Source of the DNA: an uncultured bacterium
Lineage (GTDB): Bacteria > Patescibacteriota > Minisyncoccia > Phycocordibacterales > UBA6065
Length of the DNA: 64,000 bases
Assembly (NCBI GenBank): GCA_963841935.1
Contig: CAWJEP010000005.1
Span: 164,003 to 228,002 of the forward strand
Direction of reading: 5' to 3'
In this document: one piece after another, positions 1-64,000 of the stretch
How positions within the stretch are numbered: position 1 is the stretch's first letter
Layout: every line of letters begins with the position of its first letter
Translations under genes and position numbers: made by a program
Notes under the pieces: generated by a model
What the model saw: only the letters and a program-made list of their open reading frames with translations
What the model was told of the DNA's origin: nothing
Database searches by the model: none

Positions 1-1047
1 GACACAATTCTCATCTCCATTCTCATCGTCATCGCCGCAGTAATTCTTTTTTTCCAGATAAAAAATCGCAAGCCGGAAAAAGAGGAGAAACCGGACAAAG
101 CTTTGGATTTGCTGCTTCAGCAGATGAACGAGCTTTCTCGCACCGTCGACCGCAAAATGGGCGAGACGACGAAATCGATGAGTGATTCCATTCATAAGCA
201 ATTTTCCGAATCGGCGAAACTCATCCGCGATGTCACCGAAGGCCTGACCAAGCTCGACGAGACGAACAAGCAGGTCGTGTCTTTCGCCGACCAGCTTCAA
301 TCTCTCCAAGATATTTTTTCCAATCCGAAACAGCGCGGGGTGGTGGGGGAATATTATCTCGAAACGCTTTTGAAAAATGTCTTGCCGCCGGGGAGTTTCG
401 AAATGCAATACGCTTTCAAAGACGGAACGATCGTTGACGCCATTGTCAGAGTCCAGAAAAAAATTATTCCTATTGACTCAAAGTTTTCTTTCGAGAATTA
501 TCAGCGGCTCGTCGAAGAAAGAAATCCGACGGAAAAAGAACGCTTGGAAAAAGATTTCGTCAACGACTTGAAAAACAGAATCGTGGAGACCTCGAAATAC
601 ATCAAGCCCGCCGAAGGCACGATGGATTTCGCTTTTATGTTCATTCCGCACGAGGCGATTTATTACGATTTGCTCACGAACAAAGTGGGCGCGCTCACTG
701 GAGAAAACGAGAACCTTATTCAGAGGGCCGCCGGAAAATACAAAGTCATAATTGTCTCGCCGACATCGTTCCTCGCTTATCTTCAGACGGTTCTCCAGGG
801 ACTTAAAGCCCTTCAAATCGAAGAATCGGCGAAAGAAATCCGCGGCAATGTGGAAACGCTTCAAAAACATTTAATGGGCTACGCCGAGTACCAAGAAAAA
901 CTCGGAAACGCTCTCGGCACGACGGTGAATCATTTCAATGCCTCAAGCAAGCAGTTCCGCCTTATAAACAAAGACGTCATAAAAATCACCGAGAAAGGCA
1001 AGGAATACGAGCCGGACCTCATCGAAAAACCGGAAACGGAGGAATAG
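1..1047 (+). CDS. rmuC: DNA recombination protein RmuC (5' partial; N-terminal TM helix runs off window start)
   Basis: Reading frame is open from nt 1. The hydrophobic N-terminus followed by a coiled-coil and a conserved C-terminal domain matches RmuC architecture. Confidence 0.7.
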   Translation, partial: DTILISILIVIAAVILFFQIKNRKPEKEEKPDKALDLLLQQMNELSRTVDRKMGETTKSMSDSIHKQFSESAKLIRDVTEGLTKLDETNKQVVSFADQLQSLQDIFSNPKQRGVVGEYYLETLLKNVLPPGSFEMQYAFKDGTIVDAIVRVQKKIIPIDSKFSFENYQRLVEERNPTEKERLEKDFVNDLKNRIVETSKYIKPAEGTMDFAFMFIPHEAIYYDLLTNKVGALTGENENLIQRAAGKYKVIIVSPTSFLAYLQTVLQGLKALQIEESAKEIRGNVETLQKHLMGYAEYQEKLGNALGTTVNHFNASSKQFRLINKDVIKITEKGKEYEPDLIEKPETEE

Positions 1048-1074
1048 TTGCGATTTTTTCGTATATGTGTAAAT

Positions 1075-1446
1075 ATGGCTATTCCTATGGCAACAAAGAA
1101 AACAACTAAAACCGCGACAAATCCGAACGAAATTGCCGTCATTATGACGGGAGGAAAGCAATACAAAGTTTCGCAGGGAAGCGTCCTTAAGATTGAAAAA
1201 ATTCTCGGCGACCACAAAGAAGGCGGCAAACTCGTATTTGACGAAGTTCTAATGACGGATGATGGCACAAAGACAACCGTCGGCACGCCGAAAGTCGCCG
1301 GAGCGAAAGTCGAAGGCGTCATAAAAGAAATCGGACGAAATGCCAAAGTCACGGTCATTCACTACAAGAACAAAAGCCGTTATTACAAGAAAGCCGGTCA
1401 CAGACAGCCATTTTTCAAAGTAGAAATCACCAACATCAAAGCATAA
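1075..1446 (+). CDS. rplU: 50S ribosomal protein L21 (bL21)
   Basis: The 'TGGKQYKVSQGSVLKIEKI' motif matches the bL21 family. Start chosen at the ATG at 1075 inside the longer TTG ORF. Confidence 0.85.
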   Translation: MAIPMATKKTTKTATNPNEIAVIMTGGKQYKVSQGSVLKIEKILGDHKEGGKLVFDEVLMTDDGTKTTVGTPKVAGAKVEGVIKEIGRNAKVTVIHYKNKSRYYKKAGHRQPFFKVEITNIKA

Positions 1447-1519
1447 GAAAAGCGGCGGGTATTTTCGAGCGCGTAAGTCGGAGCGAAGCGCACAAGCGAG
1501 AAAATACCCGCCGCTTTTC
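1447..1519. repeat. Palindromic repeat element copy A (19-bp perfect inverted arms flanking the conserved 35-nt core); also serves as the rplU terminator-like hairpin
   Basis: Arms gaaaagcggcgggtatttt / aaaatacccgccgcttttc flank the core cgagcgcgtaagtcggagcgaagcgcacaagcgag. The same core recurs at 8307, 31790, 46992 and (reverse complemented) 49872. Confidence 0.85.
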
Positions 1520-1579
1520 TATGGCGATTTTTGTTATTCACAGGCTATCAACATTGGCGATGGCTTATTAAGGTTTATA

Positions 1580-1837
1580 ATGGTTGCCATGCAAGGCAAT
1601 TTTCTCACTATCAAACGCGCGTCCGAACTCCTCGAGGTCACGCCGCTCACTCTTCGCAATTGGGACAAGAACGGCAAACTCTCGGCAAGGCGCCATCCGA
1701 TGAGCAATTATCGTATATACTTGAGAGAAGACATAGAAAAATTAATAAGCGAAATCACCGTGGGCTCAGCGGCTATAAAAGCCAAGCCAAGAAAATCTTT
1801 GAAGAGGAAACTCGTGGTGAGGAGCGTGAGCGATTAA
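1580..1837 (+). CDS. Small MerR-family-like HTH DNA-binding protein
   Basis: 'IKRASELLEVTPLTLRNWDKNGKL' is a MerR-type helix-turn-helix. The gene is 85 aa. Confidence 0.55.
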   Translation: MVAMQGNFLTIKRASELLEVTPLTLRNWDKNGKLSARRHPMSNYRIYLREDIEKLISEITVGSAAIKAKPRKSLKRKLVVRSVSD

Positions 1838-1857
1838 AAAAATAAAATCATTTCATT

Positions 1858-2850
1858 ATGAAGAAAATACGAGTGGCGATAAACGGTTTCGGCAGGATAG
1901 GCAGGGCATTTTACAAACTCGCAGTGGAGAGAAACGAAATCGAAGTTGTAGCAATAAACGATTTGGGCAATCGCGAGAATATGGAATATCTCTTGAAGTA
2001 CGACAGCGTCTACGGTCAAAGCGCCGTAACTCTCGAAGGCGTGGAATTTCTAAGCGAAAAAGACCCGACGCAATTGCCGTGGAAAAAATTCGACATTGAT
2101 GTCGTCGTCGAATCGACCGGACTTTTCGTCGATTACACCAAAGCCAAAGTCCATCTCGACGCCGGAGCCAAACGCGTCGTCATTACCGCGCCGGCAAAGG
2201 GCGGTATTGAAGGCAAAGACGGCGTGACGGTGCTTATGGGGCTCAATGAAGAGCGATTTAAGACTTGTCCCATAACCTCAAACGCTTCCTGCACGACAAA
2301 CGCCGGAAGCCCGCTTATGGCTATTCTCGATGAAACTATCGGCATAGAAAAAGCCGTCCTCAATACCGTCCACGCCTACACCGCGAGTCAGGCGATAGTT
2401 GACGGACCGGCGAAGAAAGATTTACGCGAGGGCAGGGCGGCGGCGCAAAACATCGTCCCGTCTTCGACCGGCGCGGCCATTGCCGTGACAAAAGCCTTGC
2501 CCCAACTAGAAAATAAATTCGATGGAATATCCATCCGCGTGCCGGTCGTCGTCGGTTCGATTGTCGACATCACATTCATCGCCAAAAGAAACACCACGAA
2601 AGAAGAAGTGAATTCCATTTTGAAAAAAGCCGCGGCAGACGCACGCTGGCAAAATATTTTCACCGTGTCGGAAGAACCACTCGTATCGTCGGATATCAAA
2701 GGTAATCCTCACGCATCCATCGCCGATCTCGAGATGACTCGCGTCGTCGGCGGAAACCTGGTGAAAGTTCTCGGCTGGTACGACAACGAAATGGGATATA
2801 CTCACACTCTAGTCGACCATGTTATCGAAGCGGGAAGTCTCGTAAAATAA
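1858..2850 (+). CDS. gap: Glyceraldehyde-3-phosphate dehydrogenase, type I
   Basis: N-terminal NAD-binding 'INGFGRIGR' and catalytic 'SNASCTTN' motifs are present. Confidence 0.92.
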
Positions 2851-2851
2851 A

Positions 2852-3304
2852 ATGAAGATCTTTATCGGAAGCGACCACGCGGGATTTGAACTTAAGAAAA
2901 CTTTGCTTGAGTATTTAAACGACCTCGGACACGATGTAAGCGACATGGGGGCGAAGAAACTTGACCCTCTCGACGATTATCCGGATTTTATAATTCCGGT
3001 CGCAAAAGAAGTCTCCCACGCGCCAGACAAATTCCGCGGCATCGTCATCGGCGGCTCGGGACAAGGCGAAGCGATGTGCGCCAACAAGGTCTACGGCGTG
3101 CGCGCGGCGGTCTATTACGGAGGGAACTCCGACATCGTGAAGCTATCGCGCGAGCACAATGACGCAAATGTTTTGTCGCTTGGCGCGCGCTTCGTCGGCC
3201 CCGACGAAGCGCGCGCCGCCGTTCGGCTCTGGCTCGATACACCTTTTTCCGGCGACGAGCGACACAAACGGCGAATTTTGAAAATGTATTCGATAAAAAA
3301 ATAA
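2852..3304 (+). CDS. rpiB: Ribose-5-phosphate isomerase B (RpiB/LacAB family)
   Basis: '[15 protein letters not shown]' N-terminus; 150 aa. Confidence 0.85.
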
Positions 3305-4017
3305 TGGCCGAAATAATCCCCGCGATTTTGGCGAAAAATTTCGACGAGTTAGACGAATCTCTTTCCTTGATTCGCGGCGTCGCTACTGAAGTCCAAATAG
3401 ATATTTGCGACGGGAGTTTCGTGTCTTCGAAAAGCTGGCCTTTTAACGCTCCTCTAGGCAAAACCGACGAAAATTTCGAGGCCATTGTTTCTCAAGAAGA
3501 AGGAATGCCTTTCTGGCAGGATTTCGATTTTGAGTTCGACATGATGGTCAAAAATCCGCTTCAGAAAATCGCGGATTTCATAGCGCTCGGCGGCGGAAAA
3601 ATCATCGTTCATCTCGACAGTGCCGACGATTCGGAAATTAAAAAAATTTTGGATGAATACGGTGGCGATGACATAAAAGAGTTTGGCGTCGAGATAGGGC
3701 TCGGCGTTAGCGCTACCACCGATATGAAGAGAGCGGAGAAATTTATTCCGCAAGCGGCTTTTGTCCAGTGTATGGGTATAAAGAAAATCGGATTTCAAGG
3801 ACAGAAATTCGACGAGAGCGTCATAGAAAGAGTAAAAACTTTGCGGCAGAAATTTCCGGAACTTATAATATCCGTTGACGGGGGAGTAAATGAAAACAAT
3901 ATCCGCGCGCTCATCGACGCCGGGGCGAATAATTTAATCGTCGGGTCGGCGATTTGGGAATCGGAAACTCCGGGAGAAACGATAAAACATTTTCAAAAAT
4001 TGGCCCGCTTCCGCTAA
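3304..4017 (+). CDS. rpe: Ribulose-phosphate 3-epimerase-like TIM-barrel protein
   Basis: 'IIPAILAKNFDEL...DICDGSFV...VDGGVN' has the pattern of the RPE family. It sits between rpiB and the transketolase genes. Confidence 0.65.
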   Translation: MAEIIPAILAKNFDELDESLSLIRGVATEVQIDICDGSFVSSKSWPFNAPLGKTDENFEAIVSQEEGMPFWQDFDFEFDMMVKNPLQKIADFIALGGGKIIVHLDSADDSEIKKILDEYGGDDIKEFGVEIGLGVSATTDMKRAEKFIPQAAFVQCMGIKKIGFQGQKFDESVIERVKTLRQKFPELIISVDGGVNENNIRALIDAGANNLIVGSAIWESETPGETIKHFQKLARFR

Positions 4018-4043
4018 AGCTACAACGAGGTAAACAAAATAAA

Positions 4044-4910
4044 ATGAATCTCACGCCGCAAAAAATAAAAGAGCTCGAAGAAAAAGCCAACACCATTCGC
4101 GAATCCATAATCGACATGCTTGTTACGGCCGGCTCCGGCCACACGGCTGGACCTCTCGGCATGGCGGATATTTTCACCGTACTTTATTTTCACACGCTAA
4201 AGCACGACCCGAAAAATACGAAATGGCCCGAGCGCGACCGCCTTGTGCTTTCAAACGGTCACATCTGTCCGGTACTTTACGCCACGATGGCGCACGCGGG
4301 ATATTTTCCTGTTGAAGAATTGGAGACACTCCGCAAATTCGGCTCCCGGCTCCAAGGCCATCCGGAACGCGAATTTTTGCCGATGCTTGAGACAAGTTCA
4401 GGGCCTCTCGGCGAAGGACTTTCGCAAGCCGTCGGTATGGCGATTGCGGACAGGATGGACAATGGGGTCTCGTCCTCAAGACGAATTTATTGTCTGACTT
4501 CCGACGGCGAGCACGACGAAGGCAATACTTGGGAAGCGGTGATGCTCGCGGGAAAAGAAAAGTTGCACAATCTCGTCGCAGTGATGGATAGAAACAACAT
4601 CCAAATAGACGGCTTCACCGAAAACATAATGCCTCTCGATCCGGTCGCCGACAAATACCGCGCTTTCAATTGGCATGTCATAGAAATTGACGGGCACAAT
4701 ATGGAGGAGATAGCGAGCGCTTTCGAAGAAGCGCGAGCGATTTTCGAAAAGCCAACAATGATTATCGCCCACACTATTCCGGGCAAGGGCGTGAAAGAAT
4801 TCGAAAATAAATTCGAATGGCATGGCAAACCGCCGAATCGCGAGGAAGCAAATATGGCCTTGCGCGAGCTTCGCACCCTCGGCGGTAAAATAAAAAGCGA
4901 ACACGAATAA
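4044..4910 (+). CDS. Transketolase, N-terminal (thiamine-diphosphate-binding) subunit
   Basis: 'GSGHTAGPLGMADI' and 'CLTSDGEHDEGNTWEA' match transketolase. This is a split-transketolase arrangement. Confidence 0.85.
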   Translation: MNLTPQKIKELEEKANTIRESIIDMLVTAGSGHTAGPLGMADIFTVLYFHTLKHDPKNTKWPERDRLVLSNGHICPVLYATMAHAGYFPVEELETLRKFGSRLQGHPEREFLPMLETSSGPLGEGLSQAVGMAIADRMDNGVSSSRRIYCLTSDGEHDEGNTWEAVMLAGKEKLHNLVAVMDRNNIQIDGFTENIMPLDPVADKYRAFNWHVIEIDGHNMEEIASAFEEARAIFEKPTMIIAHTIPGKGVKEFENKFEWHGKPPNREEANMALRELRTLGGKIKSEHE

Positions 4911-4911
4911 A

Positions 4912-5910
4912 ATGCTTAATCCTTCACAAAAACTCAATACGAAAATGTTTGACGCTGATGTCGAGCAAATGCCGATACGAAAAGGTTTCGGAGAAGGACT
5001 CGTCGTCGCCAGCGAAGAAAACAAAAATGTCGTTGGGCTTTGCGCCGACCTGACCGAGTCCACGCAGATGTATCTTTTCAAAAATAAATTCCCTGAAAGA
5101 TTCGTCGAGGTCGGCGTCGCCGAACAAAACCTTGCCACAGTCGCGTCAGGCATGGCGGCGATGGGCAAGATTCCTTTCATAAGTTCTTACGGTACTTTTT
5201 CTCCCGGAAGAAATTGGGAACAAATCAGGACGACTATTTGTTTCAACAATCAGCCGGTCAAAATTGCCGGCAACCACACCGGCGTCTCCGTCGGTCCCGA
5301 CGGCGGCACGCATCAGGCGATTGAGGACATCGCCATCGCCCGCGTTTTGCCTCGTATGGTAGTAATTTCGCCTTGCGACGCTCTGGAAGCCAAGAAAGCC
5401 ACTATTGCCGCGGCAAAGACCAACACGCCCGTATACATTCGTCTCGCGCGCGAGAAAACCCCCGTGATGACGACAGACGCGACGCCGTTTGAAATAGGCA
5501 AAGCGCAAGTTTTCTACGACCCGCCGGCGGGGAAGCCGGATGTCGCGATAATCGCCACAGGTGCACTTCTCTATAAAGCCCTCGTCGTTGCGCGCGAATT
5601 TCAAAAAGAAAATATCGGCGTCCGCGTCATAAATCTTTCGACAATCAAACCGCTCGATGAAAAAACGATTTTAAGAGCGGCAAAAGACGCGAAAGCAATA
5701 GTTACCGTCGAAGAACATCAAATCGCCGGCGGTATGGGAAGCGCCGTCGCGGAGTTTCTCTCGGCAGTCTATCCTGTGCCGATGGAACGCATCGGCGTCA
5801 AAGACCAATTCGGCCAAAGCGGCACGCCGGAAGAACTCATCGAACATTACGGTATGGGTGTCACGCACATCAAAGAAGCGGTAAAGAAAGTTTTGAAGAG
5901 AAAAATCTAA
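4912..5910 (+). CDS. Transketolase, C-terminal (pyrimidine-binding/C-terminal domain) subunit
   Basis: 'FVEVGVAEQNLATVASGMA' transketolase pyrimidine-domain motif. The gene follows the N-terminal subunit directly. Confidence 0.85.
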   Translation: MLNPSQKLNTKMFDADVEQMPIRKGFGEGLVVASEENKNVVGLCADLTESTQMYLFKNKFPERFVEVGVAEQNLATVASGMAAMGKIPFISSYGTFSPGRNWEQIRTTICFNNQPVKIAGNHTGVSVGPDGGTHQAIEDIAIARVLPRMVVISPCDALEAKKATIAAAKTNTPVYIRLAREKTPVMTTDATPFEIGKAQVFYDPPAGKPDVAIIATGALLYKALVVAREFQKENIGVRVINLSTIKPLDEKTILRAAKDAKAIVTVEEHQIAGGMGSAVAEFLSAVYPVPMERIGVKDQFGQSGTPEELIEHYGMGVTHIKEAVKKVLKRKI

Positions 5911-6533
5911 GGAAGCGGTTCTTGTTTGCGGCCCGAGAGAGCGTCGGAAAGAGTTTCGCGGTCGATGTATTCGATTTCAGCGCCGGTAGAGAGTCCGCGA
6001 CCGAGAACGGAAACTTTTATTTCGTGTTTTTTGACCGACTCGCGGATTGCGTCTTCGATTGTGGCTCGTGTGTTATCGCCTTCGGGATTGAGGCTCGTGG
6101 CGATAATAATTTCTTTCAAATCCTTTCTGTCTTTATTTATGCGAGAAACCAATTCTTTCGTACGAAGCGGGCTTTGTTTTTTTGCGGAGAAAGCCGACGT
6201 GCCGCCGAGAATAAAATACAAACCTTTGTAGAGATTGGTATTTTCGATACTTTCAAAATCCACATCGCGCGGCAAAACCATCAGTAGGGAATGGTCGCGG
6301 CCGCCATCGGCGCAAATGCCGCAGGCATTTGCGCCGCCTTTGGCTTCAAAAAACCGAAAGCACACGGAGCATTGCCTGACATTTTCGTCCATAAACTCTA
6401 TTTCTTTGACGAAATCTTCGCGGAAAGTTTTGTTTTTATGCAAAAGAAAATAAACGAAGCGTTCGGCTTGGCGCGGGCCGATACCGGGAAATTCGCGGAA
6501 TATTTCTTTGAGCTTTTCGAGCGAGTCAGCCAT
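5907..6533 (-). CDS. recR: Recombination protein RecR
   Basis: The C4 zinc finger 'CSVCFRFFEAKGGANACGIC' and a Toprim domain match RecR. Start is the ATG at 6533 (MADSLEK). Confidence 0.85.
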   Translation of the reverse strand: MADSLEKLKEIFREFPGIGPRQAERFVYFLLHKNKTFREDFVKEIEFMDENVRQCSVCFRFFEAKGGANACGICADGGRDHSLLMVLPRDVDFESIENTNLYKGLYFILGGTSAFSAKKQSPLRTKELVSRINKDRKDLKEIIIATSLNPEGDNTRATIEDAIRESVKKHEIKVSVLGRGLSTGAEIEYIDRETLSDALSGRKQEPLP

Positions 6534-6534
6534 A

Positions 6535-7913
6535 TTAATTTTCCGCTTGCGCGAATTCTCCGAAATCGGCTTTCTCAATCGGCACGAAAGATGACTTGTC
6601 CTTATCGAAAGAGAGCTGAATCCTGCCGGTCGGGCCGTTCCTGTGTTTCTCAACGAGGATTTCGGTGGTGATGAAACTTTTTTCCCTGTTTTCTTCGCTG
6701 TATTTGTCTTCCTGATGAATAAACATCACGATGTCCGCGTCTTGCTCGATTGAGCCAGAGTCGCGCAAGTCGGAGAGGCGAGGGCGACCGCCGCGGCTTT
6801 CCACGGCGCGGGAAAGCTCGAGAGCGCGAGCACTGGGATATCGAATTCTTTCGCCATTTGTTTGAGCGAGCGGGAAATTTCGGTGATTTGCTGGACCAAG
6901 TTGTCGTTTTTGATGTTCGTCGGCATCATAAGCTGGAGATAGTCGACGATGACGAGGCCGAGCTTGCCTTCACGCTGTAGGCGACGAGCGACGGCGCGCA
7001 TTTTGACGATGCTGTTACTGCTTTGGTCGTCGATGTAAATCGGAGCGGTGGAAAGAGCCGCCAAGCCGTCACGAACAATGCTTAAATCTTTATCGATGTT
7101 TAATTTTCCGGTACGAAGTTTGAAAGCGTTGACGCGCGCTTCGGCGGCGAGCATCCTGTCGACAAGCTGAGGCACGGCCATTTCAAGAGAGAAAATACAA
7201 ACCGGAATCTTGCCGCGCACAGCGACATTTCTCGCGATATCGAGAGCGAGGGATGTTTTACCCATCGAGGGGCGAGCGGCAAGAATAATGAGGTCGGAAG
7301 GCTGAAGGCCGGAGAGGAGGTTGTCTATGTCTCTAAATCCTGTCGGGATGCCGCGCAGAGCGCCTTCGTTGTTGTGAATGTGGTCGAGGCGCTCCCAAGC
7401 TTCGTCAAGAGCGTCTTTGAGATTTATGATCCTGTTTTGCGGCACCATTGCCGAGACGTCGTGAATGATTTTGTTGGCCGCGTCCACTATTTCGTCCACG
7501 TTGCTATCTTCGTCCACGCCGACGTCTTTTATCATTTCTCCGGCTTCTATCATTCGCCTCATCAAAGCTTTCTTGTGGACGATGTCGGCGTAATTTTTTA
7601 TGTTCGAAGTGGACGGCACAGCGGAGACGAGCTCGCCGAGATACGCCGAACCGCCGACGGATTCGAGTTGGCCTTTTTCCGAAAGAAGGTTTGAAAGAGA
7701 GAGTAAATCTATCGGCTCGTTTTTGTTCGAGAGTTCGAAAATAGAATCCCAAATCGTCTTGTGTTTGTTCGAATAGAAAACGTCACCCGTGACAATGTCC
7801 ACGACATCGTGAATAGTGTCGGGTTTGATGATGATAGCGCCAAGCAAAGCGCGCTCGGCTTCGAGAGATTGCGGCGGTGCTTTGAGCAATGCGTCTTTGC
7901 TACGGTCTGCCAT
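6535..7913 (-). CDS. dnaB: Replicative DNA helicase DnaB, interrupted by an apparent 1-nt frameshift near 6810-6818
   Basis: The N-terminal domain and Walker A/B lie in ORF 6726-7913. The C-terminus ('SRGGRPRLSDLRDSGSIEQDADIV') continues in another frame in ORF 6535-6804. The expected 'ALSxLSRAVE' junction is missing one nucleotide. Confidence 0.8.
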
Positions 7914-7983
7914 ACATTCATTCTACGCATCTATCTTTGTCGCGCAAAGCCAAAATCTCACAAAAAAGTGAATATGGTGGGGA

Positions 7984-9384
7984 TTAAGATTTTGCTCTGA
8001 CGGATGAGTCTTTTTCCGAATCCAAGACTTCATAGCCGAGTTTTTCGATTTGAATACGGATTTCGTCGGATTTGGCGAAGTCTTTGGCCGCGCGCGCTTT
8101 AGCGCGCGCGGCGAGAAGCTCCGATATTTCTTTCGGAATTTCCGCTTGAGGCGCGAAAAGTTCCAATCCCAATATTTCGTCGGCTGATTTTATGAAAGCA
8201 AGTTTTTCTTTTGCGTCAGCGTCGCTCTCCAACATATTCCAAACCTCAGCGAGAAGTTTCGGCGTATCTAAATCATCCGCGGCGAAGGAAATCGCCAATG
8301 GCGCGCGCGTAGTCTTAGCGGAGTCCTCGGAGCGCACAAGCGCGCCATTGGCGATTTCCGCAGCCTTCGCCTTTAATCTTTTGAACGCATTCGCCGCATT
8401 GTCGAGAGCTTCGAAACTAAAATTGAGCGGCGCGGAATACCTCGCGGTCAAAAGAAAATATCGGTAGGCGAGAGGAGAGTAGCCTTTTTCGACAAGCGTT
8501 GAAAGCGTCAGGAAATTGCCGGCGGATTTCGCCATTTTTCCGCTGTCGATGGTGACGAATGCGTTGTGGATCCAGTAATGTGCGAATTTTTTTCCCGTGG
8601 CGTGTTCCGATTGGGCGATTTCGTTGTTGTGATGGACGGGAATATGGTCGATGCCTCCGGTGTGAATGTCGAAAGTCTCGCCGAGAAATTTCATCGACAT
8701 CGCCGAACATTCTATGTGCCAGCCCGGGTAGCCGAGGCCGAGAGGACTTTTGAAACCCATATGGCCGTCTTTGGAAAATTTCCACAAGGCGAAATCGCGT
8801 GGATTTTTCTTTCCGCCGTCAGCCATTCGCGTCTGACTTTCGCCCAAAGGCGTCAGTCCGCCGAGCCTGCCGTAATCGGAAATTTTTGAAGTGTCAAAAT
8901 ATATTCCGTCGTCCGCGCGGTAAGTCAGACCTTTTTTATCCAACTCTTTGATAAGTTTTAGGTCGGCTTTTAGATAACGGCTCGCGCGCGGGAACTTCGT
9001 GCCTTTGGTTTCGATATTCAAAAGTTTCAAATCATTTTTGAAAGCCGATTCGTATTTGTCGGCAAGTTTCTTTAGTCCATCGAGCGTCATCGGCAAATTT
9101 TCGCGTTTGAGACCTTTGACCATTTTGTCGTCGCCCGAATCGGCGTCGGACGATAGGTGTCCGATGTCGGTAATGTTTATGACTTGTTTTATTTTGTATC
9201 CCGCCGCTTCAAATGTCCGACGCAAAGTATCGGCAAAGACATACGAACGCAAGTTTCCGATATGAGCGAAATCATAGACGGTTGGGCCGCAGTGATACAT
9301 TCCGACCTTGCCATTTTTTATCGGGACGAAAACATCTTTCTTTCCCGAAAGGGAATTTTCCAGTTTTATTTCCTGATATTTCAT
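7984..9384 (-). CDS. cysS: Cysteinyl-tRNA synthetase (carries an in-frame palindromic-element insertion)
   Basis: HIGH-region 'CGPTVYDFAHIGN' and 'KMAKSAGN' motifs. The ORF runs continuously through the repeat copy at 8291-8356. Confidence 0.9.
   Translation of the reverse strand: MKYQEIKLENSLSGKKDVFVPIKNGKVGMYHCGPTVYDFAHIGNLRSYVFADTLRRTFEAAGYKIKQVINITDIGHLSSDADSGDDKMVKGLKRENLPMTLDGLKKLADKYESAFKNDLKLLNIETKGTKFPRASRYLKADLKLIKELDKKGLTYRADDGIYFDTSKISDYGRLGGLTPLGESQTRMADGGKKNPRDFALWKFSKDGHMGFKSPLGLGYPGWHIECSAMSMKFLGETFDIHTGGIDHIPVHHNNEIAQSEHATGKKFAHYWIHNAFVTIDSGKMAKSAGNFLTLSTLVEKGYSPLAYRYFLLTARYSAPLNFSFEALDNAANAFKRLKAKAAEIANGALVRSEDSAKTTRAPLAISFAADDLDTPKLLAEVWNMLESDADAKEKLAFIKSADEILGLELFAPQAEIPKEISELLAARAKARAAKDFAKSDEIRIQIEKLGYEVLDSEKDSSVRAKS
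8291..8356. repeat. Palindromic repeat element copy B, inserted in frame within cysS (16-bp perfect inverted arms atcgccaatggcgcgc/gcgcgccattggcgat)
   Basis: Core gcgtagtcttagcggagtcctcggagcgcacaagc belongs to the same family as 1466-1500. It translates as ...EIANGALVRSEDSAKTTRAPLAIS... in CysRS. Confidence 0.8.
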
Positions 9385-9385
9385 A

Positions 9386-10300
9386 TTAGAGCCAATCTTT
9401 TTTGGCGAAATACACGAGCATGGAAATGCCGATGATGGCGAGTCCGCCGAGGAGAACCCAGAAATCGTTCGGGGCGCCGAGAGCCGAGCGGGCGATATTG
9501 TCCACGGCGAAAAGTCCGAGGAATATTTGCATCACCGCGGTGATGAAAAGAATGACGGTCAAGACCTTGATGATTTCGTTTTGCTTGTTGGAGAGGAGCG
9601 AGTCGTTGGTGTCGCGCAGTTCGTCGAGAGACTCGGTATAGCCGGCGGCGAGCCGAGAGACTTGAGAATATTCTTTTTGAATCAGTCCCATTTCGTATTC
9701 ATATCCCTTGCCGAAAAAATGCACCGACGCGGCGTGGTAAGCCGAAAGTATGTCATCCTGCAAACCCATAGCTTCGCGAAAAGTGATGAGCTCGCGAGAA
9801 AGTTTCGAAAGTTCGCGCACCATTTCGCGCTCGCGCCCCGCGAACATTTTCTCCTCGATGTCCCCTAGCATATCGCGGGCGGTCGATAGCTCGTCACGCA
9901 GAGACTGATAGATTTCTCGCATCATAAAATAGAAAACGCTGCCGGCGTGCATAACCTCGGTCGCTCTCTTGTTCAAGACTTCGAAAACTTCGAATTTCTT
10001 GGCGAATTTGTGCAAAGCGTCCACCGAATCGTATCTGGCGGTGATGATGAAATCGCGGCCGATAATAAAGTCTATTTCCTGGATTTTACCGCTGTGAGTG
10101 TGTTTCCAAGCGGGAAAATGGAGGACGAGATAAATATACGAGGAATATTTCTCGAGCATTTGGTCGGGAGAAGGGAATAGTAGCTCTTCCGCGACGGCCG
10201 GCTCTATGCCGTAAGTGCTGATGATGAGGCGAATGTCCTCCGGACGCGGTGATTCCATGTCGACCCAAGTGATGTTCTTGTAGCGATAGGTGCGTATCAT
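9386..10300 (-). CDS. CorA/ZntB-family divalent cation transporter-like protein (no GMN motif; 'AVDN' in the loop instead)
   Basis: Cytoplasmic N-domain, two C-terminal TM helices and a C-terminal '...KKDWL' tail as in CorA. Start is the ATG at 10300. Confidence 0.5.
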   Translation of the reverse strand: MIRTYRYKNITWVDMESPRPEDIRLIISTYGIEPAVAEELLFPSPDQMLEKYSSYIYLVLHFPAWKHTHSGKIQEIDFIIGRDFIITARYDSVDALHKFAKKFEVFEVLNKRATEVMHAGSVFYFMMREIYQSLRDELSTARDMLGDIEEKMFAGREREMVRELSKLSRELITFREAMGLQDDILSAYHAASVHFFGKGYEYEMGLIQKEYSQVSRLAAGYTESLDELRDTNDSLLSNKQNEIIKVLTVILFITAVMQIFLGLFAVDNIARSALGAPNDFWVLLGGLAIIGISMLVYFAKKDWL

Positions 10301-10372
10301 GGGAATTATTCTACCACACCGAAAAATCGGCATATCGTTGCGCGAGTGGAAAGCTTTTGCGATAATCATTTT

Positions 10373-11650
10373 ATGGAAGAAGGAAAAAACTCCCGGACGA
10401 AAACAAGTCTCGCCATAGTCATCGTCGTGTTATTGGCTTTCGTCGCGGGATACTTTACCGCGAAATCTTCGAATGAAGTCGGGCCGAGTCCCGAGCTTTC
10501 AAACGCCACAACGAGCGAGCCCTCAAGCGTGGACTTTTCTCCTTTTTGGAAAGCTTGGAATGTCTTAAACACCAACTATGTCGACGCCACCACGAGCGCT
10601 TCGACGACTCAAAACGAAGTTTGGGGAGCGATCCAAGGAATGACAGCGTCACTCGGAGACCCTTACACCGTATTTTTCCCGCCGACCGAAAATCAAGATT
10701 TTAACGACGAAATCAGCGGGAGTTTCGGCGGCGTCGGCATGGAGATGGGCGTGCAAAAGGGCGATATTGTCATCATCGCCGCGTTAAAAGGCACGCCCGC
10801 CGACTTGGCCGGAGTTAAATCCGGAGATATTCTGGTGGGAGTCAACGGGCAAGACGCGACGACGATGACGCTCGACCAAGTCATCAACATCATTCGCGGC
10901 AATCCGGGCACGACCGTGACCATAAGCGTCGAGAGACATGGCGTCGCCGCTCCGATAAACTTCACACTCACGCGCGCGACCATAAACGTGCCGACCATCG
11001 AGACGAGCACCGCTCAATCTTCCATAAGCACCATAAGCACGACGACTCTCTCCACTTTGTCGAATGACCGTATTTATCTCATCGCCCTTTACACTTTCAC
11101 CTCCGACGCGGCAAATCTCTTCCGAAACGCTCTCAAACAATTCGCCGCGTCGGGCGACCACAAACTCATCATCGACCTGCGCGGGAATCCCGGCGGCTAT
11201 CTCGACGCCGCCGTCGACATGGCGAGCTGGTTTCTCCCGTCATCCGACATTGTAGTGAAAGAACAATATGCCGACGGCCAAGAAGATATATATCAAAGCA
11301 AGGGCTACGACGTCTTCGACAACGGCAACACCGAAATAGTCATCCTCGTCGACGGCGGTTCGGCATCGGCATCGGAAATATTTTCCGCCGCTTTACATGA
11401 TTATCACAAGGCAACTCTCGTCGGCGAGAAAACTTTCGGCAAGGGCTCTGTCCAAGAACTTTTTCCGATTACTCCCGATACTTCGCTCAAAGTGACCATC
11501 GCTAAATGGCTCACGCCCGACGGCGTTTCAATTTCCGAAAAAGGCATCACGCCCGACTATGTCGTCGCGGCCACTTCCACTCCGGTCATTAGCGGCGTCA
11601 GCGACCCGCAAATGGCGAAAGCCATAAGTCTCCTCGAAGCGCAAAACTAA
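10373..11650 (+). CDS. ctpA: Carboxyl-terminal processing protease (peptidase S41) with PDZ domain
   Basis: N-terminal TM anchor, a PDZ domain ('GDIVIIAALKGTPADLAGVKSGDILVGVNG') and the S41 catalytic region ('LIIDLRGNPGG...SASASEIF'). Confidence 0.85.
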   Translation: MEEGKNSRTKTSLAIVIVVLLAFVAGYFTAKSSNEVGPSPELSNATTSEPSSVDFSPFWKAWNVLNTNYVDATTSASTTQNEVWGAIQGMTASLGDPYTVFFPPTENQDFNDEISGSFGGVGMEMGVQKGDIVIIAALKGTPADLAGVKSGDILVGVNGQDATTMTLDQVINIIRGNPGTTVTISVERHGVAAPINFTLTRATINVPTIETSTAQSSISTISTTTLSTLSNDRIYLIALYTFTSDAANLFRNALKQFAASGDHKLIIDLRGNPGGYLDAAVDMASWFLPSSDIVVKEQYADGQEDIYQSKGYDVFDNGNTEIVILVDGGSASASEIFSAALHDYHKATLVGEKTFGKGSVQELFPITPDTSLKVTIAKWLTPDGVSISEKGITPDYVVAATSTPVISGVSDPQMAKAISLLEAQN

Positions 11651-11710
11651 TTAGTCCGCCGACGAGGCGGATTGGAAAAAACAACACCTCTGTGTTAGAC
11701 TGAAAAACCT

Positions 11711-12154
11711 ATGAAAGTAGCACTGCTAAAAGATGTTCCGGGTTTGGGCAAGAAAAATGACATAAAAGATGTCTCCGACGGCTACGCCCTAAACCTTCTC
11801 ATCCCGCGCCGCCTAGCGGAAGCGGCAACGACCGGTGTCATATCCCGCATCGAAATCGCCAAGAAATCGGAAGAGGCGGAGAAACTCATCAAAGAAGACT
11901 TGCTCGGCAAAAATCTCCACACGATAGACGGCAAGACTGTGGAAATAGAAGCCGAAGCGAACGAAAAAGGAAGTCTCTTTGCCGGTATTCACAAAGACGA
12001 GATAGTAAAAGCGGTCAAAGAAGAAATCGATGTCGACCTCCTCCCTGATTTCATCGTTCTCGACAAAGCCATAAAAGAAGTTGGCGAACACAAAATCGAA
12101 CTCAAAGTCCACGGCAAATCGGCGGCGTTTACGCTGAATATTGAGAAGAAGTAA
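11711..12154 (+). CDS. rplI: 50S ribosomal protein L9 (bL9)
   Basis: 'MKVALLKDVPGLGKKNDIKDVSDGYALNLLIP' matches bL9. Confidence 0.88.
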   Translation: MKVALLKDVPGLGKKNDIKDVSDGYALNLLIPRRLAEAATTGVISRIEIAKKSEEAEKLIKEDLLGKNLHTIDGKTVEIEAEANEKGSLFAGIHKDEIVKAVKEEIDVDLLPDFIVLDKAIKEVGEHKIELKVHGKSAAFTLNIEKK

Positions 12155-12165
12155 GTACTCTGTTT

Positions 12166-12846
12166 ATGAAATTAAACATCAAAAAACTCTTAGATTTTTT
12201 TGATGATAAAGAGGATTCTCAAAAAGGAGATGCAAATGCTTTTATGGCAATGTTTGGTGAGGATTTAAATGCTTCGGCATATGAACATTTTAGAAAAAAC
12301 AAGGTAACAATTCTTAATAGTTCAGTCCTCACCGGTACCGGTAAAGGTAAAATGCTGGATAGGTGGATATTAGACAATGGGAAATTATATCAATGTGAAA
12401 TTAAAAATTGGGCTGCAGGTGCCATTGGAGGTAAGAGGTTAAAATCTATTCCAAGCGATGATAAAAGAAAAGAGGTTGTTAAATATTATTGGGAACGCGA
12501 GTTAAAAGATAATTTCTCAAGTAAAACAAAACATCCGACCGGTGTTTCTAAGGTGTTACTTGAAATGAAACCACCAGGAGATTATAAAAAATTTAAAATC
12601 GAACCGTTACTTATATACTGGATGCCAATTTCTTCTGATAAAAAAGGACTAAACCCGTTGTCCGTCCTTTCTATAAAACCTCTGAAGTTAAAGATAGAAA
12701 CTAAATTTTCAAAAATTCATATCTTTTCCGTATCTCTATATCTTCGTCAGCTATACAAAAAAAGTAGGGGACAAAAAATCATCGACCTATATATGCCGCA
12801 CTTTGAACACAGAATGAAAATATTACGTGCCTTTCAAAAGAAATGA
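12166..12846 (+). CDS. Hypothetical protein, strongly AT-rich (likely horizontally acquired); possible PD-(D/E)xK-like motif 'WILD...CEIK'
   Basis: GC is about 25-33%, against about 50% in the flanking ribosomal genes. It is wedged between rplI and rpmA. No family recognised. Confidence 0.45.
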   Translation: MKLNIKKLLDFFDDKEDSQKGDANAFMAMFGEDLNASAYEHFRKNKVTILNSSVLTGTGKGKMLDRWILDNGKLYQCEIKNWAAGAIGGKRLKSIPSDDKRKEVVKYYWERELKDNFSSKTKHPTGVSKVLLEMKPPGDYKKFKIEPLLIYWMPISSDKKGLNPLSVLSIKPLKLKIETKFSKIHIFSVSLYLRQLYKKSRGQKIIDLYMPHFEHRMKILRAFQKK

Positions 12847-12861
12847 TGCAGAGCGGTTTTT

Positions 12862-13134
12862 TTATTTCACGCTGACGATGTTTTTTATTTTCGTCTTGTT
12901 GTTGAAACCGAGTTTGCGTTTCGTGGAGAAAGAAACGATGCCAGGCTTTGCGGCATAGATAGTAAAGTCGCGGCCGAGAGAAGTGTTTTTGCCCGCGAGA
13001 GTGTTGAGACCTTCTTGGCGGATGATGATAGAGCCGACTTTCGCCGTTTCACCAGCGTAAAGCTTCACGCCTAGGTAGCGTGGGTTGCTGTCTCGTCCGT
13101 TTTTGACTGTTCCGCCGGCTTTTTTAGTTGCCAT
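12862..13134 (-). CDS. rpmA: 50S ribosomal protein L27 (bL27)
   Basis: 'ATKKAGGTVKNGRDSNPRYLGVK' matches bL27. Confidence 0.88.
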   Translation of the reverse strand: MATKKAGGTVKNGRDSNPRYLGVKLYAGETAKVGSIIIRQEGLNTLAGKNTSLGRDFTIYAAKPGIVSFSTKRKLGFNNKTKIKNIVSVK

Positions 13135-13155
13135 ATTCGTTTATAATTAAGCTCT

Positions 13156-13518
13156 ATGAGATTAACTGAAAGCTTGGAAAAAATCAAGTCTTTGGCGCTG
13201 TTACTCACCAGAAAGGACATTTATGTTGCTCTCATCATAATCCTCGTGGGAATTGCGTCTTTTTGCCTCGGAGCGTTGTGGCAAAAAGACGCGAGCCGTC
13301 CCGATATTACCATTCAAAACGCCGCTTCGGCCGATTTGGCGGCAGGCGAGGAGGGAAGCACTACCGACGCTTATGTCGGCTCTTATACGAGCAAAATCTA
13401 TCGTTTAAAGACCTGTCCGGGAGTCAGCGCGATAAACCCTCAAAACGAGGTCTTTTTCGCGACCAAAGACGACGCCGAGGCGGCCGGATATATAGCGGCC
13501 AAAAACTGCAAGATGTAA
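13156..13518 (+). CDS. Small membrane-anchored protein with a C-terminal Cys-containing motif (Y-R-L-K-T-C-P ... AGYIAAKNC)
   Basis: An N-terminal TM helix and a conserved-looking C-terminal module. The function cannot be assigned from sequence alone. Confidence 0.4.
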   Translation: MRLTESLEKIKSLALLLTRKDIYVALIIILVGIASFCLGALWQKDASRPDITIQNAASADLAAGEEGSTTDAYVGSYTSKIYRLKTCPGVSAINPQNEVFFATKDDAEAAGYIAAKNCKM

Positions 13519-13606
13519 AAAATGGCTTGAAATCGAGGTATTGACGACTATTCGATTTCATTACCAAATATTGACAAAAAAGAGCCCATATGATAAGCTT
13601 GGCGTA

Positions 13607-13637
13607 GCCAGAGCGAGCCTCTGGTCTTTCTTTTTCT
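13607..13637 (+). terminator. Putative intrinsic terminator hairpin (gccagag-cgagc-ctctgg followed by a U-run)
   Basis: A 6-7 bp GC stem, 5-nt loop and a tctttctttttct tail lie 90 nt downstream of ORF 13156-13518. Confidence 0.4.
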
Positions 13638-13703
13638 AAAAACTTTTCTCTCAAAGACGCAAGTCGACAGGGAATATTCTTAGAAAAATCCTTCTTTGAA
13701 ATT

Positions 13704-14183
13704 ATGATCGGTCTTACAACGGGACTCTTTATGTTGGCCACGGCAGCAATGCCGATGACCTTGGACGCTTCGACTATTGCAGGAGCATCGACAACCATAC
13801 AGAGCCCCACTTCAACTGACTCGAAATCATCGACAACGACTCCTCAAATCGCTTTGCAAGATTTCAAGACTCTCGAAGCGTATGTCCGAGCGTATTTCAA
13901 AAATACGCCGGAGCTCGCAGAGATCGCGAAATGTGAATCAAACTTCAGACAATATGATGACAAGGGTGCCATCCTAAAGGGAACAGTGGACAAGGACGAC
14001 ATCGGCATCATGCAAATCAACAAGTATTACAACGGAGACAACGCCGAGAAACTCGGCTACGATATTTACACCATAAAAGGCAACCTCGCTTACGCGAAAG
14101 TCCTCTACGATAAATTCGGAACCGACCCGTGGCAAAGTTCGCAGAAGTGTTGGGAAAGCAAAGTTGTTGCGATGAAGCAATAA
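13704..14183 (+). CDS. Secreted lytic transglycosylase-like (lysozyme-like/SLT-type) protein
   Basis: Signal peptide. 'AKCESNF...GDIGIMQINKYY...YAKVLY' resembles the catalytic motifs of transglycosylase/SLT domains. Confidence 0.5.
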   Translation: MIGLTTGLFMLATAAMPMTLDASTIAGASTTIQSPTSTDSKSSTTTPQIALQDFKTLEAYVRAYFKNTPELAEIAKCESNFRQYDDKGAILKGTVDKDDIGIMQINKYYNGDNAEKLGYDIYTIKGNLAYAKVLYDKFGTDPWQSSQKCWESKVVAMKQ

Positions 14184-14187
14184 AAAC

Positions 14188-14218
14188 AAAAAGCCCCGCC
14201 TCATCGGCGGGGCTTTTT
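14188..14218. terminator. Bidirectional rho-independent terminator (aaaaagccccgcc-tcatc-ggcggggcttttt)
   Basis: A perfect 8-bp GC stem with an A-run and a T-run on either side. It lies between convergent genes 13704-14183(+) and 14308-14595(-). Confidence 0.8.
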
Positions 14219-14307
14219 GTTGTGAGGGGATAGAGGGAGCTATATTATATGTATGTCGCACAATGTATGTTTTGGGTAGTATAAGTCTAATCGCTTTTGG
14301 GTAGCTT

Positions 14308-14595
14308 CTAAATCGCCTGTGGAGACACTTGCTGAATGTTCGGCGTGTTGTTATTTACCTTTATGTTTTGTATGCCCTGGGTAAAAGCGTTCCAGAGGGT
14401 CTGACCTACCGTGTTCCAAATGTAGTTAAACGGCGCGGAGAGATAGTTGTTCCAGACGTAGGTAGCGCCGTTTAGAACATATGAGATGTTGCTTTGGCCC
14501 GTCGGCGAATTTACGACTTGCTGAATGTTAATGCCGAAATAACTCAATACGAGAATAAGTATTATGAAAATTATAATCCATTTAATCATGAGCAA
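14308..14595 (-). CDS. Small N-rich membrane-anchored hypothetical protein (AT-rich)
   Basis: N-terminal TM helix, low GC, no recognisable family. Confidence 0.35.
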   Translation of the reverse strand: MLMIKWIIIFIILILVLSYFGINIQQVVNSPTGQSNISYVLNGATYVWNNYLSAPFNYIWNTVGQTLWNAFTQGIQNIKVNNNTPNIQQVSPQAI

Positions 14596-14628
14596 AGTAT
14601 ATCAAAATCCGGACTTAAACTTTCGGGC

Positions 14629-15954
14629 TTATACACACAACTTGACAGCACGCTCAATTCGTGAGATTGCTGTTTTCTTTCCCAAAATAGAGCAAAGCGT
14701 AAAAGGGTCCGGAGATTTGTCTTTGCCCGATAGCGCGAACCGTAGAGCCCAAAGCACCGGTCCGCGGCCTTCTTTCTCCGAATAAGGCCAGATGACGACT
14801 TTAACCTTTTCAGCGGTAAAATCTTTGTCCGAGACTTTTTCCAGTAATGCCGCGACGGCGGTCAAATGTTTTTTCACGGCGGATAAATCCCCTTCACCTT
14901 TCCAAAGGAGTTTCTCCGGAGAGAATTTCGGCTCTTCGAAATAAAAATCAAATTCGCCTTTCTTCGCCATATCGGCAATGTCGCCGAAAGTTTCAACGCG
15001 CTCGATAATATTCGGCGTGATGCGTTTGACCATATCGTCGCTTTTACCGAGCCATTTCGCCACTTCCCTCTCCTCCTCCTTCAGGGGCATTTTTTTTATA
15101 TGCTCTTTGTTGACCCAGCGAAGTTTTTCTTCGGAAAAAATGGCGCCGGATTTCTGCACGCGTTCGAGAGAAAAAACTTTTATAAGTTCTTCTTTGGAAA
15201 ATATTTCCTGCTCGGTTCCCGGATTCCAACCGACGAGCGCCATGTAGTTAATAAGGGCTTCGGGCAGAAATCCGGCGTCGCGATATTCCGTCATAGCTTT
15301 GGCACCTCGGCGCTTGGAAAGTTTGGAACGGTCGGCGGCGAGGACCAGAGGCAAATGAGCATACTGTGGGATTTTCTCGCCCAAAGCTTCGTAGAGAAGA
15401 ATGTGGCGCGGCGTATTTGAGATATGGTCCTCGCCGCGAATGACGTGCGTGACGCCGGAATACGCGTCGTCAACGACAACCGCGAGGTGGAATACCGGCT
15501 CATCGAGCGATTTCGCCACGACAAAATCGCCAAGTTCCGTGGTGTCAAACTCCACTTTGCCTCGGATGATGTCGTCCCAAGCGACTTTCCTGTTGGGATT
15601 TTTAAATCTGATGACTTCGGCTCGGTCGCCTTCTTTTTGGATTTTTTCCTTAGAAACGTAAGCTTTGCCTTCGGCGATGAGTTTCTCCAGAGCTTTTTTA
15701 TGCGCGGCACTACGACTCGATTGTCGATACATTTCGTCGTATTCGAGGCCAAGCCACTTTAGACTTTCAATAATGTTTTCCTCGTATTTTTTTTTGGAAC
15801 GAAGAGTGTCCGTGTCTTCAATGCGTAAAATAAATTTCCCGCCTTTTTGTCTGGCGAAAAGATACGAGAAAACGGCCGTTCGATAACTTCCCGCGTGAAA
15901 AAGCCCCGTCGGAGACGGCGCGAAACGTGTGACGATGTTTTTCTTGGTTTCCAT
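14629..15954 (-). CDS. gltX: Glutamyl-tRNA synthetase
   Basis: 'APSPTGLFHAGSYRTAVFSYLFAR' (HIGH-type) and 'KLSKRRGA' (KMSKS-type) motifs. Confidence 0.88.
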   Translation of the reverse strand: METKKNIVTRFAPSPTGLFHAGSYRTAVFSYLFARQKGGKFILRIEDTDTLRSKKKYEENIIESLKWLGLEYDEMYRQSSRSAAHKKALEKLIAEGKAYVSKEKIQKEGDRAEVIRFKNPNRKVAWDDIIRGKVEFDTTELGDFVVAKSLDEPVFHLAVVVDDAYSGVTHVIRGEDHISNTPRHILLYEALGEKIPQYAHLPLVLAADRSKLSKRRGAKAMTEYRDAGFLPEALINYMALVGWNPGTEQEIFSKEELIKVFSLERVQKSGAIFSEEKLRWVNKEHIKKMPLKEEEREVAKWLGKSDDMVKRITPNIIERVETFGDIADMAKKGEFDFYFEEPKFSPEKLLWKGEGDLSAVKKHLTAVAALLEKVSDKDFTAEKVKVVIWPYSEKEGRGPVLWALRFALSGKDKSPDPFTLCSILGKKTAISRIERAVKLCV

Positions 15955-17082
15955 TTATGATTCGTGAGCGAGCGCGATGTTGATGATTTCTCTGGCGATT
16001 TTATCGGCGGCGTCGCGAGTGGCGAAAGTTTTCGTCGCCGCCGCCATTTTCGAAGAAATCGCGGGATTTTCCAAAATACGCCTGACCTCGGCGAGGAGAA
16101 CGTGCGGCGTGAGATTTACTTCTTCGATGACCGAGCAAGCTCCCGTGGCGGCGTAAGCGAAAGCGTTTGACGTCTGGTCGTGGCTGACTTCTTCAGAAAT
16201 CGGAATGATGATGGAAGGTTTTTTCCACAAAGCGATTTCGAATATGGACGAGCCGCCGCGCGATATGACGAGAGATGACGCGCCGGCGGCCATTCGAAGC
16301 GCGACGATGTTTAGATATGAAAGCGGCTTGTAACGATTTCTAAACGGATTATCTTTGAGAACCACGGCGACTGTGGATACGACAGCGTCGTAATTGGTCT
16401 TGCCGGTCTGATGAATGACCGAGTAATTTTCGACAAGTTCCGGCAAGATGTCTATGATACTTTCATTTATTTTCTGCGAGCCCTGAGAACCTCCAAGAAC
16501 AAATATTACGGGAGAAGACGCTTCGAGTCCGAAAAACTTCCAGGGCTCCGTCGTAATCGGGTCCATGATTTCCGGCCTGACGGGATTGCCCGTGTGGGCT
16601 ACTTTGTCTTTTGGAAAATACTCGGCCGCCGATTCATAAGACACGGCGATACGCTTGGCGAATTTTCCCGCCCATTCGTTCACTTTGCCCGGCTTGGAGT
16701 CCGACTCGTGGATGACGACGGGAATGCGCAAAAGTCGCGCGGCAAGTAGCGGCGGAAAGCTGGCATAACCGCCTTTACCGAAGACAACATCCGGATATAT
16801 GGACCAGACGGCGACGACGGCCTTGACCACGCCTATGCCCGTCTTGAAATAATCAAAAATATTTTTAAAAGAAAAATATCTGCGTATCTTGCCGGCGTAA
16901 GAACGTCTAAAAACTATACCGTTTTCAAAAAGCAGACGTTCGTCGTAAGGCGACGGCGCCATGTAATAAATCTGGGCGTCTATAAATCTCTCGGCCTTGA
17001 CTATTTTTTTCAGCGATTCCGCCACGGCTATTATGGGGTAGAAATGACCGCCCGTTCCCCCGCCGGCAAGCAATATTTTCAT
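15955..17082 (-). CDS. murG: Undecaprenyl-PP-MurNAc-pentapeptide-UDPGlcNAc GlcNAc transferase
   Basis: 'MKILLAGGGTGGHFYPIIAV' GT28 N-terminus. It is adjacent to ftsW. Confidence 0.88.
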   Translation of the reverse strand: MKILLAGGGTGGHFYPIIAVAESLKKIVKAERFIDAQIYYMAPSPYDERLLFENGIVFRRSYAGKIRRYFSFKNIFDYFKTGIGVVKAVVAVWSIYPDVVFGKGGYASFPPLLAARLLRIPVVIHESDSKPGKVNEWAGKFAKRIAVSYESAAEYFPKDKVAHTGNPVRPEIMDPITTEPWKFFGLEASSPVIFVLGGSQGSQKINESIIDILPELVENYSVIHQTGKTNYDAVVSTVAVVLKDNPFRNRYKPLSYLNIVALRMAAGASSLVISRGGSSIFEIALWKKPSIIIPISEEVSHDQTSNAFAYAATGACSVIEEVNLTPHVLLAEVRRILENPAISSKMAAATKTFATRDAADKIAREIINIALAHES

Positions 17083-17095
17083 GGAGAAAATTATA

Positions 17096-18199
17096 TCACA
17101 GGGCTTTCGAGGAACGAGAGATGTTGAAAATAATTCCCACTTCTATTAAAAGCAAGATAAGCGCCGTGCCGCCCTGCGAAACGAATGGGAGTGGAATGCC
17201 GGAAAGCGGTAGAAGCCCGATCATGGCGCCGATGTTGACGAACGCTTGAATGAAAATATAAGAAGCAATGCCGACGACCAGATATGAGCCGAAAGAATGG
17301 TCTACTGCGCGCGCGACTTTGAGAGCCCGCATGACAAAAAACATAAAAAGTCCGAGAAGGGCCACGGAGCCGACGAAACCGAATTCTTCGGCGGCGACGG
17401 CGAATATCGAATCGCCGACTGGCTCGGGTAGGTCGCCGAATTTTTGGATACTTTGGCCGAAACCTCTCCCCACCGCGCCGCCGGAACCGACGGCGATGAG
17501 AGATTGTTGTATTTGGTAGCTAGCCGTCAAAGAATTTTCCGACGGATTGAGATACGTCTCGATGCGTTGCATGACGTAAGGGCGAAGAAACGCAACGGAG
17601 CCGAGAAGGACCACGCCTATGACGATAAGCGTGGTTATGTGGGAAAGTTTTCCTCCGGCGGAAAAATACATGAAAAAAAGCGAAGCGGCAATGACGAAAA
17701 AAGTGTCGGTATCTTTTTGAAGCAGGCAGAGCGTGGCGACGATACCAATGATAATGACGGTCGGAAGAAGTCCGAGCCTCCAAGTCGCCACTTGGTCCTT
17801 GGCGGCGGAAAGCCACATAGCAAAGTATATTATCGAGGCGATTTTCAAAAATTCTGACGGCTGGAAAGAAAGCGCGCCAAGATTTAGCCAGCGTATGGCG
17901 CCGCCGTACTCGAGTCCCAAATGCGGAACAAAAAGCAAGAGGTTGAGAAACACGGCGGCAATAAAAATATACAAGGCAAAAGGACGGATTTTCTTGTAAT
18001 CAATCTTGGAAAAGACCCACATTAAAATCAGTCCGGGAATGAAAGCAAAAAATATTTGCTTTAGGGCTATGGAAGTGAAATACGAAGTGCCGCGCGAAAG
18101 AAATCCGAGCGCGGCCGAAAGAAAAATCAAAATCCCGACGGCGCAAAGTATCAAAGTCGAGACGAGAAGCTGTTTGTCTACGGAACCTTCGGTTCTCAT
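17096..18199 (-). CDS. ftsW: SEDS-family cell-division/peptidoglycan polymerase FtsW (RodA/FtsW family)
   Basis: A multi-TM SEDS protein in ftsW-murG synteny. Start is the ATG at 18199 (MRTEGS...). Confidence 0.8.
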   Translation of the reverse strand: MRTEGSVDKQLLVSTLILCAVGILIFLSAALGFLSRGTSYFTSIALKQIFFAFIPGLILMWVFSKIDYKKIRPFALYIFIAAVFLNLLLFVPHLGLEYGGAIRWLNLGALSFQPSEFLKIASIIYFAMWLSAAKDQVATWRLGLLPTVIIIGIVATLCLLQKDTDTFFVIAASLFFMYFSAGGKLSHITTLIVIGVVLLGSVAFLRPYVMQRIETYLNPSENSLTASYQIQQSLIAVGSGGAVGRGFGQSIQKFGDLPEPVGDSIFAVAAEEFGFVGSVALLGLFMFFVMRALKVARAVDHSFGSYLVVGIASYIFIQAFVNIGAMIGLLPLSGIPLPFVSQGGTALILLLIEVGIIFNISRSSKAL

Positions 18200-18218
18200 G
18201 CAAACATTGTAGCAAAAA

Positions 18219-19139
18219 TTATTCTTTTTGAGCTTCGGCTTGCATCGCGGCGGCGGCCAGTGCTTCCATGTCGGTAAATCTGCCGTCATAGGACGATCCG
18301 AGAACGACAAGGGCCACGGGATGCATGAGACCGGCATCGAGAATAACGGCGAGATTACCTCCGGCAAGGTCGGTATAACCAGTTTTTGAGCCGACAACCG
18401 ACGGAATATAAGGCAGGGCGTCGTCGGTGTTCGTCGCCACGTGGTTCACTAGATTCGAAGACAGGGTGATTTTTTCGTTTGTCGTGGCGGATAGAATCGA
18501 TGGAAAGTTTTTAAGAATATAGCCGACCAAATTCGCCACGTCTTTGGCCGAACCGTAGCCGCCGGAGGTCGTCGTGCTTTCATCCAGGCCGGAAGGATTG
18601 TAAAAATACATGTCGGAAAGGCCGAGCGCCTCCGCGGTATCGTTCATCTCCTGAACAAAAACGCTTTCAGGGTCGCTCGCCGAAGAAGTGGCGATGACAG
18701 AGCCCGCGACGTCGGCAATGGAGTCAATGCCGTCGTTCGACGACACAACTAGGGTAAAAGCCAAAAGATTTTTGAAACTCCAAACTTCTCCGGGGTCGAG
18801 CCCGTCGCTGTCTCCAGTCGTAATCGGAATATTGGTCTCCGGAGGAAGATATTTTTCCGCGACAACGGCGGAAACGAGCTTGGTAATGGACGCGAGCGGC
18901 AAGACTTCTTCGGCATTTTTGTCGAAAAGAATTCTGCCGGTGGATAAATCTAGGGCATAAGCCGCTTTGGCTTCTAGGTTTAAAGAAGCAAAAGGGTCAA
19001 CGAGCGGAGCCGCGCCCGCGGGCGCGGGCGCGGCGACGTAAGTTTTATGTGAAATGGAAATGGCCAAAGCGGCGACCAAAATCGCCAGAGCTGCGAGAGC
19101 TAGCGCTATATGCGCTTTTCTTTTTATCAAAAATTCCAT
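18219..19139 (-). CDS. D-alanyl-D-alanine carboxypeptidase (serine-type, PBP5-like)
   Basis: SxxK 'ASITK', SxN 'SSND' and KTG 'SKTG' motifs. N-terminal signal/anchor. Confidence 0.8.
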   Translation of the reverse strand: MEFLIKRKAHIALALAALAILVAALAISISHKTYVAAPAPAGAAPLVDPFASLNLEAKAAYALDLSTGRILFDKNAEEVLPLASITKLVSAVVAEKYLPPETNIPITTGDSDGLDPGEVWSFKNLLAFTLVVSSNDGIDSIADVAGSVIATSSASDPESVFVQEMNDTAEALGLSDMYFYNPSGLDESTTTSGGYGSAKDVANLVGYILKNFPSILSATTNEKITLSSNLVNHVATNTDDALPYIPSVVGSKTGYTDLAGGNLAVILDAGLMHPVALVVLGSSYDGRFTDMEALAAAAMQAEAQKE

Positions 19140-19147
19140 TTAAAAAA

Positions 19148-19675
19148 TTATAAGTCCGGCGTCTCTTCGAATTTCTTCAAAGCTTCTTTTACCTTATCAA
19201 ACTCCGGCAACTCTTCAAGTTTGGCGACGCCGAGATGGGCGAGGAGATCAGTCGTCGGCTTGTATAGAAATCCCCTTCCGCCGTCTACTTCCCTTTCAAT
19301 AAGTCCGCGAATAAGCAAATTGCGCAAAATGAAAGAAGAATTAACGCCACGAATATAATCAATCTCGCTTCTCTTTGCCGAACCCTTGTAAAGAATCACG
19401 GCGATGGTTTCAAGTCCGGCTTTGCCCAAATCTCTCGAGAGTTCTTCTTTCGTCAGCGTCTCGATGAGCGCCGAAACGGAGGGCGATGTGCGGAGTTCCA
19501 CTTCTTCTCCGTTACGAATCAAAGATATACCTCGATTCACGAGTGTATTTTCCAATTCCGAAAGCGCGGCGGCGATTTCGGATTCTTTGACTTTCAAAGC
19601 GGCGGCGAGTTTCTTTGTTGTCATCGGTTCGGCTTTGAAAAAAAGCACCGCTTCTATTTGCGATGAGAGATTCAT
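19148..19675 (-). CDS. scpB: Segregation and condensation protein B
   Basis: ScpB winged-helix repeats. It lies directly downstream of scpA. Confidence 0.8.
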   Translation of the reverse strand: MNLSSQIEAVLFFKAEPMTTKKLAAALKVKESEIAAALSELENTLVNRGISLIRNGEEVELRTSPSVSALIETLTKEELSRDLGKAGLETIAVILYKGSAKRSEIDYIRGVNSSFILRNLLIRGLIEREVDGGRGFLYKPTTDLLAHLGVAKLEELPEFDKVKEALKKFEETPDL

Positions 19676-19678
19676 ATT

Positions 19679-20395
19679 TTATTGTTCGGAAACTGCGACT
19701 TTTTCCGTCTCCATTACAATATCATCAAAATGCCTTTCTTGAACGACGGAAATTATTCCCTGCTTCACGAGCTCGAGCATAGCGAGAAAGCTAATGATGA
19801 CATTGACCTTTCCCTCTTTGTCTTTGGCGAATTCCTTGAAACTCATTTTAAGTCCCGTTGTGATTCGGTTCGTGAGATTGGAAATCATTTCCTCGAGCGA
19901 AATGACTTTGTCCACGACGGCTTTCGGCAAGAATTCTTTTTTCGGCAAATTGGCAAGCACCGCGCCGATACTTTCAAAGAGGTTGGAAAGCGTCATTGAA
20001 TTGTCCGGCGAGAAAACCGGCTCGATTTTCCTTTCTGCCCGGGCGAAAAGAAAATTTTTGCCGAAAATCTTCTGCAAAGCGGCGGCTCGCTCGCGATACA
20101 TTTTGTATAGAGCGAGCCGCCGCTCGAGATCCGCTATATTGCCTTTTTCGTCTTCCGAGAGTTCCAAATTCGGCAAGAGAGATTTCGATTTGATGAGAAG
20201 CAGGGTCGAGGCGATGAGCACGAATTGCGCCGATTCCGAAAGCGGAAAATCCCCCACCGTTCTCACATACGCGACATAATCGTCGGCGACTTTGGAAAGC
20301 GATATGTCGTTTATGAAAAGTTTCCTCTTCTCGATGAGGTCGAGCAAAAGTTCCAGCGGTCCTTCGAATTTCTCGTGTTTCAGCGCAAAAGGCAT
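19679..20395 (-). CDS. scpA: Segregation and condensation protein A
   Basis: 'FEGPLELLLDLIEKRKLFINDISLSKVADDYV' matches ScpA. Confidence 0.85.
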   Translation of the reverse strand: MPFALKHEKFEGPLELLLDLIEKRKLFINDISLSKVADDYVAYVRTVGDFPLSESAQFVLIASTLLLIKSKSLLPNLELSEDEKGNIADLERRLALYKMYRERAAALQKIFGKNFLFARAERKIEPVFSPDNSMTLSNLFESIGAVLANLPKKEFLPKAVVDKVISLEEMISNLTNRITTGLKMSFKEFAKDKEGKVNVIISFLAMLELVKQGIISVVQERHFDDIVMETEKVAVSEQ

Positions 20396-20396
20396 T

Positions 20397-21797
20397 TTAT
20401 TTCTTCGCTTTCTTGATTTCTATACCGAGTTCGCGCAGTTGCTCGGAGGAAACTTCCGACGGAGCTTTCATCATCAGGTCGCGACCTTCGCCGGTCTTGG
20501 CGAAAGCGATGACTTCGCGAATGTTCGGTTCGTTTTGGAGAATCGCCATAAGTCTGTCTATGCCCCACGCGATTCCTCCGTGCGGCGGCGCGCCATAGGA
20601 AAGCGCATCGAGCATGTGACCGAAATTTTCTTTTATTTTTTCCGGTTTGTGTCCCATAATTTCAAAAACTTTCTGCAAAGCTTCCGGCCGATGATTTCTT
20701 ATGCCGCCGCCACCAAGCTCGTAACCGTTTAACACGATGTCGTATTGCGTGGCGACTATTTCTCCGATTTTTTCTTTCTTCATAAGCAAATCCATATCTT
20801 CCGGCCTCGGCGCGGAAAAAGGATTGTGACTGAATGTCCAACCACCTTCGTCCGTTTTTTCGAATTGAGGAAAATCTATGACCCAACAGAAAGCCAAAAG
20901 GTTCGGGTCATTCTTGTCCGAGCGAATGTCCGGCTTATCGCTTTTGTATTTTTCCATCGCTTCCTTGTACGAAATTCTCGGAAAAGGAATGGCTTGGATT
21001 TTTTTCTGGGGCGCAAGGGTCTTTACGAGTTCTATGAGAAGTTTTTCGTTGAGCGCCATTACATCTTCCTGCTCGACGAAACTTATTTCCATATCAAGCT
21101 GGGTAAATTCCGGCTGGCGGTCGCCGCGAGTGTCTTCGTCACGCATACAACGCGCGAATTGAAAATATTTTTCAAAACCCGCGACCATTAGAAGCTGTTT
21201 GTATTGCTGGGGCGATTGAGGCAAAGCGTAGAATTTTCCGTTTTCGAGTCTCGACGGCACGATATAGTCGCGCGAACCTTCCGGCGTGGATTTTGTCAGC
21301 ATAGGCGTCTCGATTTCCGTGAAGCCTTCTTTCGTAAGCCAATTCCTGACGAAAAGATTGACCGCGTGGCGAAGACGCACATTTCCCTGCATTCTAGGGC
21401 GACGCAAATCTAGATAGCGGTATGTCAGACGGCTCTCCTCGCCGATTTCTTTACCGTCGCTTCGCACATCGATTGGCGGCGTCTGTGCTTCGTTAAGTAC
21501 GCTAATTTTAAGAATTTCGAGTTCGATAGTGCCGTTTTGTTTGTCTTTTTGAATATTTTTTTCCGGTCTGCCGTTTATTTTTCCTTCGACTTCGACGACC
21601 CACTCCGAGCGAACCTTTGAACCGACTTCGTGGGCCTCTTTGGCGTTCGGAAGAATGACGCCTTGGACATAGCCAGTCATATCGCGGAAATCAAAGAAAA
21701 TCATTTTGCCTTGGTCGCGACGAATATCCACCCAGCCTTTTATCGTAACTTTCTCTCCGACTTCTTTCTCCAAATCTTTTATGTATGTTCTTTTCAT
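20397..21797 (-). CDS. aspS: Aspartyl-tRNA synthetase (compact form lacking the bacterial GAD insertion)
   Basis: Class II motif 2 'FRDEDTRGDRQPEFTQLDMEISF', motif 3 'PPHGGIAWGIDRLMAIL', N-terminal OB fold. Confidence 0.85.
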   Translation of the reverse strand: MKRTYIKDLEKEVGEKVTIKGWVDIRRDQGKMIFFDFRDMTGYVQGVILPNAKEAHEVGSKVRSEWVVEVEGKINGRPEKNIQKDKQNGTIELEILKISVLNEAQTPPIDVRSDGKEIGEESRLTYRYLDLRRPRMQGNVRLRHAVNLFVRNWLTKEGFTEIETPMLTKSTPEGSRDYIVPSRLENGKFYALPQSPQQYKQLLMVAGFEKYFQFARCMRDEDTRGDRQPEFTQLDMEISFVEQEDVMALNEKLLIELVKTLAPQKKIQAIPFPRISYKEAMEKYKSDKPDIRSDKNDPNLLAFCWVIDFPQFEKTDEGGWTFSHNPFSAPRPEDMDLLMKKEKIGEIVATQYDIVLNGYELGGGGIRNHRPEALQKVFEIMGHKPEKIKENFGHMLDALSYGAPPHGGIAWGIDRLMAILQNEPNIREVIAFAKTGEGRDLMMKAPSEVSSEQLRELGIEIKKAKK

Positions 21798-21801
21798 ATT
21801 T

Positions 21802-22758
21802 TTATCTTACGCCAATGGCTTTTCGCACGATTTCCATTTTCTTCTCGGCCGCTTCGCGAGCCCTATCGGCACCCTTTGCTAAAATTTTCAAAACTTTCTT
21901 CGGGTCGCGCGCGATTTTCTCCCTGCGCTCGCGAAGCGGCCGGATAAATGCGATGAGGTCGGCAATCAAAGTTTCTTTCAAATCCTTGTACTTGCCTTTC
22001 TTCTCCGCGTATAGTTTTTCAAGCTCGGCTTTCGAGCGGAAGAGTGAGTGAATGGCATAGACATTTTCCGGTCTTTCGCCGGAAGAATCTGTGACAATTG
22101 TCATAACAAATTTCCTTATTTCTTCATCTGTCGCGAAAAGTCCGAGGTCATTGCCGTAGCTTTTAGACATCTTCCGGCCGTCATTTCCGGGAACAACCGC
22201 GACGGTCGAGAGAATCAAATCGGTCGGCAATTTGAAAACTTCGCTGTGCGAAAGTTCTGTTGAATTTTTGCGCCGTGTCGCGCGCGTATTCGACATGTTG
22301 TTTTTGGTCCTGCCCCACCGGCACGACATCGGTGTCGTAAAGCAAAATATCCGCCGCCATAAGCATCGGGTAATTGAAAGTGCCGACAGAGATTTCCTTG
22401 TCTTTGGCTTCGGCGTTTTTGTAAGCGTGCGCGCGCATTAGATATGGCATCGTCGTGATGGTGTCGAATATCCAAGCAAGCTCGGTATGCGTCGAGAACG
22501 TCGGATTGTTTGAAGATTACAGACTTCTTCGGGTCGAGGCCGATGGCGAGATAGTCGATGGCGAGGTTCAAGATTAAGTTGCGCATTTCCGTCGCCGTTT
22601 TGAATGAGATTTAGTCCGTGATAATCGGCAATGAAAAAGTAGCAGTCGTATTTGTCCTGCAAGTCGACGAATTGCTTCATCGCGCCGAAATAATTGCCTA
22701 TATGCGGCCGTCCCGTCGGTTTGACGCCCGAAAGAAGGATTTTCTTAGCCATCGCCAA
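21802..22758 (-). pseudogene. trpS: Tryptophanyl-tRNA synthetase, fragmented into 4 reading frames by at least 3 short indels (about 22255, 22490, 22590)
   Basis: ORF pieces 22438-22758 (HIGH 'TGRPHIGNY'), 22215-22586, 22181-22450 and 21802-22329 ('KMSKS') read in order as one TrpRS of about 319 aa. Removing a single C near 22490 restores 'VLEHTELAWIFD'. Confidence 0.75.
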
Positions 22759-22773
22759 ATAATACCAAAAAAT

Positions 22774-23361
22774 CTAACTTTTTTCAGCTGTTTTAAAAAT
22801 CCTCTTTCTTAATACCGAAATCGATAATAATAGGTTTATAAAAACAAGGTAAACGGGAAAAATATATTGTGGGAGTATCCATATTTTAACCGCAGCAAAA
22901 GCCGACACGGCGTTGATTATTCCTGTGGTAAATGGGTAAACATTCTCCGTTTCGGGGTATTTCCACGCCTTTATAATTGTAGGCAACGCAGCACTTCCGT
23001 CGCTTAATATGGCAAAGAATATAGCTGTAAGCGGATCTTTGGTAATCCACCAAAATATTAGAGCAAGTATCGAAAATCCTCCGCACACCCAATCAAAAAT
23101 TTCTAGTTTCCAGTAAGAATTTTTATTGGTAAAAGAAAAAATGAATACTAGAAGCGGTCCAAAGCCGGACATAAATATTGGAAGTGCCGCCCAAGTCACT
23201 CCATCTGCGAGTGCTGCCGCCGTAGCGATAAGCGGCGCAACTGACCACATAAACCAAGTTATCCTATTCGGCTTAGTGGTCCCCCGAAGAGTGTCTCTTA
23301 TGTAAGGAAAAATTCCGGCAAGATTGGCGAGCCCTCCGACGATAACTATATATTGGAGCAT
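22774..23361 (-). CDS. Integral membrane protein (about 6 TM), unknown function
   Basis: A run of hydrophobic helices. No family assignable. Confidence 0.5.
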   Translation of the reverse strand: MLQYIVIVGGLANLAGIFPYIRDTLRGTTKPNRITWFMWSVAPLIATAAALADGVTWAALPIFMSGFGPLLVFIFSFTNKNSYWKLEIFDWVCGGFSILALIFWWITKDPLTAIFFAILSDGSAALPTIIKAWKYPETENVYPFTTGIINAVSAFAAVKIWILPQYIFPVYLVFINLLLSISVLRKRIFKTAEKS

Positions 23362-23364
23362 GAA

Positions 23365-23721
23365 TTATTTTGAAAGATCTTCTCCAAGCTCGAGCGCTAG
23401 GATGCCGAATTCTTTTATTTTCTCGTCATAATCGGGATACGAAGAATAGACCTTCTTCATTTCATCGACCGATTTGACTCCCGGCATTATTTTGTTAAAG
23501 GGAATCGCCTTTACCATAGCGTCTATGCTCGGAAAATGTTGTCTTTTGACGACTTGTTTCGAGAGACGTTCTTTGCCGCAAGTGAAAACCAAAATATCCC
23601 CCGCTTGGATATTTTTGTGTTTGAAGCTTGCCGCGCGAGTCTCGACAGTTTTCAGTCCGGCTTTCATTTCATCGAACATCGCCTTGTCCGTCTGCCTAAG
23701 CTTAAGCGTCCACGTTTTCAT
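23365..23721 (-). CDS. ASCH-domain-like (PUA-fold) protein
   Basis: 'MKTWTLKLRQ...FDEMKAGLKTVETRA' resembles the ASCH N-terminal signature. Confidence 0.45.
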   Translation of the reverse strand: MKTWTLKLRQTDKAMFDEMKAGLKTVETRAASFKHKNIQAGDILVFTCGKERLSKQVVKRQHFPSIDAMVKAIPFNKIMPGVKSVDEMKKVYSSYPDYDEKIKEFGILALELGEDLSK

Positions 23722-24305
23722 TATTTTTTCTTAGCTAATAACCATTCCGGCGGAGGTGTGAATGTGATTGATTCCCAATAATCGATTTCGTCATCCGTGA
23801 AATCATAATGCATCTGATATATCGGTTCGACGCTTCCGTGTATAGCCTTGCTCCAATCAAGGCCTAAAATTTTCGCTGTCTCTCTGACGATTTTTTCCGA
23901 CGGACCTTCGAGTTCGACGAAAGTCGGCACCCACGGCCATGTATCTATCGTTATTTCAACATCGTTCAGCTTCCATTTCTCGCGTTTCGTTTCTTGATAC
24001 GACTTCACCTTGAGACCTATCGCGAGCAGGAATTCGCCCGTCGTATCGAAATCATCGACGACCACCGTGACTTCTTTCGTGCCGTGAAGCGATCTATCAT
24101 CAACTTGTTTGTAGCTTAGTGTGATTTTGTTTCCCTCGTCTCTAACTCTCACCCAGCCTTTTATTTGTTGTCTGTTCGGGAAATCAAAATTCTTCCTTCT
24201 CATGAGAATTTCCGAATACTCACAAACAGCCCTTGATTTTTTGAGAATTTTTCTGAATTCAATTTTATCTACGTCTGGGAATTTCGCTTCGATTTCTGTT
24301 TCCAT
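23721..24305 (-). CDS. CYTH-domain protein (triphosphate tunnel metalloenzyme)
   Basis: N-terminal 'EIEAKF' ExExK signature of CYTH/class IV adenylyl cyclase-like enzymes. Confidence 0.65.
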   Translation of the reverse strand: METEIEAKFPDVDKIEFRKILKKSRAVCEYSEILMRRKNFDFPNRQQIKGWVRVRDEGNKITLSYKQVDDRSLHGTKEVTVVVDDFDTTGEFLLAIGLKVKSYQETKREKWKLNDVEITIDTWPWVPTFVELEGPSEKIVRETAKILGLDWSKAIHGSVEPIYQMHYDFTDDEIDYWESITFTPPPEWLLAKKK

Positions 24306-24306
24306 T

Positions 24307-25545
24307 TTATTTAATTTCTTTTACCGCTTCTTCGAGAGTCATAACTTTCTTGTCGCGAGTTTGCATATTTACGAGTTTGACTTTGTTTTCCTTTGCTTCG
24401 CTTTCGTCGATAACGATGGCAAAAGGAATATTTCTGTCTTCGGCATATTTCATCATTTTCTTGAAATCGGAAGTCTCGAAAAGATACTCGGTGTTAATAC
24501 CTGCGGCGCGAAGCGTAGCGGCGGTCTGCGCGTCCGGCGCGAGAACTTTCGTCACGGTTTTTATTTCCGGCACGAGTTTTAGTTCAACCAAAGCGGCGAA
24601 AAGTCGGTCTACGCCGACGGACATTCCGACGGCGGGAATGCTTTTATTGGCGAATGTGCCGATGAGATTGTCGTATCGTCCGCCGGAGAGCACCGAGCCG
24701 TATTCGGGCGCGTCGAGAAGTTTAACTTCGAAAACCATTCCCGTGTAATAGTCTAGTCCGCGGGCAATCGAGAAATCAAAAACGATTTTGGCTTTCGGAT
24801 TGAGATTTTTCGCGGCGGAAATGATTTTCTCCAGTTCGCTTCCCGCCGGCAATTTCTTTTCAGCAATTACCTTTACCAGTTTTTTATCAACACCGATTTC
24901 GGCCAACTCTTTTGCCACGATTTCTTCGCCGATTTTGTCCAACTTGTCGATTATTCGCAATATCGAAGTCTTTTTCTCCGCGGAAATTTTCTGCTCATCA
25001 AAAAAACTATCTAGAAGTCTGCGGTCGTTCACTCGTATCTCGAAATTTTTCACACCAAGTTTTTCGAGAGTAAATCCCGCGAGCGCGAGGATTTCCGCGT
25101 CGGCATTTATACTGTCACTTCCGACGATATCCGCATCGCACTGGCAGAATTCGCGATACCTCCCCTTCTGCGGATTGTCGGCGCGAAAAACATTGGCTAT
25201 TTGATATCGCTTGAAAGGCTTTTTGATATCGCCATACTGCGCGACGACGCGAGCGAGAGGTATCGTCAGGTCATAGCGAAGCGCCACGTCGCGGTCGCCG
25301 TTGTCCTTGAATCGATACATTAGTTTGTCGCCTTCATCGCCGTATTTGCCGGTCAAAATATCGGAGTATTCGAGTGTCGGAGTTTCAATCGGAGAGAAAC
25401 CAAAAAGCTCATACGATTTGCGTATGTTTTCGACCATTCCTTGCCGCGCTATCTCTTGTTCTGGGAGAAAATCCCTAAAACCCTTGAGTACGCGCGGTTC
25501 TATTTTGTTCTTTTCGGTCATTTCCAAAATATACAATATTTTCAA
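24307..25545 (-). CDS. hisS: Histidyl-tRNA synthetase
   Basis: Class II motifs ('FRDFLPE', 'KRYQIANVFRADNPQKGRYREFCQCD') and a C-terminal anticodon-binding domain. Confidence 0.88.
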   Translation of the reverse strand: MKILYILEMTEKNKIEPRVLKGFRDFLPEQEIARQGMVENIRKSYELFGFSPIETPTLEYSDILTGKYGDEGDKLMYRFKDNGDRDVALRYDLTIPLARVVAQYGDIKKPFKRYQIANVFRADNPQKGRYREFCQCDADIVGSDSINADAEILALAGFTLEKLGVKNFEIRVNDRRLLDSFFDEQKISAEKKTSILRIIDKLDKIGEEIVAKELAEIGVDKKLVKVIAEKKLPAGSELEKIISAAKNLNPKAKIVFDFSIARGLDYYTGMVFEVKLLDAPEYGSVLSGGRYDNLIGTFANKSIPAVGMSVGVDRLFAALVELKLVPEIKTVTKVLAPDAQTAATLRAAGINTEYLFETSDFKKMMKYAEDRNIPFAIVIDESEAKENKVKLVNMQTRDKKVMTLEEAVKEIK

Positions 25546-25581
25546 GCTTTTTTAAAGCCCAAAGAAATCAGGGACTGATAT

Positions 25582-25610
25582 TTGACCGAGTGAAATTAGT
25601 GTGATATTAT
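25582..25610 (+). promoter_or_regulatory. Sigma70-type promoter (-35 TTGACC, 17-nt spacer, -10 TATTAT) for the ABC exporter gene
   Basis: Near-consensus hexamers at 25582-25587 and 25605-25610, then GGAAAGGAAG upstream of the GTG start at 25664. Confidence 0.6.
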
Positions 25611-25663
25611 ATTAAAGAATTCTTCAACCATCAACAACCTAAAAAACGGAAAGGAAGTTACTC

Positions 25664-27505
25664 GTGAAGCACCTTACAATGAAAGATTGGTTCGCATCCG
25701 TGCGAAAGCTCGGGCGCGTTTCTCGTCGTGCGTTTTCAGACGCATGGAAAGATAATGAAATACTGATTGTTCGAGGCTTCGGCCTAGCAATCATCACGGC
25801 TGTACTGCCCTACGGCATCTATTGGTTCTATTCGCGCGCCATCGGCGCACTCTCGAACCAGGAAATGCGAAGCACGGCGGTGATATACATTGTAGGGGCA
25901 CTCGCGGTATCATTCGCGATCGACCTCTTCAATGTCTTGTCGTCGTTTAGCGAACGACAGTTCTGGCACCGACTGCAACTTCGGTTCAATGTGCTCTTCT
26001 TCAGCAAAAAGGGCGCGCTAGGAATCGATGTTCTGGAAAACCCGGAATTTCGGGACACCGTCACTCGAGCTCAAGAAAACCTCATTTGGCCGATTATGCA
26101 AGTTGCTGAGGGACAGTTTGTAAACCTCGGAAACTTCGTGCGGTTATCTGTGGCACTCTCGATAGTCGGCGTATACGACTGGCGTTTGTGTCTTCTGGTT
26201 ATAGCGGCTCTCGTACCTCAGTTTCTCGTAGATATCCGCCACGGCACAACCCAATGGATGATTTTCAGCGCGGAGACGGATGTGCGGAGGCACTACAATG
26301 AACTGCGGCGTCACTTCATGAATCGTAATCTGCTTGCGGAACTCAAGTTGTTCCAAAATGTAGAATACTTTATGAAGCGTATGACGGGCATCCTCGATGA
26401 TTTCCGCAAGACGCAAGAGATCGCCGAAAAGAAGCGACACCTGTGGTCAGCGGTGGCCGTCGGGATAAGCGTCTTACTCATCGGAACGGTCCTGGTTATT
26501 ATCGTCTCCCGCGTCGCGCGTGGGAGTATGCCGATAGCCAAGTTCGTATTCTTGTGGGGTTCTATGCAAAGCTTGCATACGGCGCTTAGCGGAACGCTTA
26601 GAAGCATCGCTCAACAGAACGAATGGGCGCTCAATGCGGCAGACAATTATGCCGTAATGGACGCCGTGCCCGAGAAAACAAACCGAACGGGCACTATAGT
26701 CTGCGCAAGCAGAATCCCCGAAATCGTCTTCGACAATGTCACCTTCCAATATCCTTGGGACGGTCACGAAAGGGTCATTCTTCGGAATGTTTCTTTCAAG
26801 ATTCGACCCGGTGAACGGACGGCGCTCGTCGGCATCAACGGTGCCGGCAAGACAACCTTGATCAAACTTCTCTGCGGAATTTACTACCCCACCGGAGGCA
26901 AGATCACGATTGACGGAGTCGATCTGCGCGAGCTCAATATCGATTCGTGGCGCGCGCAGTTGTCCGTACTCTTCCAGAACTACGCCAACTACCACATGCC
27001 CGTGAACGAAGCTATTGCCCTCGGTAACACGCAAACCGCGCTTGATGCAAATCTCGTGCGAGAGGCGTCTGTAGCCGGAGGCGCGGATTCGTTCGTAGCG
27101 GACTTACCACACGGATACGAAACGATGATCGGAAAGGATTTTACCGGCGGTATCGATCTCTCCGGCGGGCAACATCAACGGATGGCGCTCGCCAGAGTCT
27201 TCTACCGAAAAGGCAAAGTCATCATCCTCGACGAGCCGACGGCGTCACTAGACGCCTTTGGCGAAGCGGAGATATTCCAAGAACTCGAAGCTCGTCCGCG
27301 CGACGCGTCGATGATACTCATCACCCACCGTTTCTCGACCATCAAGAATGTCGACCACATCGTCGTACTTGACCGAGGCACAGTGCTTGAGGAAGGCAGT
27401 CATTCGGCGCTAATGAAGCGTAATGGCCTCTACGCCGAAATGTTTCTCAAACAAGCGCGTGGCTATGGCATCGAACCAGTCGTTGGAAAAAACGAGGAGG
27501 ATTAA
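25664..27505 (+). CDS. ABC exporter, fused permease-ATPase (type I exporter)
   Basis: 6-TM N-domain. Walker A 'GINGAGKTT', signature 'LSGGQHQR', Walker B 'ILDEPT'. Confidence 0.88.
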   Translation: MKHLTMKDWFASVRKLGRVSRRAFSDAWKDNEILIVRGFGLAIITAVLPYGIYWFYSRAIGALSNQEMRSTAVIYIVGALAVSFAIDLFNVLSSFSERQFWHRLQLRFNVLFFSKKGALGIDVLENPEFRDTVTRAQENLIWPIMQVAEGQFVNLGNFVRLSVALSIVGVYDWRLCLLVIAALVPQFLVDIRHGTTQWMIFSAETDVRRHYNELRRHFMNRNLLAELKLFQNVEYFMKRMTGILDDFRKTQEIAEKKRHLWSAVAVGISVLLIGTVLVIIVSRVARGSMPIAKFVFLWGSMQSLHTALSGTLRSIAQQNEWALNAADNYAVMDAVPEKTNRTGTIVCASRIPEIVFDNVTFQYPWDGHERVILRNVSFKIRPGERTALVGINGAGKTTLIKLLCGIYYPTGGKITIDGVDLRELNIDSWRAQLSVLFQNYANYHMPVNEAIALGNTQTALDANLVREASVAGGADSFVADLPHGYETMIGKDFTGGIDLSGGQHQRMALARVFYRKGKVIILDEPTASLDAFGEAEIFQELEARPRDASMILITHRFSTIKNVDHIVVLDRGTVLEEGSHSALMKRNGLYAEMFLKQARGYGIEPVVGKNEED

Positions 27506-27550
27506 CTTCCTCACGCGAGCCGCGTTTCGAAAGAGACGTGGCTTTTTTAT

Positions 27551-27719
27551 TTTTTAATCTCCAAATTTGAATCCGAGCCAGAGACCGAGAAAACCGCCGA
27601 TGAGTGCTAAGAAATAATGAAGACATAGAAAGTAGACTCCCATTCCAAAGCATCGGAATAAAACTGCCGATGGTCGATCCGACAAGTATTCCTATCCAAA
27701 TGAGAGTTTTGCGTGGCAT
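27551..27719 (-). CDS. Small 2-TM membrane peptide. The ORF track extends it to 27447 as a tail overlapping the ABC gene; a -1 shift would end it '...ALIGGFLGLWLGFKFGD*' at 27559.
   Basis: 'MPRKTLIWIGILVGSTIGSFIPMLWNG...' is hydrophobic. An alternative frame gives a second clean TM helix and a stop at 27558-27560. Confidence 0.3.
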
Positions 27720-27720
27720 T

Positions 27721-28308
27721 TTAATTTTTATTAATCTTTTCCGGAATCACCATTTCTATTTCCGGCATAATGGCGCCGCTTTTCATGCGCCACCTCTCAT
27801 CCACGATTCGTTTGCCTGTATCTCTGAATCCAAGCCCTTCATAAAACTTCTTGGTTTTGGCATTGTATTCGATGAGTTTCACTATCGTCCCCTTTTTCGG
27901 GTCAAAAAATTTTCTGATTTCTAGCCACAACGCCGTGCCGACGCCTTTGCCCTGGTATTCGGGTAAGACATAGAGCATTTTCAATTCGTTTTTGTCTTCG
28001 TTTACTATTCCGGCGCAAACGCCAACAATCTTGTCGCCGATTTTTGCCGTAATCTGACGCTCGTTTTTCGGCAGATTTTTGATGCGCTCCTTTCTTTTTT
28101 TCTGATTTTCTTCCGTGTACGAATCTTTGTAACTTTCGTCCACATCCTCCGCTGTCACGCCGTGTTCCTTGTTCGGATATGTCGCGAGCCATGTCTCGTG
28201 AAGTAATCTCGTGGTTTGTAGCACGTCTTCGGAGACAGCGTCTGAAATAATAATTTTTTCCATATGATGCGGTTTTATTTTAATTCGCCATTTGGCTCCG
28301 TCCGACAT
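27721..28308 (-). CDS. GNAT-family N-acetyltransferase
   Basis: 'IVGVCAGIV...LYVLPEYQGKGVGTALW' is an acetyl-CoA binding motif. Confidence 0.8.
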   Translation of the reverse strand: MSDGAKWRIKIKPHHMEKIIISDAVSEDVLQTTRLLHETWLATYPNKEHGVTAEDVDESYKDSYTEENQKKRKERIKNLPKNERQITAKIGDKIVGVCAGIVNEDKNELKMLYVLPEYQGKGVGTALWLEIRKFFDPKKGTIVKLIEYNAKTKKFYEGLGFRDTGKRIVDERWRMKSGAIMPEIEMVIPEKINKN

Positions 28309-28346
28309 TTCCTCTGCAAACGAATAAGAATTTCATTTATGATATT

Positions 28347-28775
28347 TTACAAATCTTTATCTATAGAAAAATGTAGATATTTCCTAAAAAGCTCTTTAGC
28401 ATGATCATGCTGTTCACCAAACCATGATTCAATTTCATATAATTCTTGAGACAGCTCTTTGCGTTTACCAATTTCTAGATCCATGTCTTCAAGTTGCTCG
28501 CCTAAATGTATAGACCTCAAGCCTTTTTTATCAATTTCACTAACATAAGACTTGATCTCTCGACCAAATAAAAAATCTGAATCAGATGATTCAAAATAAA
28601 ATTTTCCGAGCTCCTTACGGTCTAACTTCCCGTTTTTTATAAAATACATAAACAATTCTTGGCAAGCTTTAAAAACTTCATGTCGACGCTCAAACAAATC
28701 AAGTCTTAATTGATCTTTTTGTATGTGTGCTGAGGACTTACTAATTTTATAATTCTGCCATGCTATGAAAGCCAA
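28347..28775 (-). CDS. Hypothetical protein, AT-rich
   Basis: An open frame in a low-GC island between the GNAT and dnaJ-like genes. No motif recognised. Confidence 0.35.
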   Translation of the reverse strand: MAFIAWQNYKISKSSAHIQKDQLRLDLFERRHEVFKACQELFMYFIKNGKLDRKELGKFYFESSDSDFLFGREIKSYVSEIDKKGLRSIHLGEQLEDMDLEIGKRKELSQELYEIESWFGEQHDHAKELFRKYLHFSIDKDL

Positions 28776-28846
28776 AATATGGCTATAGAAATATTAATTA
28801 TGGTGATCATAAACTTTATTCTTATATTCCCTCTTTTTTTAATTCC

Positions 28847-29683
28847 TCAATTTTCTTTCTTCGCATCGCGAGAAAGTCGGCGAGGCATTACAATATGGAT
28901 GCGCACAAGCGCGTCGCCGCGGTGACGACCTTGGGGTACGCCACGGCCTCTGATGCGCAGGATTTCGCCGTGAGCGACGCCTTCGGGAACTTTAAGCGAG
29001 ATTGCCCCGTCGAGAGTCTCTAGCGGGTATTCGGCGCCGAGGAGGGCGTCGGAGAGTTTCACTTGGAGGTCGCCGACGATGTTCACGCCTTCTTTATGCC
29101 AGAATTTGTGCGGCTCGATGTGAATGCGCACATATAGGTCGCCCGAGACGCCGCCGTCGATAGGCTCGCCTTGATTCGCGAGCTTGAGCATTTCGCCGTC
29201 GTCGATGCCCGCCGGAATTTTCACTTTCAGATTTTTCTTGTAGTTTATTTCCCGCTCGACGCCAAAGACCGCGTCGTGAAGCGTCACATACAAATCCACC
29301 TGAATGTCGCGGCCGCGCCTCTGGCGCGGCCGCCCGCCTCCGAAAATGCTGCCGAAGAGGTCGTTGAGGTCAAACTCCACTCCGCCTTGGCCGAAGCCGC
29401 CCTGCTGAAAACCGGAGAAATCAAAACCGAAATCGTTAGGATTAAATCCCGCTCCGCCGAATCCGCCGGTGTTGCTACCGGCTGTGCCGAAAGTGTCGTA
29501 TTGCTGGCGTTTTTTGTCGTCGGAAAGGACGCTATACGCCTCGCTGACTTCTTTGAATTTCTCGGCGTTGCCGCCTTTCTTGTCGGGATGGTGTTCGTGG
29601 GCGAGTTTGCGGAACGCCTTTTTGATATCGTCTTGCGACGCGTTTTTCTCCACTCCGAGTGTTTTGTAATAATCTTTTGCCAT
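28847..29683 (-). CDS. DnaJ-class chaperone (J-domain + G/F region + C-terminal domains, no CxxCxGxG zinc finger; CbpA/type II-like)
   Basis: 'DYYKTLGV...HPDK' J-domain with HPD and a Gly/Phe-rich linker. There are no cysteines. It lies downstream of dnaK. Confidence 0.8.
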
Positions 29684-29816
29684 TTAATTTTTGACCTTTT
29701 TCCGTGCCGATGCCTGTGCGAGAGCACGCATATTTTTCTGCTGAAAAATTGCTCTGCTCGGCTCGTCAGCCTGCGCAAGGCTTCGCCCAAGCACCGGCAC
29801 GGAAGCCGGTTTTAAT

Positions 29817-31718
29817 TTACTTTTTTTCCTCCTTGAAGTCGGCATCTCTCACATTCCCCTCTTCCGGCGGTTTGTTCTGATTCGGCGCGGACTGCTGATT
29901 CTTCATCATCGCCTCGCCAATCTTTTGCATAGCGAGCGACAAGTCCTCGGTCGCCTTTTTGATGGCGGCGATATCCGTGCCGCCTGCCTCACCGGCAGGC
30001 AGGTCTTTTACTTTTTTGACCTCGGCGATTTTCGCTTCGACATCGGTCTTCACTTCTGCCGGAACTTTATCTGCGCCATCTCTTATCGCCTTCTCCGCCG
30101 TGTAGATAGCTTGGTCGGCAAGATTGCGAGTTTCGATTTCGTCTTTCTTGGCTTGGTCTTCGCTCGCGTGCGCTTCGGCGTCGCGTTTCATTTTCTCGAT
30201 GTCGTCTTTCGAAAGTCCCGAGCTTCCCTGGATTTTAATCGACTGCTCTTTGCCCGAAGATTTTTCTTTGGCCTTGACCGCTAGAATGCCATTTGCGTCG
30301 ATGTCAAAAGTCACTTCGACTTGAGGCATACCGCGAGGAGCCGGCGGTATGCCATCGAGGACGAACCTGCCAAGTGATTTGTTGTCTCGAGCGAGAGCTC
30401 TTTCGCCTTGAACGACGTTTATCTCAACGGACGGCTGATTGTCGGCCGCCGTGGAAAATATTTGCGAACGCGAAGCCGGAATCGTTGTGTTTTTGTCGAT
30501 GAGATGCGTCGCGACACCGCCCATCGTCTCAATGCCCAGCGTTAGCGGAATGACATCAAGAAGCAAAACGTCTTTGACGTCGCCTTTGAGAATGCCGCCC
30601 TGGATAGCCGCGCCGAGCGCCACGACTTCGTCGGGATTGACCGACTGATTGGCTTTTTTCTTGAAGTAATCCTCGACTATCTTCACCATCGCCGGCATTC
30701 TGGTCTGTCCGCCGACTAGAATGACTTCGTTGATCTCAGGAAGTTTGAAGGGAGATGCGTCCATCGCGCGTTTCGTAATCATCATCGCGCGGTCAAGGAA
30801 TTCTTGGGTAAGTTCTTCGAGTTTCGCGCGAGTGATTTTCTGGACGAGGTGAAGAGGACCGTTTACGCCGCTTGATATAAACGGAATATTGATTTCAGTT
30901 TCGATTGCCGTCGAGAGTTCGATTTTGGCTTTCTCCGCCGCGTCGTCGAGACGCTGTTTGGCGAGAACGTCTTTTCGCAAATCGACGCCGTTTTCTTTCT
31001 GAAATTGGTCCGCGAGCCAGTTGATGATTTTCTGGTCGATGTCTTTACCGCCGAGATGGGCGTCGCCGTCGGTTGATTTCACTTCGATGACATCGTCGCC
31101 GACTTCCAAGACGGAAATGTCGAATGTACCGCCGCCGAAATCGAAGACGACTATTTTTTCGTTTTTCTTTTTGTTGAATCCATAAGCGAGGGCCGCCGCC
31201 GTGGGCTCGTTTATAATGCGCATCACTTCGAGTCCGGCGATTTTTCCGGCGTCTTTGGTCGCTTGTCGCTGGCTGTCGTTGAAGTATGCGGGAACAGTGA
31301 TAACCGCTTGGGTCACCGGCTCGCCGAGGCGCGCTTCTGCGTCTTGTTTCATTTTCTGGAGAATCATCGCGGAAATTTCTTCCGGTCTTTTCCATTCGCC
31401 GTTTAGATTGACCTCAATGCCGCCGTTTGCCGCTTTGCGGCATTCGAAAGGCACCGAAGCGATGTCTTTTTGCGCCGCCGGCTCATCCCAAGAGTGGCCG
31501 ATAAATCTTTTGATTTGATAAATCGTGTTTTTGGGATTGGTCACCGACTGCCTCTTGGCCGTGACGCCGACGAGCCGTTCGCCGGTTTTCGAGACGGCGA
31601 CGATTGATGGCGTGGTGCGCATGCCTTCGCTGTTTTCGAGGATTTTCGGCTCACCACCTTCGACAACCGCTACCGCCGAGTTGGTTGTTCCTAGGTCTAT
31701 ACCGATTATTTTTGACAT
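29817..31718 (-). CDS. dnaK: Chaperone DnaK (Hsp70)
   Basis: '[12 protein letters not shown]', 'DLGGGTFD' and a C-terminal lid domain. Confidence 0.95.
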
Positions 31719-31768
31719 AAGTTTTTTAAGTTAGAGATTAATGAACGCAAGAAAAACCGCGCCGGAAG

Positions 31769-31843
31769 CACAGGATGTGCGATATTTTTGAGCGCGTAAG
31801 TCTTAGCGAAGCGCACAAGCGAAAAAATATCGCACATCCTGCG
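31769..31843. repeat. Palindromic repeat element copy C in the grpE-dnaK spacer (arms gcacaggatgtgcgatattttt / aaaaatatcgcacatcctgcg)
   Basis: Core gagcgcgtaagtcttagcgaagcgcacaagcga matches copies A, D and E. Confidence 0.85.
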
Positions 31844-31855
31844 TGAGGCGCTAGA

Positions 31856-32143
31856 TTAGAAATTAGGTGCTCGTGTGGGTTGGCTTATGACGAATGAAAA
31901 ATCGGAGACGATATTTTTCGATGATTCAAAATAAGGACTCTTTATAGAAACGACAAAAGCGTTTTTCGCCTTGGCTTTCGGCAAAGCGATGGTTTCGGCA
32001 CGGTCCATATATCTGAAATCAACGAGGCGAACGGAATATCCCTCTATTCCCTCGACAACGGCAAAAAACGCGAGGACTTCTCGGCCGTTAAAAGTGCCTT
32101 TCTTGGCTATGATTTGGGAGTTTTGGACGAGGGACTTTGACAT
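31856..32143 (-). CDS. Hypothetical small protein between grpE and dnaK
   Basis: A 95-aa ORF with no recognisable motif; it may not be a real gene. Confidence 0.3.
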   Translation of the reverse strand: MSKSLVQNSQIIAKKGTFNGREVLAFFAVVEGIEGYSVRLVDFRYMDRAETIALPKAKAKNAFVVSIKSPYFESSKNIVSDFSFVISQPTRAPNF

Positions 32144-32162
32144 GCGTTTATTATATCACTTC

Positions 32163-32759
32163 CTACGATTTTGTATATTCCCCGACGACGACTTTGGCCG
32201 GACGGAGAAGTTTCGTCCCGAGCATATAACCTTTCTCCACCACGGCTACGACTTTGTGATTGTCGGATTCCTTTTCCACCGGTTCGTGTTTCGTCGCTTC
32301 GTGCTCTTTGGCGTCAAACATTTTTCCGAGCGGATTGATTTCTTTCAAACCATTTGCCGTGAGCGTGTCTTTGAGTTTGTTGTAAATGAATTCCACTCCG
32401 ACGCGCCAATTTTTGTCTATTTTCTCCCAAGCTTCCCTGTTAGCGAAAGCCATTTCAAACGCCTGAAGCGTCGGTAAAAGTTCTTCGATTAATCCTTCGT
32501 TCGCGAGGGATATGGAGTCACGGAGCATTTCTTGATTGCGCTTGTTTGCGTTTACGAAATCCGCTTTGGCCCTCTGCCAGCCGTCTAGATACTCCTGTTT
32601 TTCGGCGACAGCTTTCTTCAATTTCTCCCGCAATTTTTTTATCATTTCCTGCGCGTTTTCTTCCGCCACGACAGAATCGTCGAGTGTGTCATCGACTTCT
32701 ATAGAAACATCTTCTGCTTTTTTCTCTTCGTCTTTTTTCATGTTTTTAAATATTAACAC
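32163..32759 (-). CDS. grpE: Nucleotide exchange factor GrpE
   Basis: Coiled-coil N-terminus and a GrpE C-terminal beta domain. It neighbours dnaK. Confidence 0.85.
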   Translation of the reverse strand: MLIFKNMKKDEEKKAEDVSIEVDDTLDDSVVAEENAQEMIKKLREKLKKAVAEKQEYLDGWQRAKADFVNANKRNQEMLRDSISLANEGLIEELLPTLQAFEMAFANREAWEKIDKNWRVGVEFIYNKLKDTLTANGLKEINPLGKMFDAKEHEATKHEPVEKESDNHKVVAVVEKGYMLGTKLLRPAKVVVGEYTKS

Positions 32760-32760
32760 A

Positions 32761-32780
32761 AGAGCACCTTTCGGTGCTCT
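32761..32780. promoter_or_regulatory. Perfect 8-bp inverted repeat (agagcacc-tttc-ggtgctct) between the rpsI stop and the grpE start; a candidate operator or terminator
   Basis: It sits in the 27-nt rpsI-grpE spacer. The GAGCAC/GTGCTC half-sites are reminiscent of, but not identical to, CIRCE. Confidence 0.35.
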
Positions 32781-32786
32781 TTGTTT

Positions 32787-33194
32787 CTAGCGTTTAGACC
32801 ATTGAGGCGCTTTCCTTGCCTTCTTCAAACCGAACTTGCGGCGTTCTTTGGCGCGCTGGTCGCGAGTGAGGAATCCGAGCTTCTTCAATTTCTTTCGCAT
32901 TTCTTTGTCGTATTCGAGAAGGGCGCGAGCAATGCCATGACGCAGAGCTTCGGCTTGGCCGTTTATGCCGCCGCCGTTTAGCTTGCCGGAGACGGAAAAC
33001 TTCTGGTCGATTTTTGATTTTACGAAAGCGTCTTCGGCAATCGCTTGGAGCATTTTGGTCGGAAAATATCCGGCGAGGTCCTTGCCGTTAAGCGTAAATG
33101 TAGTTTTGGTCGCCGGCGTGAGGCGCACGCGAGCCACGGCCGTCTTTCTTCGTCCCACCGCTTCGAAATATTTGTGTTTGGTTTCGGTTGTCAT
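32787..33194 (-). CDS. rpsI: 30S ribosomal protein S9 (uS9)
   Basis: C-terminal '...RAKERRKFGLKKARKAPQWSKR' matches uS9. Confidence 0.9.
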   Translation of the reverse strand: MTTETKHKYFEAVGRRKTAVARVRLTPATKTTFTLNGKDLAGYFPTKMLQAIAEDAFVKSKIDQKFSVSGKLNGGGINGQAEALRHGIARALLEYDKEMRKKLKKLGFLTRDQRAKERRKFGLKKARKAPQWSKR

Positions 33195-33198
33195 AAAT

Positions 33199-33552
33199 TT
33201 ATTCTTTTACGGTCAGATTTTTCATTATTCTCGGTGTAAGTTTGTTTTTCGGCAGCATTCCTTTGACCGCCATTCTGAAAATCTCGCTCACGCCTTTCTT
33301 CGAGATGATTTTCGCCATCGTCGGCTTTTTCAAGCCGCCAGGATATCCCGAATAGCGAGCGTATGTCTTTTCCAATTTTTTCTTTTCAGAAATGTCGGCT
33401 TTGGAAACGTTTGTGATAACGACCGAAACATCGGCGACCTTGTTTGCCGCGTAGCTTGCCGACTGCTTGCCCATCAAAATCTTTGCCGCTTCGCTCGCGA
33501 CACGTCCGATTCTCTTGCCTTCCGCGTTTATGGTGTGTGATTTCTTTTCCAT
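33199..33552 (-). CDS. rplM: 50S ribosomal protein L13 (uL13)
   Basis: 'AVKGMLPKNKLTPRIMKNL' matches uL13. It is in rplM-rpsI synteny. Confidence 0.85.
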   Translation of the reverse strand: MEKKSHTINAEGKRIGRVASEAAKILMGKQSASYAANKVADVSVVITNVSKADISEKKKLEKTYARYSGYPGGLKKPTMAKIISKKGVSEIFRMAVKGMLPKNKLTPRIMKNLTVKE

Positions 33553-33553
33553 T

Positions 33554-33904
33554 TTATTTTACGAATGAAATTTGAGCCATCTTGGCGCCGTCTTTCTTGC
33601 GAATCGGCAATTTGATGATTCTCGTGTAACCGCCGGCGCGTTTCATGGTCGGCGCTATAGTGTCGACAAGTTTCTTCGCGGCTTTCGGGTCTCCTATGCG
33701 CGCGACGAGTATGCGGCGGTCGGCGACGGTCGCGCTTTTCGCTCGCGTCACGAGCTTTTCCACGACCGGTCTAAGGGATTTGGCCTTGGCTTCCGTGGTG
33801 GTGATGGCTTCGTGAATGATGAGCGAGCGCACCAAAGACTTCAAAAGAGCGCGGCGCGGGCCCGCTTCCCTTCCGAATTTTCTGTTTTTGTCGTGTTTAC
33901 GCAT
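33554..33904 (-). CDS. rplQ: 50S ribosomal protein L17 (bL17)
   Basis: 'MRKHDKNRKFGR...RRALLKSL' matches bL17. It lies downstream of rpoA. Confidence 0.88.
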   Translation of the reverse strand: MRKHDKNRKFGREAGPRRALLKSLVRSLIIHEAITTTEAKAKSLRPVVEKLVTRAKSATVADRRILVARIGDPKAAKKLVDTIAPTMKRAGGYTRIIKLPIRKKDGAKMAQISFVK

Positions 33905-33910
33905 TGGAAA

Positions 33911-34864
33911 TTATTTAAGGGTCATACCGAATTCGCCGAGAACTTTTTTGATTTCCTGAATGGCTTTCGGTCCGAGTCCCTCGATATTTTCGAGGTCGTC
34001 TTCCTTCTTTCGGACGAGTCCTCCGACCGTGCGAATGTTGGCGTTTGTTAGCGCCGTCGTCGTGCGAGTCGAGAGACCGAGAGTTTCGATGCGGGTCTTG
34101 AGGAATTCCGTGTCGAGCTCTTTTTTCTCTTTCGGCTCGGCCTTTTCCTCTTTGACCGCGATGATTTCCTCTTCTTTGAAGCCGACAATGGCTTTGAGCT
34201 GGTGAATCATGGTCTCGATTGACTTGCTCAAAGCGTCGTGCGGACTCATGGTGCCGTCGGTCTCGACGGTGATGCGCAAGCGGTTGAAATCCGTGCGATC
34301 GCCGACGCGCATATTCTCCACCTCGTAATTTACTCTTTTTATCGGGGCGAAGACGGCGTCGAGTGCGATAGCGCCGATGTCGGCGCGGTCTTTTTGGTAA
34401 ACGTCTTTCGAAACGAATCCCGTGCCGCGCTCGACTTTGATTTCAATGTCGAGAGAAGTGGCTTTGTCGGTAATGCTCGCTATGTGCTGACCAAGGTTTA
34501 CTATTTCCACCTGACCCGGAGCTTCAATGTCTTTAGCCGTGATATCTTTGACGCCTTTGGCCTTGATGACGAGAGTTTGCGGCTCTTCAGTGAGCATTTT
34601 CACGCGGACTTTTTTCAAATTGAGAATGATGGCGATGACGTCTTCTTTGACTCCCGGGATGGTCGAGAATTCGTGGGAAACGCCGGCGATTTTTACCTGC
34701 GTTATGGCCGCGCCGGTCAAGGACGATAGAATGATGCGGCGCAAGGAATTGCCGAGCGTGTGGCCGTAGCCCGGATAAAGGCCGTCGATTTCATAAACTC
34801 CAAGCGCGCCTTCTTCGCGGACGATTTTCGGCTTTGAAGGAAGTGTGATGTTGTTTTCGCTCAT
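33911..34864 (-). CDS. rpoA: DNA-directed RNA polymerase alpha subunit
   Basis: N-terminal dimerisation domain and a C-terminal domain with HhH. In rpsD-rpoA-rplQ order. Confidence 0.9.
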   Translation of the reverse strand: MSENNITLPSKPKIVREEGALGVYEIDGLYPGYGHTLGNSLRRIILSSLTGAAITQVKIAGVSHEFSTIPGVKEDVIAIILNLKKVRVKMLTEEPQTLVIKAKGVKDITAKDIEAPGQVEIVNLGQHIASITDKATSLDIEIKVERGTGFVSKDVYQKDRADIGAIALDAVFAPIKRVNYEVENMRVGDRTDFNRLRITVETDGTMSPHDALSKSIETMIHQLKAIVGFKEEEIIAVKEEKAEPKEKKELDTEFLKTRIETLGLSTRTTTALTNANIRTVGGLVRKKEDDLENIEGLGPKAIQEIKKVLGEFGMTLK

Positions 34865-34891
34865 ATATTTATTTAAATAAAGTATTAAAAA

Positions 34892-35494
34892 TTAACGGCT
34901 ATAAAACTCCAATACGGCTTTGATGTCGAAATGATTGTCTCTCGGCTCGTATTTTGGCGCTCCCATGACCTTCGCGTCCTTTTTCTCCACGTCGTAAGAA
35001 AGCCACGAAGGCACTTTCACCTCTTTCATCTTTTCGGCAAGCGTGGCGAACAGGGGCTTGCCCGCGCTTCCCGGTCGAATGGAAATGATTTCTCCGACGG
35101 CAACGGAATAGGACGGTATGGTAACGCGCCGCGCGCCCACCTTTATGTGACCGTGAGAGACCATCTGGCGCGCGGCGCTTCGGGTCGGCGCGAAGCCGAG
35201 ACGGTAAACGACATTGTCGAGGCGATACTCGAGTTTCTGAAAAAGAAGCTCGATGGAGTTGACGCCTTTTTTGGCCACGGATTCGCGGACATATTTGGAG
35301 AACTGGCGCTCGTTTAATCCGTAAGTAAAACGGGCCTTCTGTTTCTCGAGCATCTGAAGTCCGAAGTCGGACTTCGGACGCCACGCGCCTTTGTCTTTTC
35401 TCTCTTGGCGCAAAGTATATTTGGCCGTTTGAGTTTTCTCAAAAAGCGGAGCGCCGAGGCGGCGAGCGACTTTATACTTGGATTTAATAATCAT
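34892..35494 (-). CDS. rpsD: 30S ribosomal protein S4 (uS4)
   Basis: 'SKYKVARRLGAPLF...ERKDKGAWRPK' matches uS4. Confidence 0.9.
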   Translation of the reverse strand: MIIKSKYKVARRLGAPLFEKTQTAKYTLRQERKDKGAWRPKSDFGLQMLEKQKARFTYGLNERQFSKYVRESVAKKGVNSIELLFQKLEYRLDNVVYRLGFAPTRSAARQMVSHGHIKVGARRVTIPSYSVAVGEIISIRPGSAGKPLFATLAEKMKEVKVPSWLSYDVEKKDAKVMGAPKYEPRDNHFDIKAVLEFYSR

Positions 35495-35517
35495 AATAAT
35501 TTAAAAAATATTGAAAT

Positions 35518-35949
35518 TTATACTCTGCGGGCTCTCGGCGGGCGCGGACCGTTGTGCGGAACCGGCGTCTCGTCCTTGATGGACGAGAGACCGAAACCTT
35601 TGGCGATAAAAGCGCGAACGGCCGATTCGCGGCCGCTACCAACGCCTTTGACAATGACGGAAACTTCTTTGACGCCGAGGGCTTTGGCTTTTTCCGCGAC
35701 GGTCTCGCCGACTTTGGCGGCCGCGAACGGCGTGCCTTTCTTGGCGCCTGCAAATCCTAGAGCGCCGGAGGAAGAAGAAACCAAAGCGTTGCCGAGGGTG
35801 TCGGTCAAAAGCACGACGGTGTTGTTGAAAGTCGAGCGGACATGAAGCACGCCCGTATCGACTTTCTTTTTTGAAACTTTCGAAGCCGCCGCCTTCGGCG
35901 CGCCCTCTGTTTTCTCTCCTTCCGTTTTAACTATTCGTTTCTTACCCAT
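35518..35949 (-). CDS. rpsK: 30S ribosomal protein S11 (uS11)
   Basis: 'HVRSTFNNTVV...TD..GNAL' and a C-terminal 'PHNGPRPPRARR' match uS11. Confidence 0.9.
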   Translation of the reverse strand: MGKKRIVKTEGEKTEGAPKAAASKVSKKKVDTGVLHVRSTFNNTVVLLTDTLGNALVSSSSGALGFAGAKKGTPFAAAKVGETVAEKAKALGVKEVSVIVKGVGSGRESAVRAFIAKGFGLSSIKDETPVPHNGPRPPRARRV

Positions 35950-35972
35950 TGTGATTGCTGTATTAAGGAAGA

Positions 35973-36353
35973 TTATTTTTTATCCGCTATCTTTCGTCCC
36001 GTGCCCATGGTCTTTCTCGTATTGCCCCTTCGGGTTCTCGAGTTGGTCTTGGTGCGCTGACCTCGAGACGGAAGACCTTTTTGGTGGCGAGTGCCGCGAT
36101 AGCTTTTTATGTCCTTGAGACGCTTGATGTTCCCCGCCACTTCACGTTTGAGATCGCCTTCGACTTTGACCGACTCGACGATTTTCCTGATGGCGTTCTC
36201 CTGTTCCGGAGTAATTTCTTTGGCTTTGACGCCGTAACCGACTTTGGCCTGGTCTAGAATCGATTGCGCCCGCGAGCGGCCGATTCCGTACAAAGCGGTG
36301 AGAGCGATTTCAATTCTTTTGTTGTCGGCAAGGGTTATACCCAAAATACGCAT
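35973..36353 (-). CDS. rpsM: 30S ribosomal protein S13 (uS13)
   Basis: 'MRILGITLADNKRIEIALTALYGIG' matches uS13. Confidence 0.9.
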   Translation of the reverse strand: MRILGITLADNKRIEIALTALYGIGRSRAQSILDQAKVGYGVKAKEITPEQENAIRKIVESVKVEGDLKREVAGNIKRLKDIKSYRGTRHQKGLPSRGQRTKTNSRTRRGNTRKTMGTGRKIADKK

Positions 36354-36441
36354 TGTATAAAAAATAAGACGCGTAAAAACACACTTCGTGTGTTTCGCGC
36401 GCAGAAAATTACCTTAACATAACGCCGAAAAACGCGCAACT

Positions 36442-36558
36442 TTAGCCCTGCCTCTGCTTGTGGCGCGGATTGCCCTTGCAAATAACATAGACATAGCCGC
36501 CGCGGCGGACGATTTGGCATTTAGCGCATTTCTTTTTCACTGAAGATTTGACTTTCAT
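36442..36558 (-). CDS. rpmJ: 50S ribosomal protein L36 (bL36)
   Basis: '[38 protein letters not shown]' is 38 aa with a zinc ribbon. Start is the internal ATG of the longer ORF. Confidence 0.88.
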
Positions 36559-36568
36559 GTTTTTTATT

Positions 36569-36784
36569 TTACATTCTTTGGACAATTCGTCCTTTACCGC
36601 CGTATTCGTCGAGTTCGACCTTGACTTTATCCCCCACAAGCACTCTAACGCGGTTTAGTCTCATTCTACCCGCGAGGTAGGCCATGATTTCCGTGCTGTC
36701 TTCGAGCGTCACCCGAAAAAGCGTGTTAGGCAGTGCTTCCGTCACCACTCCCGATACTTGGGTCTTGGCTTTCTTTTCGATCAT
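36569..36784 (-). CDS. infA: Translation initiation factor IF-1
   Basis: S1-like OB fold '[31 protein letters not shown]'. Confidence 0.9.
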
Positions 36785-36824
36785 TGTGTGGAAGAGTGCA
36801 TACTAATCAAATAAATGAATGATG

Positions 36825-38132
36825 TCAATCGGCGCTTGAAGTCGCAATGTTAATTTCGGAAGCGTCGTTTGGAAAACTTCCAAGCCAGAACGGAAAAAAA
36901 GAAACGCTGGCACGACTTACGTGCGGATAGCCTTGAAGTATGGTGGTAAAATCGCTTTTTGGTTTGCCGGCGAGCTGCGCAGCGAAAGTCTCCGCGTCAA
37001 CCGTCCAGACGAATTTCGCCGTGCCGGATAAATTGAACGACATCGAAGATGTCGTTGCCGTCGGCACGGCGTTTGTCGAGAAAATCAGGTTGCCGAGATT
37101 GCTAATGGTTATCGGCTCGCCGGCATATCCTTTCACGACGTCACTGGCCAAAGCCAAACTCAAATCGCCGGCGCTCAAAGCAAAACCGGTGAGCTCGGCC
37201 TGCTCGTTTATCGTCACTTTGTTGCCGTTCGAATCGATGGTATCCGGAAGAGACGTGAAGTCCACGCGGTAAGCGTTTGGATACAAAACATATCCGCTCG
37301 GCACGGATGTTGAAGCGGCCGCGGTTATCTCCGATTGCAGATTTGAACGAACAACAGCTTCTGCGGAACTCCTGTCCGCGCCGTCAATCACTGGCTCGGT
37401 ACCGGAAAATCCTCCGGTCATCTGCGTTTTCGAACGAGCGAATATGCCGTCGTACTCCGGCTCGCCGGCAAAGCCCGGAATATTGAAATCGGAAAGGTCG
37501 ATGTTGTATTTGTTTCCAACTTGGTCGGCGGTGACCGTCACAGTGACGCTTCCGGGCGTCGTCACTCCTCCTTTTGTCGTCTTGCCGGGAACGGAAATTG
37601 ACGAAGCGATGCGGTAAATAAGTCCGCCGGAAGTTTCAAAGCGCGTGTTGGCAAGGAGTTTCTGCGGAGTCGTGGAATAATCGTTGAAAACAATGATGGT
37701 ACCGGTGGCTTTCGTCTCTACGTCTTTCGTGGTGGTGGCGGAAAGAGTTATGGAACCAGTTTTCGTAATGGATATTACCGAGTCGGTAATGCCATTCGTG
37801 GTCGAAGCCAAGGAAATGTTACGAGTCGTGAATGAGCCATCTACCGGAGCGCTTTCACTTCCCAAAGTTACCGAAACCGTGGCGTGAGCGAAAGCGTCGG
37901 CGGCAAAATAAAGAGCGACAAGAACAACTACGACGCCGCCGATGATGAAATATTTTTTGGACTTATTGCCTCCGCCGTGGCGGTGTTTAATTTCCTCTCT
38001 AATATTTTCCGCGGCATTGTCATCTTTATGAATATGGATCTCGCGAGCGCGTTCGCGGCTATGAGGAATGGGAATATCTCTAATACTTTTTCTCGCGGAA
38101 GGAATTATGTCTTGGATTATGCGTCGTTGCAT
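36825..38132 (-). CDS. Hypothetical single-pass membrane protein with a large Thr/Ser-rich extracytoplasmic domain
   Basis: A roughly 60-aa cytoplasmic N-terminus, one TM helix ('YFIIGGVVVVLVALYFAADAF') and a roughly 360-aa outside domain. It occupies the position where map/adk/secY normally precede infA. Confidence 0.5.
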   Translation of the reverse strand: MQRRIIQDIIPSARKSIRDIPIPHSRERAREIHIHKDDNAAENIREEIKHRHGGGNKSKKYFIIGGVVVVLVALYFAADAFAHATVSVTLGSESAPVDGSFTTRNISLASTTNGITDSVISITKTGSITLSATTTKDVETKATGTIIVFNDYSTTPQKLLANTRFETSGGLIYRIASSISVPGKTTKGGVTTPGSVTVTVTADQVGNKYNIDLSDFNIPGFAGEPEYDGIFARSKTQMTGGFSGTEPVIDGADRSSAEAVVRSNLQSEITAAASTSVPSGYVLYPNAYRVDFTSLPDTIDSNGNKVTINEQAELTGFALSAGDLSLALASDVVKGYAGEPITISNLGNLIFSTNAVPTATTSSMSFNLSGTAKFVWTVDAETFAAQLAGKPKSDFTTILQGYPHVSRASVSFFPFWLGSFPNDASEINIATSSAD

Positions 38133-38150
38133 GCGCTTAATTATACACTA

Positions 38151-38777
38151 TTATTTCGTCAATAAATCTTTCCCGACACGCGCGGCGAGGATGAGAAAAG
38201 CTGGGTCGGCGGAAATGGAATTGCTCGTGGAAACTTTGGAACCAAGGAGTTTTTTCGTCACGTCCTTTCCGGAAAGACGTTCGTCGACGGTTTCGGAAAC
38301 AACACGGTCAAACGACAAGATTTTGTGTTTATGGTGGAGTGACGACACTATATCATGTATTTCTCTCGGCAAAGCGACGGCGTCTTCTATTATGACAAAT
38401 GCTCCTTTCGGAACGCCGAAGTCTGAAGAAAGTTTTGATAGAAATTTTTCCGCGGTGAGATTTTTCGGCTTGGATTCTATCCAAGGCGATGAAAAAGAAA
38501 AATAAACGTTTTTGTTCGAATATGAGTCGAAAAAATCGTGGCGAAGTATCCGGCGGCGAATATGTTCGTCGAGACGATAAAGGGTTTCGCGCATAGCGCT
38601 TATCATCCGCCGTGCGCTTTGCTCGATTGCGCCATTTGGAAAAAAATATTCCCGACAGACATAAACGATGTGAGGCATGCCGCCTTTTGCCGACAAGAGA
38701 ACGGCGGCTCCGACCGAGTCGGCGCAAATATCGTAGACGACGGAAACTTCCCCGTTTTTGCGAGAAGCGGAAAACAT
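38151..38777 (-). CDS. Hypothetical protein (weak resemblance to the N-terminal half of actin-like PilM/FtsA ATPases)
   Basis: Only 'VSVVYDICADSVGAAVL' resembles the phosphate-1 loop of actin-fold proteins. Confidence 0.3.
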   Translation of the reverse strand: MFSASRKNGEVSVVYDICADSVGAAVLLSAKGGMPHIVYVCREYFFPNGAIEQSARRMISAMRETLYRLDEHIRRRILRHDFFDSYSNKNVYFSFSSPWIESKPKNLTAEKFLSKLSSDFGVPKGAFVIIEDAVALPREIHDIVSSLHHKHKILSFDRVVSETVDERLSGKDVTKKLLGSKVSTSNSISADPAFLILAARVGKDLLTK

Positions 38778-38786
38778 ATGTCTATA

Positions 38787-40481
38787 TTATAGCAAAACCG
38801 CTTTGATACGGCGCACGCCGGCGCTGACGGCTTCTTCTTTTTGGATTTTAAAAACTCCGAGTTCCGAAGTGTTTTTGACGTGAGGACCGCCGCAGAATTC
38901 TTTCGAATACGCATGGTCGAGAGAATCTCCAACGTAATAAATACTGACGTCGTCGCCGTATTTGTCGCCGAAAGCGTGGTAAGCGCCAGTCTTCTTCGCT
39001 TCCGTTTTTTTCATTACGACTTTACCGACCGGCAGAGCGGCTTTTATTTTTTCGTTGACGATATCTTCAACTTTTTTCTTTTCCTCGTCCGTCATCTTGC
39101 GCGGAAATGTGAAATCGAAACGCAAACGCTCCGGCGTGATATTACTTCCTTTCTGGGTAATTTCCGTTTTCAAAACATCGTGAAGCGCTTGGTGCAAAAG
39201 ATGCGTGGCCGTGTGATAACGCACGGATATTTCCGACGTGTCGCCGAGACCGCCTTTAAACATTCCCTCGGAGGACGTGCGCGAAAGTTCCTGATGGTTT
39301 TTCATTTTCTTATTGAAATCGTCCATATCGACGACGCCCAACTCCTTCGTGAGTTCTACGGGAAAACCGTATGTCGTCCAGAGAACAAAAGCGTCCGTGC
39401 CTTTTTCGAGTTCCCTTTTTCCTTCCGCGAGCGTCACCGAGAATTTTCCTTCTTCTTCTTTGAATACGGCGGGGATTTTCTCTTCTTTCAGATTCGGATA
39501 GATTTTTGAATATTCGTTCGCGTACCATTTTATGATTTGAGACCCCAAATTTTCATGTCCGGAAGTATTCATGCTCATTCTAAAAATCGCCCGACGCAGA
39601 AGTCGGCGCAAGACGTATCCCTGGTCTTTGTTGCTAGGCAAAACTCCGTCGGCAATGAGAAACGTCGCCGTGCGCATATGGTCGGCGACGATTCTGGCGC
39701 TCTCATCGCTCCAATTTTTACCATTCTTTTTTATTAAATCGATGACGGACGCGAAGAGGTCCGTCTCAAAAACATTTTTTTTGTTTTGCACGGTGGCGAG
39801 CAGGCGTTCAAAACCCATACCGGTGTCGATGCCGAGGGTCGGAAGTTTTTCAAACCTCGCTTCGCCGTTATCGAGCATTTCTCGCGAGCCATCGCAAAAA
39901 TATTCGTTGAAAACAATATTCCAAATTTCCACATCTTTGCCGTCGGCATTCTTGCAGTATATTTCCGTCGTCGGACCGCACGGACCGCTTTCCCCCGTCG
40001 GCCCCCAGAAGACGTCGCTTCCCTCTTCGCGAATATCTTTGACGCTCAATTTCTCCCAAATCATTTTCGATTCGTCGTCGCGCGGAACGTTGGCGTTGCC
40101 TCTGAAAAAAGTCACATAAGAAATCGGCAAAGCGAGTTCCTTCATAATAAATTCGTGAGCGTATTTTATCGCCTCTTCCCTGCCGTATCCGCCGAAAGAA
40201 AAATTGCCGAGCATTTCGAAAAAAGTCAGGTGCGTGGCGTCACCGACTTCGTCGATGTCGGATGTGCGCACGCATTTCTGCACCGTGGTCGTGTTTTTCG
40301 AACCGAAATCTTTCAGGGCGTTTCTGTCGCCCGTATAATATGTTTTAAACTGCTGCATTCCCGCCGTGGTAAAAAGCACCGACGGGTCGCTTTCCGGCAA
40401 GAGTGAAGACGACGGAATGATAACGTGTCCGCGTTTTTTGAAAAATTCGAGAAATTTATTACGCAGTTCCGTTGAAGTCAT
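38787..40481 (-). CDS. alaS: Alanyl-tRNA synthetase, short form (catalytic + editing domains, no C-Ala domain)
   Basis: 'FTTAGMQQFK' class II motif and editing-site 'HTATHLLH'/'CGGPHV' motifs. Only 564 aa. Confidence 0.85.
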   Translation of the reverse strand: MTSTELRNKFLEFFKKRGHVIIPSSSLLPESDPSVLFTTAGMQQFKTYYTGDRNALKDFGSKNTTTVQKCVRTSDIDEVGDATHLTFFEMLGNFSFGGYGREEAIKYAHEFIMKELALPISYVTFFRGNANVPRDDESKMIWEKLSVKDIREEGSDVFWGPTGESGPCGPTTEIYCKNADGKDVEIWNIVFNEYFCDGSREMLDNGEARFEKLPTLGIDTGMGFERLLATVQNKKNVFETDLFASVIDLIKKNGKNWSDESARIVADHMRTATFLIADGVLPSNKDQGYVLRRLLRRAIFRMSMNTSGHENLGSQIIKWYANEYSKIYPNLKEEKIPAVFKEEEGKFSVTLAEGKRELEKGTDAFVLWTTYGFPVELTKELGVVDMDDFNKKMKNHQELSRTSSEGMFKGGLGDTSEISVRYHTATHLLHQALHDVLKTEITQKGSNITPERLRFDFTFPRKMTDEEKKKVEDIVNEKIKAALPVGKVVMKKTEAKKTGAYHAFGDKYGDDVSIYYVGDSLDHAYSKEFCGGPHVKNTSELGVFKIQKEEAVSAGVRRIKAVLL

Positions 40482-40510
40482 ATTGAAAATCTAACACAGA
40501 ACGAGAAGAT

Positions 40511-41104
40511 TTATAAGTATTTCTTTATGGCTTTAAAATCCTCTTTCATCACGTCGCGAAGCGAACCGTTGTATAAAGCGGCGGCCGGATGATATAGGGC
40601 AATGACCGTGACGGCGCCATACGGCGCTTTGCCCGTGTAGGCGTTGCCGTGGATTTTTGAAACTGAAGCCAAGGCGGTCGACAGTCCGTATTTTTCGAAA
40701 ACATATTTCATCGAATGACGTCCGAGAGTGGCTATGACTTTCGGCTGAATGATTTCTATCTGTCTATCGAGAAATGGGCCATAGAGGGCAATCTCCGGCG
40801 GTTCGGGGTCGCGATTTTCCGGCGGACGGTCTTTGACCAGATTCGTGACATAGACACTTCTTCTGTCGATGCCGATAGACGCTAGAAGTTCATCGAGAAA
40901 CTTGCCGGATGCCCCGCAGAAAGGCCGAGCCGTTTTGGCTTCGTTTAATCCCGGCGCTTCGCCAACGAATATTATTTTCGCGTCATGACTGCCCTCGCCT
41001 ATTACCGGAAAATATTTATTTTCCACGCGGTAAGCGTAAAGCGGAGACTCCTTCAAAACTATCACCTCGTCGCGGATTTTTTTCAGTTCTTCGGTTTTGT
41101 TCAT
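40511..41104 (-). CDS. Uracil-DNA glycosylase, family 4
   Basis: 'GEAPGLNEAKTARPFCGASGKFL' is a family-4 UDG motif. Confidence 0.8.
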   Translation of the reverse strand: MNKTEELKKIRDEVIVLKESPLYAYRVENKYFPVIGEGSHDAKIIFVGEAPGLNEAKTARPFCGASGKFLDELLASIGIDRRSVYVTNLVKDRPPENRDPEPPEIALYGPFLDRQIEIIQPKVIATLGRHSMKYVFEKYGLSTALASVSKIHGNAYTGKAPYGAVTVIALYHPAAALYNGSLRDVMKEDFKAIKKYL

Positions 41105-41364
41105 ACGGCTTTTTCCTTTTTTAGAATCTCCGCTTTACTTTTTCCACGCAAACCGTTGTAACCGCCGACTTTCCCGTCGCTTCTGATGACGCGATGGCAA
41201 GGAATATTTTTGTCGGAATTTTTGCTCAAAATCATGCCGACGGAGCGCGCCGCGCCGGACTTACCGGCGCGGCGCGCCACTTCTTTGTACGTCAAAACTT
41301 TTCCTTTTGGAATTAAAGCGACTATTGCCAAAACTTTCTTGGAAAAATCAGAATAACGTTTCAT
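41101..41364 (-). CDS. MGMT-family DNA-binding protein (methylated-DNA-protein-cysteine methyltransferase C-terminal domain only)
   Basis: 'IPCHRVI' active-site motif. The 87-aa protein lacks the N-terminal domain. Confidence 0.75.
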   Translation of the reverse strand: MKRYSDFSKKVLAIVALIPKGKVLTYKEVARRAGKSGAARSVGMILSKNSDKNIPCHRVIRSDGKVGGYNGLRGKSKAEILKKEKAV

Positions 41365-42190
41365 TTAAAGGTTTTTCCTCGCTATTTTTTTTCGGTTTGT
41401 TGAGCTTTGCAAGCCTTGAAACTTTTGTCGACGGCTTTGCCGGTGCGACTGCGTCGAGAACCATTTTTCTGTAAGCGCAAAACTCGCATTCACGCGACGG
41501 CTCAGGCAATTCTTTCGAATCCAAGCATTTTTTGATTTCAAAAATCGTTTTCTCCACCCACGCGTCGCTACCTTTGTGGGCGATGAGGGTAATGTCAAAT
41601 TCCAACTTGCCTTCGAAAGCTTCTTTGTCTTTTTTGCCGTTGACATAGACGAAATATCCCGTGTCGGAAACTTTGAAACCGTTGCGGCGCAAAAGCCATT
41701 GATAGATTTCCATTTGGCGCTTGTATTGCGCGTCCCAACCGGAATCCGCGAGCGATTCCACTGCGGTATCTTTTGAAGTGGCTTTGTAATCAACGACGAT
41801 AAACTCGCCGTCTTTGTTGACCCAAATATCGTCTATGGCGCCGGAAATAGTCAGCCCCGTCGGCTTATGGAAAAATTCTATGCCTTTGAAATTCTCCCGC
41901 CAGACATTTAAAAGTTCGTGCGATAGCGGCACGGCGTCGACGCCGTATTTTTTCATCAAAGGGTGTGCCGTACCTGCCGCGCGATGAATGTCGAATTCTT
42001 TTTTCAAAAGAGCGTCGACGGCTAGGTTTAATGTGAATGCCGGCGGACGCGGACGAGCGACGCCCAATTTGTTGTCCAAATAGAAACATCTCCGACATTC
42101 GGTAAAAAGGTCTACCTTGGAGCGCGACAAACGAAACTTCGAACCGCCGTAATTCCAGTCCTTGCTTCTGGCTTCTCCCCTGATTTTCAT
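41348..42190 (-). CDS. PD-(D/E)xK nuclease-superfamily protein, Cas4/RecB-like, with four Cys (CxxC ... CxxC)
   Basis: 'IVVDYKATSK...EIYQWLL' core with N-terminal 'CRRC' and C-terminal 'CEFC'. No CRISPR array is nearby. Confidence 0.55.
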   Translation of the reverse strand: MKIRGEARSKDWNYGGSKFRLSRSKVDLFTECRRCFYLDNKLGVARPRPPAFTLNLAVDALLKKEFDIHRAAGTAHPLMKKYGVDAVPLSHELLNVWRENFKGIEFFHKPTGLTISGAIDDIWVNKDGEFIVVDYKATSKDTAVESLADSGWDAQYKRQMEIYQWLLRRNGFKVSDTGYFVYVNGKKDKEAFEGKLEFDITLIAHKGSDAWVEKTIFEIKKCLDSKELPEPSRECEFCAYRKMVLDAVAPAKPSTKVSRLAKLNKPKKNSEEKPLNETLF

Positions 42191-43023
42191 GCGACGCCGC
42201 AAATTAATTCCGCGTCCTCACCAATGATTTTCGCCTCGTCTTCGGAAATGCCCAGAGAAACGAGTGAATCTTTTTTCGCCAATATGTCTTTACACAATAC
42301 CAAGCCGTTCGATATGAGAATGCGGCGATTGCTTTCTGAAAGATTCGGGATGGATGTCACCGGATGTAGGCCAGCGTCTTCAATCATATGCTCGAGGTTG
42401 CCCTGCGCAGGATAGTTCCAGCCGACGAGGCGCAGTCCCTCGCAAGCGGCGTAGGCGATGGCTTTGTCGGTAAATTTAGTGTTGGTCACGAGAATACCTT
42501 GCGTCAATTTTCTGATTTTTCCGCCGAAATCAAATTGCGAGAGCGATAAGTCGTCGGTGCGGGCTTTGACGTAAAGCGCCACCTTCAAATCTGATTTTAT
42601 TCCTATTTCGTTGTGGAATTTCGCCTCAACCATAATGAGCTCTTCGCCTTTCCAAGCGACGACGTCGACTTCATGCTCGACGCATTTGCCGCGAACGATT
42701 TGATCTGTCACCGCTTCGTAGCCACGAGCGCGGAAAAGGTCGGCGACGAATTTTTCAAAAGGATAACCCGCCGGACCTAAATCCAGGATGGCCCGGCGCA
42801 AAGAATATTTATGCGCCGCCGGACGGGAATCCCTAGACAGAAGGTCAAAGGCATGAGTGTAGATTTCCGAAGTGGTCATGCCTTCTTTGAGTTCGCTCTC
42901 CACGTGGTCGGCGATTTTTTTTGTCATTTCTCTGTCGGCGCCGGTGCGAATCAAGGAGGATTCCAGTTTTTTGCGATTAAAAGTTTCTTTGGTGCCGTCG
43001 GCTTTGACGATTTCTATACTCAT
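42187..43023 (-). CDS. ATP-cone domain fused to Mrr-like restriction-endonuclease domain
   Basis: The N-terminal 'IEIVKADGTKETFNRKKLESSLIRTGAD' has ATP-cone character. 'VDVVAWKGEELIMVEAKF' is the (D/E)xK core of the Mrr/NucS-like fold. Confidence 0.55.
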   Translation of the reverse strand: MSIEIVKADGTKETFNRKKLESSLIRTGADREMTKKIADHVESELKEGMTTSEIYTHAFDLLSRDSRPAAHKYSLRRAILDLGPAGYPFEKFVADLFRARGYEAVTDQIVRGKCVEHEVDVVAWKGEELIMVEAKFHNEIGIKSDLKVALYVKARTDDLSLSQFDFGGKIRKLTQGILVTNTKFTDKAIAYAACEGLRLVGWNYPAQGNLEHMIEDAGLHPVTSIPNLSESNRRILISNGLVLCKDILAKKDSLVSLGISEDEAKIIGEDAELICGVA

Positions 43024-43045
43024 ACCGAAAGTATATCAAATTATT

Positions 43046-44083
43046 TCATTCGATAATTCCCCCGCCTAGACATTCGTCTCCATCGTATAAGACGAGCGAT
43101 TGGCCGGAAGCGACAACGACGGGCCCATCGAACATGATTTTGTTTGAATCAAAAGTGGCGGGCGCGCGGACGCCCCGATGGCGGACGCGCGCCGTATATC
43201 CCTTGCCCGCTTGTGGCTTATCGGCAATCCAATTTACATCGGAAATCTCTACTTCCCTGCGAGCAGCGGAATTTTCTTTTTTGTGTCCGACAGTAATCGT
43301 GTTTTTTTTCATATCTTTGGCGATGACGAAATATGGCTCGTCATGGGGAGTTTTTTCCGTGACCGTAAATCCGTGCCTCTCTCCTATCGTAAAGAAAAGA
43401 GCGCCAGGATGATTTCCTATGACTCTCTTTTTGTCATCAATCACCTTCCCTTCTCTTTGCGGCGCGTACTGCGCCAAAAAATCTTTTACTTCGACCGGAC
43501 CGACGAAACAGAGTCCCTGACTGTCTTTCCTTTCGGCGTTGGGTAACTTAAATTTTTTCGCCAAACGCCTGACTTCAGATTTTTCCAAATCGCCAACGGG
43601 AAAAAGCGTTTTCGATAACTGTTTTTGCTTGAGTGTCCAAAGAAAATAACTCTGGTCTTTGTTTTCGTCTTTGCCCGCGAGCATTTTGAAAACACCGTTT
43701 TCTTTTTTTGTCCGCGCGTAATGCCCCGTGGCGACAAAGTCCGCGCCTTCTTTTACCGCCCAATCGAAAAATATTCCGAATTTTATGTGTTTGTTGCAAA
43801 AAACGTCCGGGTTCGGCGTACGACCGATTTTGTATTCGCGAATCATGTAATCCACGACTTCTTTTTTATATTCATTCGTCAAATCGATTTCTTTATACGT
43901 AATTTCCAGATGCGCCGCTACCCTCATGGCATCGAGTCTGTCTTCGCGCGACGTGCAGAAAAGCCACTCCGGACTCCAGATTTTTATGAAAACCCCAACG
44001 ACATCGTATCCGCCATTCTTGAGTAGGGCGGCGGAAACGGCGCTGTCAACGCCGCCGGAAAGGCCAACAAAAACTTTTTTCAT
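43046..44083 (-). CDS. mnmA: tRNA-specific 2-thiouridylase
   Basis: PP-loop 'VGLSGGVDSAVSAALL' and a C-terminal MnmA domain. Confidence 0.88.
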   Translation of the reverse strand: MKKVFVGLSGGVDSAVSAALLKNGGYDVVGVFIKIWSPEWLFCTSREDRLDAMRVAAHLEITYKEIDLTNEYKKEVVDYMIREYKIGRTPNPDVFCNKHIKFGIFFDWAVKEGADFVATGHYARTKKENGVFKMLAGKDENKDQSYFLWTLKQKQLSKTLFPVGDLEKSEVRRLAKKFKLPNAERKDSQGLCFVGPVEVKDFLAQYAPQREGKVIDDKKRVIGNHPGALFFTIGERHGFTVTEKTPHDEPYFVIAKDMKKNTITVGHKKENSAARREVEISDVNWIADKPQAGKGYTARVRHRGVRAPATFDSNKIMFDGPVVVASGQSLVLYDGDECLGGGIIE

Positions 44084-44105
44084 AGGACGATAATAAACAA
44101 GAAAG

Positions 44106-45365
44106 TTAAATGGGCAAATTCGCCGGAGCGTCGGCGCGCTTTGAAGGAATGCGCTCCAATGTCGGCGTGGCGGCGACGGAGCCGGGGAAATGATAGACGG
44201 TCGCCAGTTCTTCGGTGTTGAGAACGAGCGCCTTGCTCAAATATGGCGGCATGAAATAAATCCTGCGCCGGTACGCTTTGAGGACTTTTTTAGACAAATA
44301 ATCTCGACGGATATTTTTGTAATCTTGCCACGGAAAACCGAACTGCGCGTGCCATTTGTCTCCGTTCGGCCGAAAACCATTCAGATTTTCCGTGTTGAAA
44401 TGCTTGAAGAAAGAAATGATTCCGCCTATGCCGAACGGCGTGTCGAAAGTGTCTTTGGCCGCGATGTAAACCGCGCGGATACCGACGTCAAAAGCCGGCT
44501 TGGTAATGCTGCGGCTCAAAGCGTCCAACAGGTCCTTGTCCGCCGGAGACATGGTCGGCATTTTCGAAAAACCGGATTCTTCGTCCAAAATTCCGGAAAC
44601 TTTAGTTACCGGATTGCGTTTCATTATCTCGTTCATGAGCTTTTCCGCGCCGTCTTTCCATAAATCGGTTTTCTTAAACATGTGTCCGGGGGCTTTCTGG
44701 TCTTTTTTGTGGGCGCGAACTATAAGCTGAATCCAAACTTGCTGGTCCGCCCTGACGCTTCCGAGCCACTCGAGTCCAGGCGTAAGTGGATCCACTTTGA
44801 ACTCTTCTTTGGGGTCTTTGTCGAGGCCGTAATCGACGTAAGTCCTTATCGGGTAGGCGTCGTCTTTGGTGAAACTCATCTCGCAACTCCAGATTTTTAC
44901 TTTTTCCGGGTCGAAATGAACGGAGCGCGCGTAATCGTCGACTTCCTGGACGGAAATATTCGGGAATTGAGAATATAGCGCGCTGATGAGACCGGCCTTG
45001 CGCCTGTCTTCGGTCCAAATCATAAATTTCACGACGCCGCCGAAAGAAACCATTTCCAAGGAATACCAAGGGCGCATTTCGCCGTTGATGTATTGCGCGT
45101 ACCAATTGCCGTCGGCGGTGTTGTGAATGGCGTTTAACACAAGTTCCATGGCAAGCGGCGATTTTAACGTCTCTTGAGGAAGTTTAATTTCCAAAACCGT
45201 CTTGGGAACTTCAATCATCCACTTGAGCCGGATGTATCTCACCCACAAATCCCAGGCCAAGGTCATGGAAATCAAAGGCACCCAGATAGGCGCGAGAAAC
45301 GAAAGCCACGCGGACGACTGCGGTAAAACGGAGGTGGAAACAAAGTTTTGAACAGCGGCTAGCAC
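44106..45365 (-). CDS. Hypothetical membrane-associated protein
   Basis: N-terminal TM segment. 419 aa. No family recognised. Confidence 0.45.
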   Translation of the reverse strand: MLAAVQNFVSTSVLPQSSAWLSFLAPIWVPLISMTLAWDLWVRYIRLKWMIEVPKTVLEIKLPQETLKSPLAMELVLNAIHNTADGNWYAQYINGEMRPWYSLEMVSFGGVVKFMIWTEDRRKAGLISALYSQFPNISVQEVDDYARSVHFDPEKVKIWSCEMSFTKDDAYPIRTYVDYGLDKDPKEEFKVDPLTPGLEWLGSVRADQQVWIQLIVRAHKKDQKAPGHMFKKTDLWKDGAEKLMNEIMKRNPVTKVSGILDEESGFSKMPTMSPADKDLLDALSRSITKPAFDVGIRAVYIAAKDTFDTPFGIGGIISFFKHFNTENLNGFRPNGDKWHAQFGFPWQDYKNIRRDYLSKKVLKAYRRRIYFMPPYLSKALVLNTEELATVYHFPGSVAATPTLERIPSKRADAPANLPI

Positions 45366-45372
45366 CTAAAAA

Positions 45373-46404
45373 TTATACCACATGGTATTTTCCGTCTTTG
45401 TCTTTCTTGAAATATTTAGGATTCTGGAGATTGACCGTGATGGTGTTCTCTTTGACGTAGCGCTCTTTGAGAACTTTGTCGATAACTTCTTTTTTGGTAA
45501 GCGGACCGTTTTTTTCTATGACCGATTTCACGACGTCTTTGACCACGCCCGGAACGTATCCCCATTCGGAGAGAGCGTAGAGACCGCGACCGACGAGGAC
45601 AAAACGTTTGTCTTTGATGAGCTCGTTGTGAGTCGTCGCCACGTGAGCTTTCTTGTTGAAAAGCTTTTCAATTTGCTTGGCCACTTCGCTAAAATGAATC
45701 GGAGAGCCGTGCTTGCGAACCACGAGAAAAGCGTAATCCTTGATGCCTCGGGCCTTAATATTCGGAGATTTTGCTATGCCCCATTCGCCGAGAGGATTCT
45801 TGCCTACTTGTTTGGAAAGTCCGAGCCAACGTTTGAGAATTTCCTGGTCTTTATAATTTTCGTTGAGACCTTCGAGGTGTTTGAGGAACGATTCGATGAA
45901 TTCCGATTCCGGAATAATGTCTTCGTCTTTGAGACTCTTATAAATCTTGCGTAGAGCTTCTTCGATTCTCTTGGCGTGAGTGTCGTCTAGATGCCAACGA
46001 TGGGTGAATTCATCGTCCTCTTTCTGACGCTTGAAAGCCCGACCGAGAATGAGAAGGAAATAAATATGATTTTGGACGCTTTCGTCTTTTGAAACGCTGT
46101 CGAGCAAGTCTTCCTCGGCGATGATGCCGCCGAGAGCTTCCAAATGCTTTTCGAGTTCGGCAAATGCCGCCGAAGCGTCGGTGTATTCCTTGGATTTTTG
46201 AATGTTGGCGATAGCGTAGTTTTCGATTTGGCGAACGCGTTCACGAGTGATGCCGTAGCCCTTGCCGATGGCATCCAGTGTCATTTTTTCCGCGGAGGCG
46301 CCCAAGCCGTAACGCTTGGTGATGACGTCTTTGGCGCGGACAGGCAGGGCCTTGAGAAGGTTCTTGACCACTTGTTTCGGTTTGAATGAGAGAGTCGTTG
46401 TCAT
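45373..46404 (-). CDS. Sigma-70 region-4-like HTH domain protein with a long C-terminal extension
   Basis: 'ITKRYGLGASAEKMTLDAIGKGYGITRERVRQIENYAIANI' matches the sigma-70 region 4 HTH. Confidence 0.6.
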   Translation of the reverse strand: MTTTLSFKPKQVVKNLLKALPVRAKDVITKRYGLGASAEKMTLDAIGKGYGITRERVRQIENYAIANIQKSKEYTDASAAFAELEKHLEALGGIIAEEDLLDSVSKDESVQNHIYFLLILGRAFKRQKEDDEFTHRWHLDDTHAKRIEEALRKIYKSLKDEDIIPESEFIESFLKHLEGLNENYKDQEILKRWLGLSKQVGKNPLGEWGIAKSPNIKARGIKDYAFLVVRKHGSPIHFSEVAKQIEKLFNKKAHVATTHNELIKDKRFVLVGRGLYALSEWGYVPGVVKDVVKSVIEKNGPLTKKEVIDKVLKERYVKENTITVNLQNPKYFKKDKDGKYHVV

Positions 46405-46507
46405 ATAAATACTGGATAATTTCTAATAAATAACGCTAATCGCCAAATACTTGATACAAAGTCAATCTTATGCGCTATTGGTTTTTTGTCAAGATAATGT
46501 CAAGAGT

Positions 46508-49393
46508 CTAGTTTGGAACAATAAAATTTATTATTTTGTTTTTCACGTAAATTATTTTCGACGGTGTTTTTCCGGAGAGCCATTTCTCTAATTCCGACGC
46601 GGCAAAAGCGACTGCTTTTGCCGCGTCTTCGTCGGCATCCGCGGGCACCTCAATCACCGCGCGAACTTTGCCGTTTACTTGTACGGCAATATTTACTTTG
46701 GCGTCTTTGATAAACGCTTCATCCCACTTAGGCCAATCGGAAAGATGTATGGACTTTTTGTTTCCAAGCGAGCGCCATAATTCTTCGCTTATGTGTGGAG
46801 CGAAAGGCGCGAGAAGCTTCAAATAGCTCTCAAAATCGGCGCGAGCTATTGTCGGCACCTTGTCAAAAGCGTTTTGCAAAATCATAAGCGAACTTATCGC
46901 CGTGTTGAAACGCAAATTGGCGATGTCTTCGGTAACTTTCTTGATTGTTTTGTGTAAAAGCGTGTTTGTCGAAGAAAAAACAGCCTCTGGCGAGCGCGTA
47001 GTCTTAGCGGAGTCGGCGGAGCGCACAAGCGAGCCAGAGGCTGTTTTTTCGGAGACTTTCCACACGCGTTCGATGAACCGCCGCGAGCCAATCATACTGT
47101 CGGTGGACCATGCTATGGCTTGATCGAAAGGTCCCATAAACATTTCGTAAACGCGCAAAGTGTCGGCGCCGTATGTCGCGACTATGTCGTCGGGATTTAC
47201 GACATTGCCGAAACGTTTGGACATTTTTCTGCCGTCTTCGCCCATTATGAGTCCGACCGACTGCAATTTTTTAAACGGCTCGATTGTCGAGACAACGCCA
47301 ATGTCGTAAAGAAATTTGTGCCAAAAACGCGCGTATATGAGATGGCGTGTGGCGTGCTCGGCGCCGCCCACATAAAAGTCCACGCTGTTCCAATATTTTT
47401 CTTTTTTCGGAGAAACTAAAACCTTGGAGTCTTTCGGGTCCATATATCGCAAGTAATACCAAGAGCTCCCTGCCCATTGCGGCATCGTATTCGTCTCTCG
47501 TTTCATTCCTTTGAAATTGACCCATTTAGAAATCTCAGCCAAAGGCGACTCCCCCGTTCCCGTCGGTTCGTAATATTTCACTTTCGGCAATACCACCGGC
47601 AAATCTTTTTCCGAGACCGGCACTATTTTATTTCCGTTATGAAGCACCGGGATCGGCTCACCCCAATAGCGCTGCCGTGAGAAAACCCAATCTTTCAATT
47701 TGTATTTCGTCACCCATTTTCCGCCGGCTTTTTCGATGGCGTTCCTATCGGCAAACGGTTCGTCCTTTACGGGCAACTTGAACTTTTCCGCGAACGCCGC
47801 GTCTCTCTCGTCGTGTTTCGGCACTCCCATCACGGCTCCCGTGCCGTAATCGGCAAGGACATAGTCAGCAATCCAGACCGGCACCTCTTCCCCATTCACT
47901 GGATTTACCGCCTTGATTCCTTTCAATTCAACGCCGGTTTTTTCTTTCTTTGCGTCCGTGCGCTCAATTTCCGTTTTGATTCTCGCGGCGGCGACATATT
48001 TCACGACTTCTTTTTCGTTTTTCACTTCATGCAAAAGTTTTTCCACGAGCGGATGCTCCGGAGAAAGCACGACATACGTCACGCCGAAAAGCGTGTCTGG
48101 ACGAGTAGTGAAAACTTTTATTTTTTCCGTTTGATTTTTTATGGCGAAATCGATTTCCGCGCCTTCGCTTCGGCCAATCCAATTTCTCTGCGCCTCTTTT
48201 ATGGATTCCGGCCAATCAAGAAGCGGCTTCACAATATGGCGTGGCGCGCCGTCCATTACCAAATCCCAGCCGAGTTTCGAACCTTCGGCCGTCATTGCGT
48301 CACGAACTTTTTCCTCGGGAAGCCAAGTGACTTCGTGTTTGGCTTGTTCGTCAGCTACGACAGGAGCTTGTTCGCCGTCTTTTAGTTTGAAATAAAAAGA
48401 AGTGAAATGTCCGACGCGGTTTTCGTCTTTCGGCGGATGGAAAAATGTCGAGTGGTATTGACCGGCGCTTCTTTTCACGAGCGTCAGGTTTTTAAATCCC
48501 GTCTCTTCGAATATTTCCGCTCGCGCCGCTTCTTCCGGCGTCTGGCCTTTTTCGATGCCGCCAGTGATAGGAGTCGTCCAATCCACCTTTTTCCATTTGA
48601 GAACTATAAATTTCTTCTCCGACCAGTGTTCGACAAAAGCGCATATGGCGTTTCTCGGAACAAACGGCTTGTCCAATCTCACTTTGCCCGGAACATCGCT
48701 ATTCATATGGGTGATTCCAAATTCGCCATTCGGCAATGTCTCAAAAATGTCGCCGTTTGGCAAAACATTGGTGTCCAAGTCTTTCAAAAGTCTGTCGGCG
48801 TAATCGGTGATTTTCAAAACCCACTGGCGCATCGGTTTCTTCTCGACCGGCGTGCCGCAGCGCTCGCAGCGACCGTCTTCGACGTCTTCGTTCGCGAGGC
48901 CGGTCTTACACGACGGACACCAATTTATCGGCTCGTATGATTCGTAAGCCAAGCCTTTTTCCAAAAGTTTGAGAAAAATCCATTGCGTCCATTTGTAATA
49001 TTTCGGGTCGGTCGTGTTGATTTCCCTACTCCAATCATAATCAAAACCAATGATTTCCAGCTGTTTTTTGTACCTTGCGACATTTTTCGCCACGGCCACG
49101 ACCGGATTGGTCTTGGTCAAAATGGCGTAATTTTCCGCCGGCAAGCCGAAAGCGTCGAAACCCATTGGATGTAAGACGTTGTGCCCCTGCATCCTTTTCA
49201 TTCGGGAGACGATGTCGGTCGCGATGTAGCCCTTCGGATGGCCGACATGAAGACCTTCGCCCGAAGGATACGGAAACATATCGAGAACATAAAACTTGGG
49301 CTTGGGAGAATCATCCTTGGTCGCGTATATTTTCTTTTTCGCCCACCCCTTCTGCCACTTTTTTTCTATTTTCTTATGGTCGTATTGTTTCAT
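46508..49393 (-). CDS. leuS: Leucyl-tRNA synthetase carrying (i) an inserted NUDIX hydrolase domain and (ii) an in-frame palindromic-element insertion
   Basis: 'HVGHPKGY' HIGH motif, 'KMSKRFGN' and editing/anticodon domains. A Nudix box 'GGIEKGQTPEEAARAEIFEETGF' sits between '...LKDLD' and 'WPESIKEAQRNWIGRSEG'. Start is the ATG at 49393. Confidence 0.9.
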   Translation of the reverse strand: MKQYDHKKIEKKWQKGWAKKKIYATKDDSPKPKFYVLDMFPYPSGEGLHVGHPKGYIATDIVSRMKRMQGHNVLHPMGFDAFGLPAENYAILTKTNPVVAVAKNVARYKKQLEIIGFDYDWSREINTTDPKYYKWTQWIFLKLLEKGLAYESYEPINWCPSCKTGLANEDVEDGRCERCGTPVEKKPMRQWVLKITDYADRLLKDLDTNVLPNGDIFETLPNGEFGITHMNSDVPGKVRLDKPFVPRNAICAFVEHWSEKKFIVLKWKKVDWTTPITGGIEKGQTPEEAARAEIFEETGFKNLTLVKRSAGQYHSTFFHPPKDENRVGHFTSFYFKLKDGEQAPVVADEQAKHEVTWLPEEKVRDAMTAEGSKLGWDLVMDGAPRHIVKPLLDWPESIKEAQRNWIGRSEGAEIDFAIKNQTEKIKVFTTRPDTLFGVTYVVLSPEHPLVEKLLHEVKNEKEVVKYVAAARIKTEIERTDAKKEKTGVELKGIKAVNPVNGEEVPVWIADYVLADYGTGAVMGVPKHDERDAAFAEKFKLPVKDEPFADRNAIEKAGGKWVTKYKLKDWVFSRQRYWGEPIPVLHNGNKIVPVSEKDLPVVLPKVKYYEPTGTGESPLAEISKWVNFKGMKRETNTMPQWAGSSWYYLRYMDPKDSKVLVSPKKEKYWNSVDFYVGGAEHATRHLIYARFWHKFLYDIGVVSTIEPFKKLQSVGLIMGEDGRKMSKRFGNVVNPDDIVATYGADTLRVYEMFMGPFDQAIAWSTDSMIGSRRFIERVWKVSEKTASGSLVRSADSAKTTRSPEAVFSSTNTLLHKTIKKVTEDIANLRFNTAISSLMILQNAFDKVPTIARADFESYLKLLAPFAPHISEELWRSLGNKKSIHLSDWPKWDEAFIKDAKVNIAVQVNGKVRAVIEVPADADEDAAKAVAFAASELEKWLSGKTPSKIIYVKNKIINFIVPN
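46974..47050. repeat. Palindromic repeat element copy D inserted in frame within leuS (arms aaaaaacagcctctgg / ccagaggctgtttttt)
   Basis: Core gagcgcgtagtcttagcggagtcggcggagcgcacaagcgag. It is translated as ...KTASGSLVRSADSAKTTRSPEAVFS... in LeuRS. Confidence 0.8.
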
Positions 49394-49823
49394 TTTTAAA
49401 TTTGCGCAGAGCGAGATATATGAGTGCGATGAGAGCAATGCCGAGAATGACGACTCTCATCCAGCCGTAAGCCGACGACCAATATCTGAAAGACGCTATG
49501 ACAAGCGTGAGTATTCCGGAGAACGAAAGCGATGTGGAAACCACGGCATTTGTTTTCAAAAAGAAACTTAGGACGATGAGAATGACTCCGACGGCGACGA
49601 GAGTCATAAAGACTTCCGCCTGATAATTATTTTCCGCGGCGGTGTAATTATTTGAGCAAATGACATCGTTGGATTGCGGCGTAATAACGTCCGTTTGCGG
49701 GCAGAAATCGTTATATTGTGGCTCTTGGTAAATAAGCGAAAGAGAATAATTTATGAACATATTGGCGACGATGACGATGCCAATGATGAGCGACCATTTG
49801 AGAAGTTTTGATTGCTTTTGCAT
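49374..49823 (-). CDS. Hypothetical membrane protein (3-4 TM)
   Basis: Hydrophobic helices. It overlaps the leuS start by about 20 nt. Confidence 0.5.
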   Translation of the reverse strand: MQKQSKLLKWSLIIGIVIVANMFINYSLSLIYQEPQYNDFCPQTDVITPQSNDVICSNNYTAAENNYQAEVFMTLVAVGVILIVLSFFLKTNAVVSTSLSFSGILTLVIASFRYWSSAYGWMRVVILGIALIALIYLALRKFKNETIRP

Positions 49824-49847
49824 GAGTGTAATATAGCATTTCACCAC

Positions 49848-49932
49848 AAAAATAAAAAACGCACGTATTTTCTCGCTTGTGCGCTTCGCTCCGACTTACG
49901 CGCTCGAAAAATACGTACGTTTTTTATTTTTT
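49848..49932. repeat. Palindromic repeat element copy E (core reverse-complemented relative to copies A-D; arms aaaaacgcacgtatttt / aaaatacgtacgttttt, one mismatch)
   Basis: ctcgcttgtgcgcttcgctccgacttacgcgctcg is the exact reverse complement of the core of copy A. Confidence 0.85.
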
Positions 49933-49945
49933 GTAACAACCGACT

Positions 49946-50191
49946 TTACATCTTCGGGGCCATTGCCGCGTCCGACGCGCAAGTCTTGCAATCCTTCTTG
50001 TGGGTAAAGACTAGGACAAGCGCCGAAACGCCGACTAGAACATAGACCAATGCCTCAAGCCACGGCCACGAGCCGAGGAGAAGATTGACCACGTTCCAGT
50101 TGCCGCCGAACCAATCTCCCAAACCGACGAGTCCCCAGTTGAGGCCGCCGATTATGAGAAGAATGAAGGCGATTTTATGAGTTGCTCTCAT
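49946..50191 (-). CDS. DUF378-family small membrane protein
   Basis: 'KIAFILLIIGGLNWGLVGL' is the DUF378 signature. Confidence 0.7.
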   Translation of the reverse strand: MRATHKIAFILLIIGGLNWGLVGLGDWFGGNWNVVNLLLGSWPWLEALVYVLVGVSALVLVFTHKKDCKTCASDAAMAPKM

Positions 50192-50316
50192 TTTTCGTAA
50201 AAAATTAATGAATAATGTCTGCGACTTACGCTACATATTTTACCATTTTGGCGATATCTAGAGATTATAAGTTATCCACTACTCCAAGTCGTCCAAACTG
50301 CGAATTTCATTGGCTA

Positions 50317-52062
50317 TTAGGAAAATCTCTGGTCTATATCGCCCATCTTTTTGTGAACGACTTTCTCTATGTCGCTGATGTTGTTCTTGAGGCGTTTAAT
50401 GAGCGCTTCTTCTTCGTTCGTAAGTGTCCGACGAGTTTTGGCGCGTTCCAAAAGTCGTATGTGGTCTTCAAGGTCTTCTTGAAGAACCTTAAACGAATTG
50501 TCAATGACGAATTCCGCTCCGTGTAATTCTTTGCGGAAATTTTTCTTCATCAGACGGAGTTTGTATGTCGCGAAAAAGACAAGAAATATAAGAAGGAATA
50601 TAAGAGCGAGGGTTGGAATGATGATGATTAGAGCATTCAAGGCGTACGAACCTATGACGAAGATAATGGGCGTGCTTACGATAACCACCACGCTTTGCGA
50701 AGGTAAACTTTTCGCCCCGCGACTGTCGGTCGCTACGGCATAGATAGTGTAAGCGCCGGATGTCAATGGTTTTTCAAATACCGCTGACCAACTGCCGCTC
50801 TTGTCCGAAGTAACTTGGTTGTCAATCGGAGTGTTGCTACCGCTTGTCGCAAAGACGTCAATGGTCACGTTGGGAAGAGCCGTTCCCGTGATTCTTACCA
50901 AATCGCCGTTTTTGGCCTGTTGCGGATACTCGGTAATGGAAGGAGTCGCAATGCCGACAACATTCACGTCAACGGAGGCGATGTCAAAGTTGCCGGCTCC
51001 GTCAAACACTTTACCAATAATGGAATGGTCGCCGGGAGCGAGAGGCCCCGTATTGTAGACACCGGTTCCGTCATCAACCCATTTGACCGGGTCGGCTTTG
51101 TCAATCTGAATCGTGTAATACGGCGTGCCGGAAATACTGTCCAAGGATGAAAGAGACAGCTGTACATTGGGGTCGGTCGGGTCGCTTCGCGGGATTTCTT
51201 TCATCACGAAAGATTCCGGCGGCGTGGTATCCACTTTTATGACGAAGTCCGATATGGCTCCCCAGCCATTCGCGTTTTCATCCTGTACGTGGAAATGCCA
51301 TACACCGGGTGTTATATCCGTTAGCTCTTTTGAACTTATGGCCGGCTTATAGACAACCGTCGGAACAGCATCCGACAACCTGCCGAAAAGAACCCGGGTG
51401 GCGATGGTGTCCGGTGAATTATTCCACGAGAGTTCGGCTGTCGTGCTCGTGTACCAATCGTTTTGGTTCGGATGCGTTGACGAAGTAATATTCGGAGCGG
51501 GTGGCGTGCCGGAAGAAGGAACAAAGGACGGCGTCGCCGGAACGACAACCTGACCGTTACTGGTTCCTAAAGTAAACGACGCGGAACCGATGGTCTTGAG
51601 AATGTTTGTCCCTTGTCCGTCATTGGCCAAAACCGACGCCGAAGAAAACGAGACTGGCGCCGAGCCGCCGGCGATAACTTTGAAATTGATAGTCGCGACG
51701 ACGGCGTCCGGACCTTGAAAACCGGGATTGGGAATTATACCCTCGAAGGAAACCGTGCCAGCGGCGTTTGAAAACGTCGGTTGGGTTACCCAAAGAGTCA
51801 CGACTGACCCAGTCGTTGAGACCGACGATACTTGCAGTTTATCCGTGGGAAAATTAATTAGACCGGAGACGGCGTTTATTGATTGGGCGGCGCTTGAAAC
51901 GACGACTTGAACCGAGAATGAATTGTCGAGATTGTATGTTCCACTTGACGGAGAAAGAATGAGAGAGTCGTCGGCGTAGACGACACTTGTTGACATTGCA
52001 AAAACCGCGAGAGAGACAACTAACGCGTAGAAAAACGCCGCGAATATATGAGGTACACGCAT
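50317..52062 (-). CDS. Surface protein: signal peptide, cohesin-like domain, Ig-like domains, C-terminal TM anchor and cytoplasmic coiled-coil tail
   Basis: The cohesin-like beta-sandwich 'LILSPSSGTYNLDNSFSVQVVVSS...ATINFKVIAGGSAPVSF' and a C-terminal 'IIIIPTLALIFLLIFLVFF' helix. Confidence 0.65.
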   Translation of the reverse strand: MRVPHIFAAFFYALVVSLAVFAMSTSVVYADDSLILSPSSGTYNLDNSFSVQVVVSSAAQSINAVSGLINFPTDKLQVSSVSTTGSVVTLWVTQPTFSNAAGTVSFEGIIPNPGFQGPDAVVATINFKVIAGGSAPVSFSSASVLANDGQGTNILKTIGSASFTLGTSNGQVVVPATPSFVPSSGTPPAPNITSSTHPNQNDWYTSTTAELSWNNSPDTIATRVLFGRLSDAVPTVVYKPAISSKELTDITPGVWHFHVQDENANGWGAISDFVIKVDTTPPESFVMKEIPRSDPTDPNVQLSLSSLDSISGTPYYTIQIDKADPVKWVDDGTGVYNTGPLAPGDHSIIGKVFDGAGNFDIASVDVNVVGIATPSITEYPQQAKNGDLVRITGTALPNVTIDVFATSGSNTPIDNQVTSDKSGSWSAVFEKPLTSGAYTIYAVATDSRGAKSLPSQSVVVIVSTPIIFVIGSYALNALIIIIPTLALIFLLIFLVFFATYKLRLMKKNFRKELHGAEFVIDNSFKVLQEDLEDHIRLLERAKTRRTLTNEEEALIKRLKNNISDIEKVVHKKMGDIDQRFS

Positions 52063-52895
52063 ATGCTTAATTCAAGAATTATTATAACAAAAATAATCAA
52101 GGCAAGTCGATGATGCGGTGCATAAACCATTTCAACGCGAATATTGCCTGATTTATCAACGGCTTTTACGTAAACCTTTTGGATGCCGGACTGATTGGAA
52201 AGCTCGTAAGGACTTGTTGCTATCTTCCAATCGCCCGCGCTCGGCGGAAAAAGGAATGTCTCGGCTATTTCAAAGTGGTCAATGCCGCTATCCTTATCCG
52301 TGGTATCAAACGAAACGAAATATTTTCCGCCAAATAAAGAATCGCTGCGCGAGATGAGCGGAGTAAACTGCTCCGGCGGGATAGTGTCGGAAATTTCCGC
52401 CCTCTGCGGATACTTGGCAACCGGAGCGATGGTGAAAGTAAGAGGTAAAGATGAAGCGGTTATTTCCGTACCAAGACCGTCGTTTTTCAAAAGAGTCATT
52501 TCGTCAACGGAAACCATGGCGTCGCCTTCCTTCTCGGCGCTAAACAGAAGAGTAAAGATTACTTGATGAGCTCCTTCCAGGCCGCCGGGAATGATTCCGG
52601 AGAAAGATATTTCGTTCGTCGTAGTCCCATATGTCGGACGTTCTATCCAAAGCGGCACGACGGAATTGTCGTATTCAATACCCTGGAAGGAAAGCGTGTC
52701 GGAGAAAGACACGGCACCGGAAAGAGCGTTCACCGAATCGTTGGCAGATGAGAAAGAAAGTGACGTGAGGAAACTGTCGCCTTGGTGAACTTGCGTTGCC
52801 GGCGCGTCAAAGCCGACAGACGCGGCGTAGATAAAGGCAAAAGGCGCCAAAAGAAAAATAAAAGTGAAAAATGAAATGTAAAAATTTTTATGCAT
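52020..52895 (-). CDS. Surface protein with cohesin-like domain and C-terminal TM anchor
   Basis: Signal peptide 'MHKNFYISFFTFIFLLAPFAFIYA', cohesin-like 'FLTSLSFSSANDSVNALSGAVSF...VIFTLLFSA' and a C-terminal TM 'LALIIFVIIILELSICVYLI'. Confidence 0.6.
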   Translation of the reverse strand: MHKNFYISFFTFIFLLAPFAFIYAASVGFDAPATQVHQGDSFLTSLSFSSANDSVNALSGAVSFSDTLSFQGIEYDNSVVPLWIERPTYGTTTNEISFSGIIPGGLEGAHQVIFTLLFSAEKEGDAMVSVDEMTLLKNDGLGTEITASSLPLTFTIAPVAKYPQRAEISDTIPPEQFTPLISRSDSLFGGKYFVSFDTTDKDSGIDHFEIAETFLFPPSAGDWKIATSPYELSNQSGIQKVYVKAVDKSGNIRVEMVYAPHHRLALIIFVIIILELSICVYLIYSRRFSTR

Positions 52896-52899
52896 AGTA

Positions 52900-54252
52900 T
52901 TATCCCGTCCAATGCGAGGCCATGATACTGAAGTCAACGAGGTCAACCTTGCCGTCACCGTTTAAGTCCGCCGACTTTGGCGGATTTGAACGATTAAACC
53001 AATACGCGAGAATGGAAAAATCAATGAGATTTACCTTACCGTCGCAGTTTATGTCTGATTTTATGCAAGCGGTGGAAACTGGTACTAAAACGTCTTGCGT
53101 GCCGACGGAGAAACCAACCGAGGCGCTAAACTCGCTTATATTGCCTTGAGTTGAGGATTTTGATTTCGTCGTGTGGTCGCCGTAGTCAAGCGGCGTGGTA
53201 TCAAGATTGTAAAGATAAATACCGCTTTTATCCGACGCGGTAACTCCAAAAAGGGTCTGGTCGGAATTTACTTGTATGGTAACCGTGCTTGAAGCGGATG
53301 TTTGCCCGAAAATAGCAAGATTGTCGCCTTTCTTAACCTCGCTTTTATCAACGGCAATGGTGGGAACGATGAAAATACTCCCAATGTTTGTCGTCACGCC
53401 GGATGTCACGCTTGCCGGAAACGTTAAGAGGTCGGAACGCCGTCCCGCGTTGTCGCTTCCATAAACGGAAAACAAATAATTTCCCGCCGGGACACCGCTT
53501 ACCTCTACTTGAAAATTAGCGTCGGCGTCGGCAATAGTGGAAGCGACAACTTGAGCATCTTCAAGAATCGTCACATCACTTGACGGATACGCCCGACCAG
53601 AAAAAATCACGTTGCCCATGCCGGAGGGAGTTGAATTATAATTTCCGCCGCCGCCCCCTCCACCACCTCCTCCGCCTCCACCTCCACCACCGCCTCCACC
53701 GCCGCCACCTGATGATGCCGGAGTCGCGGAGACCTCGGACGAAGTCGCGATAACATTGCTGAACGTGTCCAATACATCCACCACAAAATAGTAAGTCGTG
53801 CCATTGGAAAGACCTGTTTGCGCGTGAGAAAACGTGTTACCGACGGAAGTGAAAGAGTAAGGTCCGCCCGGCGTCGTCCCCTGCCCTATTGAATATCCGG
53901 AAATGCTAAGTCCGCTTCCGGCGGTTGCCGACGTCCAAGACAAAGATACTTGAGAATCGCCGGGAGTCGTCTGGACGACGGGCGAAGAAAAATAGGGAAA
54001 ATAAAGAAAACCACCTAGAACGTCAAAAGAGTTCCCCGTTGAGATGCCTATGGCCGCCTGGTCCATGGCTCCGAGCAATTCAAAACTATTGGACGAACTA
54101 TAATTCCCGGAGTTTATAATCGGATTACGGACTTGATAATCAGAGGAATAGAATGTTTGTGAATGAACGGGTTTTATGTTTAAAAAAAATGTGCCGGAAA
54201 TTAGCAATAAACAAATTAGAAAAAATTGTTTCTGTAAATTTTTAAAATACAT
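52900..54252 (-). CDS. Secreted protein with FN3/Ig-like domains, a (Gly)23 linker and a C-terminal type-I dockerin domain
   Basis: Two Ca-binding dockerin repeats 'DINCDGKVNLIDFSILAYWF' and 'DLNGDGKVDLVDFSIMASHW', a 23-Gly run and a signal peptide. Confidence 0.7.
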   Translation of the reverse strand: MYFKNLQKQFFLICLLLISGTFFLNIKPVHSQTFYSSDYQVRNPIINSGNYSSSNSFELLGAMDQAAIGISTGNSFDVLGGFLYFPYFSSPVVQTTPGDSQVSLSWTSATAGSGLSISGYSIGQGTTPGGPYSFTSVGNTFSHAQTGLSNGTTYYFVVDVLDTFSNVIATSSEVSATPASSGGGGGGGGGGGGGGGGGGGGGGNYNSTPSGMGNVIFSGRAYPSSDVTILEDAQVVASTIADADANFQVEVSGVPAGNYLFSVYGSDNAGRRSDLLTFPASVTSGVTTNIGSIFIVPTIAVDKSEVKKGDNLAIFGQTSASSTVTIQVNSDQTLFGVTASDKSGIYLYNLDTTPLDYGDHTTKSKSSTQGNISEFSASVGFSVGTQDVLVPVSTACIKSDINCDGKVNLIDFSILAYWFNRSNPPKSADLNGDGKVDLVDFSIMASHWTG

Positions 54253-54272
54253 GTTCTAAAAACCCATGTGGT

Positions 54273-55217
54273 TTATTGCGTCTGTCCGTCAGTGGTATCC
54301 GATGCGGTAGTTGTTTCAACAGTCGGCGCCGGCGTTTCGGTTGTGGATGTGGCCTCCAGCGTTGGCTCTTGAGTCGTATCCGAAGTTGACGTGGCGGTTT
54401 CCGAAGTCTCTGTTGAAGTTGTAGCCGTCGCGGTCGTGTAATCGGTTGCCGTTTCTGTAGTTGTCGCGGTTGCGGTTTCAGTTGTAGTTGCGGTTGAAGT
54501 TGTCGCGGTTGCGGTTGAAGTTGAAGTTACGGTTGAAGTTACCGTCGGTTCTTGCGCGGATTCCGTTTGAGATGAAGTCGGATTTGAAGTCTGGTTTACT
54601 TGGGATTCCGGGTTCGGAGTAGAAACTACGACCGATGTTTGCCTTGCTTCTACGGTAGCGGCAACTTCCGGAACGGCTTCCGGTATGACCGGATTATAAC
54701 CTTCTATGATTTCTGTTCTGGGATTCAAGAATTTTCCGATAAGGCCGGAATATTCCACCGTAACTACTTTTTGAGACGACCCTGCCGCTTCTTCCAGTTT
54801 CTGAACTCTTTTCAAAGAAGATAGTTCGTAGTTGATATTGTCACTCAACTCTTTTGCAACATAGAGCCCGAGGTCTTTATCGCCCAAAGCCGCCTTGCTT
54901 ACCGTCAAAGTTTTTTCTACCTGTTTTACCTGCCAGGCACCGTCAACAATTGCCAGCGTCTGATAGGAATAATCGGCATAATAATTTTTATCGTCATCGG
55001 TAATGGAATTTATCTTCAGATTGAAATTAAAGTTATCCAAATCGGTAGAAAGAATCAAACTATTATCCACGGAAGTCACTGCGGTTCTGCTGGAATATAT
55101 ACTATCGCGCGCCGTTGGGCTGGCGGCAAAAACTATTCCGGAACTAAAAAAACAAACGATAAAAACAATGGTAAAAGCGTTATTGTATTTTACGAAATTG
55201 AGAACTTTTTTATACAT
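54273..55217 (-). CDS. Secreted protein with a Thr/Ser-rich mucin-like C-terminal tail
   Basis: Signal peptide, then about 100 residues dominated by T/S/A/E ('TSTVTSTSTATATTSTATTTETATATTTETAT...'). Confidence 0.6.
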   Translation of the reverse strand: MYKKVLNFVKYNNAFTIVFIVCFFSSGIVFAASPTARDSIYSSRTAVTSVDNSLILSTDLDNFNFNLKINSITDDDKNYYADYSYQTLAIVDGAWQVKQVEKTLTVSKAALGDKDLGLYVAKELSDNINYELSSLKRVQKLEEAAGSSQKVVTVEYSGLIGKFLNPRTEIIEGYNPVIPEAVPEVAATVEARQTSVVVSTPNPESQVNQTSNPTSSQTESAQEPTVTSTVTSTSTATATTSTATTTETATATTTETATDYTTATATTSTETSETATSTSDTTQEPTLEATSTTETPAPTVETTTASDTTDGQTQ

Positions 55218-55259
55218 ATTCGGCTTTAATTATAGTGAAAAAAAAGATGTAAAGCAATA

Positions 55260-58200
55260 TTAACAATTCCAAATCACTCCGTTTATATCCATAATCGACG
55301 CGGCCGGCATTCCATTGACTGTTTTTATTGAAGTTTTATCGAGATTGTTTATTGTTTTTAGTTCCACGACGCAAACAGATGGGCTGACCGAAGGTGAGAT
55401 ACTCGGTGACGGGCTGACGCTTGGACTGGGAGAAACGCTCGGTGAAATTGACGGTGATGGACTGATTGATGGTGAAGCTGATGGACTTGGAGAAGTGCTC
55501 GGTGAGAGTGACGGTGAAAGTGACGACAAAGGTGACGGTGATATGGATGGCGATATCGATGGAGATTCGGATGGAGAGATAGATGGACTAAGAGACGGCG
55601 AAGGGCTGACGCTCGGTGACAAAGATGGGCTCGGACTGACAGATGGAGATACCGAGGGTGAAAGGCTTGGGCCGATGGACGGCGAAAGTGACGGCGAAAG
55701 TGATGGGCTGATACTCGGCGAGAGACTTGGCGAGAGAGACGGTGATGGAGAAACTGACGGGGAAACTGAAGGACTTAAACTTGGACTAAGAGATGGTGAG
55801 GGCGAAACCGAAGGAGAAATGCTCGGAGAAAGCGATGGTGAAAGTGATGGGCTCGGACTAACTGAAGGTGAAATGCTCGGCGAGAGAGACGGGCTGAGTG
55901 ACGGCGACAAACTCGGCGAAAGTGAAGGACTTGGAGATACGGACGGCGAAACGGACGGAGAAATACTCGGCGAGAGAGATGAACCAGCTGAAGGAGAAAC
56001 CGAGGGAGAGATACTTGGCGAAAGTGACGGACTTGGGGAAACGGACGGCGAAACCGAAGGTGAAATGCTTGGCGAGAGTGATGGGCTTGGCGAAACCGAC
56101 GGCGAAATACTCGGTGAAAGTGAAGGAGAAAGTGACGGAGACAAACTCGGCGAGAGAGACGGCGATGGAGAAACTGACGGACTAACTGAAGGACTTAAAG
56201 ATGGCGAGAGCGAGGGACTTGGTGAAGTCGAAGGTGAAACGCTTGGGCTAAGCGAAGGTGAAAGAGACGGCGAGAGACTCGGCGATAGACTTGGGCTCGG
56301 TGAAACTGAGGGTGAAACCGACGGAGAAATACTTGGCGAGAGTGAAGGGCTTGGACTAACCGATGGTGAAATACTTGGTGAAAGAGATGGAGACAAACTT
56401 GGCGAGAGACTCGGCGAAATGCTCGGGCTCGGTGAGACCGAAGGGCTGACTGATGGTGAGATGCTCGGTGAGAGTGATGGCGAAGGTGAAACCGATGGTG
56501 AGATCGATGGTGAGAGAGATGGACTAAGTGATGGAGAAAGTGATGGCGATATCGAAGGGCTTGGACTGACTGATGGTGAGACCGAAGGACTCAAACTCGG
56601 TGACAGAGACGGTGATGGCGAAACCGACGGCGAAATACTCGGTGAAAGTGAAGGAGAAAGTGACGGAGACAAACTTGGCGAGAGAGACGGCGATGGAGAA
56701 ACTGACGGACTAACTGAAGGACTTAAAGATGGCGAGAGCGAGGGACTTGGTGAAGTCGAAGGTGAAACGCTTGGGCTAAGCGAAGGTGAAAGAGACGGCG
56801 AGAGACTCGGCGATAGACTTGGGCTCGGTGAAACTGAGGGTGAAACCGACGGAGAAATACTTGGCGAGAGTGAAGGGCTTGGACTAACCGATGGTGAAAT
56901 ACTTGGTGAAAGAGATGGAGACAAACTTGGCGAGAGACTCGGCGAAATGCTCGGGCTCGGTGAGACCGAAGGGCTGACTGATGGTGAGATGCTCGGTGAG
57001 AGTGATGGCGAAGGTGAAACCGATGGTGAGATCGATGGTGAGAGAGATGGACTAAGTGATGGAGAAAGTGATGGCGATATCGAAGGGCTTGGACTGACTG
57101 ATGGTGAGACCGAAGGACTCAAACTCGGTGACAGAGACGGTGATGGCGAAACCGACGGCGAAATACTCGGTGAAAGTGAAGGAGAAAGTGACGGAGACAA
57201 ACTTGGCGAGAGAGACGGCGATGGAGAAACTGACGGACTAACTGAAGGACTTAAAGATGGCGAGAGCGAGGGACTTGGTGAAGTCGAAGGTGAAACGCTT
57301 GGGCTAAGCGAAGGTGAAAGAGACGGCGAGAGACTCGGCGATAGACTTGGGCTCGGTGAAACTGAGGGTGAAACCGACGGAGAAATACTTGGCGAGAGTG
57401 AAGGGCTTGGACTAACCGATGGTGAAATACTTGGTGAAAGAGATGGAGACAAACTTGGCGAGAGACTCGGCGAAATGCTCGGGCTCGGTGAGACCGAAGG
57501 GCTGACTGATGGTGAGATGCTCGGTGAGAGTGATGGCGAAGGTGAAACCGATGGTGAGATCGATGGTGAGAGAGATGGACTAAGTGATGGAGAAAGTGAT
57601 GGCGATATCGAAGGGCTTGGACTGACTGATGGTGAGACCGAAGGACTCAAACTCGGTGACAGAGACGGTGATGGCGAAACCGACGGCGAAATACTCGGTG
57701 AAAGTGAAGGAGAAAGTGACGGAGACAAACTTGGCGAGAGAGACGGCGATGGAGAAACTGACGGACTAACTGAAGGACTTAAAGATGGCGAGAGCGAGGG
57801 ACTTGGTGAAGTCGAAGGTGAAACGCTTGGGCTAAGCGAAGGTGAAAGAGACGGCGAGAGACTCGGCGATAGACTTGGGCTCGGTGAAACTGAGGGTGAA
57901 ACCGACGGAGAAATACTTGGCGAGAGTGAAGGGCTTGGACTAACCGATGGTGAAATACTTGGTGAAAGAGATGGAGACAAACTTGGCGAGAGACTCGGCG
58001 AAATGCTCGGGCTCGGTGAGACCGAAGGGCTGACTGATGGTGAGATGCTCGGTGAGAGTGATGGCGAAGGTGAAACCGATGGTGAGATCGATGGTGAGAG
58101 AGATGGACTAAGTGATGGAGAAAGTGATGGCGATATCGAAGGGCTTGGACTGACTGATGGTGAGACCGAAGGACTCAAACTCGGTGACAGAGACGGTGAT

Positions 58201-60012
58201 GGCGAAACCGACGGCGAAATACTCGGTGAAAGTGAAGGAGAAAGTGACGGAGACAAACTTGGCGAGAGAGACGGCGATGGAGAAACTGACGGACTAACTG
58301 AAGGACTTAAAGATGGCGAGAGCGAGGGACTTGGTGAAGTCGAAGGTGAAACGCTTGGGCTAAGCGAAGGTGAAAGAGACGGCGAGAGACTCGGCGAAAT
58401 GCTCGGGCTCGGTGAGACCGAAGGGCTGACTGATGGTGAGATGCTCGGTGAGAGTGATGGCGAAGGTGAAACCGATGGTGAGATCGATGGTGAGAGAGAT
58501 GGACTAAGTGATGGAGAAAGTGATGGCGATATCGAAGGGCTTGGACTGACTGATGGTGAGACCGAAGGACTCAAACTCGGTGACAGAGACGGTGATGGCG
58601 AAACCGACGGCGAAATACTCGGTGAAAGTGAAGGAGAAAGTGACGGAGACAAACTCGGCGAGAGAGACGGCGATGGAGAAACTGACGGACTAACTGAAGG
58701 ACTTAAAGATGGCGAGAGACTCGGCGATAGACTTGGGCTCGGTGAAACTGACGGACTGACTGAAGGACTTAAAGATGGCGAGAGCGAGGGACTTGGTGAA
58801 GTCGAAGGTGAAATGCTCGGCGAGAGAGAGGGCTGAAAGTGACGGCGAGAGACTCGGCGATAGACTTGGGCTCGGTGAAACTGAGGGTGAAACCGACGGA
58901 GAAATACTTGGCGAGAGTGAAGGGCTTGGACTAACCGATGGTGAAATACTTGGTGAAAGAGATGGAGACAAACTTGGCGAGAGACTCGGCGAAATGCTCG
59001 GGCTCGGTGAGACCGAAGGGCTGACTGATGGTGAGATGCTCGGTGAGAGTGATGGCGAAGGTGAAACCGATGGTGAGATCGATGGTGAGAGAGATGGACT
59101 AAGTGATGGAGAAAGTGATGGCGATATCGAAGGGCTTGGACTGACTGATGGTGAGACCGAAGGACTCAAACTCGGTGACAGAGACGGTGATGGCGAAACC
59201 GACGGCGAAATACTCGGTGAAAGTGAAGGAGAAAGTGACGGAGACAAACTCGGTGAAAGACTCGGCGAAAGACTTGGACTTGGAGATACGGAGGGTGAAA
59301 TGGACGGAGAAAGAGATGGAGAAATACTCGGACTAAGCGATGGACTAAGTGACGAAATAAACCATGTGATTTGAATGACTCCGTTTCCTCCCTGTCCTCC
59401 TGTGTTACCGTTTCTTCCCGACCCTCCACCACCGCCTCCATAGTTTGCTCCGTTAGCGCCAGTTGCGTTTACTCCTCCAGCTCCTCCGTTTCCGGCTGGA
59501 GTTCCCCCATTTGCTCCACCAGCGTGAGTTCCCGACCCATTCGCTCCGGTTCCTCCGTTTCCAGTGTTCCCGGCTCCTCCACCTCCTCCACCTCCGTTGT
59601 TGCTACCTCCGTTTCCTCCGTTTCCTCCGTTGTGTGACGTCCAAGTGACGACTCCGTTACCGGTTGTGTTGCTATTACCCCCGACTCCACGTGCGCCACC
59701 GGCGTTGCCTCCACCACCTCCACCGGCCGCCTCGATGATAAGAGTGTTGCCCGCAGTATTGAAAAATGTGGTTCCGCCAGCGCCGCCGGATGCGTTTGCG
59801 GTTCGTGTTCCGCCGTTTCCGGCGGAATAATTAAAAGCGATGTTCGGACCAGATATGGTTATAGTTGTCTGAGCCCAAGCGCCACCACCACCACCACTAC
59901 CGTTGTTGCCTCCACCACCTCCACCTCCACCTCCAATAACCTGAACAACCGCGGAAGTTGCTGTGGTGCTATTCCATGTACCGCTACCTGTAAGATTTGA
60001 TGTTGTCGCCAT
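55260..60012 (-). CDS. Giant (about 1580 aa) protein: Gly/Asn-rich N-terminal domain followed by more than 1100 aa of (S-P-S-L/I/V)n low-complexity repeat. Interrupted by one frameshift at about 58836-58850.
   Basis: ORF 58690-60012 starts with a non-repetitive Gly-rich domain and runs in frame into SPSx repeats. ORF 55260-58652 continues the same repeat. The repeat consensus gains +1 nt at about 58845. All neighbours are minus-strand. The plus-strand alternative (acidic GExxGE repeat, ORF 55315-58836) cannot be excluded. Confidence 0.55.
55400..59340. repeat. Tandem-repeat DNA: 12-nt (4-codon) units organised into 528-bp higher-order repeats (at least 4 near-identical copies at 56101-58212, plus partial copies)
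   Basis: 'accgaaggactcaaactcggtgacagagacggtgatggcgaaaccgacggcgaaatactc' recurs at 56581, 57109, 57637, 58165 (period 528) and again at 58561 (period 396). Confidence 0.9.
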
Positions 60013-60042
60013 TAATTTTGGTCGGAGGCCTTTGTTAAATTA

Positions 60043-61236
60043 CTACCGACTATCAAATGCTTTCCTTGTTTTATCTATAGACCATATATTTCCCGCTTCA
60101 TTTTCGCTGTATATATCAAATTCGAAAAGCGCGTCTTTGACACTCTGTCTATCAAAGTCATGTCCGCAAAGAATTTTTTTACACTTCGGATACCACGCGT
60201 TTAGGTCTCTTAAGACGGACTCTTTGTCATGAGCGCCGTCGATAAAGACCATGTCTATGGAGTTATCTTCAAAATGCTTCGCCGCCTCGGCGCTATCCAT
60301 TTTTAATATTTCGACGTTTTTGAAACCCGACATATTCCGTCTCAAATCCGATTCGGCGTCGGGATTAAATTTTGATTTCTGAGAGAAATTATCTACAAGT
60401 GTCACTTTCCCGGGACATCCGCTGGCGATGGCGTGACCGCTTTTTCCTTTCCAGCTTCCAATTTCAACGACCGATTTCATTTTTTTGGCCGTGAGATAAA
60501 GCCAGGTCATTTCCGACAAGAGCAAATACCCTTCTATTTTGGGGTCTTTATAATCGCTGATTTCCCAATTAGCCAAAGTTTTTATCATTCCTTTAACTTT
60601 TTGCTTGGTAGGTATTACATATTCATGCCACAGGTAGTTTCCTCCGGCGTTTATTTCCTGGGTCAGTTGTGTGACGGTTTTGAATTTCAACCCGTATTTG
60701 GCTATGTTTCTTGAAAGAGTGTAATCGTCAATGAGATGTTCCCGCGTAACAACTGTGTTTAACTCTTTCTGAATGGGAAAAATATTTCCAAGCGCCTCTT
60801 CGTAGGGAATATCAAGAGGGTGCCAGAGGTCAAGGCACCAATCCGAGGCAATGGTGAACCAGTTGCAAGAACCGATATTCCTGCCGTCACGGATGAAATA
60901 TTTGTCATAACGCGAACGGTTATTGGCCATGTCACAACCGTTATGAACCACGGTGTCTTTCTTGATAAAATTCGTCACATCAAAAAAATCCGGGTGAACC
61001 AGAGCGTCCGAGTCGATATAAATATTCCAATCGTTGCCCATTTTTTTGCCGAGCTCGTAAATTTGCAATTTTTCGTAAACCGGCGGCATATTTGGAAATT
61101 TGCGCTCGGAAATTATGTGGAAATCCGCTCCGATTTTCTCCGCGTAGCGTTTTATCAAGGGATAAGTAAGCTCTGTTATTTCCGGAGCGTAATTATCGAC
61201 GTTCAAAGTGAAAATTGTTTTTTTAAGTTTTGACAT
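60043..61236 (-). CDS. Putative GT-A-fold glycosyltransferase (DxD) fused to a C-terminal class-I SAM-dependent O-methyltransferase domain
   Basis: N-terminal half is paralogous to the next two genes ('KKTIFTLNVDNY...YEKLQIYELG...IDSD'). C-terminal 'VVEIGSWKGKSG...IDMVFIDGAHDKESV' is an O-MTase (Methyltransf_24-like) motif. Confidence 0.5.
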   Translation of the reverse strand: MSKLKKTIFTLNVDNYAPEITELTYPLIKRYAEKIGADFHIISERKFPNMPPVYEKLQIYELGKKMGNDWNIYIDSDALVHPDFFDVTNFIKKDTVVHNGCDMANNRSRYDKYFIRDGRNIGSCNWFTIASDWCLDLWHPLDIPYEEALGNIFPIQKELNTVVTREHLIDDYTLSRNIAKYGLKFKTVTQLTQEINAGGNYLWHEYVIPTKQKVKGMIKTLANWEISDYKDPKIEGYLLLSEMTWLYLTAKKMKSVVEIGSWKGKSGHAIASGCPGKVTLVDNFSQKSKFNPDAESDLRRNMSGFKNVEILKMDSAEAAKHFEDNSIDMVFIDGAHDKESVLRDLNAWYPKCKKILCGHDFDRQSVKDALFEFDIYSENEAGNIWSIDKTRKAFDSR

Positions 61237-61237
61237 T

Positions 61238-61969
61238 TTATTTTATATAATTCCAATTTTTTAATTTCTCCCTGATTTTCTCGGCTCTGTCTTTTTCTTG
61301 AACCGAAAAATCATAATAAAAATATTCATCTCCGCCCCTTCCTATTTCATTGAGAAGGTTCACGAAAGTTTTGAATTTTATGCCGTATTTGGCGATATTT
61401 CTGCTTACAACGTAATCATCAATGCCTTGCTCATTGGTGTGTCCGGTCATTTCTTCACGGTGAATGATATTAATATTTTTGAGCGCTTCGGGAGCTGTCA
61501 TATCGTCAAGCGGTTTCCAAATCTCATGACATAGTGATGAAGCGACTGTTAGAAATGATGTGCTGTTTATATTTCTGCCGTCTCGTCTAAAGAAATTGTC
61601 GTAACTGAAACGGTTACCCGCGAAATCAACGCCGAAATTTAAAACCGTATCTTCTGGAAGAACTTCAGTTATGTCAAAAAGGTCCGGATGAACCAAGCAG
61701 TTCGGGTCGATGTAATAGTTCCAGTCATTATCCTTTCCAAGTTCGTAAATCTGAAGTTTTTCGTACATTACGGGGTAATTCGGAAACTTGCGTTCATTGA
61801 TTATCTTCAAATCCGCGCCAATTTTGTCTGCGAATCTTTTAAGAAAAGGTAAGGTAAGTTTCACTACTTCGATATCATAATTGTCAAAACCCAGCGTGAA
61901 AATGGTTCTCTTTAATTTTTTTTGTGGTTGGTCGGAGTACATATATAAATTATTAATTAATAACCCCAA
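61238..61969 (-). CDS. Putative GT-A-fold glycosyltransferase, paralog 2 of the tandem triplet
   Basis: 'KRTIFTLGFDNYDIEVVKLTLPFLKRFADKIGADLKIINERKFP...YEKLQIYELGK...YYIDPN' is paralogous to 60043-61236 and 61957-62649. Confidence 0.5.
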   Translation of the reverse strand: MGLLINNLYMYSDQPQKKLKRTIFTLGFDNYDIEVVKLTLPFLKRFADKIGADLKIINERKFPNYPVMYEKLQIYELGKDNDWNYYIDPNCLVHPDLFDITEVLPEDTVLNFGVDFAGNRFSYDNFFRRDGRNINSTSFLTVASSLCHEIWKPLDDMTAPEALKNINIIHREEMTGHTNEQGIDDYVVSRNIAKYGIKFKTFVNLLNEIGRGGDEYFYYDFSVQEKDRAEKIREKLKNWNYIK

Positions 61970-62649
61970 GAACTAATGCGTTCCTTTATTTCTTTGATTT
62001 TTTTTTCTTTGGGGATACCGAACTGGTGGTATATAAGCCCATAATCCTGTAAGCCCCTCTCGACGAAGACATCCCTTAGGGCCTTATATTTTAGGCCGTA
62101 TTTGGCGATATTTCTGGAAATAAGATAATCATCAATAAGATAATCGGGTGTGTAACCTATTAATTCTTCGTTGTGCCAAGGGTGGAAACGGCTGAATATT
62201 TCTTTCTTGGTCAGATCGGTAATCGGCTCCCACATTTCGCGACACAGATTTGAAGCGAACATCATACAACTTCCCATAGACACGTGTCTTCCGGCTCGCA
62301 AAAAATAATTGTCGAGCTCGTAGTGTCCCTCCAGAGGATTTACTCCCCATGTTGAAACAGTGTCGTTTGAAATAACCTCGGTGATGTCAAAAAGTTTGGG
62401 GTTAATCAAAACATCGCAATCAAAAAAAAGTCCCCAATCAATATCTTTACTCAGTTCGTAGATTTGAAATTTTTCGTAAATAACGGGATATTCCGGAAAT
62501 TTTCTTTTGTTAATTTCCACGAACTCGGCGCCGATTTTGTCGGCATACATTTTCATATATGGATAAGTAAGCTTGGTTATATCGTCAGCGTAACCATCAA
62601 TATTGAGGGTAAAAATCGTTTTCTTGATTTTTCTAGGTATGTCATTCAT
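61957..62649 (-). CDS. Putative GT-A-fold glycosyltransferase, paralog 3 of the tandem triplet
   Basis: 'KKTIFTLNIDGYADDITKLTYPYMKMYADKIGAEFVEINKRKFP...YEKFQIYELSK...FFDCD'. Start is the ATG at 62649. Confidence 0.5.
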   Translation of the reverse strand: MNDIPRKIKKTIFTLNIDGYADDITKLTYPYMKMYADKIGAEFVEINKRKFPEYPVIYEKFQIYELSKDIDWGLFFDCDVLINPKLFDITEVISNDTVSTWGVNPLEGHYELDNYFLRAGRHVSMGSCMMFASNLCREMWEPITDLTKKEIFSRFHPWHNEELIGYTPDYLIDDYLISRNIAKYGLKYKALRDVFVERGLQDYGLIYHQFGIPKEKKIKEIKERISSWGY

Positions 62650-62791
62650 ATTATTTCTTAATAATTTCCCATTAATTCCCCCGTTCACATAAAGAAAAGG
62701 CAAGTTTATTTTAGTAAACCCGTGAACATATTGTAGCATTTTTAAAATCGGACCTTACATTACGGCATCGCCTTCACTCAGACTCTGGATT

Positions 62792-63757
62792 TCATTTGAT
62801 TTTCTTGATTTTATCCAAATCTTCCTGTTTCCAACCATTTACCGGCCAGAACTTTTCCAAGAGCCAGGACATGGGATAGATTTGTTTCGGCCAATTATTA
62901 TCAAAAAATAAATTCCAGACTTTCTTTTTTGTCTTTTGAACTTCGCTCTCGTGTTGCGGATATGGGAACCCGAAATCCCCGCCTTGTGTCCTGAACATAT
63001 GGGCATACCAAGTTTTATGATTGACGAGTACCCTGCCACCGGAGAGCCATGTCTTTACGGCCACTTCTATTCCCTGATTGCCCCAGTTGCCGAGTTTCTC
63101 GTCGCAGATATTGAGCTCCCAGTATTTTTCGCGAGTCAGCATAAAGCATGAACCTTGGAGCGACAGCGTTTCGGTTAAACCCGTTTCTTCCAAATCTTTT
63201 TTATATCCCGGTCTTTTGGTGTAGTCGTTGAAATATTGAAAATGCGGTTCGGCGTCGAAACTGTACGAATTGCTTTGAGGCCTTTCCTTGCCGACCCATA
63301 TCATTTTTCTCCTCATGTGTTTTTCGTCTCCGCATTGTTCGCATTTCTTCGGTGTCGGACCTTGATACTTTTTCCAACCGCACTTGTAGCATTTCCAATC
63401 AAAGGCCCAGAGATTTCGCATGGTCGGCACCATGGTCACGTTGTCCCCGACTTTCTTGAAAGCTTCTATCATTTTGCGGTCAAAACCTTTGTCAAAAGCG
63501 CAGTGAGCGTCGACTTTCATCACGTATTTGGCCTTTGAAAGTTTGCAGGCGAGATTGGCCGTGGCTCTTTGACCAATGGATTCCGGGACATATATGACGT
63601 TTACCCTCTCGTTTTGGAGCACGGGCGGGTCGGCCCACTTCCCATCCAAGACGACTATGACCTCCGTATCGGCTTCTATGTTGGCCAAAATGTCCTCTAT
63701 GGTCCTTTGGAGGAACATTTCATTTCTGGCGGGTATAAGTATGGATAATTCTTTCAT
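62792..63757 (-). CDS. Family-2 glycosyltransferase with an inserted CxxC...CxxC zinc-ribbon
   Basis: 'LSILIPARNE...VVLDGKWAD...DAHCAF' is a GT2 signature. 'CYKCGWKKYQGPTPKKCEQCGDE' is an insertion. Confidence 0.7.
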   Translation of the reverse strand: MKELSILIPARNEMFLQRTIEDILANIEADTEVIVVLDGKWADPPVLQNERVNVIYVPESIGQRATANLACKLSKAKYVMKVDAHCAFDKGFDRKMIEAFKKVGDNVTMVPTMRNLWAFDWKCYKCGWKKYQGPTPKKCEQCGDEKHMRRKMIWVGKERPQSNSYSFDAEPHFQYFNDYTKRPGYKKDLEETGLTETLSLQGSCFMLTREKYWELNICDEKLGNWGNQGIEVAVKTWLSGGRVLVNHKTWYAHMFRTQGGDFGFPYPQHESEVQKTKKKVWNLFFDNNWPKQIYPMSWLLEKFWPVNGWKQEDLDKIKKIK

Positions 63758-63820
63758 AAATTAAGTTTTCCCAGATCGCCGTCTTCGTCTTGGTAAGTAA
63801 AACATTTAGTTTTATTTTAT

Positions 63821-64000
63821 TCAAGAATTCGCGTGGTTTTTTATGAAATCCAACAACACGCCGGTATCTCTTTGCCTTTGAGCTTTCATCGCTCTGTATT
63901 GTTTCAAAGGATTGGTTCTTTCGACTTCCGCGGTATATTCCATGTGAGTTTTGTCGTTTGTGATATTCATATCGCTGAATTCCACCTCACTTATATAAAC
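63821..64000 (-). CDS. Hypothetical protein, 3' end only (gene continues beyond window end)
   Basis: The minus-strand frame is open from the window end to a TGA at 63821-63823 ('...LLDFIKNHANS*'). Confidence 0.3.
   Translation of the reverse strand, partial: VYISEVEFSDMNITNDKTHMEYTAEVERTNPLKQYRAMKAQRQRDTGVLLDFIKNHANS

Follow-up and report, generated by a model that had tools for sequence, protein, structure and literature searches.

Programmed frameshift sites such as the one in prfB are conserved, and real indels in bacterial genomes are deletion-biased and concentrated in repeats. Single-base insertions outside repeats are atypical of real slippage mutations. Reading frames are also interrupted in the consensus step of assembly: Nanopore consensus sequences built from less than ~40x coverage retain frameshifting indels, mainly homopolymer errors (PMC9262707), and where haplotypes have been collapsed, nearby allelic variants shift the read alignments and give rise to INDEL errors that truncate open reading frames (ORFs) (PMC8445201). 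The Microflora Danica (MFD) metagenome-assembled genomes (MAGs) are Nanopore-only metaFlye assemblies that received one round of Medaka polishing (PMC12313526). Here we examine a 64-kb stretch of DNA (the window) in which trpS, the gene for tryptophan--tRNA ligase (TrpRS), is interrupted more than once, and we conclude, with a probability of roughly 0.85, that the breaks are consensus errors of a long-read metagenome assembly and not mutations of the organism.

The trpS gene lies between a gene for a 195-aa membrane protein (22774..23361) and aspS (20397..21797), and in the assembled sequence it is represented by four overlapping ORFs (Table 1). The frames of these ORFs (coordinate mod 3) run 0, 2, 1, 0 and therefore imply three successive +1 shifts, the net change being +3, i.e. 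one codon; piece a, for instance, is out of frame past residue ~53 and runs to a stop at 22438. The insertions were placed by DNA alignment of the window gene with two intact relatives, the loci L002 and L001, which leaves exactly three gap columns (gene positions 161, 262 and 507), in each of which the window has a base that both relatives lack. In window coordinates these are three 1-nt insertions within 347 bases, at ~22592, ~22491 and ~22246, and the shifts proposed near 22590, 22490 and 22255 in the first-pass annotation thus all fall within 10 nt of the aligned sites. Cutting the three columns yields an ORF of 948 nt and 315 aa with zero stops, a length like that of the closest relatives.

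At each site the identity of the inserted base is ambiguous within 1-3 nt. At insertion 1 the residue is Ala without the A, Glu without the C and Asp without one G, and every one of these occurs in relatives; at insertion 2 dropping the C gives Glu and dropping the A gives Ala, both of them residues found in close relatives at that column; the earlier proposal that removal of one C near 22490 mends the frame is borne out by the translation that results (Table 1). At insertion 3, and likewise at the site in the SPS-repeat gene described below, the alternative deletions yield synonymous third-position variants. None of the trpS shift sites, with the contexts GGCGACGGAAA, CTCGACGCATA and TCGCACAGCGA, contains slippery or homopolymeric sequence, and as judged by eye in the alignment with L002 and L001, mismatches to the relatives are not enriched around the insertions. 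A search for repeats, Rfam elements and tRNAs near trpS returned nothing relevant.

Table 1. Positions of the trpS pieces, the five indel sites and related features, in window coordinates unless another contig is named; bracketed bases are the extra ones and ^ marks a missing one.
Feature	Position	Strand	Description
trpS (tryptophan--tRNA ligase)	21802..22752	-	951 nt as assembled; 948 nt / 315 aa without the three extra bases
trpS ORF piece a, frame 0	22438..22752 (ORF 22438..22758)	-	TrpRS residues 1 to ~53, PHIGN included
trpS ORF piece b, frame 2	22215..22586	-	TrpRS residues ~55 to 87 (EMRNLILNLAIDYLAIGLDPKKSVIFKQSDVL), then out of frame
trpS ORF piece c, frame 1	22181..22450	-	With an upstream extension; TrpRS residues ~88 to 168 (HTELAW...QKFNRTFA)
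trpS ORF piece d, frame 0 again	21802..22329	-	TrpRS residues 169-315, KMSKS included
Insertion 1 (+1)	22590..22592	-	Gene strand GGCG[A]CGGAAATG; context GGCG[A]CGGAAA
Insertion 2 (+1)	22491	-	Gene strand CTCGA[C]GCATACC; without the C, ...VLEHTELAWIF...
Insertion 3 (+1)	22246..22247	-	Gene strand TTCGCA[C]AGCGAAG; without one base, ...NRTFASEVFKLP...
dnaB	6535..7913	-	One base missing at ~6818/6819 (-1); CTCTCG^AGCTTTCC vs expected TCG CAG CTT (SQL)
SPS-repeat surface-type gene	55260..60012	-	One extra base at ~58833/58834 (TCA[G]CCC), +1
Perfect tandem repeat in SPS gene	56149..58397	.	528-nt unit, 4.26 identical copies, 2,249 nt
L003, Logan contig of run ERR11630400	23834..22615	-	100% identical; stops 23 nt upstream of insertion 1
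L089, Logan contig of run ERR11630400	53701..49881		100% identical
L004 trpS copies	L004:1630-2610 and L004:10001-10945		Both above the TIGR00233 cut-off

The four fragments had been read at the outset as a single TrpRS with the HIGH and KMSKS motifs in order, and the joined translation upholds this in full. The HIGH-type motif PHIGN occupies residues 16-20 (~22707..22693) and KMSKS residues 194-198 (22173..22159), in the correct order. Against TIGR00233, the curated trpS equivalog model (the family, of class I aminoacyl-tRNA synthetases, is also described by PF00579), the restored protein scores 271.5 bits over residues 3-314 with a cut-off of 176.75, while each of the pieces as assembled covers just parts of the model. 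Among thousands of TrpRS matches the best is a 315-aa protein with 94% identity over 100% of the length (E=1.9e-191), and the best matches come from Parcubacteria/Paceibacteria-type metagenome contigs. The gene order trpS-aspS-scpA-scpB-peptidase S11 is common to the window, L001 and L002, and the synteny with L001, whose contig is long enough to reach that far, extends via ftsW-murG-gltX. By orthology and synteny, signature motifs and full-length family match, this is a bacterial trpS. The 104-aa product of piece a, in turn, is recorded from a single source, the 268,473-bp contig from which the window is taken.

If the gene had been decaying for any length of time, relaxed selection would be expected in the restored frame as a dN/dS approaching 1 or a surplus of replacements in the window lineage, and neither is seen in any segment. 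The four segments delimited by the insertions have dN/dS values of 0.026, 0.034, 0.082 and 0.053 relative to L002, and the whole restored gene has a dN/dS of 0.056 at a dS of 0.71 relative to L002 and of 0.052 relative to L001, next to 0.063 for intact L001 against intact L002. A three-taxon decomposition assigns a branch-specific dN of 0.018 to the window, as compared with 0.022 for the intact L002. With segment values of 0.03-0.08 and no excess dN on the branch, purifying selection in the restored frame is undiminished; the gene has been under full purifying selection for essentially all its divergence. The 12 closest proteins are all uninterrupted (313-323 aa), and in an alignment with them the window TrpRS leaves the near-invariant consensus at ~3 positions, the invariant columns of that alignment carrying the window residue by definition.

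The shifts themselves are confined to the window. They are absent from 87 of 87 related loci examined, 86 of which give one full-length HSP, so that programmed frameshifting at a conserved site is excluded. In the remaining locus, L076, the split lies elsewhere: its trpS (L076:1998-3097, CAYIQG010000002.1), in a MAG from a short-read co-assembly, lies in two frames with halves 78% and 56% identical to the query, which suggests that a frameshift or a chimeric join may be present there too.

The first-pass annotation had also described dnaB and the SPS-repeat gene as frameshifted, and both events could be located (Table 1). In dnaB the DnaB_C match stops at model position 177 of 255, after which another frame continues; at the break point relatives encode LALSQLSR, and the sequence that the window has in its place therefore lacks one base. 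The out-of-frame tail (92 aa, LSRAVESRGG...ADFGEFA) is identical or nearly so to intact 459-aa DnaB relatives, and intact 459-aa DnaB proteins share a 90% cluster with it. The 395-aa N-terminal product and the 63-aa C-terminal ORF are nonetheless separate entries in public protein collections.

Removal of the extra base from the SPS gene gives a single ORF of 1,583 aa. Its product has a Gly/Asn-rich N-terminal domain followed by ~1,300 aa of [LIVST]SPS repeats, and an antisense ORF of 1,190 aa (55264..58836) arises as a mirror image of the repeat. In all, unrelated genes are broken by isolated 1-nt indels, each of which can be mended to give a conserved protein, three times in trpS and once each in dnaB and the SPS gene.

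A further ~55 ORFs of the window appear complete when compared with Pfam or with 1.8 billion representative proteins, in that they match Pfam models over the whole length or stop where a gene would naturally end. Among them are the genes for HisRS, AspRS, CysRS, GluRS, LeuRS, AlaRS, DnaK, DnaJ, MurG, FtsW, Gap and ribosomal proteins. Further candidate frameshifts at rpe/tkt, in a split transketolase, at ftsW/PBP, in mnmA, and at AlaRS with its downstream ORF all look like normal gene boundaries. The stretch 50317..54252 (-), considered as a frameshifted giant gene, consists of three separate complete genes with overlaps of 43-59 nt; they encode a protein with dockerin and Big_6 domains, a 291-aa protein and a Big_13 protein, and the second of these matches, over its whole length, a large family of ~290-aa proteins that stand alone and are uncharacterised.

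In LeuRS (46508..49438, -), a NUDIX-like domain (PF00293, E=7.5e-12) with a degenerate Nudix box (GGIEKGQTPEEAARAEIFEETGF) is inserted at residues ~292-388, where it separates the catalytic core from the editing domain. A single ORF at 42187..43023 (-) joins an ATP-cone to an Mrr-type restriction endonuclease domain, and the ORF that follows it (41348..42202, -) encodes a PD-(D/E)XK/Cas4-like nuclease.

The window thus carries five indels in 64 kb (~8 per 100 kb). Of these, three fall within 347 bp, which has a probability of p=0.0009 under uniform placement and therefore indicates a local cause at trpS; the cluster suggests a problem of local coverage or of strain mixture. Four of the five are insertions and the dnaB event is a deletion, and a signature that would lead one to expect mostly insertions is, to our knowledge, documented for no platform. 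None of the five lies in a homopolymer run of at least 4 bases, though the window has ~490 runs of at least 5, and the five sites share no consistent sequence or methylation motif, being CG-rich and in some cases containing TCGA or CTCGAG. Indels placed in this way, outside repeats, fit mis-alignment or a poorly supported consensus better than they fit slippage mutation.

The contig itself gives an indication of the type of assembly. The source contig, held in NCBI and ENA, contains the perfect 2,249-nt tandem repeat of the SPS gene, and short reads could not have resolved such a repeat at an exact copy number; its presence therefore points to assembly from long reads. Flye-style contig names and MFD long-read MAG labels are found on close relatives in the NCBI and ENA archives, and the MFD project is a possible source of the contig and of run ERR11630400. 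Independent sequence is available in part from Logan, a k-mer assembly made separately, of which two contigs match the window over a total of 5,041 nt without any difference, so that the consensus is otherwise very good. Logan contigs over the five indel sites were sought and none was found, a gap that is not significant by itself because only about one third of the tested genes are complete in Logan. Nor did a conspecific trpS, whether intact or frameshifted, appear in a collection of 15 billion proteins (best match 94%, and a query with the middle region also gave at most 94%), in the JGI metagenomes (best 86.5% nucleotide identity) or among the matches listed for GTDB representatives (best 78%).

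We propose that the window comes from a Paceibacteria-type (Patescibacteria/CPR) bacterium in which trpS would be single-copy, normal and functional, and that the three extra bases of the gene would be consensus errors in a long-read metagenome assembly, the cluster marking a short stretch in which the consensus was probably poorly supported. Low local coverage is one candidate cause; another is the co-assembly of strains, whose nearby SNPs may have been mis-aligned and written out as indels (cf. PMC8445201). The broken dnaB bears directly on this proposal. A cell in which both TrpRS and DnaB were truncated would not be viable, and since the two genes are broken together and neither has decayed, sequence errors are a far better explanation than biology. 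A local assembly or consensus problem was what the first-pass annotation had expected absent a second trpS, and that expectation is supported by the dN/dS values, by the dnaB tail, by the lack of conservation of the shifts and by the apparently long-read contig.

The main biological alternative is a genuine and very recent inactivation, with the window holding a fresh trpS pseudogene for which another trpS of the genome, a host or a partner would substitute. The deposited sequence does after all carry the frameshifts, and with piece a stopping at 22438 no full protein could be made from it; moreover, the parts of the consensus that were checked elsewhere are error-free. Paralogs do occur in the clade, as L004 (CAYRRP010000001.1), a related Patescibacteria MAG with an orthologue 74% identical to the window TrpRS, carries a pair of bona fide trpS genes with 7.4 kb between them, the second of them just 32% identical to it, so a redundant copy is conceivable a priori. 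In the 64-kb window, however, tblastn with the restored protein finds one locus and no second trpS, and the gene shows no relaxation, with dN/dS at ~0.05 in every segment and no surplus of dN in its lineage. Three independent insertions in 347 bp with neither substitutions nor deletions alongside them would require an extraordinary course of mutation, in which, unlike real bacterial indels, none of the events falls in a repeat, and dnaB, with its undecayed tail, would call for the simultaneous loss of a second essential, single-copy gene. Even given a second trpS copy, the unrelaxed selection and the broken dnaB argue against a real pseudogene, and we regard recent inactivation as unlikely. 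In its strongest form, in which the trpS insertions and the dnaB deletion are all real and the dominant genotype of an episymbiotic Patescibacteria population has just lost TrpRS and suffered damage to DnaB, it is more improbable still. Were that so, the cells would survive on a second trpS paralog, as in L004, or on functions supplied by host or kin, and the window would have caught the loss of an essential gene just as it begins; early loss of this kind is made unlikely by the selection analysis.

Programmed recoding, in which three +1 ribosomal frameshifts or transcriptional slippage events would restore the frame, draws on the fact that the three shifts, each of +1, add up to one codon and thereby leave the N- and C-terminal parts in a common frame. 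We give it next to no credence, as slippery or homopolymeric sequence is absent at every site, the shifts occur in no relative, dnaB needs a shift in the opposite direction and the window contains no Rfam element. A more specific form of the consensus-error explanation is that the region is a local chimeric consensus of two strains, an A/C (or A/G) polymorphism having been written as both bases in tandem. The Ala/Glu alternatives at sites 1 and 2, both of which occur in close relatives at the exact columns, and the synonymous alternatives at site 3 and the SPS site are what this mechanism would leave behind, and it is documented for collapsed diploid assemblies (PMC8445201). Yet in a simulated null the tandem-allele signature appears at 28-52% of random insertions, so that three hits are not significant, and the dnaB event, a deletion, is at odds with it. 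L003, the Logan contig, breaks off 23 nt short of site 1, as at a graph branch, but this is 22 nt too early for a simple bubble there, and in any case only about one third of the tested genes are complete in Logan. Given the non-significant tandem-allele test, we offer strain mixture as a tentative sub-mechanism, conceivable but with the odds somewhat against it.

On the consensus-error reading, the broken trpS is a warning about data quality in a long-read MAG, and it adds no new feature to the biology. Within 64 kb the contig has at least five consensus errors that shift a reading frame; three of them split the gene of an essential aminoacyl-tRNA synthetase into four ORFs, and automatic annotation will record trpS and dnaB either as absent or as pseudogenes. 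In the Patescibacteria especially, such errors feed claims about reduced gene sets and host dependence. Spurious short proteins also enter the databases, where the 104-aa and 63-aa fragments are already cluster representatives.

Among described systems, programmed +1 frameshifting in prfB/RF2 resembles the window trpS in that a +1 shift is needed for the full protein, but the prfB shift takes place at one slippery site, which is conserved and has a stimulatory context, whereas trpS here has three unconserved sites without slippery motifs. Genuine frameshift pseudogenes of reductive and host-associated bacteria are alike in presenting an essential-looking gene split into several ORFs; true pseudogenes, however, show relaxed selection, mixed deletion-biased lesions and usually a functional substitute, and none of these is seen for the window trpS. 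The consensus indels of long-read assemblies (PMC9262707; proovframe, 10.1101/2021.08.23.457338; IDEEL-type tests) are similar both in that 1-nt indels split conserved genes and in that several unrelated genes are affected per contig, on contigs with repeats that only long reads resolve. They differ in that the published residual errors are mainly in homopolymers, as against none of the five here, on a presumed long-read platform. The collapsed haplotypes of Trypanosoma brucei Tb427 (PMC8445201) offer a parallel if closely spaced variants mis-align the reads and spurious indels then truncate ORFs, and mis-alignment of this kind would explain three events clustered in 347 bp; Tb427 is a diploid eukaryote, whereas the second haplotype here would be a hypothetical co-occurring strain.

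Follow-up and report, generated by a model that had tools for sequence, protein, structure and literature searches.

Organellar mobile GC-cluster or double-hairpin elements are tiny units that spread in compact genomes, enter coding regions and each other, and keep their structure over their sequence. The Patescibacteria possess tiny, streamlined genomes that are usually thought to be poor in repetitive or selfish DNA. The RPEs (Rickettsia palindromic elements) are short palindromic repeats scattered over a reduced genome; many of them lie in frame within unrelated housekeeping genes, where the resulting fusions are compatible with protein function, while other RPE copies are intergenic (PMC10969869; PMC3733652). 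The REPs have stems of 5-13 bp, loops of 2-20 nt and, on one side only, an unpaired terminal tag (GTAG or CGTC); they occur mainly 3' of genes and sometimes within them, their stems carry alternative complementary residues and frequent G·T pairs, and their recognition has been proposed to be strand-specific, as single-stranded DNA (PMC3733652). MITEs, Correia, ERIC and SPRITE elements are non-autonomous, shorter than 100 bp, multi-copy and furnished with inverted repeats, some of them being terminators and some lying within genes with open frames (PMC10969869).

The palindrome in the leuS gene studied here is a member of a hairpin-repeat family that was previously undescribed. The analysis covered a window of 64,000 nucleotides, the whole stretch of DNA presented, from an uncultured member of the Patescibacteria. 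The element lies inside the minus-strand LeuRS ORF 46508-49438, is stop-free, and is built in layers which are, from the outside inward, an outer helix of 3 bp, a purine internal loop, arms of 18 bp and a core of 41 nt. The features of the locus are as follows.

46508-49393, minus strand: host gene leuS, 961 aa from MKQYDHKK
46968-47056, plus strand: the complete leuS hairpin element, with its core in '+' orientation and antisense to the gene
46968-46970 and 47054-47056: outer GTC/GAC helix
46971-46973 and 47051-47053: GAA/GGA purine internal loop
46974-46991, plus strand: left arm GAAAAAACAGCCTCTGGC, 18 nt, 100% complementary to the right arm
46992-47032, plus strand: conserved 41-nt 'long' core GAGCGCGTAGTCTTAGCGGAGTCGGCGGAGCGCACAAGCGA
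47033-47050, plus strand: right arm GCCAGAGGCTGTTTTTTC, for which the gene strand gives EKTASG

The original prediction had described a repeat element with a long core, perfect arms and an in-frame reading, and the observation was confirmed. Its perfect arms are indeed fully complementary, over 18 nt and not the 16 that it gave, and positions 46974-47050, which it took as the whole element, form a perfect 18-bp inverted repeat enclosing the core; pairing runs on beyond them, through the internal loop to the outer GTC/GAC helix. The long core itself consists of a 32-nt core and a 9-nt quasi-duplication. Across the element LeuRS reads ...VSEKTASG SLVRSADSAKTTRS PEAVFSS..., in which SLVRSADSAKTTRS is the antisense, phase-0 reading of the core and PEAVFS the minus-strand reading of the left arm, which the gene reads as the right arm's reverse complement; read through in frame, the element gives the predicted peptide SLVRSADSAKTTR. 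The insert falls within the variable linker that precedes the anticodon-binding domain, between RFIERVWK and LLHKTIKKVTEDI. In E. coli LeuRS the equivalent residues are about 695-725, and not ~600-640 as had been suggested. The core-encoded peptide appears in the structure model as a low-confidence coil (pLDDT <50) between two helices.

The window holds five copies in total (leuS, cysS and three intergenic) against 0.00 expected for the core pattern in shuffled sequence, with folding z-scores of -5.8 to -8.0, and a search of the window with nhmmer for degenerate copies returned just these five. The four further copies are listed below.

8281-8365, plus strand: the other copy with a long core, inside cysS (ORF 7984-9384, minus strand), with arms at 8287-8302 and 8344-8359 and the core at 8303-8343
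1446-1520, plus strand: short-core (33 nt) intergenic copy immediately 3' of the rplU stop codon, terminator-like, with 21-bp perfect arms and A/T runs
31771-31841, plus strand: short-core intergenic copy between a 95-aa ORF and dnaK, with 19-bp perfect arms
49848-49931, minus strand: short-core intergenic copy 3' of a DUF378 gene, just upstream of leuS

The cysS palindrome is perfect over 8287-8306 and 8340-8359, carries a GAA/GCA bubble and a GGC/GCC outer helix, and reads ALVRSEDSAKTTRA. As had been proposed, it shares with the leuS copy the same long core (4/41 differences), the same orientation and the same frame. That the two synthetase genes were entered independently is borne out by the different genes, the different arms and the absence of both copies from more distant orthologues. 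The arms do differ as claimed; they are not unrelated, having GRAAA...GCC..TGGC features in common. In both LeuRS and CysRS the element was shown to occupy, and largely replace, a variable inter-domain linker. LeuRS relatives at 79-85% identity have the insert and all those at 67% or less lack it, the CysRS insert is absent from all CysRS homologues examined, and the peptide and core of the leuS copy occur in other proteins as well. Neither of the two findings that the original prediction had named as refuting it was thus obtained. Two other inverted repeats, in gltX (15144-15277) and in a trpS-like gene (21846-21942), were rejected as family members, being native conserved protein sequence.

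Altogether, 98 non-redundant copies were collected from all sources, in one Patescibacteria MAG and related metagenome contigs, with at least 14 in the MAG CAYZCB01; a first contig pattern was too loose, and most of its 102 or more loci were chance matches in GC-rich genomes. So far, the family is restricted to one narrow Patescibacteria clade among the matches listed, a range that is to be taken as a lower bound. The viral contigs searched gave 0 family matches, which speaks against a phage-borne element, and no known RNA family was recovered, the window giving 0 matches at Rfam gathering thresholds and just generic hairpin (miRNA-precursor) matches, far below threshold, in E-value mode.

The elements are small (65-90 bp), multi-copy and dispersed, and carry at the apex an asymmetric, nearly invariant core of 32, 33 or 41 nt, whose conservation is inflated by retrieval of the copies with an exact core pattern. 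The stem, of 16-25 bp, varies by locus with its complementarity kept. At stem positions 1-16, Watson-Crick pairs of all four types make up 88-100%, as compared to 27-50% for shuffled partners; 97.9% of stem cells are paired, and the covariation count finds both sides changing in 15/16 pairs. The stem covariation score of 0.864 (vs 0.273) was reached by 0/500 shuffles. Two subfamilies can be distinguished, one terminator-like at gene ends and the other with GGC/GCC junctions inside ~20 housekeeping genes. The genic copies have an additional GNA/GNA purine bubble and 2-3 further base pairs, and the flank consensus is A on the left and G on the right, with GNA/GNA. A candidate composite transposon with two flanking copies (locus L134) proved to be an assembler fold-back at the palindrome.

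Besides LeuRS and CysRS, the hosts of genic copies include PolA, TopA, RNase R, ComEC, TsaD, G6PD, MurB, ParB and Alr, and the insertions into these housekeeping ORFs are in frame and at tolerant positions. The core starts in phase 0 in 35 of the 45 genic copies, in phase 1 in 10 and in phase 2 in none, and at 16 of the 20 host loci phase 0 is used exclusively (p = 0.006). None of the 45 breaks the frame, and all are stop-free. Phase 0 is the sole phase that is stop-free in both orientations, and its peptides are hydrophilic; the stop-free antisense phase-2 frame (RLCA...) is used by no genic copy. The frame-selected retention that the original prediction had put forward is thus supported, and family-wide. 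Its other suggestion, a preferred insertion orientation, is not supported, given 25 sense and 20 antisense copies and flips at orthologous sites. The frame shared by the two window copies is weak evidence alone (~1 in 4), since 4/6 frames of the 41-nt core are open, and is better explained by phase 0 being open both ways and giving hydrophilic peptides. Presumably, translation turns an insert into a disordered surface loop that the protein tolerates, and copies in frames giving stops or unsuitable peptides would be removed by selection. The predominance of phase 0 may follow from the ability of the apex to flip, phase 0 alone being open both ways.

Comparison of orthologous sites shows this flipping at several loci. 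In the close relatives L104 and L210 the leuS site has near-identical arms around a 32-nt core in the opposite orientation, which reads ERVVGAKRTSE. More generally, orthologous sites in leuS, polA, parB, tsaD and zwf (G6PD) differ in both the orientation and the length of the core, and a surface protein shows such flips as well. The leuS arms of the window and of its relative L103 differ at 8/18 positions, and both palindromes are perfect. In a comparison of 12 orthologous pairs the flanks are 74% identical, the arms, whose two sides change in step, 75% and the cores 93%, the core evolving ~3-4 times slower than the coding flanks. It is thereby shown that the nucleotide core is conserved and the encoded peptide is not, because the core is inverted or switched in length (32, 33 or 41 nt) at orthologous sites.

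The stems are also asymmetric with respect to strand. Mismatches read on the core '+' strand comprise 46 G·T against 9 A·C (42 against 8 by locus; p ~1e-6), and the bias is equal in sense, antisense and intergenic copies, independent of the direction of the host gene. The '+' strand is predicted to be the more stable one in 84/88 copies with RNA parameters and in 78/88 with DNA parameters. Such an excess of G·T relative to A·C is indicative of a single-stranded stage that is strand-specific, though it could arise by a mutational process instead of selection. Together with the purine bubble and the '+' strand stability, the bias is indirect evidence that fits a folded single-strand stage; on these three grounds the hairpin may matter in single-stranded form on the core '+' strand, the likeliest form being ssDNA that arises while the element is propagated or maintained.

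As for the means of movement, transposase, integrase, HUH and RT domains were absent from the ~58 ORFs of the window, and tblastn with consensus queries for Y1 and for RAYT, the IS200/IS605-type Y1 transposase of REPs, gave no match in ~680 kb of element-bearing contigs, the positive control, an unrelated locus (L018), being detected. Of the hallmarks of integron attC sites and IS200-IS605 ends, the R''/R' boxes (RYYYAAC/GTTRRRY) were absent from the stem base, and there was no integrase among the window ORFs and no TnpA in the window or the element-bearing contigs. A REP/RAYT or IS200-type element was set aside, there being no terminal tag (GTAG is present only within the core) and no Y1 gene in the element-bearing contigs. 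Target-site repeats of 2-3 nt are in slight excess (20 observed vs 9 expected) and none is longer, and a classical target-site duplication is not above chance beyond 2-3 nt; one locus has a possible imperfect 11-nt repeat. The GNA...GNA flanks were also considered as a 3-bp duplication and rejected, their middle base matching only at random rate, and are read as a structural purine bubble. We infer mobility solely from dispersal and from presence or absence between genomes that are ~75-88% nucleotide identical.

Considering all this, the leuS palindrome is probably, with modest confidence, a copy, passed on vertically, of a selfish hairpin repeat that is small, dispersed, non-autonomous and of RPE/REP/MITE-like kind, and that constitutes its own family. 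Its apex would flip when the arms recombine, when the template switches from one arm to the other, or through gene conversion by further copies of the family, and copies would disappear through palindrome-type deletions that take the apex, the apex with one arm, or the entire element. A bolder extension, to which we would give about one chance in a handful, is that the conserved asymmetric apex is an active strand-specific ssDNA (or RNA) unit, subject to copying, inversion and exchange among locus-specific stems and nesting in the loops of other copies, by means of an unrecognised enzyme or a replication-linked fold-back, in genomes where no transposase can be identified.

It is conceivable, though unlikely, that the mobile part is the apical module alone (the core and a few inner stem bases) and that the arms derive from the locus, in which case the module would invade hairpin apices or make its own stem by inverted copying of the adjacent target through fold-back or template switching. 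Such a history would suit the locus-specific arms (left arms share 41% mean pairwise identity between copies) beneath near-identical cores, the same arms that bear different cores and orientations at orthologous sites, and the nested hairpin-in-loop composites, in which core-1 elements sit within other conserved loop modules and a further hairpin sits within core-1. Some data also fit partly host-derived stems: native EK residues in LeuRS and SF residues in CysRS are similar to the codons of the outer arms, an 'empty' site keeps 10 nt of one arm, the tkt/recR site of the window holds exactly one half-arm, AGATTTTTCT, at the place of a complete palindrome in L125, and the orthologue of the DUF378 locus in L103 retains the same outer stem of the terminator hairpin without the apex. 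However, parsimony at the last locus favours apex loss in L103, the window and L103 being sisters at 83% and the window and the outgroup L030 being filled. Moreover, both arms are missing at two empty sites (L145 vs L121; the window vs L181 and L160). The semi-conserved features common to arms of different loci (GRAAA ends, GGC or TATTTTY junctions, the GNA/GNA bubble) would be unexpected for a target-derived stem, and pre-existing palindromes of 16-25 bp in ~20 coding regions are implausible. Insertion of the core into a pre-existing terminator loop was rejected as a general rule, orthologous stems being homologous and diverged and the two empty sites armless, and is retained only among these rival readings.

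Somewhat more doubtful is a host-functional nucleic-acid signal, of which the genic copies would be tolerated by-products; candidates are a terminator or RNA-stability hairpin with a protein-binding loop, an uptake sequence, a nucleoid or gyrase site, and a priming site. The intergenic copies at gene ends, with A/T runs around a GC-rich stem, do resemble bidirectional terminators, an ordinary terminator hairpin stands at the orthologous position in L103, and both the slow evolution of the core and the density of ~1 copy per 13 kb would be in keeping with a signal. Yet the orientation to the upstream gene (15 antisense, 7 sense, 6 both) has no sense bias, on which ground a '+' strand RNA terminating the upstream gene was rejected. 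The G·T bias is left unexplained by a function in host mRNA, since it tracks the core rather than the transcript. Confinement to one narrow clade among the matches listed, variable presence at orthologous sites, the lack of an Rfam match in the window and the copies within essential coding regions, which are hard to justify, speak against it further. Finally, a protein-level module selected for a peptide function in LeuRS and CysRS, suggested by the reading LVRS[AE]DSAKTTR in both synthetases and by the retention of the insert in several related species, is effectively refuted by the orientation flips and highly improbable, as orthologous LeuRS sites give a wholly different peptide from the other strand of the same core, that DNA is also present between genes and, read in 4 different frames, in ~20 unrelated proteins, the model gives a low-confidence coil, and conservation lies at the nucleotide core.

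The selfish repeat favoured here has several implications. Its presence in leuS, cysS, polA, topA, parB and further essential genes shows that the streamlined genomes of Patescibacteria are colonised too, and that their proteins gain lineage-specific loops from non-coding DNA. For annotation, they account for puzzling 'extra' stretches of CPR housekeeping proteins, and they cause assembler fold-backs. The family also offers dozens of natural replicates of one conserved core on co-evolving stems, and its strand-specific, transcription-independent mismatch bias makes it a clean system for the maintenance and movement of hairpin repeats.

Set beside the known systems, the family resembles the RPEs in being palindromic repeats of a reduced genome with in-frame insertions in housekeeping genes and with intergenic copies. 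RPEs, however, are ~100-150 bp long and conserved in sequence and peptide, with a CGTC tag, whereas the present elements measure 65-90 bp and only their apical 32-41 nt are conserved; the stem is hypervariable yet compensated, both core orientations occur at orthologous sites and the peptide varies accordingly. The hosts belong to an unrelated clade (Patescibacteria), and by description the sequence is unrelated to RPEs too. With REP/BIME repeats it shares small hairpins at gene ends and within genes, compensated stems and G·T pairs, and it differs in its stems of 16-25 bp, its conserved loops of 32-41 nt, its GNA/GNA ends without a tag, and the lack of a RAYT match in the ~680 kb of element-bearing contigs. 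The elements share with MITEs their small size, non-coding nature, multiple copies and dispersal; in MITEs the terminal inverted repeats are conserved and match a parent IS, and there are target-site duplications, whereas here the terminal repeats vary by copy, no parent IS was found in the window ORFs or the element-bearing contigs, and no clear target-site duplication is seen. The organellar GC-cluster and double-hairpin elements offer a further likeness, in their tiny size, spread in compact genomes, coding insertions, nesting and retention of structure over sequence; they are not known to possess a long, asymmetric, conserved loop, nor has a strand-specific mismatch bias been reported for them. 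The architecture of the family is thus the reverse of that of a classical MITE or REP, with a conserved loop upon a variable stem.

A perfect 18-bp inverted repeat (GAAAAAACAGCCTCTGGC / GCCAGAGGCTGTTTTTTC) with a 41-nt spacer lies at window positions 46974-47050, within a minus-strand ORF of 976 codons that is identified as LeuRS by its Pfam domains (tRNA-synt_1, editing and anticodon-binding), and its translation is stop-free (...RVWKVSEKTASGSLVRSADSAKTTRSPEAVFSSTNTLLHKTIKK...). The CysRS gene carries a 41-nt core at 8303-8343 with four differences from the leuS core, in the same orientation and frame and between different arms. The original prediction of a leuS palindrome whose long core is common to cysS, in the same orientation and frame, was correct save for three points: the arms measure 18 bp and not 16; they do differ from the cysS arms but are not wholly unrelated to them; and the equivalent E. 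coli position is found at about residues 695-725 of LeuRS rather than ~600-640. The core pattern finds five copies in the window and no others (chance expectation 0.00), an nhmmer profile detects no degraded extra copies there, and folding of every window copy is much stronger than that of shuffled sequence (z -5.8 to -8).

Copies of the element in the window
46974-47050, in leuS (minus-strand gene): element with 41-nt core, seen as an inverted repeat
Core at 8303-8343, in cysS: element with 41-nt core, seen as a core match
1446-1520, intergenic: element with 33-nt core, seen by the core pattern
31771-31841, intergenic: element with 33-nt core, seen by the core pattern
49848-49931, intergenic: element with 33-nt core, seen by the core pattern

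Orthologue comparison upholds the leuS segment as an insert, missing from all LeuRS homologues at or below 67% identity and carried at the same place by relatives at 79-85%; none of the CysRS homologues compared has the element segment. In both proteins the site is a variable linker of ordinary overall length, 32 aa in LeuRS (the nearest orthologue lacking the element has 17, E. coli about 30) and only 6 aa longer than in homologues in CysRS; the element has therefore taken the place of most of the native linker. In an AlphaFold model of the LeuRS C-terminal fragment, the core-encoded SLVRSADSAKTTRSP is a coil (pLDDT <50) flanked by two confident helices. Elsewhere in the same protein, a NUDIX hydrolase domain is inserted at residues 271-367 (window 48293-48583, minus; Pfam PF00293, E = 7e-12; Nudix box GGIEKGQTPEEAARAEIFEETGF), after the first half of the catalytic domain and before the editing domain, which is an unusual fusion.

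The element belongs to a real family of hairpin repeats that is restricted to one lineage. When one genome per species was scanned with an exact pattern, the matches listed were mostly chance ones in GC-rich genomes, together with many true copies in the MAG CAYZCB01 (labelled Candidatus Saccharibacteria), and a tighter pattern recovered 107 stretches of metagenome contigs, nearly all true copies, from few related JGI samples. The viral contigs scanned held no copies, and Rfam returned no match. The window's closest LeuRS relatives bear the source labels Patescibacteria, Paceibacterota or Taylorbacteria, and its nearest contigs show 82-88% DNA identity to it; no description of a MITE-type element in these phyla turned up in a literature search. 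Deduplication left 98 copies, and 89 of these have full flanks. One related contig (L134, 2895 nt in full; L-numbers denote such contigs and loci) opens with its own ~2540-2660 region in inverted form, with an element at its centre; the assembler most likely folded back at the palindrome, and such repeats can corrupt metagenome assemblies.

What is conserved is the core, GAGCGCGTA(A)GTC ... GCGCACAAGCGA, in versions of 32, 33 or 41 nt, the longest being the 32-nt core plus a 9-nt quasi-duplication. Left arms share only 41% identity from copy to copy, and stem positions 1-16 outward from the core are Watson-Crick paired in 88-100% of copies (27-50% with shuffled partners), most of these positions showing all four pair types; pairing falls to background by about position 26. 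Among 18 genic copies, 97.9% of cells are paired (33-48% in slid controls), both-sided changes occur in 15 of 16 pairs, and the covariation score of 0.864, as against 0.273, was reached by none of 500 shuffles. Two sub-families can be distinguished. T-type copies (junction TATTTTY|core|RAAAATA, A/T runs at the outer ends, core mostly 33 nt) are mostly intergenic and resemble bidirectional terminators. G-type copies (GGC|core|GCC, outer end GRAAA, core 32 or 41 nt) lie mostly within genes, and outward of the stem they have a 3x3 internal loop with 5'-GNA on each side, opposing G·A, N·N and A·G, followed by 2-3 base pairs. The leuS copy has the internal loop GAA/GGA and outer pairs GTC/GAC, so that its structure spans 46968-47056.

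Genic hosts include PolA, TopA, RNase R, ComEC, TsaD, G6PD, MurB, ParB, Alr and a coupling-protein-like ATPase (by Pfam), as well as IF2 and SecA (by eye), and no frame break was found in the genic copies checked. The core of the 45 genic copies starts in phase 0 in 35, phase 1 in 10 and phase 2 in none, and 16 of 20 host loci use phase 0 only (p = 0.006), which supports frame-selected retention, one of the two explanations first proposed. The other, a preferred insertion orientation, is not supported, given 25 sense and 20 antisense copies and flips at orthologous sites. At the leuS site of L104 and L210 the arms are near-identical and a 32-nt core lies on the opposite strand, reading ERVVGAKRTSE; further flips, in PolA, ParB, TsaD, G6PD and a surface protein, are accompanied by core-length switches and once by a phase switch. 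Phase 0 is the sole phase free of stops in both orientations of all core variants; sense phase 2 always contains a stop, and antisense phase 2 is open (RLCA...) yet used by no genic copy. Occasional apex flips would thus leave only phase-0 copies to survive in essential genes, and selection for a hydrophilic peptide may act instead or as well. A function at the level of the core peptide is excluded, because the DNA core is conserved and the peptide is not. In L139:323-490 and L154:747-910, one ORF for a C-terminally anchored surface protein carries two elements ~90 nt apart, a 32-nt core antisense and a 41-nt core sense, both in frame.

Oriented by the core, stem mismatches number 46 G·T and 9 A·C (42 and 8 when collapsed to 49 loci; binomial p about 1e-6). 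The same ratio holds whether copies are genic-sense (15:2), genic-antisense (12:2) or intergenic (19:5), so the bias is tied to the core rather than to the host transcript. Three further observations agree with this. The GNA/GNA bubble forms purine-purine pairs on the core "+" strand only (the strand on which the core reads in its defined orientation); folding predicts greater stability for this strand in 84 of 88 copies under RNA parameters and in 78 of 88 under DNA parameters; and relative to the upstream gene, intergenic copies show no sense orientation (15 antisense, 7 sense, 6 both). We infer that the hairpin matters, or mutates, while single-stranded on one particular strand, the simplest reading being ssDNA during copying or maintenance of the element. 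A transcript borne by the element itself is a possible source of the bias, as is a mutational bias.

Between the window and L103, the arms differ at 8 of 18 positions and both are perfect palindromes. Across 12 orthologous pairs, left and right arms change in step, with identities of 74% in flanks, 75% in arms and 93% in cores, the last inflated by core-pattern ascertainment. Absence takes three forms. The whole element with both arms is missing in L145 as against L121, and at the window's ftsW/murG junction as against L181, where a weak 11-nt direct repeat flanks the copy, and L160. The L103 DUF378 hairpin keeps the outer stem and lacks the TTTTTC-core-GAAAATAC segment; L103:2195-2235, an ordinary-looking terminator hairpin (AAAAAGCGCCGCGGCAC-GTA-GTGCCGCGGCGCTTT), is the apex-less counterpart of the elements at window 49848-49931 and L030:3190-3270. 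The site is filled in the window and also in the more distant L030, which favours apex loss in L103. At the tkt/recR junction the window keeps only AGATTTTTCT, which corresponds to the outermost 10 nt of one of the arms in the L125 copy, without apex and other arm. Long palindromes are classically deleted whole, by apex only, or by one arm plus apex; because the three patterns match these outcomes, our main model is that the arms belong to the element. The same filled and empty sites are also compatible with the apex as the mobile unit, its stems partly copied from the target.

Related contigs hold nested forms, in which core-1 elements (those with this core) sit inside other conserved loop modules between further palindromic arms, and the core-1 middle can itself hold an inserted hairpin. 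Such composites occur in L199:1-260, L111, L134, L144, L201, L211, L152:2040-2300, L164 and L182, their outer arms enclosing module CTGCGRAACGCWWGCGCCCTCAC, a complete core-1 element and TGCGGGTTCGGTCCTCG; L152 has a third hairpin within core-1 at GCGA|AGC. At the rplU locus a composite stands in place of the window copy's simple core, with homologous outer arms (15/22). The window's dnaJ-dnaK spacer (29685-29819) holds a 135-nt imperfect palindrome without core-1 (37-nt arms, 73% complementary), which may be a diverged or coreless relative; in L175 this site is occupied by a nested element whose modules, GAAGCCACTCC ... ATCGGCG, are found flanking the L004 and L158 copies as well.

About 58 window ORFs of at least 150 aa are housekeeping or unannotated, and none has a transposase, integrase, HUH or RT domain. 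In about 680 kb of element-bearing contigs there was no match to the Y1 and RAYT consensus queries, with the control detected, and no target-site duplication stands out among copies. Several other window genes are unusual. The DnaB helicase ORF at 6726-7913 (minus) covers only positions 1-177 of the DnaB_C profile (255 positions) and ends oddly (...SSFPAPWKAAAVALASPTCATLAQSSKTRTS), possibly through a frameshift, split gene or assembly error. At 21802-22329 / 22774-23361 (minus), a 175-aa ORF matches only the C-terminal part of class I Trp/Tyr-tRNA synthetase (profile 171-265) and the 195-aa ORF upstream has no Pfam match, so this gene may be split or frameshifted. ORFs of 1130 aa (minus) and 1173 aa (plus), neither with a Pfam match, overlap at 55260-58836, and at most one is real. 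Two adjoining nuclease-type genes at 41348-43023 (minus) encode a PD-(D/E)XK / Cas4-like protein and an ATP-cone domain fused to an Mrr-type restriction endonuclease domain.

Among known systems, the closest analogue in behaviour is the Rickettsia palindromic element (RPE), which likewise forms in-frame inserts in housekeeping genes (PMC10969869), and REP elements are closest in structural logic (PMC3733652). The element fails the defining features of MITE, REP and RPE as far as these are testable, and its conserved loop with a variable, compensated stem inverts their architecture. This inverted architecture, along with the flips and the strand-specific bias in mismatches, sets it apart as a variant of known repeats.

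Follow-up and report, generated by a model that had tools for sequence, protein, structure and literature searches.

The hairpin at positions 49848-49931 of the window, as we call the whole 64,000-nt stretch of Patescibacteriota DNA analysed here, is probably a member of a previously undescribed family of non-autonomous palindromic repeats (RPE-, REP- or MITE-like) that acts at the DNA level. What distinguishes this family is a conserved loop on a hypervariable stem, together with frequent reversal of the loop and nesting. A search of the window with an nhmmer profile of the core found exactly five copies, that is 5 per 64 kb, which we refer to as copies A to E; the hairpin above is copy E.

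Copy A, 1446-1520, + strand: 21-bp perfect arms, core the same as in E; its first base lies at the rplU stop codon.
Copy B, 8287-8359, + strand: 20-bp perfect arms, long core subtype GCGCGTAGTCTTAGCGGAGTCCTCGGAGCGCACAAGCGC.
Copy C, 31771-31841, + strand: 19-bp perfect arms, 4 of 35 core positions differ.
Copy D, 46974-47050, + strand: 18-bp perfect arms, long core subtype.
Copy E left arm, 49848-49871: AAAAATAAAAAACGCACGTATTTT, inverted repeat of 24 nt, 96% complementary to 49908-49931.
Copy E loop core, 49872-49907, − strand: reads CGA-GCGCGTAAGTCGGAGCGAAGCGCACAAGC-GAG; subtype with the extra A ('30-type'); nhmmer E = 6.6e-10.
Copy E right arm, 49908-49931: AAAATACGTACGTTTTTTATTTTT, partner of 49848-49871.

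The initial annotation had drawn attention to copies A and E as sharing an exact core in opposite orientation, and this observation was confirmed. A pattern search of the window located the 35-nt core CGAGCGCGTAAGTCGGAGCGAAGCGCACAAGCGAG at 1466-1500 (+) and again at 49872-49906 (−) with 0 mismatches, against a mean of 0.00 matches in 100 dinucleotide shuffles. The stretch that the two copies have in common is longer than first noted, at ~49 nt, because the flanking GTATTTT / AAAATAC is also present in both; beyond the core they share this proximal GTATTTT and an A-rich outer part of the arm. Both cores form the loop of a long near-perfect hairpin. The 24-nt arms of hairpin E carry a single mismatch, which is C.A when read on the + strand and G.T on the − strand, and the 21-nt arms of hairpin A (1446-1466 / 1500-1520) are 100% complementary. 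Predicted fold energies were −34.1 kcal/mol for E and −44.5 kcal/mol for A as RNA (z = −5.8 and −7.6 against shuffles), and the corresponding DNA values were −23.7 and −28.9 kcal/mol; in both forms the stability greatly exceeds that of shuffled controls.

By annotation the window holds housekeeping genes only, and the five copies lie both between and within them. Copy E is 13 nt past the stop of a DUF378 gene (49946-50191, −), with the next − strand ORF beginning just downstream, and copy A adjoins rplU (L21; 1048-1446). Copy C is placed between a 95-aa ORF and dnaK (both − strand), upstream of dnaK; the changes in its core are a closing pair that has gone from C-G to T-A, and is thus compensated, and GG to TT. 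Copy B is in frame within the CysRS gene (7984-9384, −), where it encodes the peptide EIANGALVRSEDSAKTTRAPLAISF, and its orthologue in related locus L113 has arms that are 95% identical. Copy D is likewise in frame within the LeuRS gene (46508-49438, −) and encodes EKTASGSLVRSADSAKTTRSPEAVFS.

Scans of public collections gave 118 related copies outside the window, 90 of them unique, from one GTDB MAG (CAYZCB01, labelled Saccharibacteria) and 88 JGI metagenome contigs that represent a handful of samples. A first contig scan with the pattern GCGCGTAN{8,30}AGCGCACAAGCG was too loose and gave chance matches in GC-rich genomes; among the matches listed, only MAG CAYZCB01 was real. Most of the related loci were retrieved by patterns demanding an intact core, so core conservation among them is partly a matter of ascertainment. 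The host range is a narrow lineage of Patescibacteria whose closest relatives are labelled Paceibacterota, with the one MAG labelled Saccharibacteria. A sequencing or assembly artefact is ruled out by recovery from independent assemblies (NCBI, ENA, JGI and Logan), by the in-frame copies in conserved genes and by conservation at orthologous sites.

The copies are multi-copy elements of about 70-85 bp (about 165 bp in the long form described below) without coding capacity of their own, and they follow a common plan. The stem is 17-30 bp long, strictly Watson-Crick paired and different from locus to locus, with at least 85% pairing out to positions −19 to −21 and a closing pair that covaries (C-G, T-A or G-C). 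After the stem comes a tandem GA/GA, which in copy B is swapped for GC/GC, and then a 2-bp GC/GC closure. The loop, about 25-41 nt across copies, is asymmetric and almost invariant, consisting of GCGTA(A)GTC, GG or TT, AGC, a small variable centre and GCGCACAA. This centre is a small variable hairpin, for example GC-GAA-GC with GAA, AAA, GTT, TTT or GGA; other centres are GCCCGC-TCCG-GCGGGC and a 7-bp stem in locus L141. Cores fall into three length classes, which we designated '30', '29' and '38'. Class '30', which has the extra A, is mostly intergenic, with the proximal arm RTATTTTN and a distal arm rich in A on its left side and in T on its right, and the distal arms of intergenic copies resemble an A-tract, a GC stem and a T-tract. 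Classes '29' and '38' are found mostly within ORFs and have the arm consensus GGnGRAARYRGnnYYYGRC. In at least nine copies the element is the tip of a hairpin of ~165 nt, the long form, which has variable but perfect outer arms of its own plus two conserved boxes, CTGCGGAACGCAAGCGCCCTCACGC ... GCTGCGGGTTCGGTCCTCG. The long form thus conserves both the loop and the outer boxes, and its intervening stems vary.

The division between a constant core and variable arms was quantified in the 43 unique copies of class '30'. The 33-nt core is identical in 33 of the 43, from many loci and genomes, and the identity between A and E is therefore that of the family consensus. Mean pairwise identity, computed as the matrix of cores against arms that the initial annotation had proposed, fell from 97.7% in the core to 63% in the 8 stem bases nearest to it and 33% in the 14 distal ones, this last value being at the level of chance (31% predicted by base composition). 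Despite this variability the arms remain complementary: 94.4% of arm positions pair, versus 65.8% in shuffles (0/500) and 35-54% with the partners slid. Two-sided changes are present in 21 of the 22 stem pairs, and G.T accounts for about one third of stem mismatches, as expected neutrally. The description of the arms as unrelated therefore holds for the middle and distal stem and fails for the proximal GTATTTT and the A-rich outer part. Whether arms can be aligned between copies, as they can in a conventional MITE, has a similarly mixed answer, with the 7-8 core-adjacent bases conserved and the in-gene arms aligning to their consensus without gaps, but the distal arms at chance. For in-gene copies, the whole hairpin apparently behaves as a conventional small palindromic repeat.

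Comparison of orthologous sites revealed that the family is mobile or turned over, as had been supposed, since sites filled in one genome are empty in another. At six or more sites the indel is the whole hairpin. The comparisons are as follows.

Filled in L120; empty in the window at ~5899-5919.
Filled in L148 and L166, which carry different copies in opposite orientation; empty in the window at ~17100.
Filled in L145; empty in L144.
Filled in L151; empty in L146/L133.
Filled in L126/L183; empty in L133/L004/L146.

Orthology here was based on BLAST spans and inspected alignments, the pairwise flank-identity screen being too lenient below ~0.8. Filled and empty partners are 70-90% identical, and their junctions are A/T-rich, with only ambiguous repeats of 2-3 nt (e.g. 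AGA) to be read. No clear target-site duplication was readable from the filled/empty pairs, and for this reason our claim of mobility stops short of transposition in the strict sense. We rejected the idea that the arms are an inverted target duplication for the inner arms, since the empty sites contain neither arm; only a few of the outermost A/T bases pre-exist there, on one side. Among the same comparisons, none presented the same stem without a core.

Other copies have been retained over considerable divergence. Locus L029 is syntenic with 45.8-50.3 kb of the window at 75-80% nucleotide identity and carries orthologues of both E and D. The E orthologue, at 3216-3245 of L029, is identical in the inner 31 nt of the core and has different arms. 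Orthologues of D in L029 and L109 have compensatory arm substitutions and a different centre, and those in L189 and P0083 have a core that is reversed and short. Judged by this synteny, copy E is old and predates the split from a genome that is ~76-79% identical in its flanks. The LeuRS copy could be followed further, through protein homology and so independently of the core, and was found in 6 lineages; GTAGTC...CACAAG is kept in five lineages of this protein-retrieved series. The distant copy in L191 is slightly changed, with a compensated G3-C(−3) to A-T substitution, and the one in L192 is clearly decayed in its centre. The near-invariance of the loop in old copies argues either that the loop has a role in recognition or that copies convert one another.

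The core is also reversed between lineages at orthologous sites, of which we identified at least eight (seven and the ParB site). In the comparison of L015 with L164/L159, the flanks are ~79-90% identical by BLAST and alignment reading, the arms are 82% identical and the core is exactly reverse-complemented. The other reversed cores are at L126/L183, TsaD, ParB (L169/L178), PolA, LeuRS, G6PD and L125/L163. Three of the reversed sites (L015/L164, L126/L183 and TsaD) retain their subtype on stems of evident homology; several others differ in subtype too, and there the core may have been replaced rather than flipped. Among the orthologous sites compared, no reversal was found with flank identity above 86%. 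Reversal was not the only change: the LeuRS copy has homologous arms bearing three different cores in three lineages, and at LeuRS, PolA, G6PD and other orthologous sites the core subtype varies on stems that are wholly or partly homologous. One centre variant, CCCGCTCCGRCGGG, recurs in non-orthologous copies, and the GG/TT, A indel, centre and end variants occur in all combinations. One copy, L141:2527-2564, is a chimera with an intergenic-type left arm and an in-gene-type right arm that do not pair with one another. These are signs that cores sometimes change independently of their arms.

These observations alter how the resemblance between A and E is to be read. It had been taken as the trace of recent mobility or copying, but a recent event linking the two copies is not supported, given the frequency of the identical core in the family and the age of E. 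Their opposite orientation is uninformative, because cores are reversed between orthologous copies with homologous arms. The suggestion that only the core is copied fares better, being consistent with the three LeuRS cores on homologous arms, the common centre variant and the arm chimera, but it is at odds with the gain and loss of whole hairpins.

Regarding genomic context, 38 of the 60 classified copies overlap long ORFs. Among the 22 that are intergenic, the commonest context is between convergent ORFs (10 copies), mostly 0-16 nt from at least one of both stops. These copies have terminator-like traits, namely an outer stem with A/T tracts and a position at stop codons, and they probably also serve as bidirectional terminators. 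A consensus scan calls none of them as Rho-independent terminators (GC-rich stem, 3-8 nt loop, 3′ U-tract), because their loops of 33-41 nt are far above the canonical length. One orthologous site has the element in L145, a plain terminator in L106 and L176, and nothing in L144. Genes with in-frame copies encode LeuRS, CysRS, TopA, PolA, RNase R, TsaD, MurB, ParB, GatC, Alr, G6PD, ComEC and a VirD4-like ATPase. Relative to the host ORF, the two core orientations are equally frequent (19:19).

We concluded that the relevant structure is DNA, as a hairpin/cruciform or a duplex, and not strand-specific RNA, because orientation is balanced, reversal in situ keeps conservation, G.T is not in excess and Rfam has no match. 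In the window and eight related loci, Rfam gave 0 matches at the gathering score, and at E ≤ 10 only weak matches to miRNA precursors, which are generic hairpins. We rejected the possibility that the GA/GA forms a kink-turn or another known RNA motif, given that the bulge position misfits, GC/GC can replace GA/GA and orientation is unconserved. We also rejected an origin from, or adjacency to, tRNA or tmRNA genes, since the window has no such gene and ten related loci yielded a single tRNA-Ser, which is unrelated. An origin in phages or plasmids was rejected as well, as searches of viral contigs and of phage and plasmid records gave no match. Neither a transposase or recombinase nor a Y1/HUH gene turned up among the genes of the window, and tblastn with the Y1 domain of P0112 as the sole query found no homologue in ~600 kb of related loci. 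In a limited full-text search of the literature, no earlier description from Patescibacteria or Saccharibacteria came to light.

If copy E does belong to a mobile repeat family of this kind, gain and loss of the hairpin as a whole would be the work of a factor encoded elsewhere. Hairpin-templated correction (quasi-palindrome template switching), selection favouring the hairpin, or both could then keep the arms complementary, and the loop could flip via recombination or template switching between the arms, as proposed for plastid hairpin inversions. Constancy of the loop might reflect a recognition site for a mobilising or binding protein, or short-tract gene conversion among many copies.

A purely selfish repeat fails to explain why loops are intact in copies whose flanks are tens of percent diverged. 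It equally leaves unexplained the long form, in which the conservation of loop and outer boxes with variable stems between them is the pattern expected of a functional hairpin. It is possible, although we consider it unlikely, that the element is a host-functional DNA (or DNA/RNA) hairpin, with the loop a site for a chromosomal protein (in termination, topology, cruciform binding or replication) under purifying selection and mobility secondary. Such a function would account for a conserved loop on covarying stems, for its persistence in old orthologues, including the copy retrieved via LeuRS without core bias, for two conserved modules split by variable paired stems, and for the position of intergenic copies at gene ends and between convergent genes. 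The orientation-independence that it requires would fit double-stranded or cruciform recognition. It gives no reason, however, for sites inside the genes for LeuRS, CysRS, PolA and similar proteins; close relatives lack a copy at many sites, copies can decay (L192), and no candidate binding protein was found. A strong version of the initial annotation's idea seems to us improbable. In it, only the core and some 8 stem bases beside it would be mobile or convertible, and would either enter the tips of hairpins already in place, such as terminators, or be copied between hairpin loops by short-tract gene conversion; the lack of relationship among distal stems would then be explained. It draws on the chance-level similarity of distal arms next to a conserved core and RTATTTTN, on the likeness of intergenic distal arms to ordinary terminator stems with A and T tracts, and on the exchanges already described: different core subtypes at orthologous LeuRS, PolA, G6PD and other sites, a common centre in non-orthologous copies, the L141 chimera as recombination within cores, and the free combination of core variants. 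Yet in every filled/empty comparison the empty site is without the stem too, perfect palindromes of 18-27 bp cannot pre-exist in coding sequence although in-gene copies are common, and the common consensus of the in-gene arms implies that arms travel with the core.

Two further readings have, in our judgement, very little probability. A family of structured ncRNAs or self-cleaving ribozymes with its own promoter would be in keeping with stem covariation, with very stable predicted folds and with the possible resemblance of the proximal-arm TATTTT to a −10 box on both strands. Set against this are the lack of an Rfam match at the gathering score, the lack of a G.U excess, core reversal in situ without loss of conservation, and the absence of orientation bias relative to genes; moreover the inner 2-bp helices are invariant and so contribute no covariation support. 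Slighter still is the chance that the repeat is an uptake-signal-like sequence, which a bias in DNA uptake, together with recombination, would maintain in a lineage that is naturally competent and scavenges nucleotides. In favour of this, the repeat is orientation-independent, lies both within genes, where the frames are permissive, and in palindromes resembling terminators, and is conserved at orthologous sites. These copies, however, come and go as ~75-bp blocks and not by point mutation, their density is low, and the conserved sequence is in the loop and does not form an inverted pair.

We return to a palindromic repeat family as the best explanation, and known repeats resemble it in different respects. 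RPEs are short palindromic repeats in a reduced genome, many of them in frame in unrelated housekeeping genes, where the fold accommodates the peptide that they add, and no transposase is known for them (PMC10969869). As with RPEs, palindromes occur here in frame inside functional ORFs (LeuRS, CysRS, PolA, TopA and others). RPEs are about 100-150 bp and conserved over their full length, whereas here conservation is confined to the loop and the few stem bases beside it, and the remainder of the stem is locus-specific. To our knowledge, loop reversal has not been described for RPEs. The likeness is one of behaviour, by description and not by sequence membership; membership of the RPE family is implausible because the host is a Patescibacterium, and RPEs have a host of a different phylum.

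REP/BIME sequences are short palindromes, abundant at the ends of genes, to which roles in termination, mRNA stability and DNA topology are ascribed, and they are mobilised in trans (PMC3733652). Copies here share with REPs a position at gene ends and the presence of a GTAG motif. REPs, though, are extragenic, with a conserved stem and the GTAG or CGTC tag at its 5′ foot; here the stems vary, GTAG(TC) or GTAAGTC is inside the loop and copies lie inside genes. A cognate RAYT (Y1) transposase, as REPs have, was not found in the related loci searched. Terminator-like and other bacterial MITEs (SPRITE, Correia, ERIC, Coxiella QMITE1/2) include some that mimic Rho-independent terminators or make in-frame fusions (PMC10969869; PMC5896051). 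Like them, the present elements are non-autonomous, small (<~300 bp), multi-copy and hairpin-forming, with presence/absence polymorphism at orthologous sites. MITEs have conserved terminal inverted repeats and usually target-site duplications; in the present family every copy has terminal inverted arms, but sharing is limited to the 7-8 core-adjacent bases in intergenic copies or a loose consensus in in-gene ones. No autonomous partner element or transposase with matching ends was found in the window or ~600 kb of related loci. QMITE2 has a conserved stem and a divergent tip (PMC5896051), and our family is the opposite, with the tip conserved and the stem divergent.

For the behaviour of the loop, the closest parallel is in plastid DNA, where repeated, homoplasious flipping affects loops of 4-50 bp bounded by short inverted repeats (PMC12371153). 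Loops of 29-41 nt are similarly reversed between orthologous copies here, but the plastid hairpins are single-locus and these belong to a dispersed repeat family with a conserved loop. In architecture, the hairpin also recalls the replicon origins of HUH endonucleases, whose stem need only pair and whose sequence-specific loop is recognised on single-stranded DNA. Those origins have loops of 9-12 nt and occur once per replicon beside a rep gene. The likeness goes no further than architecture, no HUH gene having been found here, and we regard it as a lead for a trans-acting factor and not as a classification. It is conceivable, but doubtful, that the loop is the substrate of an undescribed hairpin-specific system, for which an HUH- or recombinase-type enzyme recognising the single-stranded loop would be a candidate, and which would move, flip or overwrite loops independently of stems and nest hairpins as in the 165-nt composite. 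Should that be so, DNA mobility or gene conversion would have a new mode, one that acts genome-wide and reaches even into essential genes of Patescibacteria.

As a repeat family, these elements would bring to the Candidate Phyla Radiation, whose genomes are likewise very small, a phenomenon so far known best from Rickettsia, namely selfish DNA residing within protein-coding genes. The core enzymes affected would include aminoacyl-tRNA synthetases, Pol I, topoisomerase I and ParB. Their architecture, an invariant loop on hypervariable yet strictly complementary stems, with frequent reversal of the loop in situ and nesting, inverts the arrangement in ordinary MITEs and REPs and points to a mechanism based on DNA hairpins that involves a trans-acting factor. 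In practical terms, such repeats can break assemblies, and the 15-26 residues by which they lengthen conserved proteins can mislead gene callers and alignments; the repeats may also be useful as lineage markers.

Within genes, copies use all four stop-free frames, which encode SLVRFAKTTRS, ERVVGAKRTSE, ERVSRSEAHKR and GARKSERSAQA. The consequences for the protein are best seen in LeuRS, of which Patescibacteria homologues are mostly without the insert; the loop in question is 30-38 residues long in these proteins and 48-53 residues with the insert. In an AlphaFold2 model of the C-terminal part of LeuRS (mean pLDDT 79.9), the core-encoded residues were predicted as coil with pLDDT 54-67, flanked by two helices with pLDDT >90, which in the model places the insert at a surface-loop position. 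In-gene copies may persist exclusively where a surface loop is permissive and the frame is one of the four without stops.

Two intergenic sites in the window correspond to empty alleles of the hairpin repeat, each filled in related genomes (L handles denote related loci from metagenome contigs or from the metagenome-assembled genome (MAG) CAYZCB01):

window ~5899-5919, intergenic, empty; filled with the element in L120
window ~17091-17113, intergenic, empty; filled with the element in L148 and L166

At the second site, the elements of L148 and L166 have different arms and lie in opposite orientations.

Among the related loci we also found a chimeric copy (L141, 2527-2564), whose left arm belongs to the intergenic type (CACGTATTTTTGA) and whose right arm belongs to the type carried by copies inside genes (GAGTCGGAATCCG). 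These two arms do not pair with each other, which is what a recombination event joining two cores would be expected to leave. A longer composite hairpin of ~165 nt was present in L127 (two copies), L135, L107/L179, L141, L181, L152, L167 and L148. From the outside in, it consists of variable, perfect outer arms, conserved boxes (CTGCGGAACGC(AA/TTC)GCGCCCTCACGC and GCTGCGGGTTCGGTCCTCG), inner arms and the core, and the inner core is reversed in the L148 copy. This composite may represent one conserved-loop element nested within another.

Within the leucyl-tRNA synthetase (LeuRS) gene, the loop that hosts the element lies between the motifs RFxERVW and LHKTIKKVT. LeuRS homologues from other Patescibacteria lineages (P0099, P0027, P0038, P0086 and P0088) carry different repeat-like inserts in this very loop, one example of which contains RRVIPAKAGIQKVGVDMDSRFRGNDK, which suggests a general hotspot at which repeats insert in frame. 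The window LeuRS (46508-49438, − strand) also contains, at residues ~286-382 on the N-terminal side of the editing domain, an inserted NUDIX domain (PF00293, E = 7e-12). A NUDIX, HAD or PF06821 domain is listed beside the synthetase domains in many Patescibacteria LeuRS homologues, and even a Y1 transposase domain is listed alongside them in homologue P0112.

Loci L004-L099 come from CAYZCB01, the sole GTDB genome with the repeat among the matches listed, whose record is labelled 'Candidatus Saccharibacteria'. This label may be imprecise, as the closest named LeuRS homologues are recorded under Paceibacterota, Parcubacteria or Patescibacteria group.

Elsewhere in the window, the DnaB_C match of DnaB (6726-7913, − strand) ends at profile position 177/255 and the ORF closes with a tail of unrelated appearance; a misassembly, a frameshift or the remnant of an intein could account for this. 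Three paralogous units of ~700 nt each are arranged in tandem at 60043-62739 (− strand); Pfam assigns a Methyltransf_24 domain to the first ORF and matches nothing in the second and third. At 55315-58836 (+ strand) is a Gly/Asp/Glu-rich ORF of 1173 aa, built of 132/528-nt periodic repeats and without a Pfam match. Since the adjoining ORFs have Ig-like and dockerin domains, this ORF and its neighbours may constitute a surface-protein cluster.

Follow-up and report, generated by a model that had tools for sequence, protein, structure and literature searches.

A putative non-cellulosomal cohesin-dockerin surface scaffold encoded by a conserved three-gene cluster of Patescibacteria

Four genes, here designated A to D, follow one another on the minus strand of the window, i.e. 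the whole 64-kb stretch of DNA that was analysed. Their open reading frames occupy positions 50317..52062 (gene A, 581 aa), 52020..52895 (gene B, 291 aa when counted from the ATG at 52895), 52900..54252 (gene C, 450 aa) and 54273..55217 (gene D, 314 aa), and the original prediction of four consecutive minus-strand genes was thus borne out. D and C are spaced by 20 nt, the stop of C at 52900 is followed by the probable ATG of B at 52895 (a GTG at 52958 represents an upstream extension of the B frame), and the 3' end of B extends 43 nt into the start of A. No minus-strand terminator-like sites were detected by scanning the intergenic gaps, a single weak site being located within the coding sequence of B, and the promoter and terminator scan of the locus gave no signal above background. 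Genes A, B, C and D constitute a tight minus-strand operon encoding exported proteins. The signal peptides and transmembrane (TM) segments predicted in these proteins rest on a hydropathy heuristic. According to it, the N-termini of A, B, C and D contain a positive charge followed by a hydrophobic stretch of 19-30 residues and a small-residue site (VYA/DD, IYA/AS, VHS/QT and VFA/AS among the four), in agreement with the expectation that all four carry signal peptides. A second hydrophobic segment was present near the C-terminus of A (aa 452-506) and of B (aa 256-288), and no further segment of this kind was found in C or D. Hence, the C-terminal TM anchors proposed for both cohesin proteins are indicated by hydropathy in A and B, and the full-length structural model of A agrees with this.

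Protein C is composed of a signal peptide, a small N-terminal domain and an FN3 domain (together the "head"), then 22 consecutive glycines, two Big_6 Ig domains and a C-terminal dockerin; the Big_6 domains were assigned by Pfam and the FN3 domain was deduced from homologues. The dockerin module (52903..53064, minus strand, aa 397-450) comprises two Ca-loop/helix segments, with HWTG at the extreme C-terminus. It was matched by PF00404 at aa 399-445 with a score of 37.4 bits, the Pfam cut-off being 22.9 (E 2.9e-9). Dockerin segments have a length of about 22 residues, in which a 12-residue EF-hand-like Ca2+ loop of the pattern D-x-[ND]-x-[DN]-G-x-[IV]-[DN]-x-x-D is followed by a helix. C contains two such segments in tandem, DINCDGKVNLID-FSILAYWF and DLNGDGKVDLVD-FSIMASHW, and DINCDGKVNLID and DLNGDGKVDLVD were the only matches to the loop pattern in the six frames of the whole window. 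The prediction of two canonical Ca-binding dockerin repeats at the C-terminus therefore holds: the Pfam score exceeds the cut-off and both loops are present. About 70 orthologues of C carry the dockerin module at the extreme C-terminus, nearly all of them with both Ca loops and both helices kept, and PF00404 matched 59 of 62 orthologues. The poly-glycine tether (53644..53709, minus strand, aa 182-203) was found as a pattern match in the translation and, at the same coordinates, as a TRF array, and its glycine columns were at least 90% conserved among the 62 orthologues. The head (aa 1-181) had only FN3-type relatives, which gave no functional clue, and it varies by lineage, being a small beta domain plus FN3 here and a Cys-rich module elsewhere. 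The domains recorded in the 62 C-family proteins were Ig, FN3 and dockerin only, with rare DUF4215 or FG-GAP, and no catalytic or carbohydrate-binding domain (glycoside hydrolase, lyase, esterase, CBM) was detected in any of them.

The AF2 model of full-length A (pLDDT 89.6) displayed a signal peptide, a cohesin, a Pro/Thr/Ser linker, four Ig/FN3-like domains, a TM helix and a cytoplasmic helical hairpin. The cohesin module (51568..51966, minus strand, aa 33-165) precedes a stalk of four Ig/FN3-like domains (50674..51495, minus strand, aa 190-463), which were delimited by the beta-sandwich strands of the model; Pfam gave a sub-threshold Big_13 match at aa 391-455, and Foldseek matched the full-length model to multi-FN3/Ig chains. 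The TM helix (50545..50667, minus strand, about aa 466-506) was placed according to the hydropathy of aa 452-506 and the helix that runs continuously from aa 466 in the model, and the cytoplasmic hairpin (50320..50544, minus strand, aa 507-581) according to the modelled helices 466-544 and 549-580. The hairpin contains the conserved motif K-R-x-L-T-x-E-E, and across 57 A orthologues E551 was invariant and L547 and E566 were nearly invariant. A profile search of PDB sequences detected a weak similarity of the hairpin to the ATP-synthase b-subunit stalk, and Pfam scans of A and of its orthologues revealed no recognised signalling or binding domain in the tail.

PF00963 did not match A or B of the window even at E<=1, the NCBIfam scans likewise yielded no cohesin, and no cohesin was retrieved when PDB sequences were searched with single sequences or with a profile of 57 A-family sequences. 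Sequence-only methods were therefore insufficient for these two proteins. When aa 28-172 of A were modelled alone with AF2 (pLDDT 94.1, pTM 0.87), the top 48 Foldseek matches of the model in the PDB were all cohesins, with E-values down to 2.2e-9 and TM-scores of 0.55-0.77, and a CLIPPER domain and pilin/adhesin domains appeared at lower scores. The Foldseek search with the full-length A model had returned only multi-FN3/Ig chains, the cohesin signal being swamped, whereas the single-domain model recovered cohesins. The domain is a nine-stranded flattened beta-sandwich (jelly-roll) that superposes best on solved cohesins, and as modelled its cohesin fold is unambiguous. Moreover, PF00963 directly matched 25 of the 57 A orthologues (best 7.9e-8), and some A orthologues bear the NCBI name "cohesin domain-containing protein". 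Thus, the presence of cohesin domains in A and B was supported by the fold of A and by the matches of the orthologues, but single-sequence domain searches failed to recover them. The cohesins of A and B are judged to be very divergent because both proteins fail the Pfam cohesin model and the A-family profile finds no cohesin in the PDB, and they might have changed their ligand.

Protein B is shorter and consists of a signal peptide, a cohesin (52425..52826, minus strand), one Ig-like domain and a C-terminal TM helix (52032..52130, minus strand; aa 256-288 of 291 by hydropathy). The A-family cohesin HMM matched B at E 2e-26, and the N-terminal domain of B shared 33% identity with that of A over 156 aa (E 2e-17), by which comparison the two domains are homologous. 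The motifs NA..G, LW, F.G..P.G and NDG.GT are common to both cohesins, and PF00963 directly matched 11 of 69 B orthologues (best 3.2e-7). Protein D begins with a signal peptide or anchor; its N-terminal domain of 170 aa is conserved but found no match in the Pfam, NCBIfam or PDB profile searches, and the composition of its 115-aa tail (42% Thr, 13% Ser) confirms the Thr/Ser-rich protein anticipated at the locus. The general anatomy foreseen for the cluster, with two type-I membrane proteins that have an N-terminal cohesin, one secreted protein that terminates in a dockerin and one Thr-rich protein, was accordingly recovered.

The order C->B->A, seen on one strand in the window, was found in 61 of the 63 genome loci that had enough upstream sequence to be informative and that represent many Patescibacteria lineages: B was directly upstream of A in 62 and C was upstream of B in 61 of them. 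The overlap of B and A was usual among the loci, and natural B-A fusions exist, the membrane topology of which is consistent. At least 572 species genomes contain a relative of A. More than 300 full-length A orthologues, each of about 570-600 aa, and 4,926 A-family representatives at E<=1e-30 were retrieved. The names attached to members of the A family are mostly those of Parcubacteria/Paceibacteria, ABY1-type and Microgenomates lineages. Across classes A keeps a near-constant length and 35-47% identity, the cytoplasmic tail included, a pattern that suits a host-specific adhesin no better than it does a housekeeping structure of the envelope. The informatively named homologues of all four proteins were nearly all from Patescibacteria, which identifies the organism as a CPR bacterium, in line with the CPR-like lifestyle anticipated. 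A single dockerin ORF was present in 74 of 75 loci and two cohesin ORFs in 70 of 88, with 2-3 cohesin ORFs per locus; the 64-kb window contains one dockerin ORF, and neither A nor B has more than one cohesin. The genes downstream of the cluster differ between loci, and no conserved cytoplasmic gene adjoins it. In one related locus a gene for a 1308-aa NosD/beta-helix protein, which has no dockerin, is inserted between C and B. The persistence of the C-B-A order constitutes strong comparative evidence that the genes for the dockerin and for both cohesins, co-inherited in a fixed arrangement, work together. Since the same gene order occurs in hundreds of CPR species, the trio is probably a core, uncharacterised cell-surface structure of CPR and not a cellulose-degrading machine.

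The idea of a four-gene module needs to be narrowed, as C, B and A form the conserved core but D is lineage-restricted and absent from the 80 genome loci examined. The homologues of D (n=178, with identities of up to 82%; 59-82% among the 120 listed) carry the names Zambryski-, Wolfe- and Paceibacterota, and within its own lineage D adjoins a C homologue, directly upstream, in five cases out of five. No relation was found between D and the accessory proteins located upstream of C in other lineages. D is thus an accessory gene restricted to Paceibacteria and lies outside the conserved core.

Pairwise distances were used to compare the two cohesins as candidate partners of the dockerin. The dockerin (mean distance 0.37) and the A cohesin (0.42) were the slowest-evolving parts, followed by the rest of A (0.62) and the B cohesin (0.66). 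In the mirror-tree comparison, the dockerin distances gave a partial r of 0.24 with the A cohesin versus 0.09 with the B cohesin, a weak and descriptive signal. These values weakly favour the A cohesin over that of B as the putative partner of the dockerin. In type I cohesins the dockerin-binding face of solved complexes, e.g. 1OHZ, is the 8-3-6-5 sheet. The residues that are conserved in the A as well as in the B cohesin family fall on the predicted strands 3, 5 and 6 and in the 8-9 region, and appear to coincide with the putative dockerin-binding face.

Peer et al. (2009, FEMS Microbiol Lett 291:1; ref. 42 of PMC10066038 and ref. 19 of PMC11452385) surveyed non-cellulosomal cohesin and dockerin modules. 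Compared to such modules, e.g. the Archaeoglobus fulgidus cohesin (PDB 2XDH), the cluster described here is a fixed three-gene operon in which a dockerin gene precedes two genes for TM-anchored cohesins, its order is conserved across hundreds of species of one phylum, and both the cytoplasmic tail and the poly-Gly tether are conserved. No published description of a dockerin and two TM-anchored cohesins in fixed order was found in the literature searched. The anchoring scaffoldins of cellulosomes, such as OlpA/OlpC/SdbA of Clostridium thermocellum and ScaC of Acetivibrio cellulolyticus (PDB 3UL4, 4DH2, 4UYP), have cohesins to which identity was 10-23%; unlike them, A and B are anchored by a C-terminal TM helix in place of SLH domains or sortase, the presumably captured protein C has, besides its dockerin, Ig/FN3 domains only, and neither a multi-cohesin primary scaffoldin nor a CBM is present. 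The toxin-complex modules of Clostridium perfringens (GH33, GH84; PDB 2VO8, 2JH2, 2W1N, 2O4E) and the amylosome of Ruminococcus bromii (PMC4611034) would resemble the present cluster in that cohesin and dockerin assemble extracellular proteins outside cellulose degradation, and the C. perfringens modules and the R. bromii Sca5 cohesins were among the structural matches of the A cohesin. However, what is linked there are enzymes, either with one another or with scaffoldins, whereas here no enzyme is involved and the cohesins are membrane-anchored. Another dockerin-domain surface protein of Patescibacteria, SEML1_0315 of the epibiotic saccharibacterium Southlakia epibionticum, was scored as essential in Tn-seq, and host glycans were suggested by the authors as its target (Wang et al. 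2023, PMC10633639). We rejected SEML1_0315 as an orthologue of C, as it differs in size (927 aa) and, unlike C, has no cohesin neighbours, being encoded between a hydrolase gene and a tRNA gene.

With moderate confidence we favour a non-cellulosomal cohesin-dockerin surface scaffold, the core of which consists of C, B and A, three genes that Patescibacteria have conserved as a module by vertical descent. All four proteins would be exported by the predicted Sec-type N-terminal signals, and one C-terminal helix each would keep A and B in the cytoplasmic membrane. A would carry its cohesin far from the membrane on the Pro/Thr linker and four Ig-like domains, and B its more divergent cohesin on one Ig-like domain. 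C, which has no predicted anchor of its own and ends in a canonical, internally symmetric two-loop dockerin, would after export bind Ca2+ and plug into a cohesin, most likely that of A and less clearly that of B. It would thus be tethered non-covalently to the cell, and its variable head would be displayed on the flexible poly-glycine tether above the two Ig domains. We infer coupled amounts of B and A, which probably act as a pair, because the genes overlap and natural fusions exist. D may be a mucin-like partner specific to Paceibacteria and is probably glycosylated. The likeliest purpose would be a conserved outer-surface structure for cell-cell contact or envelope architecture.

Polysaccharide degradation is an unlikely purpose, and it appears highly improbable that the cluster is a small counterpart of a cellulosome or amylosome, on which enzymes for polysaccharide breakdown are gathered at the cell surface. 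Cellulosomes are defined by their cohesin and dockerin modules, the best structural matches were cellulosomal cohesins, and one related locus has the beta-helix protein between C and B; however, that protein lacks a dockerin, each of A and B has a single cohesin, the anchors are TM helices and not SLH domains or sortase signals, and neither a multi-cohesin scaffoldin nor dockerin-bearing CAZymes with a CBM occur at the locus. The sole dockerin protein of the window and the lack of catalytic or carbohydrate-binding domains among the 62 C orthologues also uphold the suggestion that the cluster is not for cellulose.

A different objection is that the cohesin-like and dockerin-like folds do not bind each other and that the genes co-travel as parts of one surface structure, the cohesin serving for adhesion in the manner of an Ig domain or for binding glycans, and the dockerin, stabilised by Ca2+, for binding wall polymers or another protein. 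Such an arrangement would be compatible with the divergence of A and B beyond detection by Pfam or PDB sequences, with two cohesins per dockerin, with the much faster evolution of the B cohesin than of the dockerin, and with the structural relatedness, at lower scores, of CLIPPER and pilin/adhesin domains. We nevertheless regard it as unlikely: complete Ca loops and helices are kept in nearly all dockerin orthologues, no part of A is more conserved than its cohesin, synteny of dockerin and cohesin genes is near-perfect, and to our knowledge the partner of the dockerin is a cohesin in all systems studied so far. Less probable still is a trans-membrane coupling complex, in which occupancy or load of the A cohesin would be transmitted through the single helix to the cytoplasmic hairpin, and the hairpin would recruit a cytoplasmic partner (e.g. 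cytoskeletal, division or signalling) that links surface or host contact to the cell interior. The conservation of the A tail in length and motif (KRxLTxEE, E551) across classes, its modelled geometry of a long helix continuous with the TM segment plus a return helix, and the b-subunit resemblance point in this direction, but the tail has no recognised signalling or binding domain and the variable downstream genes include no conserved cytoplasmic neighbour; coupling is, moreover, compatible with the surface scaffold and does not exclude it. A broader joint reading, which we consider possible but rather doubtful, is that C-B-A represents an ancient, vertically inherited and nearly universal envelope organelle of much of Patescibacteria, as conserved as their type IV pili, and takes the form of a membrane-spanning cohesin-dockerin complex in which the variable C head on its glycine tether contacts the host or builds a surface layer and the A hairpin couples this contact to the cell interior.

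Host attachment and interaction of CPR/Patescibacteria are largely unknown, and few conserved surface structures apart from type IV pili have been identified. C-B-A would be a conserved three-protein surface module made of well-understood plug-and-socket domains, and would show cohesin-dockerin pairs in a role other than the assembly of enzymes, thereby widening their known uses. If the envelope-organelle reading is true, it would be the first case in which an entire phylum employs a cohesin-dockerin pair as a core structure of its cell biology and not as an enzyme-assembly device, and would provide a testable handle on the attachment of ultra-small episymbionts. If the pair is orthogonal to the clostridial pairs, its divergent but structurally canonical modules could become new protein-engineering parts. 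The predictions that can be tested include EDTA-reversible, Ca2+-dependent binding, the location of C at the surface and loss-of-function phenotypes. No description of the cluster was found in the literature searched on cohesins and dockerins in Patescibacteria, CPR and Parcubacteria and on Ca. Microsyncoccus. The cluster is carried by a cultured relative, Ca. Microsyncoccus archaeolyticus.

The genes D, C, B and A were found as four consecutive minus-strand ORFs within 50317-55217: D (54273-55217; 314 aa), which encodes a Thr-rich mucin-like protein, C (52900-54252; 450 aa), which encodes the dockerin protein, and the two cohesin genes B (52020-52958; a probable ATG at 52895 gives 291 aa) and A (50317-52062; 581 aa). 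Their spacing is operon-like, with a gap of 20 nt between D and C, 4 nt from the C stop codon to the B ATG and an overlap of 43 nt between B and A. A terminator scan revealed no minus-strand terminator-like site in the intergenic gaps of D-C-B-A, and one weak site was located within the B coding sequence. Directly downstream of A lies a gene for an 81-aa DUF378 small membrane protein (49946-50191, minus strand), which also adjoins A on a short Logan contig carrying an identical A and is not kept 3' of A in three other loci inspected.

The dockerin of C was recognised directly. The protein matched the Pfam model Dockerin_1 (PF00404) at aa 399-445 with 37.4 bits (curated cut-off 22.9; E 2.9e-9), and both calcium loops quoted in the original prediction, DINCDGKVNLID and DLNGDGKVDLVD, were present at its C-terminus. 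When the six-frame translation of the 64-kb window was searched with the dockerin loop pattern, these two loops were the only matches, and C was likewise the sole match in the window to an HMM built from the dockerins of its own family. The two segments of the C dockerin are nearly identical (VNLIDFSILA and VDLVDFSIMA), in which they resemble the type I dockerins with a dual binding mode.

The cohesins were less readily recovered. Neither A nor B matched the cohesin model PF00963 in the Pfam scan even at E ≤ 1, the NCBIfam scan of the two proteins gave nothing relevant, and no cohesin was found among PDB sequences by A alone or by a 57-sequence profile of the A family. With the complete A model as query, Foldseek returned only multi-FN3/Ig chains. 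However, when aa 28-172 of A were modelled alone (pLDDT 94.1, pTM 0.87), the top 48 Foldseek matches in the PDB were exclusively cohesins, with types I, II and III all represented (E 2.2e-9 to 2e-4; TM 0.55-0.77), including C. perfringens modules and the Archaeoglobus fulgidus cohesin 2XDH, a non-cellulosomal example. The N-terminal domain of B is 33% identical to that of A over 156 aa (E 2e-17; E 2e-26 with the family HMM), and PF00963 was matched directly by 25 of 57 A orthologues (best 7.9e-8) and 11 of 69 B orthologues (best 3.2e-7). Thus, although Pfam fails on the window proteins themselves, the cohesin assignment stands because of the fold match of A, the homology between B and A and the PF00963 matches of the orthologues; both proteins are predicted to carry very divergent members of the family.

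Hydropathy profiles revealed at the N-termini of all four proteins a charged start, a hydrophobic core of 19-30 residues and a cleavage-like site of small residues. One further hydrophobic segment was present near the C-terminus of A and of B, and no second segment was detected in C or D. By this hydropathy heuristic, which is not a trained predictor, all four proteins are predicted to have export signals, A and B to be membrane-anchored, and C, which has a complete dockerin, to be anchorless. In the full-length model of A (pLDDT 89.6) an N-terminal signal helix is followed by the cohesin (aa 33-165), a disordered Pro/Thr/Ser linker (aa 168-179, reaching about 190), four Ig/FN3-like sandwiches (aa 190-463), a helix running from aa 466 through the membrane and into the cytoplasm to 544, and a return helix (aa 549-580). 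The cytoplasmic hairpin contains a conserved K-R-x-L-T-x-E-E motif, and E551 is invariant in 57 orthologues. B is a shortened paralogue of A, in which the cohesin is followed by one Ig-like domain, which has a DTxPPExF motif in common with A, and a transmembrane helix; the cohesin of A would sit distally on a long stalk and that of B on a short one. In C the signal peptide precedes a small N-terminal domain rich in beta structure and an FN3 domain recognised via homologues; 22 consecutive glycines (aa 182-203), two Big_6 Ig domains identified by Pfam and the dockerin come next. D starts with a signal or anchor, followed by a 170-aa domain for which no Pfam or PDB relative was found and a 115-aa tail (42% Thr, 13% Ser). 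The anatomy originally proposed, with anchored cohesin proteins, an exported dockerin protein and a Thr-rich protein, thus agrees with hydropathy, Pfam, fold and composition, and synteny strengthens the original interpretation.

A word-indexed search yielded more than 300 full-length relatives of A that hardly vary in length (about 570-600 aa) and carry names from Parcubacteria, Uhr-, Falkow-, Wildermuth- and Jorgensenbacteria and Ca. Microsyncoccus archaeolyticus. An exhaustive search at E ≤ 1e-30 returned 4,926 representatives of 50%-identity clusters, a count that takes in some giant multi-Ig proteins, the best 150 being nearly all full-length. When one genome per GTDB species was scanned, a relative of A occurred in at least 572 genomes, of which those listed included Parcu-/Paceibacteria, Portnoy-, Colwell-, Wolfe-, Komeili-, Magasanik-, Doudna-, Dojka- and Sungbacteria and Microgenomates, together with a few MAG records bearing provisional non-CPR labels. 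In 63 loci the sequence extended more than 2.5 kb beyond A on the upstream side; a B homologue lay immediately upstream of A in 62 of them, and in 61 a C homologue also lay upstream of B. In nearly all of the C orthologues (approximately 70) this dockerin forms the extreme C-terminus, usually closing with ...YWTG, and 59 of 62 matched PF00404. The poly-glycine run is conserved among them, and the region N-terminal to it differs by lineage (FN3-type in the window, Cys-rich DUF4215-type in Microsyncoccus). Ca. Microsyncoccus archaeolyticus, which has been cultured, has the cluster in its genome.

A single dockerin ORF was present in 74 of 75 loci and two cohesin ORFs in 70 of 88, with a third cohesin gene in ten. 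Third cohesin proteins are encoded in L085 (11310-13343), L086 (10419-11579), L088 (9356-10705), L030 and L071, and locus L067 (15472-18503) has, 5 kb downstream, a second pair made up of a dockerin (803 aa) and a cohesin; the C-B-A module can therefore expand. In the loci compared B and A usually overlap, and natural B-A fusions of 866-901 aa were detected (database proteins P0245, P0248 and P0252; also L042, 6871-9471), in which B (signal, cohesin, Ig, TM) is followed by a signal-like segment of A and then all of A. Such a fusion would form a topologically consistent three-pass arrangement with the A signal peptide as the second membrane-spanning segment. The fusions and the overlapping genes argue that B and A act together in fixed proportion.

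D had been counted in the module in the original prediction, but no relative of it was found in 80 genome loci. Its family comprises 178 proteins with identities as high as 82% (for the 120 listed, 59-82%), with members named from Zambryski-, Wolfe- and Paceibacterota, and in all four contigs examined the D homologue lies directly upstream of the C homologue. D-bearing contigs sometimes have extra genes between C and B, encoding a third cohesin protein or a NosD/beta-helix protein (1308 aa) without a dockerin. Where two genomes share only 28-39% identity in A, the N-terminal domain of D still reaches 66-67%, making D the most constrained cluster protein within its lineage. Many other lineages have a signal/beta-sandwich/TM protein and a large surface protein ahead of the trio instead (L002, 5878-8110; L003, 1249-8102; about 20 other loci). 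The large proteins have a C-terminal domain in common; two unrelated types were distinguished, with no informative Pfam match. All of these may be additional, lineage-specific components of this surface structure. Since the upstream partners differ by lineage and D is absent from the 80 loci, the conserved core consists of C, B and A, with D as a lineage-specific accessory. GT2 glycosyltransferase and Methyltransf_24 genes occur upstream of the cluster in the window (60043-61236 and 62792-63757, minus strand), and GT2, Methyltransf_24 and TOD1_MUCI70 genes upstream of the D homologues in the Paceibacteria contigs L085, L086 and L088. This neighbourhood fits a putative glycosylation of the Thr-rich tail of D, and the GT2/Methyltransf_24 genes may together form a cassette that glycosylates the Thr-rich protein or the wall.

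Judged by the established behaviour of these families, the C dockerin would fold around two Ca2+ ions and plug into a cohesin, which would fix C non-covalently to the cell and leave its variable head exposed on a flexible glycine tether. Docking of C on A and/or B is somewhat probable. The dockerin and the A cohesin are the slowest-evolving segments (mean pairwise distance 0.37 and 0.42, compared to 0.62 for the rest of A and 0.66 for the B cohesin), and dockerin divergence tracks the A cohesin (partial r 0.24) better than the B cohesin (0.09), which weakly favours the A cohesin as the candidate partner. The positions that both cohesin families keep conserved (NA..G, LW, F.G..P.G and NDG.GT) map to predicted strands 3, 5, 6 and the 8-9 region, the dockerin-binding face in solved complexes.

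A cellulosome was rejected, in line with the original suggestion that the module plausibly has a role other than cellulose degradation, because no enzyme or CBM domain was found in 62 C orthologues, each protein has a single cohesin, and the anchoring is by TM segments. In an episymbiont, attachment to the host is a plausible role. A housekeeping envelope structure would fit at least as well, since the conservation of A is high and uniform, the cytoplasmic tail included. Many bacteria and archaea are known to carry non-cellulosomal cohesin and dockerin modules (Peer et al. 2009, as cited in PMC10066038), and such modules also occur in the toxin complexes of C. perfringens and in the amylosome of R. 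bromii (PMC4611034). Dockerin domains of Omnitrophota giant proteins are mentioned in passing as possible adhesins (PMC10066038). An essential Southlakia protein has a dockerin domain (PMC10633639) but differs from C in not lying within a dockerin/cohesin/cohesin cluster. In the literature on Patescibacteria we found no description of a conserved dockerin/cohesin/cohesin operon. The domains and presumably their binding chemistry are known; the novelty lies in the architecture, the phyletic conservation and the context.

Two other features of the window were recorded. Immediately upstream of D (55260-60012, minus strand), a glycine-rich-domain protein (PF21722, 34.7 bits; ORF 58690-60012) with no obvious signal peptide continues as a (SPSxSPSxSPS)n repeat of about 1,300 residues (ORF 55260-58652). 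Near 58,700 the frame changes within tandem repeats of 132, 264 and 396 nt, which implies either a single frameshifted gene of about 1,570 aa or a slip in the assembly; on the opposite strand, a mirror ORF of 1,173 aa is probably not coding. The leucyl-tRNA synthetase (976 aa; 46508-49438, minus strand) contains an inserted NUDIX hydrolase domain (aa 286-382; PF00293, 45.9 bits; cut-off 21.1) that separates the first part of the catalytic core from the editing domain, a fusion that is unusual for an aminoacyl-tRNA synthetase.
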